NCBI RefSeq assembly: GCF_000012925.1
Contig: NC_007517.1
Location: 2,550,001 to 2,582,000, forward strand
Reading direction: 5' to 3'
Length of the DNA stretch: 32,000 bases
Origin: Geobacter metallireducens GS-15
Lineage (GTDB): Bacteria > Desulfobacterota > Desulfuromonadia > Geobacterales > Geobacteraceae
Shown here: positions 1 to 32,000 of the stretch, in pieces
How the letters are laid out: every line of letters begins with the position of its first letter
How positions within the stretch are numbered: the first letter of the stretch is position 1
Translations under genes and position numbers: made by a program
Notes under the pieces: model-generated
Told to the model about the DNA's origin: nothing
What the model saw: the letters and a program-made list of their open reading frames with translations, nothing else
Database searches by the model: none

Positions 1-398
1 AATCCTGGGCAAACCGTATACAGCAACTCGATAAAGTCGATGCCAACCGCCGTGTCCATTATGAATAGCGCATTAACTTCCCCAGAACTAAGAATCATTT
101 CCAGTTCATGGGTCTTGTAGCGGGTGTTGATAGGCACCAGCCAAGCACCGATCCATGCAACAGCATTTCTGACAACAATCCACTCCGGAATGTTCGTCAT
201 CATAATGCCTACCCGATCACCTTTTTTAATACCCGCCCTCAATAACGCTTTTGCCAACTTGGATGAGAGCTCGCGCAATTCCCCCCATGACAGAATTCGA
301 TCCTTAAAAATGATCGCCGTTTTGTCACGATCAACCTTGCTGACCGTCTCATGTAGAAGTTGTGCTTGGTTCAAATTGCAATAATCCATGATATCCAT
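1..398 (-). CDS. AMP-dependent acyl-CoA synthetase/ligase, N-terminal part (gene runs off left edge)
   Basis: Absent from the ORF track (no stop in window). Hand translation of the minus strand from ATG at 398 stays open to position 1: MDIMDYCNLNQAQLLHETVSKVDRDKTAIIFKDRILSWGELRELSSKLAKALLRAGIKKGDRVGIMMTNIPEWIVVRNAVAWIGAWLVPINTRYKTHELEMILSSGEVNALF... The GIKKGDRV / N.PEW / GA..VPIN pattern is typical of ANL-superfamily N-termini. AGAGGA lies ~8 nt upstream of the ATG. Confidence 0.75.
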   Translation of the reverse strand, partial: MDIMDYCNLNQAQLLHETVSKVDRDKTAIIFKDRILSWGELRELSSKLAKALLRAGIKKGDRVGIMMTNIPEWIVVRNAVAWIGAWLVPINTRYKTHELEMILSSGEVNALFIMDTAVGIDFIELLYTVCPG

Positions 399-453
399 AG
401 GACATATCCTCTGCGATGGGGCTCGTTGTAATTGACCGGAAAAACTGCCATCG

Positions 454-487
454 CCGTGAGATTTGCACCAACGTGCAAATCTCACGG
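454..487. repeat. perfect 15-bp inverted repeat with 4-nt spacer, function unknown
   Basis: CCGTGAGATTTGCAC-caac-GTGCAAATCTCACGG read directly. It lies 56-89 nt upstream of the ligase ATG. Confidence refers to the repeat itself, not to a function. Confidence 0.9.
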
Positions 488-703
488 CTACGTTCGTATT
501 ACTGCTGGGAAACAAGGTACGATACATTATAAAATGTAGTTTTGTATAATTACACTTTCAGTCCATATCTATATTATTCATTCTAATGAACCAGCTAACT
601 TCAAGTCCACAGAAACCTCAGCATGTCATCAATTACCGCTATTAGGCGCTCTCGCTCCACCATGCAACCATGCTCAGTTACTGGCAAAACAGACCAACCC
701 CAC

Positions 704-759
704 GCAACCGAACGTTCGGTTGCATACATATATTAGTTTTTTTCAGCTCGACATGTCAA
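704..759 (-). promoter_or_regulatory. candidate sigma70 promoter plus 20-bp palindromic operator upstream of the acyl-CoA ligase
   Basis: Minus strand reads TTGACA (759-754), 18 nt, TAATAT (735-730), then the perfect palindrome GCAACCGAACGTTCGGTTGC (723-704). It shares the CCGAACG core with the sites at 2100 and 24478. Confidence 0.5.
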
Positions 760-1002
760 GTTAAAAATAGATAAATGGAACAATGTTATATATGATTTTA
801 GATTTAACGGATCGTGTCCTAACGGGTCAATTTTGTAACAGGAGAGGCTATATGGTGAGATGTGAAAGGGGATCAGCAGGAGGAAACGGTTCACATACGA
901 AAAAGACGATATGAATGTGCTTCAAGAGAAGTTTTTTTGTCGTAAGCCCATCAGGCTGTCCGAAATCGACGCCTGATAATCTTCACTGCCATAGCACTGG
1001 CC

Positions 1003-1446
1003 TCAATCCACGCGGGGCAGACATGAAAAACTAGAAAGCGACTGGATCATGAAAGTCCCCGTCGCCACGGCCGCCAATGCACCATCGGGGGCGAAAAGCT
1101 CTGCGCGACTGACCCCGATATTCTTCCCGCGCCTGATAACACTGGCATCGGCACGCAGAATATTTCCTCGCACAGGAAGCAGATAATTTACCTTGATTTC
1201 AATACTTGAGCAGGTTATGCCAGGGGGAAGCTCACTGAGAATAGCGGAACAGAGAGCGGAATCGGCAAGGTTTGCCAGAAAACCACCATGCACCGTTCCC
1301 AAGGTGTTCAGAAACTCCGGCCGTACCGGAAGCTCCAGATGCACAAATCCAGGCTTGTGTCTGACAAGGCGTACCCCTAACCACGTTTGATAATTCTTCT
1401 CGGTAAAGGAACGCTCAAGCTCTGTTAAAAGCGCACTGTTTTCCAA
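1003..1446 (-). CDS. PaaI/4HBT-family hotdog-fold acyl-CoA thioesterase
   Basis: 147-aa ORF. The motif LNTLGTVHGGFLANLADSA is characteristic of PaaI-type thioesterases. TTG start with GGGAG 9 nt upstream. Confidence 0.85.
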   Translation of the reverse strand: MENSALLTELERSFTEKNYQTWLGVRLVRHKPGFVHLELPVRPEFLNTLGTVHGGFLANLADSALCSAILSELPPGITCSSIEIKVNYLLPVRGNILRADASVIRRGKNIGVSRAELFAPDGALAAVATGTFMIQSLSSFSCLPRVD

Positions 1447-1513
1447 GCAAGGTTACTCCCAAATCTTAAGATACTGTCATTGCAATATAATAGATTTAAA
1501 TATGATCAGAAAA

Positions 1514-1984
1514 TCAATTCTCGGGTAAAAAGTATTCTTCGTAGAGATCTTCCAGTATTTGAAGATGGAGTGATTCCTCTGCCAATAGCTGTCCGAACAG
1601 GACATCGTTCTGCGCCCCGCCACTCTCATTGGCCATATGATTGTAAAAATCAATAGCCCCCTTTTCCACATGGATGGCATAGGCTAACGCCTCACGTGCG
1701 TCCGAATCAGAATGAAGCATTTTTTTGGGCAAGACATAATGGAGGTTCATAGTCGGAACCGGCCGGGTTAAGGCAGAACTCTCCAATCTTCCCTTTATCA
1801 AGGCCTTTTCCAGACGGTTTTTATGAACCAGTTTCGCAAGGGCGACCCGCCTGAGCGTTTTCTTAGCCCATTCATTCCGCACTATGTTCATAGCGTCCAG
1901 ATAGTTGTGGATGTTGTCAGTCTCAAATTTGACCGCCTTTTTCAACACAGTCTCAAATACGCCTTCATCCTTGTTCTCATACAT
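1514..1984 (-). CDS. ferritin-like / rubrerythrin-family domain protein (156 aa)
   Basis: Track ORF 1514..2194 trimmed to ATG at 1984, which has GGAGGTG 5 nt upstream (MYENKDEGVF...). C-terminal half has helical E-rich motifs (AIHVEKGAIDFY, LLAEESLHLQ with ExxH). The family call is pattern-based only. Confidence 0.6.
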   Translation of the reverse strand: MYENKDEGVFETVLKKAVKFETDNIHNYLDAMNIVRNEWAKKTLRRVALAKLVHKNRLEKALIKGRLESSALTRPVPTMNLHYVLPKKMLHSDSDAREALAYAIHVEKGAIDFYNHMANESGGAQNDVLFGQLLAEESLHLQILEDLYEEYFLPEN

Positions 1985-2099
1985 TGTTTCACCTCCGTTC
2001 TCAGCCTTCCCTCTCAGCCTAGTTATCGGTAACCGAGCACTAACCAACCCATGCCCCATATATTTGTAACAATATCTTCTCCCGCGCAAACCATCTATA

Positions 2100-2143
2100 T
2101 CGACCGTTCGGTATATTATTAACATACAACCGCACGCTGTCAA
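2100..2143 (-). promoter_or_regulatory. candidate sigma70 promoter plus operator for the ferritin-like/thioesterase unit
   Basis: Minus strand: TTGACA (2143-2138), 17 nt, AATAAT (2120-2115), ATA, CCGAACGGTCGA (2111-2100). Architecture is nearly identical to the 24478-24522 site. Confidence 0.55.
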
Positions 2144-2506
2144 GTGCAAAATAGCGACACCATATATGATTAGCCCCAGACCACTTTCACACACTCATTT
2201 GTACGTCAGGGTGTCATCTTGTGTGTTGATGCGAAACAGACTTGATGGTGGAGGTATCGTCACCTGGGTACAGAAATAGACGTCCGATACGAGCGGACGG
2301 AGAGGTAGTCATTCAAAATTGCAGTTCAAAAAACAAGACCAGTGAGTGCCACATCATATACTGTCTATCTACGTCCTGCCCGGTGGACCCATGTTCATGG
2401 GTTGTATCAACGGCGTATTCCGCCCCTGCACTGCAGGCCTTCAATTCGTAGATTACTCTGTCGCTTCGCCATCGGCACAGCAAGCCCATTTTCCCCATAT
2501 GGCGCA

Positions 2507-2689
2507 TCAGTGGCATTCATTTCCAGCATCCATATTCACCGGGAAGTCCGTTGCAGACAACGCTTCCCTGATCAGTCGCGCAAGCGCTGATTTCCGCTTC
2601 TTCTTCAAAAGCCTCATCGCCTTCATTTCTTCATCGGTGACCCTAAATGAGATAACATTGTATCGTGGAAGTCCCTTTATATCCGACAT
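2507..2689 (-). CDS. small ribbon-helix-helix (RHH, MobC/CopG-like) DNA-binding protein, 60 aa
   Basis: Track ORF 2507..2935 trimmed to ATG 2689 with GGGAGG 8 nt upstream: MSDIKGLPRYNVISFRVTDEEMKAMRLLKKKRKSALARLIREAL... This gives a beta strand (VISFRVT) plus two helices. It starts 23 nt downstream of the Fe-S oxidoreductase stop. Paralog at 10008..10181. Confidence 0.6.
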   Translation of the reverse strand: MSDIKGLPRYNVISFRVTDEEMKAMRLLKKKRKSALARLIREALSATDFPVNMDAGNECH

Positions 2690-2712
2690 TTTTGCATCCT
2701 CCCGAAAAAACC

Positions 2713-4680
<1,968 letters not shown>

Positions 4681-4751
4681 GCAAACCTCGTGTAGTTAGT
4701 AACCGGGGATTAGGGACTGGGGACCGGTAAAAGCCTTTGCTAGTCCCTAGC

Positions 4752-6104
4752 TGTTAAGTGCCACGACATCGTGGACAGAAAAATGTGCCAGCACATCGTA
4801 GACAAAGTTCTCTGACAATCGAATAGTCGCCACGGCATTCTGTGAACACCACATCAAACTCGGAGGTGTTCATGGAAGATAAAAACAAGCAGCTTCGGGT
4901 GTTGGCCGTTCAACGGTTCAGAAACGGCGAAACCCCGGAATCAATTTGCACATCACTCGGCAAGTCTCGTTCCTGGCTATACAAATGGGTTGCTCGCCAG
5001 AATGGAGATGACCCTGTATGGAGTGACGAGCGATCCCGATGCCCACAATCCATGCCGAACCGTACAACGGCAGAGATTGAAGAAATCGTCAAAATGGTTC
5101 GCCTCAATCTCTACAACAAGGGCTTGTTCTGTGGTGCACAGGCCATCCTGTGGGAGTTGGAGGACCTGGGTGTCAAGCCGTTGCCTTCTACCAGAACCAT
5201 CAATCGGATTCTTGCAAGGAATGAACTGACACATCGGCGCACCGGCAAATACGAAGCCAAAGGGACGCTTTACCCAGTTCTGCCGTCAGCGTTGCCGAAC
5301 CAGACGCACCAAGCTGATCTCGTTGGTCCATGCTATCTGACAGGGCCAATTCGCTTCTACAGCCTGAATGTTGTCGATACAGCAACCGTCAGGTGCGGGT
5401 TGCACTCATCTCGGTCCAAAGCTGGTCAGATGGTCATTGACGGTTTGTGGGAAGTCTGGAAACGACTAGGCATCCCAGAACGACTCCAGGTTGACAATGC
5501 CATGTCATTCTTCGGCAGCCCGACACATCCCCGCGGCATGGGACCACTGATTCGTCTTTGCCTGCATAACGATGTCGAACCATGGTTCATACCCATGGCT
5601 GAACCATGGAGAAACGGCATGATCGAAAAGTTCAACGACCGGTACCAACAACGGTTCCTCGGCAAAGTCATCATGACTTCAGAAGAGGAATTGAAAGTCG
5701 GCTCACTGACCTTTGAGCAGCGACACAACAGCAAGTATCGCTACAGCAAGCTAAAGGGGAGTACGCCGCTGAAAGCACTGGCCACCTCGCATGTGCAACT
5801 GAGGTTCCCGACTGAGGATGAACCTCCCAGGCATCGCCTGAAGAAGCCAGAAGTCGGAAAATATCATGCTGTCCGCCTTATCCGCAGTGACCTGAAGCTG
5901 AACATCTTCGGCGAATGCTTCTCGGTTCCACCGGAGACAGCGCTTGAATACGTGGTGGCGACTATCGATGTCAAAGAACAGAAACTGAAACTCTTCCTGG
6001 ATAAAAATCAGGTCGAGGAATTCGATTACAAACTGCGGTGATTCAGATGAGTGTCCACGATGTCATGGCACAAAAAGTTGTCCACGATGTCGTGGCACTC
6101 AACA
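4752..6104 (+). mobile_element. intact IS481-family insertion sequence (1353 bp)
   Basis: ~54-bp imperfect terminal IRs. Left end: TGTTAAGTGCCACGACATCGTGGACA...TGTGCCAGCACATCGTAGACA. Reverse complement of right end: TGTTGAGTGCCACGACATCGTGGACA...TGTGCCATGACATCGTGGACA. Perfect 6-bp direct repeat CCTAGC at 4746-4751 and 6105-6110. Single DDE transposase ORF. Confidence 0.85.
4872..6041 (+). CDS. IS481-family DDE (rve-type) transposase
   Basis: Track ORF 4842..6041 trimmed to ATG 4872 (GGAGGTG upstream). N-terminal HTH region. Candidate DDE residues in HQADLVG, QVDNAMSF and NGMIEKFN. Confidence 0.9.
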   Translation: MEDKNKQLRVLAVQRFRNGETPESICTSLGKSRSWLYKWVARQNGDDPVWSDERSRCPQSMPNRTTAEIEEIVKMVRLNLYNKGLFCGAQAILWELEDLGVKPLPSTRTINRILARNELTHRRTGKYEAKGTLYPVLPSALPNQTHQADLVGPCYLTGPIRFYSLNVVDTATVRCGLHSSRSKAGQMVIDGLWEVWKRLGIPERLQVDNAMSFFGSPTHPRGMGPLIRLCLHNDVEPWFIPMAEPWRNGMIEKFNDRYQQRFLGKVIMTSEEELKVGSLTFEQRHNSKYRYSKLKGSTPLKALATSHVQLRFPTEDEPPRHRLKKPEVGKYHAVRLIRSDLKLNIFGECFSVPPETALEYVVATIDVKEQKLKLFLDKNQVEEFDYKLR

Positions 6105-6129
6105 CCTAGCCCCTAGTCCCTGTTCTTTG

Positions 6130-7458
6130 CTAGTCCCTGTTTTTCTGCAGTTTCAGGTCGCGGATCTGTTCCGTGAGCATGGGGACGATCTGGAACAGGT
6201 CGCCGACGATGCCGTAGGTGGCGACCTCGAAGATGGGGGCGTTGCGGTCCCGGTTGATGGCGATGACGACGTCCGAGTCCTGCATCCCCACCAGGTGCTG
6301 GATGGCACCGCTGATCCCGCAGGCGATGTAGATCTTGGGACGCACCGTTTTCCCCGTCTGCCCCACCTGCCGCTCCTGGGGCATCCATCCCGCATCGACG
6401 GCACTTCTTGATGCCCCCACCACGCCGCACAGTTCGTCGGCCAGTTCCTGTAGCATGGCGAAGTTCTCGGGGGCCATCACCCCCCGCCCGCCGGAGACGA
6501 TGAAGTCGGCCCCGGCTATGTCCACGTGGCTCTTGCTCTTGGCGTCCCGGATGATTTCGATGACCTTGGTGAAGATGTTCGCTTCCGGGACACTGAACTC
6601 TTCCCGGACGATTTCCCCCGCGGTGCTGCCGGTGTGTTCCGGCATGGGCATGACGTTGGGGCGGACGGTGGCCATCTGGGGCCGGAACTTGTCGCACATG
6701 ATGGTGGCCATGATGTTGCCGCCAAACGCCGGGCGGGTCTGCATGAGGTTCCTTTTGCCGTCGATATCCAGGCCGGTGCAGTCGGCGGTAAGGCCGGTGG
6801 AGACCCGGGTGGCGACGGCACCCGCCAGGTCCCGCCCCATGCCGGTGGCCCCCATAAGGATCACCTCCGGCTTGTACTTGGCGATGAGGTGACAGCAGGC
6901 CTCCACATAGGATTCGGTGCGGTAGTGTTTAAAGACCGGCGCATCCACCAGGTAGGCTTTCCGGGCACCGTAGGCGAAGGCCTCCCGGCAGAGGTGCTCT
7001 ACGTTCTCGCCGATGACCATGGCGCACAGTTCCACCCCCAGCTTGGCCGCCAGTTCTTTCCCGACGCCGAGCAGTTCCCAGGAGACCCGGACCGGCTCCC
7101 CCTCGGTCTGTTCGATGAAGACCCAGACCCCCCGGTAGGCAGCCAGTTTCTCCGCCAGGGCGGCCGCTTCCGGATCGATCTCCTCTTCCACGGGGTCACC
7201 CTGTGCCGCCAGCTCGTCCAATATCTTCCGCTCTTCGGGGGTGAAGTACATCTCCAGGGCGGTGGCCGGGCAGATCTTGACGCATTTCTGGCAGCCGATG
7301 CATTTGGCGCTGTTGACAACCGGCTCCCCCGCATCGTTCATGTCGACGCAGTTGACCGGACAGACGCTCTGGCAGCGGGCGCCGCAGGCGATGCAGGCAC
7401 CGGCGATCAACTGGGCCACGCCACGGGGTTTCTTCATCGGTCTCTTCGCTTCGGTCAT
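6130..7458 (-). CDS. etfA: electron transfer flavoprotein alpha subunit with N-terminal 2x[4Fe-4S] ferredoxin domain
   Basis: 442 aa. N-terminus has CIACGARCQSVCP and CIGCQKCVKICP. C-terminal ETF-alpha FAD region has PKIYIACGISGAIQHLVGM. TRPAFGGNIMATI segment present. GAGG SD upstream. Confidence 0.9.
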   Translation of the reverse strand: MTEAKRPMKKPRGVAQLIAGACIACGARCQSVCPVNCVDMNDAGEPVVNSAKCIGCQKCVKICPATALEMYFTPEERKILDELAAQGDPVEEEIDPEAAALAEKLAAYRGVWVFIEQTEGEPVRVSWELLGVGKELAAKLGVELCAMVIGENVEHLCREAFAYGARKAYLVDAPVFKHYRTESYVEACCHLIAKYKPEVILMGATGMGRDLAGAVATRVSTGLTADCTGLDIDGKRNLMQTRPAFGGNIMATIMCDKFRPQMATVRPNVMPMPEHTGSTAGEIVREEFSVPEANIFTKVIEIIRDAKSKSHVDIAGADFIVSGGRGVMAPENFAMLQELADELCGVVGASRSAVDAGWMPQERQVGQTGKTVRPKIYIACGISGAIQHLVGMQDSDVVIAINRDRNAPIFEVATYGIVGDLFQIVPMLTEQIRDLKLQKNRD

Positions 7459-7623
7459 TTGAAAACCTCAGGTAACAGATAGAAAATAAACATGTATTGT
7501 TTACCGGCTGTCGATTTCGTGCAAGGTCAAGGCGCCCAAGGAATGCCGCGGAGGCGTAGCAGCGCTACGCCGCACAAGAGCAGACCGCAGGGCAACGCCG
7601 AGATTGCGCGAAAGCGGCAGCCG

Positions 7624-8439
7624 TTACAGCGCCAGCAGGTCTTTGGAAAGCAACCTGTCAATCAGCATCCGGGTCGCCGCCGCCGGCTCGGCAATGCCGT
7701 CGCCGAGGATCTCACCCTTGGCCCGCTCGGGGGAGAAGATCTTGCTGACCCAGGTGGGGGAACCCTTGAGGCCGATGCTCTGTTCGTCGAGCCCAAGGGT
7801 CTGGTTGTTCCAGACCTCCACCGTCGCTTCCGCCGCCGCCAGCCGCATGGAGACCTTTGGGTAGCGGGGTCGGTTCAGTTCACGCACGACGGTGAGCATG
7901 GCCGGCAGGGTGGTTTCCACGATTTCGTGGCGCCCTTCCAGTTTGCGGCTGACACGGATCTTCCCCCCCGCTGCATCCAGGTTCTCGATCCGGTCCACGA
8001 GGGTGAGCTGCCGGAAGTTGAGGCGGCTGGCGATACCCGGCCCCACCTGGGCGGTATCGCCGTCGATGGTCTGCTTGCCACAGAGTACGAGGCTGACCTT
8101 GTCCACCTCATCGTGCAGCTTGCGGATGGCGGCGGAAAGGACGTTGCTGGTGGCCAGGGTATCGGCACCGCCGAAGACCCGGTCGGACAGGAGGATGGCC
8201 CGGTCGACCCCCAGGGCCAGTGCTTTCTTCAAGGTGGCCTCGGCGTTGGGCGGCCCCATGGAAAGCGCAGCGACCCTGTACCCGAACCGGTCTTTGAGCC
8301 GCAGGGCCTCCTCCAGGGCATGGGTGTCGTAGGGGTTGACAATGAACGGTATCCCCTCCCGCACCAGGGTGTTGGTCACCGGGTCGATCTGGACCTGGGT
8401 CGTATCCGGTACCTGTTTGATGCAGACTACGATGAGCAT
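7624..8439 (-). CDS. etfB: electron transfer flavoprotein beta subunit (FixA/bifurcating-like signature)
   Basis: 271 aa, MLIVVCIKQVPDTT N-terminus. GKQTIDGDTAQVGP segment present. Confidence 0.9.
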   Translation of the reverse strand: MLIVVCIKQVPDTTQVQIDPVTNTLVREGIPFIVNPYDTHALEEALRLKDRFGYRVAALSMGPPNAEATLKKALALGVDRAILLSDRVFGGADTLATSNVLSAAIRKLHDEVDKVSLVLCGKQTIDGDTAQVGPGIASRLNFRQLTLVDRIENLDAAGGKIRVSRKLEGRHEIVETTLPAMLTVVRELNRPRYPKVSMRLAAAEATVEVWNNQTLGLDEQSIGLKGSPTWVSKIFSPERAKGEILGDGIAEPAAATRMLIDRLLSKDLLAL

Positions 8440-8482
8440 GGGTTATCCTCGCTTATCCTGTATTGCCTTACGCTTGTGCCAA

Positions 8483-8749
8483 CTATCCTGGCAATCGCTT
8501 TTTCGTATCCAGCACTACCCATGGCATTCCGCAGTCATGACACAATATCGTTGGCAGTTTATCATCGCCAGTAAGAAAGATATCTCCACCTGGGCTCTTA
8601 GCGCATTTCGGACAATTCATATAAAAATGTTCCTGGTATGGCGACCATAGGTTTCCGCAATGCTCACATTCTAAATAACTGCGTGATGCGCCGTAAGCAC
8701 CGAGCGTGATTTCCCTCTGAGACGAACACGAACAATGAGGACATTTCAT
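8483..8749 (-). CDS. small double zinc-ribbon protein (88 aa), function unknown
   Basis: Track ORF 8483..8848 trimmed to ATG 8749 with GAGGAGG 5 nt upstream. Four CxxC pairs (CPHC, CEHC, CPKC, CHDC). Ends 43 nt upstream of etfB. Confidence 0.55.
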   Translation of the reverse strand: MKCPHCSCSSQREITLGAYGASRSYLECEHCGNLWSPYQEHFYMNCPKCAKSPGGDIFLTGDDKLPTILCHDCGMPWVVLDTKKRLPG

Positions 8750-8873
8750 TTTTGCCTCCTCTGCCTGTACGCAACTGATCCCAGCGATACACGAAATGGT
8801 AATGGGCTCAATGGATATATCCACGTAACAACGTAATGCTCTATACACGATGTCCTATACTCTCCAGCGAATC

Positions 8874-8904
8874 AAAAAACCGGGGCAGGCACGAAGCCGG
8901 CCCC
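8874..8904 (-). terminator. rho-independent terminator downstream of the IclR gene
   Basis: Minus strand: GGGGCCGGC-ttcgt-GCCTGCCCC (one mismatch), then GG and TTTTTT. Confidence 0.6.
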
Positions 8905-9033
8905 TTGAACCACATGAACGAAGGAGTGTAACTCGGACCGGGCAGATAAAAATTGTTTGGGGTGCTTACGGCTCGACAGGAGTCTATATGCAACAACGGA
9001 AAACCATAAAGTGCAACCAGCTATTTCTCAAAT

Positions 9034-9816
9034 TCAGAATTCACTTTGTCGATATCCCAACATGTCCGAAATTTCCATTGCTCCCTTGAGAACAAGCGGA
9101 ATCAATTCTTTTTCCATTCGGTCATCAGGAAATCGCGTGGATGGTCCGTACACGGTAATCGCGCCAATTGTCCTTGACGTGTAGTCCCGTATCGGGGCCG
9201 AAACCGATTTAACTCCAACTTCCTGTTCCTCCAACTCGAGGGCATACCCTTGCCGGTCAACTTCTTCCAGATGTCGCAGAAACAGTTTCGGATTGGTTAT
9301 AGTTGCCGTTGTGTAACGCTTGAACAAACAGCTAGAAACATAGTGCAACCGCTGCTCCTCTGTTAGACCGGCGATTAGTACCTTCCCGGCAGCCGTGCAG
9401 TGTGCAGGAATACTTATGCCAATAGGGGGAATTGCCCGCAAGTGGTTGTCTCCCACGACTGCATCCATGTTAACCGCATGAGAACCTTTGAGTATTGATA
9501 CACACAGGGTTTCGTTGCATTCCCTGACAAGTGCCTCCATGACCGACCTGGAATCTCCAAGTCGCCGCATTCGTCGCATCGCTACCTGCCCAAGTTCCAT
9601 ATTTTTTATACCGAGGCGATAGTTCTTTGTGCTTATGTTTTGTTCCAGATAATTGTGATGTTCGAGTGTTGCTATCAGTTTGTAAATTTTGTTTTTTGGG
9701 AGCTGTAACCTCCGACTCAAATCCATCACACACAGCTCGGACGAATTCCCGCGAAATTGTTCCAGGATATCGAGTGCATGCCTAACCGATTGAATTGTAT
9801 AATCTCTTGTCTTCAT
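9034..9816 (-). CDS. IclR-family transcriptional regulator
   Basis: 260 aa. N-terminal wHTH (SVRHALDILEQF...LCVMDLSRRLQLPKNKIYKLIATLE) and a C-terminal IclR effector-domain pattern (HCTAAGKVLIAGL, GYALELEEQEVGVKSVSAPI). Confidence 0.9.
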   Translation of the reverse strand: MKTRDYTIQSVRHALDILEQFRGNSSELCVMDLSRRLQLPKNKIYKLIATLEHHNYLEQNISTKNYRLGIKNMELGQVAMRRMRRLGDSRSVMEALVRECNETLCVSILKGSHAVNMDAVVGDNHLRAIPPIGISIPAHCTAAGKVLIAGLTEEQRLHYVSSCLFKRYTTATITNPKLFLRHLEEVDRQGYALELEEQEVGVKSVSAPIRDYTSRTIGAITVYGPSTRFPDDRMEKELIPLVLKGAMEISDMLGYRQSEF

Positions 9817-10007
9817 ATAACATTGCCTACAACATCTCTGTTAACTATATGCCAGAAACATTTTTAAAGCTATACTACAGGTGCACAGTTAATTAACCTA
9901 TACTACGCTTGTACATAGATTATTAATGTGTCAAAAAGCCAGTTAGCTACTTGCAATATTGTTACAAATTACCGTATTTGATATGAAAATATGCAGATAT
10001 GTCAGTA

Positions 10008-10181
10008 TCAACTGAAGGGCTTGTTATCTATAGTAAGATCCGAACTAAAGAGAATCTTCCGTATGAAATTGGTCATGTTGATGTTGTTCAGAACGGCTAG
10101 GTCCTGGATTTTCCTCTTCTCGTCTTCGGTAACCCGGATCGAAATTACGTCGTACTTGGCATTTTCACTATATTTTCCCAT
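10008..10181 (-). CDS. small ribbon-helix-helix (RHH) DNA-binding protein, 57 aa
   Basis: Track ORF 10008..10205 trimmed to ATG 10181 (GGGGTGA upstream): MGKYSENAKYDVISIRVTEDEKRKIQDLAVLNNINMTNFIRKIL... Shares the Y(N/D)VIS(F/I)RVT(D/E)(E/D)E core with the 2507..2689 product. Confidence 0.55.
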   Translation of the reverse strand: MGKYSENAKYDVISIRVTEDEKRKIQDLAVLNNINMTNFIRKILFSSDLTIDNKPFS

Positions 10182-10314
10182 GGTATCACCCCACTCATGG
10201 TGCATTCCGCTTAAGCACCAACGGTAGTCCTAGATTTGGCAGTTGGAGAAGTCCTGCGCTCATTCCGCTTCCCTGCAGACCACATTTCAACTGCCGTTTC
10301 TAGATTAGTTGTTT

Positions 10315-11190
10315 TCAATTCCTCGGCTTGTAGATCTTGAGGAGCGCTTTGGCCATGTCGGCGGGGCTCTGGGCTACACTGATGCCGCACTCTTCCAGAA
10401 TGGCCACCTTTTCCGTCGCCGTCCCCTTGCCGCCAGAGATGATGGCACCCGCATGACCCATCCGCTTACCCGGAGGAGCGGTGACCCCGGCAATGTACGC
10501 CGCCACCGGCTTGGTCATGTGCTCCTTGACGAACCGCGCCCCTTCTTCCTCGGAGTTACCCCCGATCTCGCCGATCATGATCACTGCCTCGGTGTCCGGG
10601 TCTTCCTCGAACATCCGGAGTACGTCCACGTGGTTGGTGCCGTTGACCGGGTCACCCCCGATGCCGACGCAGGTGGACTGCCCCAGCCCCACGTTGGTCA
10701 GCTGCCATACCGCTTCGTAGGTGAGGGTGCCACTGCGGGAGACAACCCCTACTTTCCCCGGCTTGTGGATGTACCCCGGCATGATCCCGATCTTGCACTG
10801 GCCGGGGGTGATGACCCCGGGGCAGTTGGGGCCAACGAGGCGGGTCTTCTTCCCCTGCATGTACTGCTTTACTTTCACCATGTCCAGGACCGGTATCCCT
10901 TCGGTGATGCAGATGACGAGGTCGAGTCCCGCGTCTACCGCCTCCATGATGGAGTCGGCAGCAAAAGGGGGTGGAACGTAGATGACGGAGGCGGTGGCCC
11001 CGGTCTTGGCTACCGCTTCCCGCACGGTGTCATAGACGGGGAAGCCGTCGATGACGGTGCCCCCTTTGCCGGGGGTGACACCCCCGACCATCTGGGTGCC
11101 GTACTCGCGGGCCCCGTTGGCGTGGAAGAGGCCGGTGGCACCGAGCCCCTGGGTGATGACTTTGGTGTCTTTATTGATAAGGATGCTCAT
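10315..11190 (-). CDS. sucD: succinyl-CoA synthetase (ADP-forming) alpha subunit
   Basis: Track ORF 10315..11394 trimmed to ATG 11190 (GGAGGG upstream). [20 protein letters not shown]..., SRSGTLTYE and MGHAGAII (phosphohistidine loop) match the canonical SucD pattern. Confidence 0.93.
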
Positions 11191-11204
11191 CTGTCTATCC
11201 CTCC

Positions 11205-12365
<1,161 letters not shown>

Positions 12366-12439
12366 CGTTAGCTCCAATCAATAAAATAGTAACTGCTCCG
12401 TTTACCAACTATCACACTCAAAAAACTTGTTTTTTAGAA

Positions 12440-13345
12440 TTACAGTTTCGCCGTCAGGGCGGGAACGAACTGGAGGATATCGGCGACCACGAGGACATCG
12501 GCCACCTCGCCGATGGGGGCGTCCTTGTCCTTGTTGATGGCGACGATGAAGTCGGATTTCTTCATCCCTGCCAGGTGCTGGATGGCACCGGAGACCCCGC
12601 AGGCGATGTACAGTTTCGGGCTTACCGTCTGTCCCGTGGTACCCACCTGGTGGCTGTGCTCTACCCACCCCGCGTCGACCACCGGCCGGCTCGCTCCCAG
12701 CTCCCCTCCCAGCGCCTTGGCCAGGGCGGCGATGACCTCGACGTTTTCTTTCTTGCCGATCCCCCGTCCCGCGGTGACGATGACTTCCGCCCGGGTGAGA
12801 TCCACGTCTTTGGCCTCCGCCGGCTCGTAACCGGCAAAGCTGACGTTGCTCGTTACGCTTGCGGTTATCTTCTGCACGCTGGGGGTCCCACCCGGCTGGA
12901 TGGCGGCAAAGGCACCAGCCTGGATGGTGATGACCGCTTTGCCAGTGGCAGGCTTGACGGTCCGCCGCATCTTGGCGTTGCAACACCCCACTTCGAAGCC
13001 GCCGTCGGTAAGGCCGATGACTTCCGATACCTGGGCGACTTTCAGTCGGGCCGCCACACGCGGCGCCAGGTCCCAGCCGTAGGAGGAGTGGATGAAGACG
13101 ACGTAGTCGGGGTTTTCTTTTTCTATGGCGTCGAGGATCAGCTGTTTGTGCAGGTCGGGGTTGTATTCCCCGCAGCTTGCCGCGTCGGCCAGGTAGAGGG
13201 TGCCACCATAGGCGGGAAGCTGGCTCTCGCTCCCCACCACCAGCATGGCGCTCTGGGCTTCCAGTTGCTGCGCAAAGCCGAGGAGTTCATAGGTACTATC
13301 GAGGAGTTTTCCCTCCCGGTATTCGCCAATCAGTAATGTTTTCAT
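12440..13345 (-). CDS. etfA: electron transfer flavoprotein alpha subunit (no ferredoxin domain)
   Basis: 301 aa. PKLYIACGVSGAIQHLAGM FAD motif. Confidence 0.9.
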   Translation of the reverse strand: MKTLLIGEYREGKLLDSTYELLGFAQQLEAQSAMLVVGSESQLPAYGGTLYLADAASCGEYNPDLHKQLILDAIEKENPDYVVFIHSSYGWDLAPRVAARLKVAQVSEVIGLTDGGFEVGCCNAKMRRTVKPATGKAVITIQAGAFAAIQPGGTPSVQKITASVTSNVSFAGYEPAEAKDVDLTRAEVIVTAGRGIGKKENVEVIAALAKALGGELGASRPVVDAGWVEHSHQVGTTGQTVSPKLYIACGVSGAIQHLAGMKKSDFIVAINKDKDAPIGEVADVLVVADILQFVPALTAKL

Positions 13346-13374
13346 ATGACCTCCAAAAATCTTTTAAAAGCATT

Positions 13375-13528
13375 ACCACAGAGGACACAGAGGGTTTTCA
13401 CGGAGGTACACGGAGAAAAGCACGAGCCTTACGTTTTGTGTTTTTCCTCGGTGTTCCTCCGTGTCCTTTAGGCCCTGTGGGTCTCTGTGGTTAAAGCTTT
13501 TCGCTGTTCCGTGGTTAAAGCTTTTCGC
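13375..13528. repeat. REP-like long imperfect palindrome plus 24-nt tandem duplication in the etfB-etfA spacer
   Basis: Left arm: ACCACAGAGGACACAGAGGG..CACGGAGGTACACGGAG. It pairs with the right arm CTCCGTGTCC..CCCTGTGGGTCTCTGTGGT (13375-13491). GTGGTTAAAGCTTTTCGC occurs twice (13487-13504, 13511-13528). Confidence 0.75.
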
Positions 13529-13530
13529 CG

Positions 13531-14307
13531 TTAACGTAAGACCGCGGTCTTTTCCTTGAGTATCCCCATGAGCTGGTCCACCAGGGCACCCACTTCCCCT
13601 TCCAGGACGATACCCCCTCCCTTTTTGGCGGGGGGGTGGAAGCTTACGGTGGCGGCCAGGGGTTCTTCCTTGAGGAGTTCCGCCACGGGGATGGCCTGGA
13701 TATCTTTCTTCTTCGCCTTCATGATGTTGGGGAGCGTCGGATACCGGGGAACGTTGAGCCCCAGCTGGCAGGTGACCAGGGCCGGGGTGGCAAGCTTGAC
13801 CACTCCCTTGATCCCCCCTTCCAGTTCCCGCTTGCCGGTGACAGAACCGTCGGCGTAGGCGAAGCCGACCAGGGTGGTGGCGCAGGCGTACCCCAGTTCT
13901 TCGGCGACGGTAACCCCCACCAGGGCGGAACCACGGTCCTGGGACTGCATCCCGGTGAAGATGAGGTCGTACCCTTTATCCTTGGCGTAGGCGGCGATGA
14001 TGGCGGCGATCTGCCACGGGTCTTTCATGGCGGCGGCGTTGTCCTGGATGTGGACACCCCGGTCGCACCCCATGGCCAGGGCCTTCTTGATCGCCTCCCC
14101 TACCCGGTCGGGACCGATGGAGAGGACGGTCAACTCACTCCCTTCGCCAAGTTGTTCCCGCAGCTGCACCGCCTGCTCCACGGCAAATTCGTCGTATTCG
14201 TTCATCCGCCAGGCAAGGTCGCTCTCGTCGTACCAGGTACCACCGGCCCCCGGCTTGAACCGTGACTCCATGTCCGGTACCTGTTTGATGCAGACCAGTA
14301 TCTTCAT
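13531..14307 (-). CDS. etfB: electron transfer flavoprotein beta subunit
   Basis: 258 aa, MKILVCIKQVPDMES N-terminus. Lacks the DGDTAQVGP-type segment (has GMQSQDRGSALVG). Confidence 0.9.
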   Translation of the reverse strand: MKILVCIKQVPDMESRFKPGAGGTWYDESDLAWRMNEYDEFAVEQAVQLREQLGEGSELTVLSIGPDRVGEAIKKALAMGCDRGVHIQDNAAAMKDPWQIAAIIAAYAKDKGYDLIFTGMQSQDRGSALVGVTVAEELGYACATTLVGFAYADGSVTGKRELEGGIKGVVKLATPALVTCQLGLNVPRYPTLPNIMKAKKKDIQAIPVAELLKEEPLAATVSFHPPAKKGGGIVLEGEVGALVDQLMGILKEKTAVLR

Positions 14308-14360
14308 ATATACCTCCAGTATTAACCTTTAATAGGACTTATGGGACTTATGGAACGAAC

Positions 14361-16346
14361 CTAGGCGCCCAGGCGCTCTACCACGATCTCCGCCAAGTCC
14401 TTCGCCACAAGACTTCCCTCGGCACCACCGGTCTTGATCCCATCCTCGAACATGGTGAGGCAGAAGGGGCAGTTGGAGACCAGCAGCGGTGCCTCGGTCT
14501 CCTGGGCCATGGCCACCCGCTTCTCGCTGATCTTGGTGCCGAGCTTTTCTTCGGCCAGGATACGTCCCCCACCCGCACCGCAGCAGAAGCTGTCGCCGCC
14601 GCTCTTCTCCATTTCCCGAAGCTGGCCTCCCGCTTGTTTGAGGATGCTCCGCGGCTCTTCGATGATGTCCATGTACCGCCCCACGTAGCAGGAGTCGTGG
14701 TAGGTAGCGACAAACGGTGCCGGCGTCAGGTTGAGCCGGTTGCTCTTGAGCAGACCGTGCAGATAGGTGCTGTAGTGTTCCACCGGAATATCGAGGCCGA
14801 GATCCTTGTAGTCCCTTCCCAGGGTGTTGAAGCAGTGGGGACAGGTGGTGACGATCTTTTTGACCCCGTACCCCTTGATGAGTTCGATGTTTTCCTGGGC
14901 CGTCATCTGGTAGAGGTATTCGTTCCCCAGTTTTCTCGCCGGCTCACCGCAGCACTTCTCTTCCTTGCCAAGTATCCCGACTTTTATCCCGGCGGCCTGG
15001 CAGATGGTGATGAAGCTTTTGGCGATCTCCCGGTTCCGTTTGTCGAAGGAGGCGTAGCAGCCGACGAAGTAGAGGATATCCACTTCCTCGCCACTCTCCA
15101 TGAGGGTAACCGGCAGATTGTCACTCCACTCCCCCCGGGCGGCGAAGGCAAGGCCGAAGGGGTTGCCGTTGACTTCGATGTTGCCGATGGCGGTCCGTAC
15201 TTCATCGCCGGGAAAGGCACCTTCCATGAGGGTGAGGTTTCTTCTCATCTCCAGGATCTTGTTGACGTGTTCGTTGTTGGCCGGGCAGATGTCCTGGCAG
15301 GCACGGCAGGTGGTGCAGGACCAGAGAACATCCTGGCCGACGGTGTCGCACAGGCTGGCTGCGGCATCGTTCTCGGCCACTTCCCCCACTTGCTGGATCA
15401 CTTTCATGGGGGAGAGGGGCTTGCCGGTGGCATAGGCCGGGCAGCGCTCCTGGCACCGCTTGCAGCTGGTGCAGGCATCGGCATCGAAGATGTCTTTCCA
15501 GGTGAGGTCGGTGACTTTGGCCGCCCCGAACTGTTCGATACTCTCGTCTTCCAGGTTGATGGTGCCGATCGTCCCCATGGGTTCCAGGGGGGCAAAGAAG
15601 GCGTTGAGGCTGGTGGTGAGGATATGGCGCAGTTTGCTGTAAGGAATGGCACAGAAGAAGCCGAGCACCAGGGCAAAGTGGAGCCACCAGAGGACCTTGT
15701 GGGTGGTCTTTATGGAGGCTTCGTCGAAGCTTACGAAGAGCTGGGCAACGACGTATCCCACGGGGGAGAATCGGGCCAGTCCCGGATTCTGGGTAAGCTC
15801 AGTGGCCGCCATCCGCGCCCCCTCGATGATGAAGCCGGTGATGAGGATGGCGAAGAGAAGCTGGTGGATGATGTAGTCGTCCTTAACAATCTCCAGTCCC
15901 TCGGGTTTTGTTATGAAGCGGCGGACAAAAAGACCGGCCAGCATGAGGATGGCAACCAGCCCCGCCAGGTCAAGCACCAGGGAAAACGCCTTGTAGAATT
16001 CCCCGGAGAGGAGGTTGACGTGCATGAGGGGGGTGAAAAAGTCTGCCTGGACCATCACCAGCAGGGTGCCGACGAACAGGGTGAGAAAGCCCCAGAAGAA
16101 GAGGGAATGGAACAGCCCCCCCTCCGTGACCCGGGAGACCTTCACCTGCCCCAGCACCTCACCCACCATCCGCTTCACCCGCTCGTCGTACCGGTCACAC
16201 CGGTCCAGGGGCCGACCGACCCTGTAGAGGGGCACCTGTTTCCAGAAGCCCCACACCAGCATTGCCACCGCCGCCAGGCTCAGGACATACATCGGTAATA
16301 CTACCCCGTGCCCGATGTTCCAGTATATTTCGCGCGTCGCTTCCAT
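14361..16346 (-). CDS. membrane-bound Fe-S oxidoreductase (multi-TM + 2x[4Fe-4S] + two CCG domains)
   Basis: Track ORF 14361..16364 (TTG). I prefer ATG 16346 (MEATREIYWN), but the start is uncertain. CTSCKRCQERCP, CTTCRACQDICP, KCCGEP, FCCGAGGG, CPHC, CPFC. Confidence 0.9.
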   Translation of the reverse strand: MEATREIYWNIGHGVVLPMYVLSLAAVAMLVWGFWKQVPLYRVGRPLDRCDRYDERVKRMVGEVLGQVKVSRVTEGGLFHSLFFWGFLTLFVGTLLVMVQADFFTPLMHVNLLSGEFYKAFSLVLDLAGLVAILMLAGLFVRRFITKPEGLEIVKDDYIIHQLLFAILITGFIIEGARMAATELTQNPGLARFSPVGYVVAQLFVSFDEASIKTTHKVLWWLHFALVLGFFCAIPYSKLRHILTTSLNAFFAPLEPMGTIGTINLEDESIEQFGAAKVTDLTWKDIFDADACTSCKRCQERCPAYATGKPLSPMKVIQQVGEVAENDAAASLCDTVGQDVLWSCTTCRACQDICPANNEHVNKILEMRRNLTLMEGAFPGDEVRTAIGNIEVNGNPFGLAFAARGEWSDNLPVTLMESGEEVDILYFVGCYASFDKRNREIAKSFITICQAAGIKVGILGKEEKCCGEPARKLGNEYLYQMTAQENIELIKGYGVKKIVTTCPHCFNTLGRDYKDLGLDIPVEHYSTYLHGLLKSNRLNLTPAPFVATYHDSCYVGRYMDIIEEPRSILKQAGGQLREMEKSGGDSFCCGAGGGRILAEEKLGTKISEKRVAMAQETEAPLLVSNCPFCLTMFEDGIKTGGAEGSLVAKDLAEIVVERLGA

Positions 16347-16360
16347 GGAGCAGTTCCCGA

Positions 16361-17329
16361 TCAACCCTCGTTTATCCGTTCGGTCAATTCGGGCAGGAAC
16401 TCCTGCAGGTCGGCAACAATCCCCACATCGGCAACCTGAAAAATCGGCGCCTTGGGATTTTTATTGATTGCCACGACAAAGGGGTTTCCCTTGATGCCGC
16501 CCAGATGCTGAAACGATCCACTGATCCCACAGGCAAGGTAGACCTTCGGTTTGACCGTCTGCCCGGAAGTACCGACCTGCCGCGATTTATCCATCCATTT
16601 TGCATCGACGATGGGGCGGCTGCAGCTGACAACTCCTCCCATTGCCTCAGCCAGTTCTTCGGCAATCTGAATACCCTCTTCATCACCTATACCGCGTCCT
16701 ATGGAGACAAGGATGTCTTCCTTGGTGATGTCGACATCACCCGCCACAGCTTCGATCAGTTCAACAAACTCCCTGCCGGTCGAGACTTCGGCGACATAAC
16801 TCGATTTATCGACAACTTCACCTATACTTGCCAAGGCCTCAACCGGAGCGAACGCCCCCGGCCGTATATTGATCACCGCGCCTTTATCCATCCTGCACAG
16901 AGAATGGGAGCTTACTTGGCCGCCATATTCCTGGCGAACAACTCTAAGATCGTTTCCGGATACTTCCAGCGCAAGCACATCCGCCACAAAAGTGGCATCG
17001 AGTTTTATGGAGAGACCGGGTGAAAGGTCCATGCCAAATGCATCATGGGGTACAAGCACGATTGCATCAGTGGGGAGAACGGCAAGAAGCGCCTTTCTGA
17101 GAACCTCTGCGTTGGGATAGGCAAAAGCAGAGTTGCCAAGCTTCCATACCTGCTTGTATGTTGATGCCGTCTGGCTGCAGGCCTGGTCCAGATCAGCACC
17201 GGAACCTGCCACCAGAGCTATCGGTTCGGCGGACGCATCAATATTCCTGGCCGCGGAGATCAATTCCAAAGCGGTATCATCTACCGCACCACCCTTATGC
17301 TTGATATAGGCAAAGATCTGAGCCGCCAT
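16361..17329 (-). CDS. etfA: electron transfer flavoprotein alpha subunit
   Basis: 322 aa. PKVYLACGISGSFQHLGGI FAD motif. Start overlaps the etfB stop (TAATG). Confidence 0.9.
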   Translation of the reverse strand: MAAQIFAYIKHKGGAVDDTALELISAARNIDASAEPIALVAGSGADLDQACSQTASTYKQVWKLGNSAFAYPNAEVLRKALLAVLPTDAIVLVPHDAFGMDLSPGLSIKLDATFVADVLALEVSGNDLRVVRQEYGGQVSSHSLCRMDKGAVINIRPGAFAPVEALASIGEVVDKSSYVAEVSTGREFVELIEAVAGDVDITKEDILVSIGRGIGDEEGIQIAEELAEAMGGVVSCSRPIVDAKWMDKSRQVGTSGQTVKPKVYLACGISGSFQHLGGIKGNPFVVAINKNPKAPIFQVADVGIVADLQEFLPELTERINEG

Positions 17330-18111
17330 TATTTGAGCCCTCCTTTGGCTTTGAGCATTTCGACCAGTTTATCGATTATTTCTTCGTTGCTCCCATCAAG
17401 CATCTCGGCACCGGCACCCAATTCGGGGACAAAATAGTCCTCCCTGCGTACACGAGGTTCAACTGCTGCCGTTGACAGCCCCAGCTCACCGGCCCCATGC
17501 ACCGGAATCTGCACCGATGCCACCTGGCGGATGCCGCGGATGCCTACATAGCGCGGCTCGTTTATGCCTGTCTGAATCGACAGCACGCACGGCAGCGATA
17601 TCCGGTTCATTTCGATATTTCCCCCATCAACTTCCCGTCCGACTTTCAGGGTCTTGTCATCGACGATCTCGATGCTGTTTACCAGTGAGGCGTAGGGGAA
17701 ATCAAGGAGGGCTGCCAGCATACCCCCGACTTCTCCTGCCCCGGCGTCGGCCTGAGCACCAGCGAGGATCAGGTCGTATTTCCCTTTTTCGATCTCGGCC
17801 TTCAGAATTGTGGCGAGCCCTCTTCCATCCGTTCCCGCGAATGATTCGTCTTGCAGGAGAATGCCTCGATCAGCGCCCATAGCCATCTCGCGACGCAACA
17901 CTTCCTCTGATTCCCCGTCACCGACAGTCACAACGGTCACGGAACCGCCCGAGCTTTCCTTTATCCTGATTGCCTCCTCGACCGCGTAGTTGTCCCATTC
18001 GTTGACCGAATAGACCAACGAATCCCTTTCGATGTCACTGCCGTCGGCATTGACTTCGATTTCGTTTTCAGCGGTATCAGGTACCCTCGTGACACAAACC
18101 AGAATTTCCAT
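17329..18111 (-). CDS. etfB: electron transfer flavoprotein beta subunit
   Basis: 260 aa, MEILVCVTRVPDTAEN N-terminus. Divergent from the other two EtfB copies. Confidence 0.9.
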   Translation of the reverse strand: MEILVCVTRVPDTAENEIEVNADGSDIERDSLVYSVNEWDNYAVEEAIRIKESSGGSVTVVTVGDGESEEVLRREMAMGADRGILLQDESFAGTDGRGLATILKAEIEKGKYDLILAGAQADAGAGEVGGMLAALLDFPYASLVNSIEIVDDKTLKVGREVDGGNIEMNRISLPCVLSIQTGINEPRYVGIRGIRQVASVQIPVHGAGELGLSTAAVEPRVRREDYFVPELGAGAEMLDGSNEEIIDKLVEMLKAKGGLK

Positions 18112-18176
18112 AGAGGCCTCCGTTAAAGATTATTTCCACGTCGTTGACGAGAGAACTCGTTCATTCTCTGTACGCT

Positions 18177-20255
18177 TTACGTTACTGAAAGATGCCTATC
18201 GGCCAGTTCCACTAGGTCAATGACCTCCATCGTTCCTTCCAGTCCGCTGACCTTGATGGCATCCTCGATATTGACCATACAGAACGGGCATGCCGTGACG
18301 ATCACATTGGCCCCCGCCTCCTGTGCCATCTTGACCCGCAGCACACCCATGCGCTGCTCTTCCTCCGGCTCGAAAAACAGCATCAGCCCACCGCCACCAC
18401 AGCAGAATGAACGGTCGCGGCACCTGTCCATTTCAACCTTCCGCAAGCCGGGAATAGCGTCAAGCACCCCACGGGGATCGTCATAGAGCTCATTGTGCCT
18501 GCCAAGGTAACACGGGTCATGGAAGGTGTAGACCTTCGCGGGATCTTCGACCGCACTGAACCTGATCCTCCCCGAGCTGAGGCTCTTCATGATAGTCTGG
18601 CTAATGTGCTCCACAGGTGGGAGTCCCTGGTAGTCGTTTTTGAGCGCATTGAAAGCATGGGGGTCGGCAGTAACAATCTGGCGGACACCGGTCTCCTTTA
18701 TGACTTCCATGTTGTGGGCCTTGAGCGTCTGATAAAGGGTTTCCTCGCCAAAACGGAGCACTTCGTTACCGCTGTCGCGCTCATCCGCACCGAGAATACC
18801 GAAATCGATCCCTGCCGCGGTGAGCACTCTGGCCGTAGCTCGCCCGATCTCCTGCATCCGGTCGTCATAGGAGGTAATACTGTCTACAAAGTAGAGCGTA
18901 TCGGCCTGCTGTTGACCATCAAACACCTTCACCGGATAGTTGGCGGCAAACTCGGCCTCCTTGGTCCAGTCCGCACGTTTTTTCTCCAGCTTGCCCCACG
19001 GGTTGCCGCGTTTCTCCAATGCACCCAACGGTTTCTGGAGTGACTGCGGCACCATCCCCTCGTCGACCATGCCTCTACGGAGATCAACGATCTTATCGAT
19101 GTATTCGATCAGAACGGGGCACTCCTCCTCGCAGGCCCCACAAGTAGTACAGGACCAAATTTCATCCTCGTGGAGCACCGTTCCGATCAGACGTTCGTCC
19201 TGGTTCCCCCCATCTCCGAACAAGGGATACCGATTAAAGGCGTAATCCCGGCATTTGATCGAGATGAACCGAGGCGACAGCGGCCGGCCGACCGCATTGG
19301 CAGGGCAGTTGTCCGAACAGCGGCCGCAGTCGACGCAGGAGTAAAAGTCCAGCATATGCTTCCAGCTGAAATCCTCTAACTTCTTTACTCCCAACGATTC
19401 CAGGCCGTCGAGCTCGTCGTCAGTCACCCCCCAGCGTACCGGCTTGATCCTTCCCTTGCTGAGCTTGGTGAGAAATACATTGGGGAGTGAGGTGATAACA
19501 TGGAAATGCTTGCCGAAAGGGAGCAGACAGAGGAAGGAGAAGAACACCACTTCATGCAGGAAGTAACTCCCCAGATGGATTTTCTGAAGCAGCGTCGGAG
19601 AAAGGGAACTGAACAACTGCGCCGCGACCCACGAACCGGTCACCGGAACCAGCAGATGGTGGAGAGCTCCGGCTTGGGACTGGGCAGCAGCGCGGCTCCC
19701 TTCAAAGAGCATGTCGCAGGTCACAAGAGCAGCGATAAGAAGCAACACCAGTACCGCTTCGCCCGTATGATCCTTGTCTCCATAGCGGCTCGGGACGTCA
19801 TAGCGCTTGGGCTTGAATACTCCCCTGCGGATAGCTGCTGTGATGGCGACTATCAGCACGATGGTTGCGGCAAAGTCCTTGAAAACCGAATAGACGACAC
19901 CGGCTCTCCCCCCGAGACCCGGCAGGACAAAACCGTCCCTGATGCCAATGATCACCAGCGATATGGATCCCAGTGACAGGACAAGGAACCCCGCAAACAG
20001 CAGGATATGCAGGACACCGGCAAACAGGTACCTCGGCTGGCGCCACTGCAGCATACCGAACTTGAGAAATTTGACGATACGTTCCGGCACCTCGTTGATT
20101 CGTGGGTCAGGCTCCCCTTTCAAAAGGGGGGACAATCGTTTACCTATGATGTAGGCAAATGCTCCGATTCCGACAAGGGGGATCAGCGAAAAGAGCAGAT
20201 ACCCGGGGATGCCGAAAAATGCCGCAGCAGCTGGTGAAACAAGTGTCTGTTCCAT
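18177..20255 (-). CDS. membrane-bound Fe-S oxidoreductase paralog with a cysteine-less first CCG domain
   Basis: Track ORF 18177..20297 trimmed to ATG 20255 (MEQTLVSP). CVDCGRCSDNCP and CTTCGACEEECP are present. The second CCG domain is intact (FCCGGGG, CPFC). The first is degenerate (VDS, RDSG, ADPHAF). Confidence 0.9.
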   Translation of the reverse strand: MEQTLVSPAAAAFFGIPGYLLFSLIPLVGIGAFAYIIGKRLSPLLKGEPDPRINEVPERIVKFLKFGMLQWRQPRYLFAGVLHILLFAGFLVLSLGSISLVIIGIRDGFVLPGLGGRAGVVYSVFKDFAATIVLIVAITAAIRRGVFKPKRYDVPSRYGDKDHTGEAVLVLLLIAALVTCDMLFEGSRAAAQSQAGALHHLLVPVTGSWVAAQLFSSLSPTLLQKIHLGSYFLHEVVFFSFLCLLPFGKHFHVITSLPNVFLTKLSKGRIKPVRWGVTDDELDGLESLGVKKLEDFSWKHMLDFYSCVDCGRCSDNCPANAVGRPLSPRFISIKCRDYAFNRYPLFGDGGNQDERLIGTVLHEDEIWSCTTCGACEEECPVLIEYIDKIVDLRRGMVDEGMVPQSLQKPLGALEKRGNPWGKLEKKRADWTKEAEFAANYPVKVFDGQQQADTLYFVDSITSYDDRMQEIGRATARVLTAAGIDFGILGADERDSGNEVLRFGEETLYQTLKAHNMEVIKETGVRQIVTADPHAFNALKNDYQGLPPVEHISQTIMKSLSSGRIRFSAVEDPAKVYTFHDPCYLGRHNELYDDPRGVLDAIPGLRKVEMDRCRDRSFCCGGGGLMLFFEPEEEQRMGVLRVKMAQEAGANVIVTACPFCMVNIEDAIKVSGLEGTMEVIDLVELADRHLSVT

Positions 20256-20328
20256 GGTTCTCTCACTCTCGGCGACACTAAGAATGAACCGTCGCACATC
20301 TGTCTCTGATCAAAAAGCTTCTTTCCTT

Positions 20329-21567
20329 CTACAGACAACTCTCATCAACGCTGATAACGGCTGCGTCCCCTTGGGCCAGACCGCCGCAGATACCGACCAC
20401 ACCAACCCCGCCACCTCTCCTGCGCAGTTCGTACATGGCGGTCATCAAAATCCTGGCCCCACTTGCACCGACAGGATGGCCGATGGCTATGGCTCCGCCG
20501 TTCGGGTTGGTTTTGGCCAGCAACTCTTCCCATTTTGTCTGATCGCCATCAGCAAGGATCTTGGTTGACACCAGCGGCATGGCTGCGAACGCCTCGTTGA
20601 TCTCGATCAGATCAACGTTCTCGAGTTGCACGGACGCCCGGTCGAGCGCCTTCTGAATCGCAAATGCCGGAACCTCGGCTATCCCGCGCGGCGCACTGGC
20701 CACGCTGGCAACCGAAAGAATGACGCCCAGCGGCTTGACACCCAACGCGTCCGCAGTTGCACGTTTGGTGATGATCAAGGCCGACGCACCGGCGTCAAGC
20801 CCCGGGGCATTGCCGGCAGTCACCGTAGCACTGCCGTAGACTGGTGGGAGTTTTGCCAACCCTTCCGGGGTGGTGTTAGGTTTGGGGAATTCGTCTTCAG
20901 CAAAAATGACTGGATCGCCCTTTTTCTGGGAGAGTTCGATGGCAGCCACCTCTTCACCCGGCCTGAACTTGCCGGCGGCCTTGGCTGCCTGATATTTCAT
21001 CTGGGAGGCATAGGCCCAGGCATCCTGCATCTCCCTCGACACATCATATTCCAGCGCGACCGCCCCCGCATCACCGGCAAGAGAATTGAACCCCACGTAC
21101 ATGATCGGATTGAGGTGGTCCACCATCTCGGGTTTTCCCAGCCCCGTCCCCCAGCGATGGCCATTGAGCACCACGGGAGTGTTGCTCATGTTCTCAGCTC
21201 CGACAGCCATACAGACCTTTGCCTCATCCAGCAGCAAAGACTTTCTCCCGAGCTGGACCGCGGCGAGCGACGAACAGCAAGCCCGGTCAACCGTCAGAGA
21301 AAGGGTTTCGGGTGGCAGCCCCGCATGCAGCATGGCCTGCCGCGCCACAACGTTATACTTGAGCGCAGCTTCCGACTGGATGCACATCCCGTAATACACC
21401 TCGTCGATGTCGCTCCCCTTCAAGCCGGACCGCTGCAGAACTTCCCTGATGATCATCGCACCGAGCTCAATGCTATGAATCTGCTTCAATAACCCGCCGA
21501 ACTTGCTGAACGGCGTCCGCGCCGCGCTTATAATGACGATATCGTTCTGATTGCCCATTTGCACCAT
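20329..21567 (-). CDS. acetyl-CoA C-acyltransferase / thiolase
   Basis: 412 aa. VDRACCSSL (active-site Cys), NEAFA, IGHPVGASGARIL and CGGLAQG are thiolase signatures. ATG 21558 (AAGGA 8 nt upstream) is an equally plausible start. Confidence 0.92.
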   Translation of the reverse strand: MVQMGNQNDIVIISAARTPFSKFGGLLKQIHSIELGAMIIREVLQRSGLKGSDIDEVYYGMCIQSEAALKYNVVARQAMLHAGLPPETLSLTVDRACCSSLAAVQLGRKSLLLDEAKVCMAVGAENMSNTPVVLNGHRWGTGLGKPEMVDHLNPIMYVGFNSLAGDAGAVALEYDVSREMQDAWAYASQMKYQAAKAAGKFRPGEEVAAIELSQKKGDPVIFAEDEFPKPNTTPEGLAKLPPVYGSATVTAGNAPGLDAGASALIITKRATADALGVKPLGVILSVASVASAPRGIAEVPAFAIQKALDRASVQLENVDLIEINEAFAAMPLVSTKILADGDQTKWEELLAKTNPNGGAIAIGHPVGASGARILMTAMYELRRRGGGVGVVGICGGLAQGDAAVISVDESCL

Positions 21568-21612
21568 CCTTACATGGCTTTCGCCAGCGATATTTTCCAG
21601 CTGCGGAGTAAG

Positions 21613-22467
21613 CTATTTATCGTACTTGTACCACCCCTCTCCCGACTTCCTTCCCAGCTTTCCGGCTTTGACGCGGTGCAGCAGGATCTGTGGGGCACGG
21701 AAACGGTCACCAAAGGTCTTTGTCAGGGCCTCGCAGGCGGCAGGCTCGATATCCAGTCCTGAAAAATCGGCAAGCTCGAACTGTCCCATCGGATGGCCAA
21801 AGGCAAGTCGCAGTGTCTTGTCGATATCTTCGGGGGTTGCGATCCCCTCCTCCACCAGGCGATAACACTCAAGGCGCATCGCTACGAGAACCCGCGTGCT
21901 GATGAACCCCTGCGAATCCTTGCAGACGACCGTCTCCTTCCCCACCGCGGCGGAAAACGTCTCAATTTCGTTCAGCACCGCGTCGGATGTCTCCAGCCCC
22001 CTGATGATCTCGATCAATTTCATGGCCACTGGCGGGTTGAACCAGTGCATCCCGATCACTCTGCTCGGATTTGCCACAACCGATGCCAACTCGGTAATAC
22101 TGTACTGGGAGGTATTGGATGCCAGTATAGCCTCCGGTTTGCAGTACTGGTCGAGCTTCCTGAAGATCGAATGTTTCAGCTCCAGGTTTTCCGGGGCAGC
22201 CTCGACGACAAGATCGGCATCTTTCACTGCCTGGGCGATGTCAGTCGTGTATGAGATCCGTCCAAGAATGGACTTTTTGTCCTCTTCGGTCAGTTTCCCC
22301 CGCTGGATGCCGCGGTCAAGTGATGCCGCAATGTGTGATTTCGCTTTCTCAAGAACCTGATCAGATATATCGTTCAGCGCTACGTTGATGCCGGCCGTCG
22401 CAACCACCTGCGATATGCCATGCCCCATGATTCCCGATCCGATAACCGCCACTTTCCCAATACCCAT
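21613..22467 (-). CDS. hbd: 3-hydroxyacyl/3-hydroxybutyryl-CoA dehydrogenase (NAD-binding)
   Basis: Track ORF trimmed to ATG 22467 (GGAGG 5 nt upstream). KVAVIGSGIMGHGI Rossmann motif. ASNTSQYSITELA and MHWFNPP segments are typical of the family. Confidence 0.92.
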   Translation of the reverse strand: MGIGKVAVIGSGIMGHGISQVVATAGINVALNDISDQVLEKAKSHIAASLDRGIQRGKLTEEDKKSILGRISYTTDIAQAVKDADLVVEAAPENLELKHSIFRKLDQYCKPEAILASNTSQYSITELASVVANPSRVIGMHWFNPPVAMKLIEIIRGLETSDAVLNEIETFSAAVGKETVVCKDSQGFISTRVLVAMRLECYRLVEEGIATPEDIDKTLRLAFGHPMGQFELADFSGLDIEPAACEALTKTFGDRFRAPQILLHRVKAGKLGRKSGEGWYKYDK

Positions 22468-22521
22468 GGATTCCTCCCCGCGCAGTTTGTTGTCGCTGTT
22501 CAAAACCGCTCCTGCATTCCC

Positions 22522-24369
22522 TTAACCCGTAAATGACTTTTCGCCGATGCTGATGACCGGAGCCGCACCCGATCTGATCTGCTCGAATTTTCCAAAAGTA
22601 TTCATGAGCAGCGTTCCGATGAAAAACCGGGCTCCCAGCACCTTGCCGTCGTAAAATGCCGCATTCTTGTTCTTGTTCAGGATCTTGGCAATTTCGTCTT
22701 CGCTCTTGTTTTCAATGAAACCCTGCAATTTCGGATTCGCGACCGTCAGCTGCCACAGATGCAGCCAACCGAGGAGGACATCCCCCATCGCCTCAAGGAA
22801 CGGGCTGGTCTTTGCGTATAGATCAAGGGAATTGCCGGCAGCTGAAGATGCAGCCATTTCTTCGACTATCCGTGCAAGACCCTCCCTGGCACGCTTTACA
22901 ATTGCCGCATACACGCTGATCTCAGCGTCTGCAGCCCCCTTTTCTATGGTCTGGTCGATCATCTCCAGCAGGTTGTTAAAATTAACCCTGTTGTTGCCAA
23001 GGATTTTCCTGAACATCAGATCCATGGCCTGAATGCCGTTGGTCCCCTCGAAAATGGTGGTTACCTTACAGTCACGCGCCAACCGTTCAAAGGGATAATC
23101 GGAACAATACCCATACCCCCCGGCGCACTGCATGGCCAGAGCGGTCACGGTCCAGGCATTGTCGGTGATATAGGCCTTGACAATCGGGGTCAGCAGTTCG
23201 ACCAACCCCTGCCACCTGGCACGATCCGCACCATCTGCGACCCCCGCGTTATCCATGCAGCTGCTGGTGAAATAGGCGAGACTGCGGCACCCTTCCACAT
23301 AGGCCTTCATGGTCAGGAGCATCCGCTTCACATCGGGGTGATTGATGATCGCCACCGATTTCTGCTTATCTGCACCTGGATATACCGATAGGCCCTGCAC
23401 CCGGCTTTTCGTGTAATCCACGGCATTCATGAATGCGCTCGTGGAAAATGAGAGCCCCTCAACACCGACCAGAAGGCGCTGCTCATTCATCATGTGGAAC
23501 ATCTCCGCCATCCCCTTGCCCTGCTCCCCCAGCAAGTATCCGGTACATTTTCCGCTGTCGCCAAATGCCATGGTACAGGTAACAAGTCCGTGCAGCCCCA
23601 TTTTGTGCTCAATGCCGGTACAATAAACATCGTTGCGCTCGCCGGCGTTCCCCACCCCGTCGGGGAGGAACTTGGGAACGATGAACAGGGACAACCCCTT
23701 GGTACCGGGGGGATCGCCTGCCACCCGGGCAAGCACCATGTGGATGATGTTACCGGCCAGGTCATGCTCGCCGGCAGTGATGAATATCTTGGTACCGGTA
23801 ATCGCGTAACTGCCGTCCCCGTTGCGGGTCGCAACGGTCTGCACCGCACCGACCTCACTCCCCGCATCAGGTTCCGTGAGACACATGGTCCCCATCCACT
23901 CCCCGGCAAAGAGCTTGGTCATGTAGCTCTTTTTCTGCTCTTCGCTCCCATAGGCCTCGATCACCTTGGCAGCCGCATGCGTCAGCTCGGCTGCCCCGTA
24001 AATATAAAAACCGCAGGCGTAGAAAACTTCGGACACGGCTGTTCCCACGGCCGAAGGGAAACCATCCCCCCCCACGTCGGGGCTGTCGCACATCGTCAGC
24101 CAGCCACCTTCACAAAATTTCTGATATGGCTTGTGAAACGATTGAGGGAACGTAACAGCCTTGGTCTTCGGGTCATAGAGGCATCCCTGCTGGTCACCGT
24201 CAACGGCGGTAGGGGATAACTCGGTGTTGGCGAAGGTATGTGCCTCGTTCAGGACCATCTCGTATCCCGCATGACTGGCATATCTCGGAAAACTACATAG
24301 ACGGTCAATCTCCAGCATTTCTTTCAGCACAAATATCTGATCACGCTTATCAACCAGTAAGTTCGCCAC
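22522..24369 (-). CDS. long (about 615 aa) acyl-CoA dehydrogenase with extended C-terminal domain
   Basis: Track ORF 22522..24426 trimmed to GTG 24369 (AGGAGA 7 nt upstream). TMCLTEPDAGSEVG, GTKIFITAGEHD and YTKSRVQG..., then FEGTNGIQAMDL, match the ACAD pattern. About 150 extra C-terminal residues. Confidence 0.9.
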   Translation of the reverse strand: MANLLVDKRDQIFVLKEMLEIDRLCSFPRYASHAGYEMVLNEAHTFANTELSPTAVDGDQQGCLYDPKTKAVTFPQSFHKPYQKFCEGGWLTMCDSPDVGGDGFPSAVGTAVSEVFYACGFYIYGAAELTHAAAKVIEAYGSEEQKKSYMTKLFAGEWMGTMCLTEPDAGSEVGAVQTVATRNGDGSYAITGTKIFITAGEHDLAGNIIHMVLARVAGDPPGTKGLSLFIVPKFLPDGVGNAGERNDVYCTGIEHKMGLHGLVTCTMAFGDSGKCTGYLLGEQGKGMAEMFHMMNEQRLLVGVEGLSFSTSAFMNAVDYTKSRVQGLSVYPGADKQKSVAIINHPDVKRMLLTMKAYVEGCRSLAYFTSSCMDNAGVADGADRARWQGLVELLTPIVKAYITDNAWTVTALAMQCAGGYGYCSDYPFERLARDCKVTTIFEGTNGIQAMDLMFRKILGNNRVNFNNLLEMIDQTIEKGAADAEISVYAAIVKRAREGLARIVEEMAASSAAGNSLDLYAKTSPFLEAMGDVLLGWLHLWQLTVANPKLQGFIENKSEDEIAKILNKNKNAAFYDGKVLGARFFIGTLLMNTFGKFEQIRSGAAPVISIGEKSFTG

Positions 24370-24477
24370 CGTTTCTCTCCTGTGCGATGATTTGACGATT
24401 ATGATTCTCCATAGAGTCCCGGACACTCAGAAAGAAGATTTGTTCTCCTGAGCAAGAAACCGGCTGCACCACCCTAG

Positions 24478-24522
24478 TTCGACCGTTCGGTTAATTATTA
24501 AACAAATAAAACGTGGTGTCAA
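24478..24522 (-). promoter_or_regulatory. candidate sigma70 promoter plus operator of the 12-gene beta-oxidation/Etf/sucCD operon
   Basis: Minus strand: TTGACA (24522-24517), 17 nt, AATAAT (24499-24494), then AACCGAACGGTCGAA (24492-24478). About 110 nt upstream of the ACAD start. Confidence 0.55.
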
Positions 24523-24543
24523 GAACAAAATTCCACACAAAAC

Positions 24544-24707
24544 TGTGTAACCCGGCTCCGGAGGATGGGGATTTTGATCGGCATCCAATTTTGACCCTTT
24601 TCGGCGTCGAAGGGTGACCCACCACCGTTGATAACTGCTTGATATCAGGCCGCCAAGGAAGATTGACCCACTGCCTATATAGGGTCATTTTTCAAAGCCG
24701 ATTAACA
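24544..24707. mobile_element. IS21-derived miniature element / solo-end remnant
   Basis: Contains TGACCC(AC) motifs like the terminal repeats of the intact IS21 at 25647: TTGATCGGCATCCAATTTTGACCC (24574-24597), GGGTGACCCACC and GATTGACCCACT. Then the inverted GGGTCATTTTTCAAAGCCGATTAACA (24682-24707), whose complement TGTTAATCGGCTTTGAAAAATGACCC resembles the IS21 end TGTTAGCGGCAATGTAAAAATGACCC. Left boundary uncertain. Confidence 0.45.
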
Positions 24708-24740
24708 GACATCCATGAAGCGCACTACCACCATGAAGCA

Positions 24741-25652
24741 TTGCTCTTTGACAACGAGGAGAAGGAACAAGGAACCATCATCAGAAAACCCGGCTCCAGG
24801 AAGCTCTATATCCTCTTCTACTACTTCAACCGCCGGGTGGAGAAAACGACCGGCCTTGCCGACACGAAGAAGAACCGGGAGAAGGTCCGGCTCTGGCTGG
24901 ATCGGATCATCGAACGTAGGGACGCGGGTAAGCTCATCTTTGCCGATGCCTTCCCCGGCGCACCAGAAAACGAGAAGGCATACTTTGCCAAGCTGGAGGG
25001 GTGGCAGTATGCCCCGGAACCGCGGGACATCCTCTTTGGGGCGTATCTCCAGGAGTGGTATCAAAACGTCTGGAGCCATTACCCGGAGGGGACCAAGAAG
25101 GACGACTACCGGCTGATTATCGACTATTGGCTGGTGCCGTTCTTTGGGGAGATGACCTTCTTCCAGATCAGCGGGGTGGAGATTCAGAAGTTCATTGCCT
25201 CCCTCAAGTGGAAGAAGGGGACCAAGAAGGGACAACCCTTATCGAAGGCCAGGGCGAAGAATATCCTGATACCGCTACGCACCATCTGGAACGATGCCTG
25301 CGACCAATACCGTTGGGTACTCCACAACCCCTTCACCAACCTGAAGAAGCACCTTCCCAAGACCCAACCGAAACGACGGGAGGGATTCCGGTTCGATGAA
25401 TGGCGGGAATTCCTGAAGGATGTCTGGACCAAGGCGGGGAAAGCCAGCGGGATAACCGACAAGGTGCCCTATTCCATGCGCCACTCCTTCGCGGCCTGGG
25501 CGCTTACCTTGCGGATCGATCTAAACCGGCGGGTGCGGCTCATGGGCCACGGTTCCAAGAAAATGGTCTATGAGGTCTACGGGGATTACATCGACGGGCT
25601 GGAGGAGGACTTCTGGAAGATTCTGGAATACTTCGGCCGGGACTGGTGTTAG
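24741..25652 (+). pseudogene. decayed tyrosine recombinase (arm-binding DUF3596-like N-terminus): internal deletion, 3' end replaced by IS21
   Basis: KLYILFYYFNRRVEKTTGL arm domain and a core-binding domain are present. The catalytic domain retains only the distal part (YSMRHSFAAWAL, LMGHGSKKMVYEVYGDY), with no box-I Arg region. The last codon and the stop (TGT TAG, 25647-25652) come from the IS21 end. The plausible ATG at 24733 is out of frame, and the only in-frame candidate start is TTG 24741. Confidence 0.6.
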
Positions 25653-25715
25653 CGGCAATGTAAAAATGACCCACCTCGGAAATTGAAAATTGACCCACTC
25701 TTCCTGATAACCTAG

Positions 25716-27550
<1,835 letters not shown>

Positions 27551-27786
27551 CCCAGGAAGGTGGGTCATTTTTCAATTGCCGATCAACCGGTAAAGTGGGT
27601 CAATTTTCGATTGCCGTTGACACTTCGTGGAGACAAAGGCAAAAAGGTCGCCTCACCTCCTTGGATACCCTGGAAATATCTACCCGATGGTTCCTGGCTC
27701 TTATCTCCAGCTAGAACATGAACAACAAAGCCCCGGCCTTCAGTTAAAACTCTCTTAGTGAAAGTTTTGGTGAAAGTCGGGGCAAC

Positions 27787-27812
27787 AAAAAAGGAATCCC
27801 GAAGGATTCCTT
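27787..27812 (-). terminator. rho-independent terminator immediately 3' of the tRNA fragment
   Basis: Minus strand: AAGGAATCC-ttcg-GGATTCCTT followed by TTTTGTT. Begins 9 nt after the CCA end at 27822. Confidence 0.7.
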
Positions 27813-27821
27813 ATTGTTAGA

Positions 27822-27844
27822 TGGAGCGGGAAACGGGATTCGAA
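27822..27844 (-). other. 3'-terminal 23 nt of a tRNA (T-loop, T-stem 3' arm, acceptor 3' arm, CCA); probable att site of an integrative element
   Basis: Minus strand: TTCGAAT-CCCGT-TTCCCGC-T-CCA. The acceptor arm and discriminator match my memory of tRNA-Gly(GCC) (GCGGGAA...TTCCCGCTCCA). The upstream sequence cannot form a T-stem or an acceptor 5' arm, so it is a fragment, not a gene. Confidence 0.7.
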
Positions 27845-28047
27845 GGCCTGAAAGCAGAACCAGAAAAATCAGTCAAAACGAATATTTAACCTAAAATACG
27901 ACGACTTACCTTTCTCTTTGGTGTCGTTTTAAGTCCAACAAGATTCAACCGAATCAAGTGCATAAGCGACAATCCAGGAACAGATTAAACTCATTTTTGG
28001 CTTCAACACGTAAAGTCAAATATCAATCGACTTCGGTATATATAACC

Positions 28048-29079
28048 TTAAAAGTATTTATTATAAATAATATTACTTAATATTCCAAGAGCAATTGACA
28101 GCATAGAAGATATTATGAATACTACCCATTTTTTCTTCATCTTCTTTAGAACAATATTTTTGTTTTCTTGAGATTTTTTTGTCAGTAAAATGAAACTTGG
28201 TTCTCTATTATCGGCAGCTTCAGCTATAACGATCCCAATAATAATAGAAGCAAAAAGAGCTACAAATAACATGATTGCGAGTTTATTATAAAAAATGTGC
28301 CATTGACCAGAAGCATTTTGATTTATGAGGTACTCTAGTTTACTGAGCATATTGCCAATATCTGCGGATTTATTTCGTAGAATATCGGCTGCAATCTTCT
28401 GCTGTTTGTCCAAAAAATCAGAATTAGCCATAACTCCAGCAATGGCTGTTGTGATAAATAATGAACCACCCAACAAAAGGCCTATTAGCTCTGAATTTTT
28501 TCTTACAATTTTTTTGATATTTGGCTCTTTCTTTGTAATATTATTTATATGATTAGTTAACAATGCTTCAATATCAGCCCCCCACGTTCTGCCAGTGTGA
28601 TCTATACGGAAATCAATAGCATCCATGCTAAGGAATTTAATTCTAATCCCTCTTGATGCAATGATTTTATCGGTTTGGCCAAAAGAAACAGTGATTATTT
28701 GTTTTTCTGGCGCTGCCTTATCTCTGAATTTAACCAAATAAGTCCATGTTATAACTAAGCCTACAGATATAACAGGGCGTATTTCATTGTATGCACAAAA
28801 ATCAGATAAGGAGTTTTGTTTTACAGTTGATCCATCATCATAAATAGTTTTAACAGTAAATTGAACACATGTTGACGGATTCTGCTGACTTACCCGCTGA
28901 TCAATCAAATGATATAAATTAACTATATCTTCCTGATGAACTTCATAAGATCCTTCGAATTCTCTCGTAATAGTCTGAGGGGCACCAAGTAATCCCGAAA
29001 CAAATTCTTTAAAGGTTTCTGGAGTGCACGGGAGCACAACGTTAAAATTAGGACCACTTGAATCAAAGAGATCACTCAT
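28048..29079 (-). CDS. orphan protein: ~200-aa soluble N-terminal domain + 3 predicted TM helices (343 aa)
   Basis: Track ORF 28048..29127 trimmed to ATG 29079 (GGGGA upstream). Hydrophobic segments: LIGLLLGGSLFITTAIAGVMA, LAIMLFVALFASIIIGIVIAEAA, VVFIISSMLSIALGILSNIIY. No motif I recognise. A sampled 60-nt stretch is 30% GC. Confidence 0.8.
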   Translation of the reverse strand: MSDLFDSSGPNFNVVLPCTPETFKEFVSGLLGAPQTITREFEGSYEVHQEDIVNLYHLIDQRVSQQNPSTCVQFTVKTIYDDGSTVKQNSLSDFCAYNEIRPVISVGLVITWTYLVKFRDKAAPEKQIITVSFGQTDKIIASRGIRIKFLSMDAIDFRIDHTGRTWGADIEALLTNHINNITKKEPNIKKIVRKNSELIGLLLGGSLFITTAIAGVMANSDFLDKQQKIAADILRNKSADIGNMLSKLEYLINQNASGQWHIFYNKLAIMLFVALFASIIIGIVIAEAADNREPSFILLTKKSQENKNIVLKKMKKKWVVFIISSMLSIALGILSNIIYNKYF

Positions 29080-29290
29080 AATTTCCCCAATTTCTAGAAT
29101 ATTTTGGCCTTGCCGAAATTTTCTCAATTATCAATGTTTTTTTATGTTGTGAACCATCTCATCTTAGAGTTTTTTAGCATTTATATCTGAAGACAACAAA
29201 GTACGTCAATATCATTACAGGGCATGTATATCGTTTCCCTGGTTACCTCTTCTCCAAAATCACCAAATTACGCGTCTAAATATTTCAAAC

Positions 29291-29343
29291 TTGACAAAAT
29301 GTTGCATAACATTTATAAAAGTCTCAGAACATTTCGTAAATGT
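29291..29343 (+). promoter_or_regulatory. sigma70-like promoter with two palindromic operator candidates for the RHH gene
   Basis: TTGACA (29291-29296), 17 nt, TATAAA (29314-29319). The spacer is the palindrome AAATGTT-gcat-AACATTT (29297-29314). A second inverted pair, AACATTT-cgt-AAATGT (29328-29343), lies just before the SD. Confidence 0.6.
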
Positions 29344-29355
29344 CATGGAGGCATT

Positions 29356-29748
29356 ATGAACCCAAAAGATTTGGTCAAAGTTTGGGATGCACCCGACAAC
29401 TCAAAGCTTACCCCAAAGCAGATTTCCATCCGACTGCCACTTCTTGTTTCCGCGAAGATCAACGCCCTTTGCGAAATTTACCCACGAAAGACGAAAACAG
29501 AGATTATTGGGGATCTACTCTCCACGGCACTAGAGCAACTTGAGGAAGGGATGGAAAGCAAACGGGGTGAATTCATCGAGTATGAGCCAACTCGTTTCGG
29601 AAGAGTGCCAATATACGAGGATGATGGTTTGAGGGGGGTATTTAGAAATCGCACTATCAGAAACCTCCGGGAATTGGAATCGGAAGCGGGGATCACCGAA
29701 CCCATGCCGTTCCATGAATCGGTCGTCTATGGTGAGGAAGAACATTAA
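29356..29748 (+). CDS. ribbon-helix-helix DNA-binding protein with C-terminal extension (130 aa)
   Basis: Track ORF 29224..29748 trimmed to ATG 29356 (GGAGG 5 nt upstream). KQISIRLPLLVSAKINALCEIYPRKTKTEIIGDLLSTALEQL gives a strand-helix-helix pattern. Confidence 0.75.
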   Translation: MNPKDLVKVWDAPDNSKLTPKQISIRLPLLVSAKINALCEIYPRKTKTEIIGDLLSTALEQLEEGMESKRGEFIEYEPTRFGRVPIYEDDGLRGVFRNRTIRNLRELESEAGITEPMPFHESVVYGEEEH

Positions 29749-29762
29749 AGGAGGAAACAACC

Positions 29763-29945
29763 GTGAAAAATCGAGTTTTGGAGATGGATATCAGAGACCT
29801 TCCCATGCCCGTAAAGATCACTGGCAGAAACGGCAAAAGCAAGCTGTACTTACTAAAACCGTCAGAAAAAACCCAAGGAGCTTGGTTATGTGGTATCGAA
29901 GAGCCAGTTCAACAGATCATGCAGGAATCGCTTAACCGGAGGTAA
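29763..29945 (+). CDS. small hypothetical protein (60 aa)
   Basis: GTG start with AGGAGG 8 nt upstream, 14 nt after the RHH gene stop. No recognisable motif. Confidence 0.45.
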   Translation: MKNRVLEMDIRDLPMPVKITGRNGKSKLYLLKPSEKTQGAWLCGIEEPVQQIMQESLNRR

Positions 29946-30078
29946 CCTGTGGCCCCCTCGGGGGGCTACTGGTTACTAAATACGTTTCCACTGCCTTGAA
30001 GCCAGCCAATTCCCGAAAGGAAAGCAGCACAGCCATGGGCAATTTCTTAAGCGCAATTTGCGCTAAAAGGGGTTGTTT

Positions 30079-31260
30079 ATGGCTATTTTCACATCAGAGA
30101 ACAATCAAGTAGTGTCCCCCAGCATGGCGGAGTCTGTAACACGCCATGCGCAAAACCCACCTACCGGAAATTTCCAGTTCCTTGCCTGCGGCATTGATAC
30201 CCTTGATCTGGGTCTGTTCGTGTCGTGGGACGCCAACTGGAACCGCACCAAGTCGTATCTTTCCGAGAAGAAGGAAGCCTCCCAGGGAACAACCGGCCTT
30301 CTCGACAAGACCGACATCAGCCGGGAGTTTCTCCACCACGCAAGCGGCAAGGCTCCCAACTATCGCTATCAGCTCCAGTTCCCAGAATACCGCGTCTATC
30401 TCGCCATTTCCGACAAGCCCGGCGCCTCGCCGAACGTCTATGTAACGATCCTGGCGGAAGCCCTCTGGCATGTGGGCCTATCAACCCTCCTGGAGCTGTT
30501 GGAGTTCGACCTTATGAGCTTCGGCGGCACTATCGAGCGTGTCCAGCCGAGCCGGTGCGACCTCTGCGCAGACTTCAGAGTGAATCCGCCCCTCGCCTTT
30601 TCCCTTCTCGAAATCCTCCGGGTGTCCCGCAGTCGCAAGATCAGAATGATAACGAACGGCGGCGACCTGGAAACCTACTATTGCGGCTCTGCTAACTCTC
30701 CCGTCCAGGTGCGAATCTACGACAAGGGGAAAGAGATTCAGAAGAGCAACAAGCAATGGTTTCTGCCGATCTGGGGTGTGGATGATCCGGGAGGGGTCTG
30801 GCGGGTCGAGTTCCAGCTTCGCCGCTCATTTCTCCATCAGTACCGGATAAAGACCCTTGACGACCTCTGGGAGAAGGTCGGCGCAATCTGGGCGTATCTC
30901 ACAGGGGAATGGTTCTCGCTCCGGCTCCCCGACAACGAGAAGGCGGAACGGCGCACCATTCATCCCTGGTGGCTGGCGGTGCAGGAATGCCGGGACCGGT
31001 TCGGGGCCTTTCGGGATGCCAAGAGGACATTTTCCAGCGACAGCATGGAGCCGATTCAACGCACCCTTGCCCACATTATGGGAAGGATGATCTCCATTGC
31101 CGCCCAAAGCGGAATCAAGGACCGCAAGGAGGCGATCCGGTATCTGGGCCAGCTCCTTGACGAGCGCACCGATGATGACAAGTTCCGGGAGGAATACCGC
31201 AAGCGGTTAATCAGGCTCGGCTATCGCGGCACCCTGGGAGGGTCGGACGATGAGGAATGA
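30079..31260 (+). CDS. Rep_trans-like (rolling-circle type) replication initiation protein
   Basis: Track ORF 30073..31260 trimmed to ATG 30079 (AAGGGG upstream). RCDLCADF, YYCGSANSPVQVRIYDKGKE and VWRVEFQLRR resemble, from memory, the conserved blocks of the replication initiation factor family (RstA/pT181 RepC-like). Confidence 0.75.
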   Translation: MAIFTSENNQVVSPSMAESVTRHAQNPPTGNFQFLACGIDTLDLGLFVSWDANWNRTKSYLSEKKEASQGTTGLLDKTDISREFLHHASGKAPNYRYQLQFPEYRVYLAISDKPGASPNVYVTILAEALWHVGLSTLLELLEFDLMSFGGTIERVQPSRCDLCADFRVNPPLAFSLLEILRVSRSRKIRMITNGGDLETYYCGSANSPVQVRIYDKGKEIQKSNKQWFLPIWGVDDPGGVWRVEFQLRRSFLHQYRIKTLDDLWEKVGAIWAYLTGEWFSLRLPDNEKAERRTIHPWWLAVQECRDRFGAFRDAKRTFSSDSMEPIQRTLAHIMGRMISIAAQSGIKDRKEAIRYLGQLLDERTDDDKFREEYRKRLIRLGYRGTLGGSDDEE

Positions 31261-31591
31261 TAACCTTCCACCCTCCCCTGACCTTCTCACCGTGGAGCAG
31301 TTCGCCGAACGGATGCAGGTGTCCCGCACCACCATCTTTGGTTGGATCAAGGCGGGTGCCCTCAAGGAAAGGGTCCACTATATCCGACTCGGCCGCATCT
31401 TGCGCTTTCGCTGGGGGGTTGACCTTTTCTTCAACCGCCCGACACTGGCGAACAACGCGGAGGATGCCCCGGAAACGCCACCGCAGGCCACGGTCGGCAC
31501 GCTGGATTCTCAGCGGGGCGAAGCCCCGGTCAACCGCCCGCCTTTGACTTTAGAACGCCACAAGGGGCCGGTCATGAACCTTGACTATTGA
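31250..31591 (+). CDS. excisionase-type helix-turn-helix DNA-binding protein
   Basis: LLTVEQFAERMQVSRTTIFGWIKAGAL..IRLGRILRF is the typical Xis/AlpA-like HTH_17 pattern. Overlaps the Rep 3' end by 11 nt. GGGAGGG SD upstream. Confidence 0.8.
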   Translation: MRNDNLPPSPDLLTVEQFAERMQVSRTTIFGWIKAGALKERVHYIRLGRILRFRWGVDLFFNRPTLANNAEDAPETPPQATVGTLDSQRGEAPVNRPPLTLERHKGPVMNLDY

Positions 31592-31669
31592 TAATGCGAT
31601 GAAAGGCCGCTATGCTCCCCTCGGACTTAAGACGCACTGAAGGGAGGGTAACGGCCATGAGGTGACACA

Positions 31670-32000
31670 ATGAGAATGAAGAAAGGCATGCTTGCCTTGG
31701 AAGAACCAGTAAAGCAAATCGGAGCCATCAAGCGGCGCAAGGAGTCGAAGAAGCTCTACGTGGATTTCTACTACTTCGGGCGCAGGATAACGAGAAGCAC
31801 GGAACTGAACGACACCCCGGCCAATGAACGAAAGGTCCGGGCCTTTCTCGACAAGGTGATGCAGCGGATCGAGGACGGGACGTTCAAGTTTGCGGAGGCG
31901 TTCCTAGGAGCCACGGAGGAAGAGAAGGAGTTCTTCACCCAACTGGAAGGAAGGGAGTACCGGCCGGAACCACATCAGGTGGTTTTCGGAGAGTATGTGA
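31670..32000 (+). CDS. tyrosine integrase, N-terminal arm-binding part (runs off right edge)
   Basis: Hand translation from ATG 31670: MRMKKGMLALEEPVKQIGAIKRRKESKKLYVDFYYFGRRITRSTELNDTPANERKVRAFLDKVMQRIEDGTFKFAEAF... It is colinear with the N-terminus of the decayed integrase at 24741. Confidence 0.85.
   Translation, partial: MRMKKGMLALEEPVKQIGAIKRRKESKKLYVDFYYFGRRITRSTELNDTPANERKVRAFLDKVMQRIEDGTFKFAEAFLGATEEEKEFFTQLEGREYRPEPHQVVFGEYV

What the first reader, a model, noticed from the sequence alone, without database searches (positions are those of the whole stretch)
2100..2143. Two distant operons carry a near-identical promoter-operator cassette (second copy at 24478-24522)
On the minus strand both sites read TTGACA, exactly 17 nt, AATAAT, 3 nt, then CCGAACGGTCGA.
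- 2143-2100: TTGACAgcgtgcggttgtatgttAATAATataCCGAACGGTCGA
- 24522-24478: TTGACAccacgttttatttgtttAATAATtaaCCGAACGGTCGAA

The conserved 12-mer sits where transcription should start, which is the classic position for a repressor operator. One cassette precedes the ferritin-like/thioesterase pair. The other precedes the 12-gene beta-oxidation/Etf/sucCD operon. This implies a common regulator and a regulon linking these units. The IclR gene at 9034-9816 is the only candidate regulator in the window, and nothing ties it to the motif.
Basis: seen in the sequence. Interest (0 to 1): 0.62.

Follow-up and report, generated by a model that had tools for sequence, protein, structure and literature searches.

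The report
TetR-type operator on three acyl-CoA promoters
Three promoters for fatty-acid/acyl-CoA genes in Geobacter metallireducens carry the same short palindrome at the transcription start; it matches a well-known class of TetR-family repressor binding sites, so this is a real but ordinary regulatory element whose repressor is not yet identified.

Summary
The window is Geobacter metallireducens GS-15, chromosome 2,550,001-2,582,000.

On the minus strand, three of the six best sigma-70-like promoter matches are followed within 2-9 nt by ACCGAACGKTCG(G/A). They precede:
- Gmet_2252, an acyl-CoA synthetase, where the site is a perfect 20-bp palindrome (704-723)
- Gmet_2254-2253, a ferritin-like protein and a PaaI-like thioesterase
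- the 11-gene Gmet_2270-2260 operon (beta-oxidation, Etf, FeS oxidoreductases, sucCD)

The -35 box, -10 box and operator are invariant upstream of three orthologous operons (73-81% ACAD identity), while spacers and flanks diverge.

A metagenome scan for promoter plus operator gave 53 unique cassettes. In 39 the next gene is a TetR-family regulator, and none has an IclR gene. In 38 the palindrome is completed by bases the pattern did not require.

The ACCGA-N4-TCGGT layout and its position over the start site match the published operators of QacR, CgmR and Thermus PfmR. A validated PfmR site shares a 13-mer with the 2100 site.

The best reading is a TetR-family repressor, probably acyl-CoA responsive, encoded outside the window. 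The neighbouring IclR gene is not supported as the regulator. This is a new member of a known kind, of low to moderate interest.

The parts
704..723 (-). Operator S0: perfect 20-bp palindrome GCAACCGAACGTTCGGTTGC (14-mer core at 707-720)
   Evidence: It has zero mismatches to ACCGAACGTTCGGT and begins at about +1 of the promoter listed next.
730..759 (-). Sigma-70-like promoter of Gmet_2252: TTGACA (759-754), 18-nt spacer, TAATAT (735-730)
   Evidence: 10 of 12 matches. It is one of only six sites in the window scoring at least 10 of 12.
1..398 (-). 5' part of Gmet_2252, an AMP-forming acyl-CoA synthetase. The ORF runs off the left end of the window. It is annotated as frameshifted in the genome paper.
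   Evidence: PF00501, E=6.6e-26; supplement of PMC2700814. The predicted leader is about 325 nt (start at 398) or about 195 nt (start at 527).
2099..2112 (-). Operator S1: ACCGAACGGTCGAT, an imperfect palindrome whose right half is TCGA rather than TCGGT
   Evidence: Its plus-strand reading CGACCGTTCGGTA is identical to 13 nt of the validated PfmR site at the T. thermophilus TTHA0987 promoter.
2115..2143 (-). Sigma-70-like promoter of Gmet_2254-2253: TTGACA, 17-nt spacer, AATAAT
   Evidence: 11 of 12. A terminator-like hairpin at 2281-2299 lies upstream of it.
1003..1984 (-). Gmet_2254 ferritin/rubrerythrin-like protein (1514-1984, 156 aa) and Gmet_2253 hotdog PaaI-like thioesterase (1003-1446)
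   Evidence: supplement of PMC1924859.
24478..24491 (-). Operator S2: ACCGAACGGTCGAA
   Evidence: It is conserved upstream of orthologous operons in L081, L150 and L151.
24494..24522 (-). Sigma-70-like promoter of the Gmet_2270 operon: TTGACA, 17-nt spacer, AATAAT
   Evidence: 11 of 12. The -35 and -10 boxes are invariant in the four-way alignment.
10315..24369 (-). Eleven-gene operon Gmet_2270 to Gmet_2260, in order: large acyl-CoA dehydrogenase, 3-hydroxyacyl-CoA dehydrogenase, thiolase, FeS/CCG oxidoreductase, EtfB, EtfA, FeS/CCG oxidoreductase, EtfB, EtfA, SucC, SucD
   Evidence: locus tags and coordinates from the supplement of PMC1924859.

Best explanation
Each cassette is a strong sigma-70 promoter whose start-site region (about -4 to +17) is an operator of the QacR/CgmR/PfmR type, ACCGA-N4-TCGGT. 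A TetR-family homodimer, possibly a pair of dimers, encoded elsewhere on the chromosome binds there. It blocks open-complex formation or promoter escape at three promoters: Gmet_2252 (acyl-CoA synthetase), Gmet_2254-2253 (ferritin-like protein and thioesterase), and Gmet_2270-2260 (beta-oxidation, two Etf/FeS-oxidoreductase modules, succinyl-CoA synthetase). Binding of a pathway thioester, most likely an acyl-CoA, to the repressor's C-terminal domain releases it and switches on the regulon.

Shown here: the sequence anatomy, the conservation, and the association of the motif with TetR genes.

Inferred: binding itself, stoichiometry, the effector, and the regulator's identity. The candidates are Gmet_2216 and Gmet_2241, taken from the published gene list.
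For: - There are three sites, all just downstream of the best promoter matches in the window, and all in front of acyl-CoA metabolism genes.
- Footprint: in four orthologous upstream regions (ACAD identity 100, 81, 78 and 73%) the invariant columns cluster in CTTGACA, ATAAT and AACCGA.CGGTCG, while the rest diverges.
- The metagenome scan for promoter plus the 12-nt left part gave 67 loci and 53 unique cassettes. In 38 of 53 the sequence continues with GT, completing the palindrome, where about 3 would be expected by chance. In 39 of 53 a TetR_N protein starts right after the operator (32 called strictly downstream, plus 7 whose mechanically called ORF start lies just upstream of the operator).
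- All 12 such downstream regulators sent to Pfam have PF00440, with at least six different C-terminal families.
- In 22 of 22 beta-proteobacterial loci that carry the core CGAnCGTTCG, a TetR gene lies between the site and the orthologue of this acyl-CoA dehydrogenase.
- The TetRs behind the cassette resemble QacR (E=1e-17) and PfmR, PDB 3vpr (E=4e-30).
- Published operators match. The PfmR consensus is TACCGACCGNTNGGTN and its validated site is CCGACCGTTCGGTAAG (PMC7022988). QacR IR1 is CTTATAGACCGATCGATCGGTCTATAAG, spans -6 to +21, and is bound by two dimers. The CgmR operator is ...TACCGA-N4-TCGTTA... (PMC9210681).
Against: - No TetR gene lies in the window or next to the orthologous operons, so the regulator is unassigned.
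- The right half-site of S1 and S2 is TCGA rather than TCGGT.
- No transcription start, binding or expression data were available. In the published benzoate microarray only Gmet_2260 of this operon is listed, and it has a 92% identical paralogue, so cross-hybridisation is possible.
- Many TetR subfamilies share this operator, so the motif alone does not name the effector.
- The paper on BgeR, a known Geobacter repressor of benzoate genes, could not be read. An overlap with its operator cannot be excluded.
Confidence: 0.8

Rival explanations
1. The neighbouring IclR-family protein Gmet_2259 (9034-9816) binds the palindrome and controls the three units.
For: It is the only regulator gene in the window. 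It lies just downstream of the large operon. It resembles the PcaR/PcaU/PobR subfamily, but scores below the curated cut-off.
Against: No site within 3 mismatches lies upstream of its own gene. None of the 67 metagenome loci with the cassette encodes an IclR homologue, whereas 39 of 53 unique cassettes precede a TetR gene. The motif matches known TetR operators.
Confidence: 0.04
2. The shared sequence acts at the RNA level, as a 5'-terminal hairpin or leader element that affects mRNA stability or translation, rather than as a DNA operator.
For: The element would be transcribed, since it covers about +1 to +17. The S0 RNA folds into a hairpin of -15.7 kcal/mol (z = -3.5).
Against: The S2 RNA does not fold better than shuffled sequence (z = +1.1), and S1 folds differently. 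Deviations from the palindrome are not compensatory. There is no Rfam match. The association with TetR genes and with a fixed promoter position fits a DNA site.
Confidence: 0.03
3. The two cassettes are copies of one promoter fragment spread by recombination or mobile DNA in this IS-rich island, with no shared regulator.
For: The region is full of mobile elements: an IS at 4740-6116, an integrase, and an IS21 directly upstream of S2. The promoter regions are low in GC.
Against: The spacers between the boxes differ. The cassette is kept upstream of orthologues in three other organisms that lack the flanking IS or integrase. A third, differently spaced copy exists. The palindrome is a widespread TetR operator.
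Confidence: 0.03
4. A palindrome-binding regulator of another family (for example MarR, GntR or LacI), encoded elsewhere, recognises the site.
For: The regulator gene is not identified, and a short palindrome alone is not diagnostic of a family.
Against: The strong and specific linkage of this exact palindrome to TetR genes, and its identity with experimentally defined TetR operators.
Confidence: 0.08

Closest known systems
Thermus thermophilus PfmR (TTHB023), a TetR-family repressor of phenylacetate and fatty-acid genes, and its operator
   Same: A pseudopalindrome ACCG-N6-CGGT overlapping promoters of acyl-CoA-related genes. The published consensus is TACCGACCGNTNGGTN. The validated site CCGACCGTTCGGTAAG shares the 13-mer CGACCGTTCGGTA with S1. 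A TetR placed behind the same cassette in a metagenome is most similar to the PfmR structure 3vpr. A PaaI-like thioesterase is among the targets here too.
   Different: The phylum differs. PfmR is autoregulated from its own promoter, whereas no regulator gene is linked here. The in-vitro (REPSA) optimum, CTGACCGATCGGTCAG, has its half-sites 4 bp closer together. The effector of PfmR is unknown.
Staphylococcus aureus QacR and its IR1 operator (also C. glutamicum CgmR)
   Same: The same core layout, ACCGA-N4-TCGGT (IR1 contains ...GACCGATCGATCGGTC...). The same position just downstream of the -10 box and over the start site (-6 to +21). Repression occurs after RNA polymerase binding. One cassette-linked TetR has a QacR-like C-terminal domain and hits QacR at E=1e-17.
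   Different: IR1 is a 28-bp palindrome bound by two dimers. It controls a drug efflux pump and responds to cationic drugs. Here the conserved block is 14-20 bp and the targets are catabolic. Stoichiometry was not tested.
FadP, the predicted TetR-family fatty-acid degradation regulator of Burkholderia, Ralstonia and Comamonadaceae
   Same: A TetR regulator coupled to the same large acyl-CoA dehydrogenase family (PF12806 C-terminus). The 10-bp core CGA(C/T)CGTTCG upstream of the tetR-ACAD pair is identical to the plus-strand core of S1 and S2. FadP is described in PMC5343134.
   Different: The outer bases differ (A-CGA...TCG-T versus C-CGA...TCG-G). The regulator gene is adjacent and autoregulated there but absent here. 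That the TetRs in these loci are FadP is my inference. The original FadP motif paper could not be read.
Acyl-CoA-responsive TetR repressors FadR (Bacillus YsiA, T. thermophilus FadR) and PaaR
   Same: The same logic: a TetR repressor over a sigma-70 promoter of beta-oxidation or thioester genes, released by an acyl-CoA. This rests on established knowledge and on PMC5397183 and PMC4424350, which were seen.
   Different: Their operator sequences differ from this one, as far as I recall; this was not tested here.

Membership tests
QacR/CgmR/PfmR-type TetR operator | Inverted repeat with ACCGA and TCGGT half-sites separated by 4 bp (ACCG-N6-CGGT) | tested here: met
   S0 is perfect (704-723). S1 and S2 have a perfect left half and TCGA on the right. 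Compared with the published IR1, CgmR and PfmR sequences.
QacR/CgmR/PfmR-type TetR operator | Site overlaps the -10 box or transcription start of a sigma-70 promoter | tested here: met
   The operators begin 2 nt (S1, S2) or 9 nt (S0) after the -10 hexamer of the best promoter matches. The start sites are predicted, not mapped.
QacR/CgmR/PfmR-type TetR operator | A cognate TetR-family gene is linked to the site, typically adjacent and autoregulated | tested here: not met
   There is no TetR gene in the window or beside the orthologous operons. The feature is met for the motif class elsewhere: 39 of 53 metagenome cassettes and 22 of 22 beta-proteobacterial loci.
QacR/CgmR/PfmR-type TetR operator | Specific binding by a TetR protein, as a dimer or pair of dimers, relieved by a ligand | not testable with these tools
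   This needs EMSA, footprinting or DAP-seq with G. metallireducens TetR proteins.
FadP regulon (beta-proteobacteria) | A TetR gene immediately upstream of the large acyl-CoA dehydrogenase gene, with the palindrome in front of the pair | tested here: not met
   An integrase and an IS21, not a TetR gene, lie upstream of Gmet_2270. The core motif is shared.
IclR-family operator | The motif co-occurs with IclR genes, or lies in the regulator's own promoter | tested here: not met
   No site upstream of Gmet_2259. There are zero IclR homologues in the 67 cassette-bearing loci.
Sigma-70 promoter | -35 TTGACA and -10 TATAAT-like hexamers 16-18 bp apart, conserved in orthologues | tested here: met
   Scores of 11/12, 11/12 and 10/12. 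Both hexamers are invariant in the four-way alignment. Start-site mapping is not possible with these tools.
LexA (Cheo box, CGAAC-N4-GTTCG) | Four-base spacer between the GAAC and GTTC half-sites | tested here: not met
   S0 reads CGAACGTTCG with no spacer. This was considered only because of the shared CGAAC/GTTCG words.

The most novel reading that the evidence does not exclude
One unlinked TetR repressor, such as Gmet_2216 or Gmet_2241, coordinates a laterally acquired three-promoter regulon in the aromatics island. The regulon joins acid activation, thioester hydrolysis, beta-oxidation, two Etf/FeS-oxidoreductase electron-exit modules and substrate-level ATP synthesis. Separately, the same 14-bp operator is reused by TetR regulators with at least six unrelated ligand domains, so paralogous TetRs in one cell could cross-talk on shared operators.
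Probability: 0.3. Interest if true: 0.4.

Novelty: new member of a known kind. Interest (0 to 1): 0.25.

Why it matters
The finding gives a concrete, testable regulatory link between three acyl-CoA units in the aromatics and fatty-acid island of G. metallireducens. These units include the Etf/FeS-oxidoreductase modules thought to pass beta-oxidation electrons to the membrane. The finding also narrows the search for the regulator from "unknown" to a handful of TetR genes.

It adds a compact, strong and probably acyl-CoA-inducible promoter-operator module that could be used for Geobacter genetics.

It does not reveal a new mechanism. The operator type, its promoter position and the repressor family are all well established.

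Tried and rejected
- **Reading the genome outside the window.** Exact-protein look-ups for the window thioesterase, the thiolase and P0001 found no record. The only G. metallireducens-like contig found is 2.8 kb and lies inside the window.
- **Fishing for the G. metallireducens TetR.** A search with a cassette-linked TetR from L096 returned only Desulfobacterota and metagenome relatives.
- **Conservation of S1.** The nearest homologues of the ferritin-like protein (56-60% identity) sit in an unrelated housekeeping context without the motif. S1 conservation is therefore untestable.
- **Closest genome relatives.** Desulfosarcina and other Desulfobacterales loci (58-65% ACAD identity) lack the motif. 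In L082 the ACAD gene is internal to a longer operon.
- **RNA reading.** There are no Rfam matches or tRNA genes and no shared fold.
- **LexA box and Thermus PaaR consensus.** Rejected on spacing and on the position of the symmetry axis.
- **Control scans.** The real and a reversed operator pattern both gave zero hits in viral contigs, which is uninformative.
- **Literature.** The FadP motif paper, the PfmR paper and the BgeR paper are not held. The family and operator of BgeR therefore stay unchecked. The G. metallireducens genome paper and its supplements do not contain this motif. No paper mentions Gmet_2216, Gmet_2241, Gmet_2253 or Gmet_2254.

Full report
**Observation.** On the minus strand the window reads TTGACA-17 nt-AATAAT-ATACCGAACGGTCGAT at 2143-2099 and TTGACA-17 nt-AATAAT-TAACCGAACGGTCGAA at 24522-24478, as reported. 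The repeat finder returns this pair as a 28-nt repeat of 86% identity. It is the only non-coding, non-IS repeat in the window.

A third copy lies at 704-723. It is GCAACCGAACGTTCGGTTGC, a perfect 20-bp palindrome, 9 nt after TTGACA-18 nt-TAATAT.

Only these three places in the window come within 3 mismatches of ACCGAACGTTCGGT. Only six sigma-70-like matches in the whole window, on both strands, reach 10 of 12. Three of them, including the only two at 11 of 12, are the ones followed by the palindrome. Between copies the hexamers and the palindrome agree, while the spacers do not.

**Where this is.** The acyl-CoA dehydrogenase at 22522-24369 is 100% identical to ABB32496 of Geobacter metallireducens GS-15. 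Published coordinates place the window at chromosome 2,550,001-2,582,000, inside the "aromatics island" (PMC1924859 supplement).

Gene content (names from PMC2700814 and PMC1924859 supplements):

| Locus | Product | Window position / note |
|---|---|---|
| Gmet_2252 | AMP-forming acyl-CoA synthetase | Runs off the left end; annotated frameshifted |
| Gmet_2253 | PaaI-like hotdog thioesterase | 1003-1446 |
| Gmet_2254 | Ferritin-like protein | 1514-1984 |
| Gmet_2255, 2257, 2258 | FeS oxidoreductase, Fd-EtfA, EtfB | Unit split by an IS (Gmet_2256) |
| Gmet_2259 | IclR-family regulator | 9034-9816 |
| Gmet_2260-2270 | SucD, SucC, EtfA, EtfB, FeS/CCG oxidoreductase, EtfA, EtfB, FeS/CCG oxidoreductase, thiolase, 3-hydroxyacyl-CoA dehydrogenase, large ACAD | 10315-24369 |

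An integrase, an IS21 and other mobile DNA follow.

The three cassettes therefore precede an acid-activating enzyme, a thioesterase pair and a beta-oxidation/electron-transfer/ATP operon. All three deal with acyl-CoA chemistry. There is no TetR gene in the window.

**Conservation.** Contigs carrying the closest ACAD relatives keep the same operon.
- L081 (81% identity) has TTGACA-17-AATAAT-AA-ACCGAACGGTCGAT.
- L150 (78%) has GATAAT-AA-ACCGAACGGTCGGA.
- L151 (73%) has GATAAT-GA-ACCGACCGGTCGAA.

In the four-way alignment the invariant columns fall in CTTGACA, ATAAT and AACCGA.CGGTCG, and the surrounding sequence is not alignable.

More distant relatives lack the site, or have the gene inside a longer operon. 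These are the Desulfosarcina loci at 58-65% identity and L082 at 71%.

**What binds it.** Two independent comparisons point to the TetR family.

First, 22 beta-proteobacterial loci hold a 37%-identical orthologue of this ACAD and also contain the core CGAnCGTTCG. In every one of them a TetR ORF lies between the site and the ACAD gene. This resembles the predicted FadP system (PMC5343134).

Second, a metagenome scan for TTGACA-N16-18-WAWWAT-N1-10-ACCGAACGKTCG returned 67 loci, which reduce to 53 unique cassettes.
- In 38 of 53 the next two bases are GT. This completes ACCGAACGKTCGGT, often as TGACCGAACGGTCGGTCA, although the pattern did not ask for it.
- In 39 of 53 a 190-230 aa TetR-family ORF begins right after the palindrome. 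That count is 32 called strictly downstream plus 7 whose mechanical ORF start lies just upstream.
- Twelve of twelve such downstream regulators sent to Pfam carry PF00440, with at least six different C-terminal families.
- No IclR homologue occurs in any of these loci.
- Other downstream genes include an enoyl-CoA hydratase, a UbiD-family enzyme and an efflux pump. One TetR is followed by an acyl-CoA synthetase.

**Comparison with known operators.** Cassette-linked TetRs are most similar to QacR (E=1e-17), to B. subtilis FadR, and to PDB 3vpr, KstR2 and other acyl-CoA-type TetRs (E down to 4e-30).

PMC7022988 quotes the PfmR (TTHB023) consensus TACCGACCGNTNGGTN. It also lists a biophysically validated site, CCGACCGTTCGGTAAG, at the -10 region of TTHA0987. 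Thirteen consecutive bases of that site, CGACCGTTCGGTA, are identical to S1 read on the plus strand.

PMC9210681 gives QacR IR1 as CTTATAGACCGATCGATCGGTCTATAAG. It covers -6 to +21 of the qacA promoter and is bound by a pair of dimers. The same paper gives the CgmR site as ...TACCGA-N4-TCGTTA....

All share the ACCGA-N4-TCGGT layout of the Geobacter sites and their position over the start site.

**Mechanism proposed.** A TetR-family repressor encoded outside the window occupies about -4 to +17 of the three promoters and blocks productive initiation. A pathway thioester releases it.

The regulon content argues for an acyl-CoA effector, but the operator alone cannot name it, because many ligand-domain families use this site.

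The published gene lists give four TetR genes without a G. sulfurreducens orthologue. Two lie nearby:
- Gmet_2216 is 189 aa and lies 42 kb to the left, between an HpaB-like gene and an SDR gene, next to the Gmet_2194-2213 fatty-acid cluster.
- Gmet_2241 is 198 aa and lies 16 kb to the left, beside an RND exporter.

I could not read these loci, so the assignment is open.

**Rivals.** IclR is disfavoured. An RNA element is disfavoured because only S0 folds well and no Rfam family matches. Spread of a promoter fragment by mobile DNA does not explain the divergent spacers or the conservation in IS-free orthologous contexts.

**Caveats.**
- There are no start-site, binding or clean expression data. 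In the benzoate microarray only Gmet_2260 of this operon is listed, and it is 92% identical to Gmet_2068.

**Verdict.** It is a new instance of a well-known operator class whose regulator is still unassigned. It is of modest interest.

Noticed in passing
window 4740-6116: An IS element (rve-type transposase at 4842-6041, 65-nt inverted repeats) is inserted between Fd-EtfA (Gmet_2257) and the FeS/CCG oxidoreductase (Gmet_2255). It splits what looks like an etfB-etfA-oxidoreductase operon.
   Followed up: partly
window 13484-13531: A 24-nt unit, TCYGTGGTTAAAGCTTTTCGCYGT, is duplicated in tandem (92% identity). It lies in the 186-nt gap between EtfB (13531-14307) and EtfA (12440-13345), inside the large operon. 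Its function is unknown.
   Followed up: no
window 10008-10181 (minus strand): A 57-aa ORF (MGKYSENAKYDVISIRVTEDEKRKIQDLAVLNNINMTNFIRKILF...) lies between sucD and the IclR gene. It looks like a ribbon-helix-helix DNA-binding protein. This was not tested against any library.
   Followed up: no
window 24639-27616 and 28048-29127: An integrase gene starts about 115 nt upstream of the S2 -35 box. It is followed by an IS21 (istA/istB, inverted repeats at 25653-25704 and 27558-27616). Next comes a 33% GC ORF of 359 aa with no family match, then a Rep_trans-like gene. Mobile DNA therefore abuts the regulated promoter.
   Followed up: partly
window 398-723 (minus strand): The S0 promoter is separated from the Gmet_2252 start codon by a leader of about 325 nt that contains a very AT-rich stretch (about 500-600). 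The S0 palindrome would form a 5' RNA hairpin of -15.7 kcal/mol.
   Followed up: partly
L082 19144-19157: A Desulfuromonadales MAG has ACCGATCGTTCGTT upstream of a gene related to the Fd-EtfA of the window. This hints that Etf modules are under a related operator elsewhere.
   Followed up: no
L130/L135, L140, L117, L134 (metagenome loci): Several cassettes carry a second copy or half-copy of the palindrome inside the -35/-10 spacer, for example tcgaccgaccgttcggt in L140. This suggests two operators per promoter in some systems.
   Followed up: no
window 10315-12377 versus Gmet_2068-2069 (outside the window): The sucCD pair here has a 92% identical paralogue in the benzoate-induced cluster Gmet_2057-2075, according to PMC1924859. 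The reported 22-fold benzoate induction of Gmet_2260 may therefore be cross-hybridisation.
   Followed up: partly

Follow-up and report, generated by a model that had tools for sequence, protein, structure and literature searches.

A group-2-type Etf fused to a ferredoxin domain and paired with an EMO-family membrane oxidoreductase: a Geobacterales module split by an IS481-like element in Geobacter metallireducens GS-15

The genes described here lie at the 3' end of the aromatics island of Geobacter metallireducens GS-15, within a window of 32,000 nucleotides that represents the whole stretch of DNA analysed. Three genes on the minus strand make up the module: etfB#1 (Gmet_2258; 7624..8439), coding for an Etf small subunit of 271 aa; Fd-etfA#1 (Gmet_2257; 6130..7458), coding for a large subunit of 442 aa with a fused N-terminal ferredoxin domain (Pfam Fer4 dicluster, ETF and ETF_alpha; 100% identical to a G. 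metallireducens protein); and the membrane partner (Gmet_2255; 2713..4680), an intact EMO/EtfD-family haem b/Fe-S oxidoreductase of 655 aa. An IS481-like insertion sequence of 1353 bp (4752..6104, plus strand) with the transposase Gmet_2256 (ORF 4842-6041; HTH_23 and rve/rve_3) is located between etfA#1 and Gmet_2255. The 165-nt spacer between etfB and etfA, which measures -1 to about 100 nt in most relatives, is filled by a multicopy hairpin element (Gmet_R1020; 7506..7618, minus strand), whose RNA fold reached -63.6 kcal/mol (z = -3.6); no Rfam match was found in 2500-10300, this element included. Upstream of etfB#1, the same strand carries an IclR-family regulator (Gmet_2259; 9034..9816; Pfam HTH_IclR and IclR_C), which its position makes a possible regulator of the module, and an unannotated ORF of 121 aa (8483-8848) had no NCBIfam match.

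The Etf type was placed by alignment and by NJ trees that included eight or six reference chains from the PDB, using five bifurcating (7KOE, 6FAH, 5OL2, 4KPU, 7QH2) and three AMP-binding Etfs (1O94, 1EFP, 1EFV). EtfB#1 (Pfam ETF), a small subunit of the group-2, two-FAD type, scored 170-232 bits against bifurcating EtfB, CarD, LctB and T. maritima EtfA in PDB phmmer searches, with T. maritima EtfA as the top match (232 bits), compared to 44-94 bits against the non-bifurcating references, and it fell into the bifurcating clade of the NJ tree. A first-pass annotation, made from the sequence alone, had reported the motif GKQTIDGDTAQVGP in this subunit, and translation confirmed it at residues 121-134 (8038..8079, minus strand). 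The motif aligns with GKQAVDGDTGQVGP, GRQAIDGDTAQVG[SP] and GKQTTDGDTAQVGP of the five bifurcating structures, whereas the AMP-binding Etfs read GKQAID[ND]D... and GVQSSDQAY... in the same column. Expressed as the group-2 small-subunit pattern G[KR]Q..DGDT[AG]Q[VT]G[PS], with GxQxxD[ND]D... as its AMP-binding counterpart, the segment was present in 5/5 bifurcating structures and replaced in 3/3 AMP-binding Etfs as well as in the other two pairs of the window, where the EtfB copies have GMQSQDRGSALVG and GAQA-DAGAGEVGG in its place. Two more motifs, RxGV and the G..SPTxV anchor/hairpin, cover the bifurcating flavin; both are kept in the five bifurcating structures and missing from the non-bifurcating ones. 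EtfB#1 has the former as R27-E-G-I, with a conservative V-to-I exchange, and the latter as GLKGSPTWV (residues 223-231).

Fd-EtfA#1 was also found in the bifurcating clade. Its top PDB match was CarE (6FAH_A, 400 bits), and it scored 270-334 bits against the other bifurcating EtfAs of the PDB compared to 125-175 bits against non-bifurcating ones; for both subunits, the bit scores of bifurcating and non-bifurcating references were roughly 2-5 fold apart. Aligned against characterised Etfs, as had been proposed for checking the first reading, the pair grouped with all five bifurcating references and far from the AMP-binding ones. The previously noted motif TRPAFGGNIMATI was recovered in the translation at residues 241-253 (6700..6738, minus strand). 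It contains RPxFGG with Arg242 (residues 241-248 are TRPAFGGN) and aligns with TRP[AT][FA]GGN[IL]MATI of the five bifurcating structures. The aligned counterparts of Arg242 are R140 in T. maritima and R136 in C. difficile, two residues in contact with N5 of the bifurcating FAD (PMC10734219; PMC5691135). T. maritima EtfABCX requires this Arg to reduce ferredoxin, and some non-bifurcating Etfs have it too (PMC10734219). In the other two EtfA copies of the window, which lack an N-terminal extension, the segment reads ...NAKMRR... and VRQEYGGQVSS.

The N-terminal 2x[4Fe-4S] domain that had been attributed to EtfA#1 spans residues ~15-72 (7243..7416, minus strand) and was verified by Pfam (Fer4 dicluster) and by its cysteine motifs CIACGARCQSVCP and CIGCQKCVKICP (C22xxC25xxxC29xxxC33P and C53xxC56xxC59xxxC63P), which align with the two cluster motifs of CarE. 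The first motif has an unusual spacing (CxxCxxxCxxxCP), and an acidic linker of ~35 aa directly follows the domain. Alignment of both subunits showed that the other two Etf pairs of the window lack all three features, as stated in the first-pass annotation. Its interpretation was supported and all that it stated at the level of sequence held, with one caveat on the markers of bifurcation: the EtfB and EtfA segments separate the two sets of structures and include the N5-contacting Arg, but the ferredoxin domain is an accessory and no marker, because the large subunits of Bcd-Etf and T. maritima EtfAB show the Etf fold from the N-terminus, without an extension. A fused ferredoxin domain is shared with CarE, and LctC is likewise N-terminally extended. 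The top NCBIfam match of Fd-EtfA, below the cut-off, was the Etf family of the Clostridium propionicum acryloyl-CoA reductase, a group-2-like Etf that reportedly does not reduce ferredoxin. The group-2 motifs would be best read as a capacity for binding a second FAD and NADH, not as bifurcation itself. An AlphaFold2 model of Fd-EtfA, built on a 32-sequence alignment (78-88% identical), had a mean pLDDT of 50.4 and was too poor to use.

Gmet_2255 had been described as a membrane protein of the quinone-reducing type, in agreement with its full-length homology to the menaquinone-reducing EtfD/EMO of M. smegmatis (9OJN_A, 384 bits). It combines a NarI-like haem b domain with two cubane motifs and two complete CCG motifs, and its residues 1-220 hold approximately five hydrophobic segments. 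The CxxCxxCxxxCP motifs comprise C273/276/279/283 and C338/341/344/348, and the CCG motifs comprise C422, C457, C458, C494 and C497, and C547, C583, C584, C621 and C624. The candidate haem ligands His68, His206 and His224 are unchanged across the three paralogues of the window. Compared by spacing, H206 and H224 lie 18 residues apart, as do H233 and H251 of SaEMO, whose haem-ligand histidines are H87, H233 and H251, and the SKHLHI segment of Gmet_2255 aligns with SKHLHI of MsEMO. EMO takes electrons from the Etf FAD via its non-cubane clusters. In the characterised EMOs, the donor is a one-FAD, AMP-containing Etf that is fed by acyl-CoA dehydrogenases or a class II benzoyl-CoA reductase, unlike the Etf adjoining Gmet_2255, which carries group-2 signatures.

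Relatives were collected at 83 loci by a scan of Geobacterales genomes, which did not return G. metallireducens itself; they are ~74-90% identical to the present proteins. The EtfB and EtfA motifs were present in every full-length relative, with TRPAFGGNIMATI invariant and both ferredoxin motifs kept in 83/83; they are conserved motifs in intact ORFs and not chance matches. Synteny was equally constant: the EMO gene adjoins the 3' side of etfA in 78/78 related loci, at a distance of 7-224 nt (median 65), so that direct succession of the two genes is the normal arrangement, and etfB is adjacent in 75/75. The core copy of the module has nitrogen-assimilation genes (nifEN, nifX, fdx, draT, GOGAT or GDH) within 10 kb upstream in 32/53 loci and PEPCK downstream in 34/60, neighbourhoods that fit a ferredoxin-supplying role. 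A Fix analogue dedicated to nitrogenase was considered and rejected, since nif genes are adjacent in only 8/51 loci and the wider link is to nitrogen assimilation and PEPCK.

Overall, Gmet_2258, Gmet_2257 and Gmet_2255 constitute one copy of a Geobacterales-wide etfB - Fd-etfA - EMO module, presumably cotranscribed where uninterrupted and probably with a Fix/EtfABCX-like reaction. In this mechanism, NADH would reduce the bifurcating FAD, which would sit between EtfB and EtfA domain I. The high-potential electron would then move to the swinging FAD in EtfA domain II and, through the non-cubane and cubane Fe-S clusters and haem b of EMO, to menaquinone, while the low-potential electron would use the fused 2x[4Fe-4S] domain as its exit towards ferredoxin or flavodoxin, a route already suggested for CarE. 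The predicted net reaction, 2 NADH + 2 Fd(ox) + MK <-> 2 NAD+ + 2 Fd(red) + MKH2, would be reversible in principle and would equal the FixABCX/EtfABCX reaction, with EMO substituting for FixCX. More tentatively, and with slightly less than even confidence, we suggest that the module may be a third architecture of quinone-linked bifurcation, with EMO in place of FixCX and a CarE-like ferredoxin exit, that it may be the chief source, or balancer, of reduced ferredoxin for the nitrogenase and the pyruvate/2-oxoglutarate synthases of Geobacter, and that the island copy may supply aromatic or fatty-acid catabolism with low-potential electrons.

The module was compared with known systems. The FixABCX/EtfABCX systems (A. 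vinelandii, R. palustris, T. maritima 7KOE and P. aerophilum) share the group-2 EtfAB motifs and the predicted reaction from NADH to ferredoxin/flavodoxin and quinone. They differ in their quinone partner, which is an ETF-QO-like flavoprotein (FixC/EtfC) with the ferredoxin-like FixX, whereas the Geobacter module has a single, flavin-free EMO/EtfD polypeptide that carries haem b and two clusters each of the cubane and non-cubane type, and its ferredoxin domain is fused to EtfA instead of forming a separate FixX. Neither fixC/etfC nor fixX/etfX turned up at this locus or in the Pfam-scanned ORFs of the window. With the EMO/EtfD systems (S. aciditrophicus SaEMO, M. smegmatis MsEMO 9OJN and G. 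metallireducens Gmet_2070 with BamOP), the module shares the protein family over its full length, an EtfBA beside EMO and probably the three haem-ligand histidines, but its partner Etf has the second-FAD/NADH signatures and the ferredoxin domain. The CCG motifs also vary: both are complete in Gmet_2255, MsEMO has CT for CC in the first, and in EMO#3 of the window they are not both complete. CarCDE (A. woodii, 6FAH) resembles the module in the 2x[4Fe-4S] domain of CarE, N-terminal to Etf domain I, although the Geobacter proteins have the extra ~35-aa acidic linker and one additional residue within the first cluster motif. A CarC-type acyl-CoA dehydrogenase is not adjacent in the window; the invariable neighbour is the membrane EMO.

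The similarity to CarE, the closest PDB relative of Fd-EtfA, brings up an alternative explanation, namely that the Etf is coupled to an acyl-CoA dehydrogenase as in Bcd-Etf or CarCDE, with the enoyl-CoA/acyl-CoA couple as the high-potential partner and EMO as no more than another or an extra outlet. The window and the closest orthologous loci are beta-oxidation neighbourhoods, and a dehydrogenase of 383-408 aa lies directly upstream of etfB in the closest orthologues (Geobacter sp. AOG1 and G. luticola, and also a short Oryzomonas contig). However, no such gene or remnant of it was found beside etfB#1 in the window, where the nearest is 14 kb away, and such a gene is adjacent in only 2/56 loci with enough upstream sequence, compared to 78/78 for EMO. 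For AOG1 and G. luticola, the enzyme could just as well be part of the classical EMO-EtfBA operon that immediately precedes it, and we consider coupling of the Etf to an acyl-CoA dehydrogenase unlikely.

To a similarly low degree, we would credit the possibility that the module is no bifurcase in vivo, and either acts as a plain oxidoreductase (NADH:menaquinone or ferredoxin:menaquinone) or runs mostly in the direction of confurcation (Fd(red) + MKH2 -> NADH). The Geobacter TCA cycle yields reduced ferredoxin via 2-oxoglutarate:ferredoxin oxidoreductase and needs a route for its re-oxidation, which favours this explanation, and the fused ferredoxin domain could serve as electron entry. Confurcation was also one of two readings given for the orthologue GSU2795-2797 (Chan 2017). 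Against this, the bifurcating-FAD residues are strictly kept in the 83 relatives, which is hard to square with a plain dehydrogenase in a genus equipped with complex I, and the nif, GOGAT and PEPCK neighbourhoods suggest consumers of ferredoxin rather than producers. A Fix/EtfABCX-like bifurcation with EMO as the quinone partner is still the reading that we favour for the Geobacterales module.

Among about 80 loci, only the present copy has an IS between etfA and EMO. The first-pass annotation had placed an IS at this point, and its boundaries were established by terminal inverted repeats, TGTT[A/G]AGTGCCACGACATCGTGGACA, which start with TGT and match at 26/27 positions, and by identical CCTAGC hexamers beside them (4746..4751 on the left and 6105-6110 on the right), a target-site duplication of 6 bp that presumably fits the NCTAGN target of IS481. 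The top NCBIfam match of the transposase was IS481 transposase (118.6 bits, below the cut-off of 224). Once the IS and one CCTAGC copy were taken out, the restored etfA-EMO spacer of 90 nt aligned with the orthologous spacer of G. luticola, including the GAGG before the ATG. The IS looks recent because of its near-perfect inverted repeats, intact transposase and exact target duplication, in which case decay would not yet be visible. In GS-15, the element leaves the three ORFs intact and would uncouple the EMO gene from the etf transcript. The end of the IS contains a weak terminator-like hairpin, 35 nt past the etfA stop, which only matches a consensus and does not exceed the shuffled expectation. 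The IS as destroyer of the operon was rejected, as neither the ORFs nor dN/dS showed decay, a statement about sequence and not about expression. Least probable of the alternatives, and in our view doubtful, is that the IS has inactivated this redundant paralogue, which would now be decaying and without current function in GS-15: the genome has two other related modules (Gmet_0683-0685 and Gmet_2065-2067) and the EMO gene, with no promoter-like site after the insertion, is cut off from its operon by 1.35 kb of IS in antisense orientation, but all three ORFs are full-length with every cofactor motif intact, their dN/dS (0.08-0.19 for all three genes) is not distinguishable from that of a control pair of relatives, and the recent-looking IS left etfBA untouched.

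The idea of a bifurcating type is not new, as it was already stated for GSU2795-2797, which was found essential by Tn-seq and was credited with 'all signature residues' of bifurcating complexes (Chan 2017). In G. metallireducens, the Gmet_2255-2258 module is one of three related paralogues, the other two being Gmet_0683-0685, the orthologue of GSU2797-2795, and Gmet_2065-2067; these two are known here from a supplement and not from our own sequence comparison (Aklujkar 2009). The top outside BLAST matches of Gmet_2255, 2257 and 2258 are G. sulfurreducens proteins (Aklujkar 2009 and Butler 2007 supplements). No biochemistry on any member of the module was found in the literature searched. The Geobacterales module is an uncharacterised hybrid of two known systems, and the present copy is redundant and split by the IS. 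Gmet_2255-2258 are contained in the island gene table of one study, whose supplement also provides the locus tag Gmet_2258, and absent from another of its supplementary files, presumably the table of benzoate-regulated genes (Butler 2007).

The module, essential in its G. sulfurreducens version (Chan 2017), bears on the coupling between the NADH, ferredoxin and menaquinone pools of Geobacter. If it is a bifurcase, it would represent a new wiring of a bifurcating Etf to the membrane, joining EtfABCX and EMO-Etf, each structurally solved in isolation, and it would explain the source of low-potential electrons for nitrogenase and reductive carboxylations in these metal reducers of environmental importance. 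The window copy has two paralogues, is interrupted by an IS and consists of genes catalogued in 2009; it is of smaller value in itself, but it provides a natural test case for whether Etf and EMO must be co-expressed.

The setting of the present copy differs from that of its relatives. It shares the three-gene module with GSU2795-2797, Gmet_0683-0685 and Gmet_2065-2067, but lies in an aromatics island beside classical EMO-Etf beta-oxidation modules and not beside nif, GOGAT, GDH or PEPCK genes. The association with nitrogen assimilation and PEPCK does not extend to this copy. Its context is one of beta-oxidation and aromatics and not of nitrogen, and its partner reactions may consequently differ from those of the core copy.

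The minus strand of the window carries three modules, each with an EtfB, an EtfA and a membrane Fe-S protein (EMO): module #1 (8439-2713; Gmet_2258, Gmet_2257, an insertion sequence (IS) with Gmet_2256, and Gmet_2255), module #2 (16364-12440; Gmet_2264-2262) and module #3 (20297-16361; Gmet_2267-2265). The 442-aa product of 6130-7458 (minus strand) was 100% identical to the GS-15 'electron transfer flavoprotein, alpha subunit', and in the gene list supplementing Butler et al. (2007), Gmet_2257 occupies 2,556,130-2,557,458. The window therefore corresponds to chromosome 2,550,001-2,582,000, in the 3'-terminal part of the 300-kb aromatics island (Gmet_2037-2284), and the flanking genes are sucCD, an IclR regulator, a thiolase, a 3-hydroxyacyl-CoA dehydrogenase, a long acyl-CoA dehydrogenase, an integrase and an IS21 istAB pair. 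The last two (phage-type integrase Gmet_2271, then istAB Gmet_2272-2273, with three identical genome copies reported) stand at the 3' border of the island (24639-27550), beyond which lies a low-GC stretch (28000-30000; 33-43% GC).

We confirmed the observation of the first-pass annotation that Etf pair #1 differs from the other two pairs in three features, and its interpretation, a bifurcating-type Etf wired to a membrane oxidoreductase, is supported at the sequence level. EtfB#1 contains GKQTIDGDTAQVGP at residues 121-134, where EtfB#2 has GMQSQDRGSALVG and EtfB#3 GAQA-DAGAGEVGG in the same columns, while EtfA#1 contains TRPAFGGNIMATI at residues 241-253, where the residues of EtfA#2 and EtfA#3 are unrelated or partly related (VRQEYGGQVSS in EtfA#3 being the partly related case). 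EtfA#1 alone of the three also has the N-terminal ferredoxin domain, an extension of ~108 aa with CIACGARCQSVCP and CIGCQKCVKICP that Pfam calls a 4Fe-4S dicluster domain. CarE has such an N-terminal domain and LctC an N-terminal extension too, whereas in Bcd-Etf and T. maritima EtfAB the large subunit starts directly at the Etf fold, so the ferredoxin domain is accessory and not a marker of bifurcation.

Among all solved Etf structures, five belong to characterised bifurcating enzymes (T. maritima EtfABCX 7KOE, CarCDE 6FAH, C. difficile Bcd-Etf 5OL2, A. fermentans Etf 4KPU and Ldh-Etf 7QH2). EtfB#1 matched their small subunits with 170-232 bits, compared to only 44-94 bits for the human, Paracoccus, Methylophilus and G. 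metallireducens (5OW0) Etfs, and EtfA#1 matched the five large subunits with 270-400 bits (CarE highest), compared to 125-175 bits for non-bifurcating ones. EtfB#2 and EtfB#3 showed the opposite pattern, with Methylophilus 1O94 as top match. In neighbour-joining trees, pair #1 branched inside the bifurcating clade, and pairs #2 and #3 grouped with Methylophilus. The claim that the two segments mark bifurcating Etfs held in residue-level alignments: the pattern G[KR]Q[AT][IVT]DGDT[AG]QVG[PS] is shared by the five bifurcating small subunits, and [TI]RP[AT][FA]GGN[IL]MA by the five large ones, while three AMP-binding small subunits have GVQSSDQAYASTG, GKQAIDNDMNATG and GKQAIDDDCNQTG in place of the former. 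EtfB#1 also carries both small-subunit flavin motifs (R27-EGI and GLKGSPTWV), which the non-bifurcating references lack. The conserved group-2 (bifurcating-type) motif RPxFGG of T. maritima EtfABCX places its Arg at 3.1 A from the N5 atom of the bifurcating FAD; mutation of this Arg abolished ferredoxin reduction, and the flavin is also lined by the small-subunit motifs RxGV and GxxSPTxV. The Arg by itself is found in some non-bifurcating Etfs too (PMC10734219). The beta-FAD of C. difficile Etf has contacts to the equivalent Arg (R136) and to the stretch around T227 (PMC5691135). Etf pair #3 (16361-18111, minus strand) was intermediate in character: the top PDB match of EtfA#3 was bifurcating C. 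difficile EtfA (172 bits versus 163 for Methylophilus) and R..YGG is retained, while EtfB#3 has neither the DGDT nor the SPT motif and falls among non-bifurcating Etfs.

The membrane partner Gmet_2255 (655 aa) gave a full-length match (384 bits) to the M. smegmatis 'iron-sulfur-binding reductase' 9OJN, an EtfD/EMO with a structure and an Etf:menaquinone role reported in 2026. According to the S. aciditrophicus EMO preprint (2026), this family combines a NarI-like haem b domain of five helices, three conserved haem-ligand histidines, an HdrC-like domain housing two cubane clusters and an HdrB-like domain whose two non-cubane clusters are reduced by the Etf flavin. The sequence of Gmet_2255 shows about five hydrophobic segments, two CxxCxxCxxxCP motifs and a pair of CCG motifs, both complete, and its His68, His206 and His224 are invariant in all three paralogues of the window and spaced like SaEMO H233/H251; because of these features, the label 'quinone-reducing type' is fair. 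Judged from its motifs and homologies, module #1 is a putative hybrid in which two known systems meet, an Etf of the bifurcating type and a quinone reductase of the EMO type. Both CCG motifs are complete in EMO#1 and EMO#2. EMO#3 (Gmet_2267, 706 aa, 18177-20297, minus strand) lacks all five cysteines of the first (VDSITS, DERDSG, ADPHAF), so that at most one non-cubane cluster is possible.

The best-supported mechanism is that the Etf-EMO module probably bifurcates electrons from NADH to ferredoxin and menaquinone. In this scheme, the bifurcating FAD would be reduced by NADH and pass its high-potential electron via the domain-II FAD, the EMO clusters and haem b to menaquinone, and the low-potential electron would leave through the fused dicluster domain to ferredoxin. 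The reaction would be that of FixABCX/EtfABCX, with a different quinone module. An acyl-CoA dehydrogenase (ACAD)-coupled, Car/Bcd-like role is unlikely, although such a dehydrogenase lies directly upstream of the module in Geobacter sp. AOG1 (88% identity) and Geomobilimonas luticola (90%), whose copies, the closest orthologues, adjoin a classical EMO-EtfBA beta-oxidation module as the window copy does. The relatives recovered were 74-90% identical and kept every motif, and most adjoin genes of nitrogen and central carbon metabolism: 32 of 53 loci have a nif/draT, GOGAT or GDH marker in the 10 kb upstream (8 of 51 have nif itself), and PEPCK lies downstream in 34 of 60. Core copies in other Geobacterales (loci L084, 1676-7859; L085, 1483-7761; L002, 1-6564) lie directly downstream of gltBD, glutamate dehydrogenase or nifEN-nifX-fdx-draT and upstream of PEPCK, a neighbourhood absent from the window copy. 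G. luticola has two copies (L004, L043), of which the 90%-identical one is ACAD-linked and orthologous to the window copy and the other is 80% identical in a different context; the duplication is therefore older than the G. metallireducens/G. luticola split. The top NCBIfam match of Fd-EtfA#1 was the C. propionicum-type acryloyl-CoA reductase Etf family, with a score under the cut-off. Possession of group-2 features is no guarantee of bifurcation; the Etf of C. propionicum acryloyl-CoA reductase is a case in point. A non-bifurcating or confurcating role nevertheless seems improbable.

The etfA#1 stop (6130) and the EMO#1 start (4680) are 1449 nt apart. An element at 4752-6104 has terminal inverted repeats (TGTT[A/G]AGTGCCACGACATCGTGGACA, 26/27 positions matching) and an exact target duplication CCTAGC (4746-4751 and 6105-6110); its transposase (HTH + rve) was closest to IS481-family enzymes, under the NCBIfam cut-off. 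Without it, the spacer is 90 nt and aligns to the orthologous G. luticola spacer including the ribosome-binding site. Across 80 non-redundant related Geobacterales loci, EtfB adjoins upstream in 75/75 and a same-strand EMO gene follows in 78/78, with gaps of 7-224 nt (median 65) and an insertion in 0/78. Synteny thus bears out that the three genes formed one unit, presumably cotranscribed, before the insertion. Functional loss of the GS-15 island copy is very unlikely: all three ORFs are intact and pairwise dN/dS against G. luticola (EtfB 0.08, Fd-EtfA 0.12, EMO 0.19) resembled the control of two relatives (0.10, 0.14, 0.17), so there is no sign of decay, although a recent insertion would be too young to show any. 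For the EMO gene, consensus scans gave no promoter-like site, a result that does not rise above chance expectation. A weak terminator-like hairpin with a T-run (6082-6095, minus strand) lies in the right inverted repeat, 35 nt past the etfA stop; it is a consensus match only, not above chance, in a region with fewer such sites than shuffled controls.

Nine Etf pairs were listed for G. metallireducens by Aklujkar et al. (2009), who grouped Gmet_2258-2257-2255 with Gmet_2067-2065 and Gmet_0683-0685, the latter orthologous to GSU2797-2795, the sole Etf module of G. sulfurreducens, and marked all three 'unknown'. GSU2795-2797 was essential by Tn-seq (Chan et al. 2017). Our literature search turned up neither biochemical nor structural work on any module member. 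The genes were catalogued in 2009 and the hybrid noted for the orthologue in 2017; the copy in the window is a paralogue that is redundant and split by an IS. A 2026 preprint on the benzoyl-CoA reductase of G. metallireducens uses the non-bifurcating BamOP Etf and a classical EMO.

Two etfB-etfA spacers were unusual. The 165-nt spacer of module #1 (-1 to ~100 nt in most relatives) is filled by a 113-nt imperfect hairpin (7506-7618, minus strand; -63.6 kcal/mol, z = -3.6) for which no Rfam family was found. The spacer of module #2 (13346-13530) measures 185 nt versus 9 nt in Geobacter sp. AOG1; it holds TCTCCGTG / CACGGAGG repeats in palindromic arrangement that resemble the 'class 2' multicopy TCTCCGTS sites of G. 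metallireducens, and is a second small element inserted between an etfB and etfA.

What the first reader, a model, noticed from the sequence alone, without database searches (positions are those of the whole stretch)
28048..29945. AT-rich orphan module on the integrative element: sensor-like membrane protein divergent from an operator-flanked RHH regulator
The only cargo between the att fragment and the Rep/Xis/Int backbone is a strongly AT-rich block. One sampled 60-nt stretch is 30% GC, against about 63% in a sampled Etf-cluster stretch.

- The block encodes a 343-aa protein with a ~200-aa soluble N-terminal domain and three C-terminal TM helices. I recognise no motif in it.
- It is transcribed divergently from a 130-aa RHH protein, which is followed by a tightly coupled 60-aa ORF.
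- The RHH promoter (TTGACA-17-TATAAA) has a perfect palindrome filling its spacer, with a second related inverted pair over the leader. The membrane gene has its own TTGACG-18-TATAAA promoter (29209-29180, minus strand).

A foreign-composition membrane effector next to a small auto-repressor, sitting as the sole cargo of a mobile element, resembles the layout of abortive-infection, exclusion or toxin-type defence genes. I cannot assign it to any named system.
Basis: partly seen in the sequence, partly recalled or inferred. Interest (0 to 1): 0.72.

Follow-up and report, generated by a model that had tools for sequence, protein, structure and literature searches.

The report
Swappable cargo gene on integrative element
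An AT-rich, single-gene cassette for an uncharacterised membrane protein fills the swappable cargo slot of a small integrative element in Geobacter metallireducens; related elements often carry nuclease or defence-type genes in that slot, so it is a candidate new defence or exclusion gene, while the neighbouring small regulator belongs to the element and not to the cargo.

Summary
Window 28001-29500 is 31-37% GC against about 55-60% around it. It encodes a 343-aa protein (Gmet_2274) with a soluble N-terminal domain and three TM helices, divergent from a 130-aa RHH-like gene (Gmet_2275) whose promoter carries clustered inverted repeats.

- **The RHH is not the membrane protein's partner.** It is the regulator of the element backbone (RHH-orf60-Rep-Xis-Int). 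A metagenomic sibling with a 98% identical RHH carries HNH plus two other genes in place of Gmet_2274, and DNA homology starts exactly at the RHH promoter -35.
- **The cargo is a discrete cassette.** It spans about 27961-29289, lies between conserved element sequences, and fills a slot that holds variable, usually AT-rich cargo in about 45 related elements (GmrSD+HNH, ApeA-HEPN, DUF4238, methylase and others).
- **Gmet_2274 belongs to a large unnamed family.** There are 1,261 clusters at 50% identity, with no Pfam, PADLOC, NCBIfam or PHROGs match and no PDB fold match. It occurs as a solo gene in many phyla and is always more AT-rich than its flanks.
- **Position points to defence.** One relative sits in the gpA-gpQ defence hotspot of a P2-like prophage.

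My best reading is a stand-alone defence or exclusion membrane effector. This rests on position, not on any test. Interest is moderate.

The parts
27791..27812 (-). Terminator-like hairpin (AAGGAATCCTTCGGGATTCCTT followed by a T run) just outside the element. It is probably the original terminator of the tRNA gene used as the integration site.
   Evidence: Terminator scan. The same hairpin lies next to the att core in Citrifermentans bemidjiense locus L035.
27822..27849 (-). att core, a pseudo-tRNA. It is the reverse complement of a tRNA 3' end (TTCGAATCCCGTTTCCCGCTCCA) and marks the distal end of the element.
   Evidence: Read from the sequence. Invariant in L034 and L035. ARAGORN finds no complete tRNA in the window. 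Butler 2007 reports a pseudo-tRNA 6.6 kb upstream of tRNA-Gly at this end of the aromatics island.
27850..27960 (.). Conserved att-proximal backbone sequence and left flank of the cargo slot. It may hold integrase arm sites (inferred).
   Evidence: 81% DNA identity to L034 over window 27822-27966, after which similarity is lost.
27961..29289 (.). Variable cargo cassette of about 1.33 kb and about 33% GC. It contains only Gmet_2274 and its own promoter.
   Evidence: Bounded by homology breakpoints to L034 on the left and L119 on the right. GC values.
28048..29079 (-). Gmet_2274, 343 aa: a cytoplasmic alpha+beta N-terminal domain (about residues 15-190) followed by three TM helices. It is a member of a large unnamed family.
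   Evidence: ORF. 100% match to G. metallireducens protein WP_148206083.1. Family of 1,261 clusters at 50% identity. AF2 model with pLDDT 88. Topology.
29180..29209 (-). Putative sigma-70-type promoter of Gmet_2274 (TTGACG-18-TATAAA).
   Evidence: Read from the sequence. Not statistically distinguishable from background in this AT-rich DNA.
29291..29319 (+). Backbone promoter P_RHH (TTGACA-17-TATAAA). Homology with sibling element L119 begins here.
   Evidence: Sequence. Alignment to L119. TTGACA-containing promoter-like sequences with a nearby palindrome occur upstream of the RHH gene in all six siblings examined.
29297..29343 (.). Putative RHH operators. O1 is AAATGTT-GCAT-AACATTT (29297-29314, in the promoter spacer). 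O2 is ACATTT-CGT-AAATGT (29329-29343, over the leader).
   Evidence: Shuffle test. In L119, O1 is AAATGTCGCATGACATTT, a symmetric double change that keeps the palindrome. L027 has ACATTT-ATTA-AAATGT in its promoter spacer.
29356..29748 (+). Gmet_2275, 130 aa: RHH-like regulator of the element backbone.
   Evidence: 235 homologs, none with a Pfam domain. hhalign against classic RHH proteins gives E 3.3e-4 and probability 38%, in the register strand KQISIRLP then two helices. It co-occurs with Rep in the window, L027, L034, L035, L043, L049, L061 and L119.
29763..29945 (+). orf60, a small conserved backbone gene of unknown role. It has a GTG start, with AGGAGG upstream.
   Evidence: Homologs lie at the same position in L035-37, L043/44, L051/62, L057-59, L061, L083 and L119. 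No family match.
30073..31260 (+). Replication initiator, a weak Rep_trans match (rolling-circle type). The true start is probably Met18, at 30124.
   Evidence: Pfam PF02486 at E 5.4e-4, below threshold. 302 homologs, several named 'plasmid replication initiation factor'. M18 is nearly invariant. L034 homology begins at 30119.
31250..31591 (+). Excisionase-like HTH protein.
   Evidence: HTH_17 at 3.7e-5, TIGR01764 'excise' at 1e-4, phrog_66 at 9e-6.
31670..32000 (+). 5' part of the tyrosine integrase gene, which runs off the window.
   Evidence: 76% identical over 110 aa to the L035 integrase (Arm-DNA-bind_2 + Phage_integrase).

Best explanation
**Shown.**
- The AT-rich block is a 1.33-kb single-gene cargo cassette (about 27961-29289).
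- It sits in the variable slot of a tRNA-integrating element of about 6.6 kb. The layout is att - [cargo] - P_RHH - RHH - orf60 - Rep - Xis - Int.
- The backbone is shared by many elements in Geobacteraceae and other sediment bacteria, while the slot content is exchanged.

**Inferred from layout and analogy with CopG-RepB of pMV158-type plasmids.** The RHH-like protein binds the AAATGT/ACATTT half-sites in and just after its own promoter. It thereby autoregulates the replication, excision and integration operon. It is not a dedicated regulator or antidote of the cargo.

**Inferred from position and distribution.** Gmet_2274, expressed from its own promoter, is a stand-alone accessory membrane protein that most likely protects the host and element against phages or competing mobile elements.

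**Proposed mechanism (speculative).** The strongly conserved cytoplasmic N-terminal domain (invariant Q35, R62, E125, Q127, H161, R164, W166, D169) detects an invader-derived cue. It transmits this through the conserved cytoplasmic PSFILLT strand between TM2 and TM3 to the three-helix membrane bundle. The bundle then oligomerises and compromises the membrane, giving abortive infection or exclusion.

**Rough likelihoods.**
- Cassette-in-hotspot architecture and backbone role of the RHH: about 0.9.
- Defence or exclusion role of Gmet_2274: about 0.5.
- The specific sensor-to-membrane-damage mechanism: about 0.25.
For: **Slot and cassette.**
- L119 has an RHH 97.7% identical plus orf60, but its cargo is HNH (240 aa) + 215 aa + 222 aa. 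DNA identity of 94% to the window starts at 29290.
- L034 has a Rep 95.6% identical and 81% identity at 27822-27966, but its cargo is GmrSD_N + HNH.
- L035 (C. bemidjiense) has the same backbone with two unknown small genes as cargo.
- In about 45 Rep-family loci with enough upstream DNA, many carry divergent cargo that is variable and mostly AT-rich.
- Families found among 50 candidate cargo proteins include GmrSD_N, HNH, ApeA_NTD1+HEPN_Apea, DUF4238, DUF4145, AAA_15/AAA_21, N6_N4_Mtase and HD-CE. PADLOC hits include mREase_IV, MTase_II, PDC-S08, PDC-S58, PDC-M55C and NsnB.

**RHH as backbone regulator.**
- TTGACA-containing promoter-like sequences with a nearby palindrome occur upstream of the RHH gene in all six siblings examined (L027, L034, L035, L043, L049, L061). 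The half-site sequence varies between them.
- O1 shows a compensatory symmetric change in L119.
- The half-site cluster is unlikely by chance.

**The Gmet_2274 family.**
- 50 homologs, and 1,261 representative clusters, all about 320-400 aa.
- Found from Desulfobacterota to Bacteroidota, Negativicutes, Planctomycetota, Acidobacteriota and Actinomycetota.
- The gene is more AT-rich than its flanks in 30 of 30 loci, by 12 GC points on average and up to 30 points.
- No conserved neighbour.
- In L124 and L125 it lies between gpA and the portal and terminase genes of a P2-like prophage. That is the old/tin defence hotspot described by Rousset 2022 (PMC9122126).
- In Anaerospora it lies beside AbiJ_NTD4, DUF5986 and HTH-Peptidase_M78 genes.
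- In L027 it occupies the same slot of a distant RHH-Rep element that uses a serine recombinase.
- Prior from the literature: 6 of 8 randomly chosen unknown-function loci in P4 hotspots protected against phages (PMC13586616).
Against: - No experiment exists, and no paper in the library names Gmet_2274 or its three neighbours (Gmet_2275-2277) or the accession numbers of Gmet_2274 and Gmet_2275.
- There is no hit to any PADLOC or NCBIfam defence model.
- The nearest neighbours of family members are mostly housekeeping genes such as rpsB-tsf, methylmalonyl-CoA mutase, glutamate synthase and panB. Only a handful of the 107 neighbour proteins scanned match defence models, and some of those matches (UvrD/GajB, kinase) may be housekeeping paralogs.
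- No family member was found in 50,697 deposited phage genomes.
- Only 11 were found in 2.9 million viral contigs.
- Part of the AT bias could come from the Ile/Lys/Asn/Phe-rich membrane-protein composition.
- Not all slot cargo looks defensive (ParA-like, DUF5648, unknowns).
- The RHH fold rests on a weak profile match.
- No structural analogue supports a sensor or pore function.
Confidence: 0.5

Rival explanations
1. Gmet_2274 and the RHH form a two-gene module, a membrane toxin or effector with its own auto-repressor or antidote, in the manner of toxin-antitoxin or Abi pairs.
For: The genes are divergent and only 276 bp apart. The same membrane-RHH-Rep arrangement recurs in a Burkholderiaceae MAG (L027), with the same ACATTT/AAATGT half-site.
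Against: - A 97.7% identical RHH sits next to unrelated cargo in L119, and homology starts at the RHH promoter.
- RHH homologs accompany Rep with five or more different cargos.
- About 40 family loci lack any RHH or Rep homolog.
- The half-sites are 88 bp or more from the membrane gene's -35, and only one degenerate half-site lies in its leader.
- The genes are not co-transcribed.
Confidence: 0.06
2. Gmet_2274 is an ordinary accessory membrane protein with a non-defence role, for example envelope stress sensing, signalling or a niche-specific function. It merely hitch-hikes in the element's cargo slot.
For: - Most family members are flanked by housekeeping genes.
- No defence-model hits.
- It is rare in viral collections.
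- Some slot cargo in siblings is not obviously defensive.
Against: - Its distribution is sporadic across phyla, and it has foreign composition everywhere.
- It occupies the P2 gpA-gpQ hotspot and two independent RHH-Rep element slots.
- It has no conserved metabolic or transport partner.
Confidence: 0.25
3. The gene serves the element itself. It could be a post-segregational or addiction toxin, or an entry or superinfection-exclusion factor against related elements, rather than anti-phage immunity for the host.
For: It is membrane-located, sits next to the element's replication and maintenance module, and recurs in a second RHH-Rep element (L027). Exclusion proteins of phages and conjugative elements are typically small inner-membrane proteins (general knowledge).
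Against: - Most siblings of the element do without it.
- Most family members are not in recognisable elements. A recombinase gene lies within about 10 kb in only 3 of 29 genomic loci and 3 of 11 viral loci.
- There is no adjacent antitoxin candidate.
Confidence: 0.12
4. The N-terminal domain is a divergent CYTH or triphosphate-tunnel-like (or helix-grip ligand-binding) enzyme domain anchored to the membrane. The protein would then be a membrane-bound nucleotide or polyphosphate-processing enzyme.
For: The best Foldseek hits for the isolated domain are thiamine triphosphatase, class IV adenylyl cyclase, YgiF and an archaeal TTM (best E 1.5e-3, probability 0.87). There are many invariant charged residues.
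Against: TM-scores are 0.20-0.25 with rmsd 12-14 A and no hit has E below 1e-3. The EXEXK signature of CYTH proteins (from general knowledge) was not seen in the alignment consensus or the invariant columns. Sequence profiles find nothing in the PDB or Pfam.
Confidence: 0.07

Closest known systems
Defence hotspots of P2-like phages (gpA-gpQ, old/tin locus) and P4-like satellites (Rousset et al. 2022, PMC9122126; Moura de Sousa et al. 2026, PMC13586616)
   Same: - A fixed slot lies between conserved backbone sequences of a small integrating element.
- Its content is swapped among close relatives, is AT-rich, carries its own promoter, and often encodes nucleases or Abi-type genes.
- A Gmet_2274 relative sits in the P2 hotspot itself (L124 and L125).
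   Different: - The backbone is unrelated: RHH, orf60, rolling-circle-type Rep, Xis and a tyrosine integrase at tRNA-Gly, with no P4 primase, Psu, Delta or cos.
- The hosts are Geobacteraceae and other anaerobic sediment bacteria.
- No helper phage is known.
- No protection has been measured.
CopG-RepB autoregulated operon of pMV158-family rolling-circle plasmids (from general knowledge)
   Same: A small RHH-type repressor gene lies immediately upstream of, and is co-oriented with, a rolling-circle Rep gene. A symmetric operator overlaps the operon's own promoter.
   Different: - The protein here is 130 aa, with extra conserved N- and C-terminal segments.
- It is not recognised by Pfam RHH models.
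- The operon continues into Xis and Int.
- The Rep is of the Rep_trans type, not the RepB type.
- DNA binding is untested.
Small non-conjugative integrative elements that integrate at tRNA genes and carry cargo ('hitcher' elements reviewed in PMC11389934; tycheposons and similar, from general knowledge)
   Same: The element is about 6.6 kb, with integrase, excisionase, a replication initiator, a regulator and a cargo position next to att. It has no transfer or capsid genes.
   Different: The family defined here by Rep and RHH has not, to my knowledge, been described. Its mode of transfer is unknown.
Single-protein or effector-type membrane defence proteins (RexB, AbiZ-like proteins, CBASS or Pycsar TM effectors such as Cap15, SLATT-domain proteins, 'Hydrolase-3TM'; from general knowledge)
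   Same: A soluble cytoplasmic domain is fused to a few TM helices. The gene is carried on mobile elements, and cell or membrane damage is the presumed output.
   Different: - No sequence or fold similarity to any of them.
- The domain order is N-terminal soluble domain followed by three TM helices.
- There is no partner signalling enzyme.
- Function is untested.

Membership tests
Ribbon-helix-helix (CopG/Arc/MetJ) regulators - for Gmet_2275 | N-terminal beta-strand followed by two helices, detectable by sequence profile | tested here: inconclusive
   No Pfam, NCBIfam or PDB sequence hit for the protein or for 40 homologs. The register is as expected: KQISIRLP as the strand, followed by two helices.
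Ribbon-helix-helix (CopG/Arc/MetJ) regulators - for Gmet_2275 | Binds inverted or tandem repeats overlapping its own promoter (autoregulation) | not testable with these tools
   Candidate sites exist: four AAATGT/ACATTT half-sites at 29297-29343, seen in 0 of 2000 shuffles. There is a compensatory change in L119 and palindromes at sibling promoters. Binding itself needs EMSA or footprinting.
Rep_trans (PF02486) rolling-circle initiators - for the 30073-31260 gene | Match to the family profile above the curated threshold | tested here: inconclusive
   Pfam gives E 5.4e-4 and 20.0 bits against a cut-off of 29.6. One relative (P0296) carries a precomputed PF02486 hit, and several are named 'replication initiation factor' by NCBI. 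The catalytic tyrosine was not examined.
Mobile-element defence hotspot (as defined for P2 and P4) | Conserved flanks with different gene content in closely related elements | tested here: met
   Homology breakpoints lie at about 27960 and 29290. L119, L034 and L035, and about 45 further Rep loci, carry different cargo.
Mobile-element defence hotspot (as defined for P2 and P4) | Known defence systems among the alternative contents | tested here: met
   GmrSD_N+HNH, HNH, ApeA-HEPN, DUF4238, type II MTase, and PDC-S08, PDC-S58 and PDC-M55C. Some contents are not defensive or are unknown. Some of the 50 candidates probably lie beyond the element ends (Cas1, EamA).
Mobile-element defence hotspot (as defined for P2 and P4) | Cargo confers protection against phages | not testable with these tools
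   Needs plaque assays.
Any named anti-phage defence protein family - for Gmet_2274 | Profile match to PADLOC-DB v2 or NCBIfam (2026) defence models | tested here: not met
   Zero hits at E up to 1.
Type II toxin-antitoxin pair with an RHH antitoxin | Adjacent, co-transcribed genes whose pairing is conserved across genomes | tested here: not met
   The genes are divergent and 276 bp apart. The pairing is absent in about 40 family loci and is broken in L119.
CYTH / triphosphate tunnel metalloenzymes - for the N-terminal domain | Eight-stranded tunnel fold superposable on solved members, with the EXEXK motif | tested here: not met
   The best Foldseek hit is 5a65 at E 1.5e-3, TM 0.24 and rmsd 13 A. 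No EXEXK was seen in the alignment consensus or the invariant columns.

The most novel reading that the evidence does not exclude
Gmet_2274 founds a widespread single-gene anti-phage or anti-mobile-element system (at least 1,261 clusters at 50% identity, in more than ten phyla) that has never been named. Its cytoplasmic sensor domain has a fold unlike any solved structure and controls a three-helix membrane effector. The RHH-Rep-Xis-Int elements of Geobacteraceae are a previously undescribed family of small integrative elements whose att-proximal slot is a defence-gene hotspot comparable to those of P2 and P4.
Probability: 0.4. Interest if true: 0.65.

Novelty: new member of a known kind. Interest (0 to 1): 0.5.

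Why it matters
- **A testable candidate.** If the family is defensive, it adds a compact, one-gene, membrane-acting immunity protein with an unrecognised fold. It can be tested directly, because the whole native cassette is 1.33 kb.
- **A place to look for more.** The element family gives a defined "look here" slot for finding accessory and defence genes in Geobacter and other anaerobic sediment bacteria. Defence repertoires and phage biology in these organisms are poorly known, and they matter for bioremediation and electro-microbiology.
- **A warning about guilt by adjacency.** A regulator next to a cargo gene can belong to the vehicle and not to the cargo.

Tried and rejected
- **Family libraries.** Pfam, NCBIfam, PHROGs and PADLOC scans of the 343-aa, 130-aa and 60-aa proteins gave nothing significant. 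The only hits were sub-threshold noise: DUF4064, DUF4184 and BamE.
- **PDB by sequence.** Profiles of both families found nothing.
- **Fold search.**
  - The full-length AF2 model (pLDDT 88) against the PDB and BFVD gave no hit with E below 1e-3. The weak hits (Wzc, TRPML, CorA, CYTH) had TM 0.3 or less.
  - The isolated N-domain model gave the same result, with CYTH/ThTPase on top at TM 0.24. I rejected this as a membership claim.
- **RNA genes.** Rfam found nothing in 27500-30200. ARAGORN found no intact tRNA in the window.
- **Phages and plasmids.** tblastn found no phage hit. It found only remote (26% identity) Acinetobacter chromosomal hits among 'plasmid' records, again a solo hypothetical gene between housekeeping genes.
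- **Literature.** Nothing for the locus tags Gmet_2274-2277 or for four accession numbers of Gmet_2274 and Gmet_2275.
- **Conserved partner gene.** None was found among the two genes on each side of the homolog.
- **RHH control of the membrane gene.** Only a single degenerate half-site (CAATGTT, 29132-29138) lies in its leader, so I did not pursue this.
- **PD-(D/E)xK nuclease reading of D82/E125-K126.** I dropped it because no nuclease fold was retrieved.


Full report
**Origin and setting.** The window is from the Geobacter metallireducens GS-15 chromosome.
- The 343-aa protein is 100% identical to WP_148206083.1 / Gmet_2274, and the 130-aa protein is Gmet_2275.
- Butler et al. 2007 (PMC1924859) place this region at the 3' end of the 300-kb aromatics island. 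They note low-GC genes, an istAB transposon (Gmet_2272-2273), three integrase genes (Gmet_2271, 2278, 2279), a tRNA-Gly, and a pseudo-tRNA 6.6 kb upstream of it.
- In the window, the pseudo-tRNA is the reverse-complemented tRNA 3' end at 27822-27849. It lies next to a terminator-like hairpin at 27791-27812.
- ARAGORN finds no complete tRNA in the window, so the intact tRNA-Gly lies beyond 32000.
- No paper in the library names Gmet_2274-2277 or the accession numbers of Gmet_2274 and Gmet_2275.

- GC is 0.31-0.37 in 28001-29500, against 0.55-0.60 on both sides.
- Per gene: Gmet_2274 0.332, the divergent intergenic region 0.322, RHH 0.476, orf60 0.448, Rep 0.577, Xis 0.605.
- The ORFs are as described, except that the RHH ATG is at 29356.
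- Hydropathy gives three hydrophobic segments at residues 196-219, 261-291 and 316-339. The TM2-TM3 loop has 8 K/R against 1 D/E, which indicates N-in, C-out. The 190-residue N-terminal domain is therefore cytoplasmic.
- The RHH promoter is TTGACA (29291) - 17 nt - TATAAA. Its spacer contains AAATGTT-GCAT-AACATTT, and the leader contains ACATTT-CGT-AAATGT.
- One such 7-nt inverted repeat is not unusual: it occurs in 17% of shuffles. Four half-sites within 47 nt occurred in 0 of 2000 shuffles, and any hexamer in a 2+2 arrangement occurred in 11 of 500.
- The membrane gene's TTGACG-18-TATAAA exists. However, promoter-like sites are as common here as in shuffled sequence.

**The regulator belongs to the element, not to the cargo.**
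- The Rep protein has 302 homologs, many in Geobacteraceae.
- Three close siblings keep the backbone but differ in the slot divergent from the RHH:
  - L034: Rep 95.6% identical, cargo GmrSD_N (524 aa) + HNH.
  - L035, Citrifermentans bemidjiense: RHH-54 aa-Rep-Xis-Int, with two unknown genes of 117 and 148 aa.
  - L119: RHH 97.7% identical plus orf60, cargo HNH (240 aa) + 215 aa + 222 aa.
- blastn places the breakpoints precisely. L119 is 94% identical to the window from 29290 onward, starting at the -35 box, and unrelated to the left of it.
- L034 is 94.6% identical from 30119 to 32000 and 81% identical at 27822-27966, but different in between.
- The cargo cassette is thus about 27961-29289 and contains only Gmet_2274 and its promoter.
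- RHH identity is uncoupled from Rep identity: L034 has RHH 55.8% and Rep 95.6%, and it lacks orf60. The element is therefore a mosaic of at least three modules: cargo, RHH(+orf60), and Rep-Xis-Int.
- O1 in L119 reads AAATGTCGCATGACATTT, a symmetric double substitution that preserves the palindrome.
- L027 has ACATTT-ATTA-AAATGT in its promoter spacer. Other siblings have different palindromes at a similar TTGACA-containing promoter-like sequence.
- This layout resembles the CopG-RepB autoregulated operon of rolling-circle plasmids (general knowledge).
- The RHH fold itself is only weakly supported. There are no Pfam or PDB hits for 40 homologs. hhalign against classic RHH proteins gives E 3.3e-4 and probability 38%, in the expected register.

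**The slot is a variable-cargo hotspot.**
- I fetched 80 metagenomic loci encoding Rep relatives.
- About 45 have at least 2 kb upstream of Rep. In many of them the region upstream of the Rep operon holds divergently oriented genes of very different size and number, usually at GC 0.30-0.42 against 0.42-0.60 for Rep.
- Pfam hits among 50 such proteins include HD-CE+HATPase_c_3, GmrSD_N, HNH (twice), ApeA_NTD1+HEPN_Apea, DUF4238, DUF4145, AAA_15, AAA_21, N6_N4_Mtase and RNase_T.
- PADLOC hits include mREase_IV, MTase_II, PDC-S08, PDC-S58, PDC-M55C, Cas13-ApeA and NsnB.
- Some hits (Cas1, Cas4, EamA) probably lie outside the elements, because I did not map every boundary.
- Among the nearest siblings the cargo is HNH-type nucleases, a weak GIY-YIG match, a ParA-like ATPase with two unknowns, DUF5648, or orphans.
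- Gmet_2274 relatives were not found in any of the 80 Rep loci.

**The Gmet_2274 family.**
- A word-indexed search found 50 homologs at 32-47% identity, all "hypothetical" and without Pfam domains.
- An exhaustive profile search found 1,261 representative clusters with E of 1e-3 or better, 666 of them at 1e-30 or better. The best 150 are all 294-403 aa.
- The N-terminal domain carries the conservation:
  - Invariant residues: F26, L30, G32, Q35, R62, F118, E125, Q127, H161, R164, W166, G167, D169.
  - Motifs: LLGxPQ, QRxxQQN, PEKQ and HTARTWGADIEALL.
  - The only strong C-terminal motif is PSFILLT, between TM2 and TM3.
- AlphaFold models are confident: full length pLDDT 88.4 and pTM 0.77, N-domain pLDDT 86.1.
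- Foldseek found no match below E 1e-3 in the PDB or BFVD. The best hits (CYTH/thiamine triphosphatase, Med18/20, SRPBCC) have TM 0.3 or less.
- In one-genome-per-species data, a single motif pattern retrieved 26 species. They span Desulfobacterota, Acidobacteriota, Gamma-, Beta- and Alphaproteobacteria, Planctomycetota, Sumerlaeota, Coriobacteriia, Negativicutes and many Bacteroidota.
- In 30 of 30 loci the gene is more AT-rich than its flanks, by 12 GC points on average. In Derxia the values are 0.40 against 0.70.

**Genomic contexts of family members.**
- No neighbour is conserved. The two genes on each side are mostly housekeeping.
- A minority of neighbours are defence- or mobile-element-like:
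  - AbiJ_NTD4, DUF5986/PDC-S32 and HTH-Peptidase_M78 in Anaerospora.
  - RmrA/T, a DRT-type RT-helicase, a GajB-like helicase and mad6.
  - PIN and HicAB toxin-antitoxin pairs nearby.
- Two contexts are more telling:
  - L027, a Burkholderiaceae MAG, repeats the window's arrangement (membrane gene divergent from RHH-Rep). Its element uses a large serine recombinase. Identities to the window are membrane 39%, RHH 46% and Rep 28%.
  - L124 and L125 are P2-like prophages with the order Int, C-type HTH repressor, gpA replication protein, then the family member (GC 0.35 against about 0.5), then portal and terminase on the opposite strand.
- The gpA-gpQ interval is the old/tin locus. Rousset et al. 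2022 showed it to be a defence hotspot (PMC9122126).
- Moura de Sousa et al. 2026 found that 6 of 8 randomly chosen unknown-function P4 hotspot loci protected against phages (PMC13586616).
- Against a defence role: there are no hits in deposited phage genomes, and only remote Acinetobacter chromosomal hits among plasmid records.

**Most likely function and mechanism.**
- Shown: the cassette structure, the exchange of cargo among siblings, the backbone linkage of the RHH, the size and distribution of the family, its topology, and its lack of any named relative.
- Inferred: the RHH autoregulates the RHH-orf60-Rep-Xis-Int operon through the AAATGT half-sites. Gmet_2274 acts alone from its own promoter as a defence or exclusion factor.
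- Speculative: its cytoplasmic domain senses an invader cue and drives membrane damage through the three TM helices.
- Rivals:
  - A non-defence accessory membrane protein (about 0.25).
  - A function serving the element itself, such as addiction or element exclusion (about 0.12).
  - A membrane-anchored CYTH-like enzyme (about 0.07).

**Novelty and score.**
- The kind of thing is known: a swappable, AT-rich accessory or defence cargo in a fixed slot of a small integrating element, plus a CopG-like regulator in front of a Rep gene.
- What is new is the particular element family, which I did not find described, and the cargo protein family, which is large, unnamed and of unrecognised fold.
- I rate it a new member of a known kind, with interest 0.5.
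- The most novel reading not excluded is a new single-gene membrane defence system with a new sensor fold. I give it probability about 0.4 and interest 0.65 if true.

Noticed in passing
window 24639-27550: A second tyrosine integrase (Gmet_2271, 24639-25652) has an Arm-DNA-bind_2 domain and what looks like an intact C-terminal H...Y catalytic motif. It lies just outside the element. A complete IS21-type istAB transposon (25734-27550) separates it from the tRNA terminator and att core. C. bemidjiense (L035) also has a related integrase fragment directly before the same terminator and att sequence. The neighbourhood of this tRNA site therefore seems to collect integrases in both genomes.
   Followed up: partly
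L027 6233-11011 (Burkholderiaceae MAG DATEZO010000038.1): The same membrane gene divergent from an RHH-Rep unit occurs in a distant element. That element uses a large serine recombinase instead of Xis and a tyrosine integrase, and it has no orf60. It is flanked by uvrB and aspC on one side and an IS66 on the other. Either the trio is an old module, or the same cargo was captured twice in the same slot.
   Followed up: partly
L124 3496-10496 and L125 3573-10573 (IMG/VR viral contigs): A Gmet_2274 relative occupies the interval between gpA and the portal and terminase genes of a P2-like prophage. This is the old/tin defence hotspot.
   Followed up: yes
window 29297-29314 versus L119 2427-2444: The operator palindrome differs between the two elements by a symmetric pair of substitutions: AAATGTTGCATAACATTT against AAATGTCGCATGACATTT. 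The inverted symmetry is preserved.
   Followed up: partly
window 30073-30124: The Rep ORF as listed starts at TTG 30073. However, Met18 (30124) is nearly invariant in the family, many homologs are 378-379 aa, and homology to L034 begins at 30119. The true start is probably 30124. A second recombination breakpoint lies right at the Rep start.
   Followed up: partly
L042, L048, L050, L053, L063, L074, L075, L081, L087, L090, L093, L101-L106, L112 (directly upstream of Rep): More distant Rep relatives lack the RHH and orf60. Instead they have a same-strand gene of about 312-355 aa immediately upstream of Rep. I did not test whether these genes are homologous to one another, and I did not identify them.
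   Followed up: no
Contigs carrying P0189, P0191, P0205, P0206, P0209 and P0213 (5.3-5.6 kb each): Several independent assemblies give contigs of 5.3-5.6 kb carrying close Rep homologs. This could reflect excised circular copies of such elements. Circularity was not checked.
   Followed up: no
L123 6197-10590 (IMG/VR contig): Here the family member sits inside a five-gene AT-rich islet (GC 0.28-0.34 in a background of about 0.5), together with four unknown genes of 144, 340, 189 and 197 aa. It may be a small accessory or defence islet.
   Followed up: no
L118 6962-8047 (Acinetobacter baumannii CP040041.1): A 361-aa hypothetical protein is 26% identical to the N-terminal domain of Gmet_2274 (E 3e-10). 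It is again a solo gene between housekeeping genes. This shows the family reaches clinical Acinetobacter.
   Followed up: partly
L045 555-3662: One Rep-family element carries a 1,035-aa HD-CE + HATPase_c_3 protein (GC 0.36) as its cargo. It has no PADLOC match and may be another unnamed conflict-system candidate.
   Followed up: no
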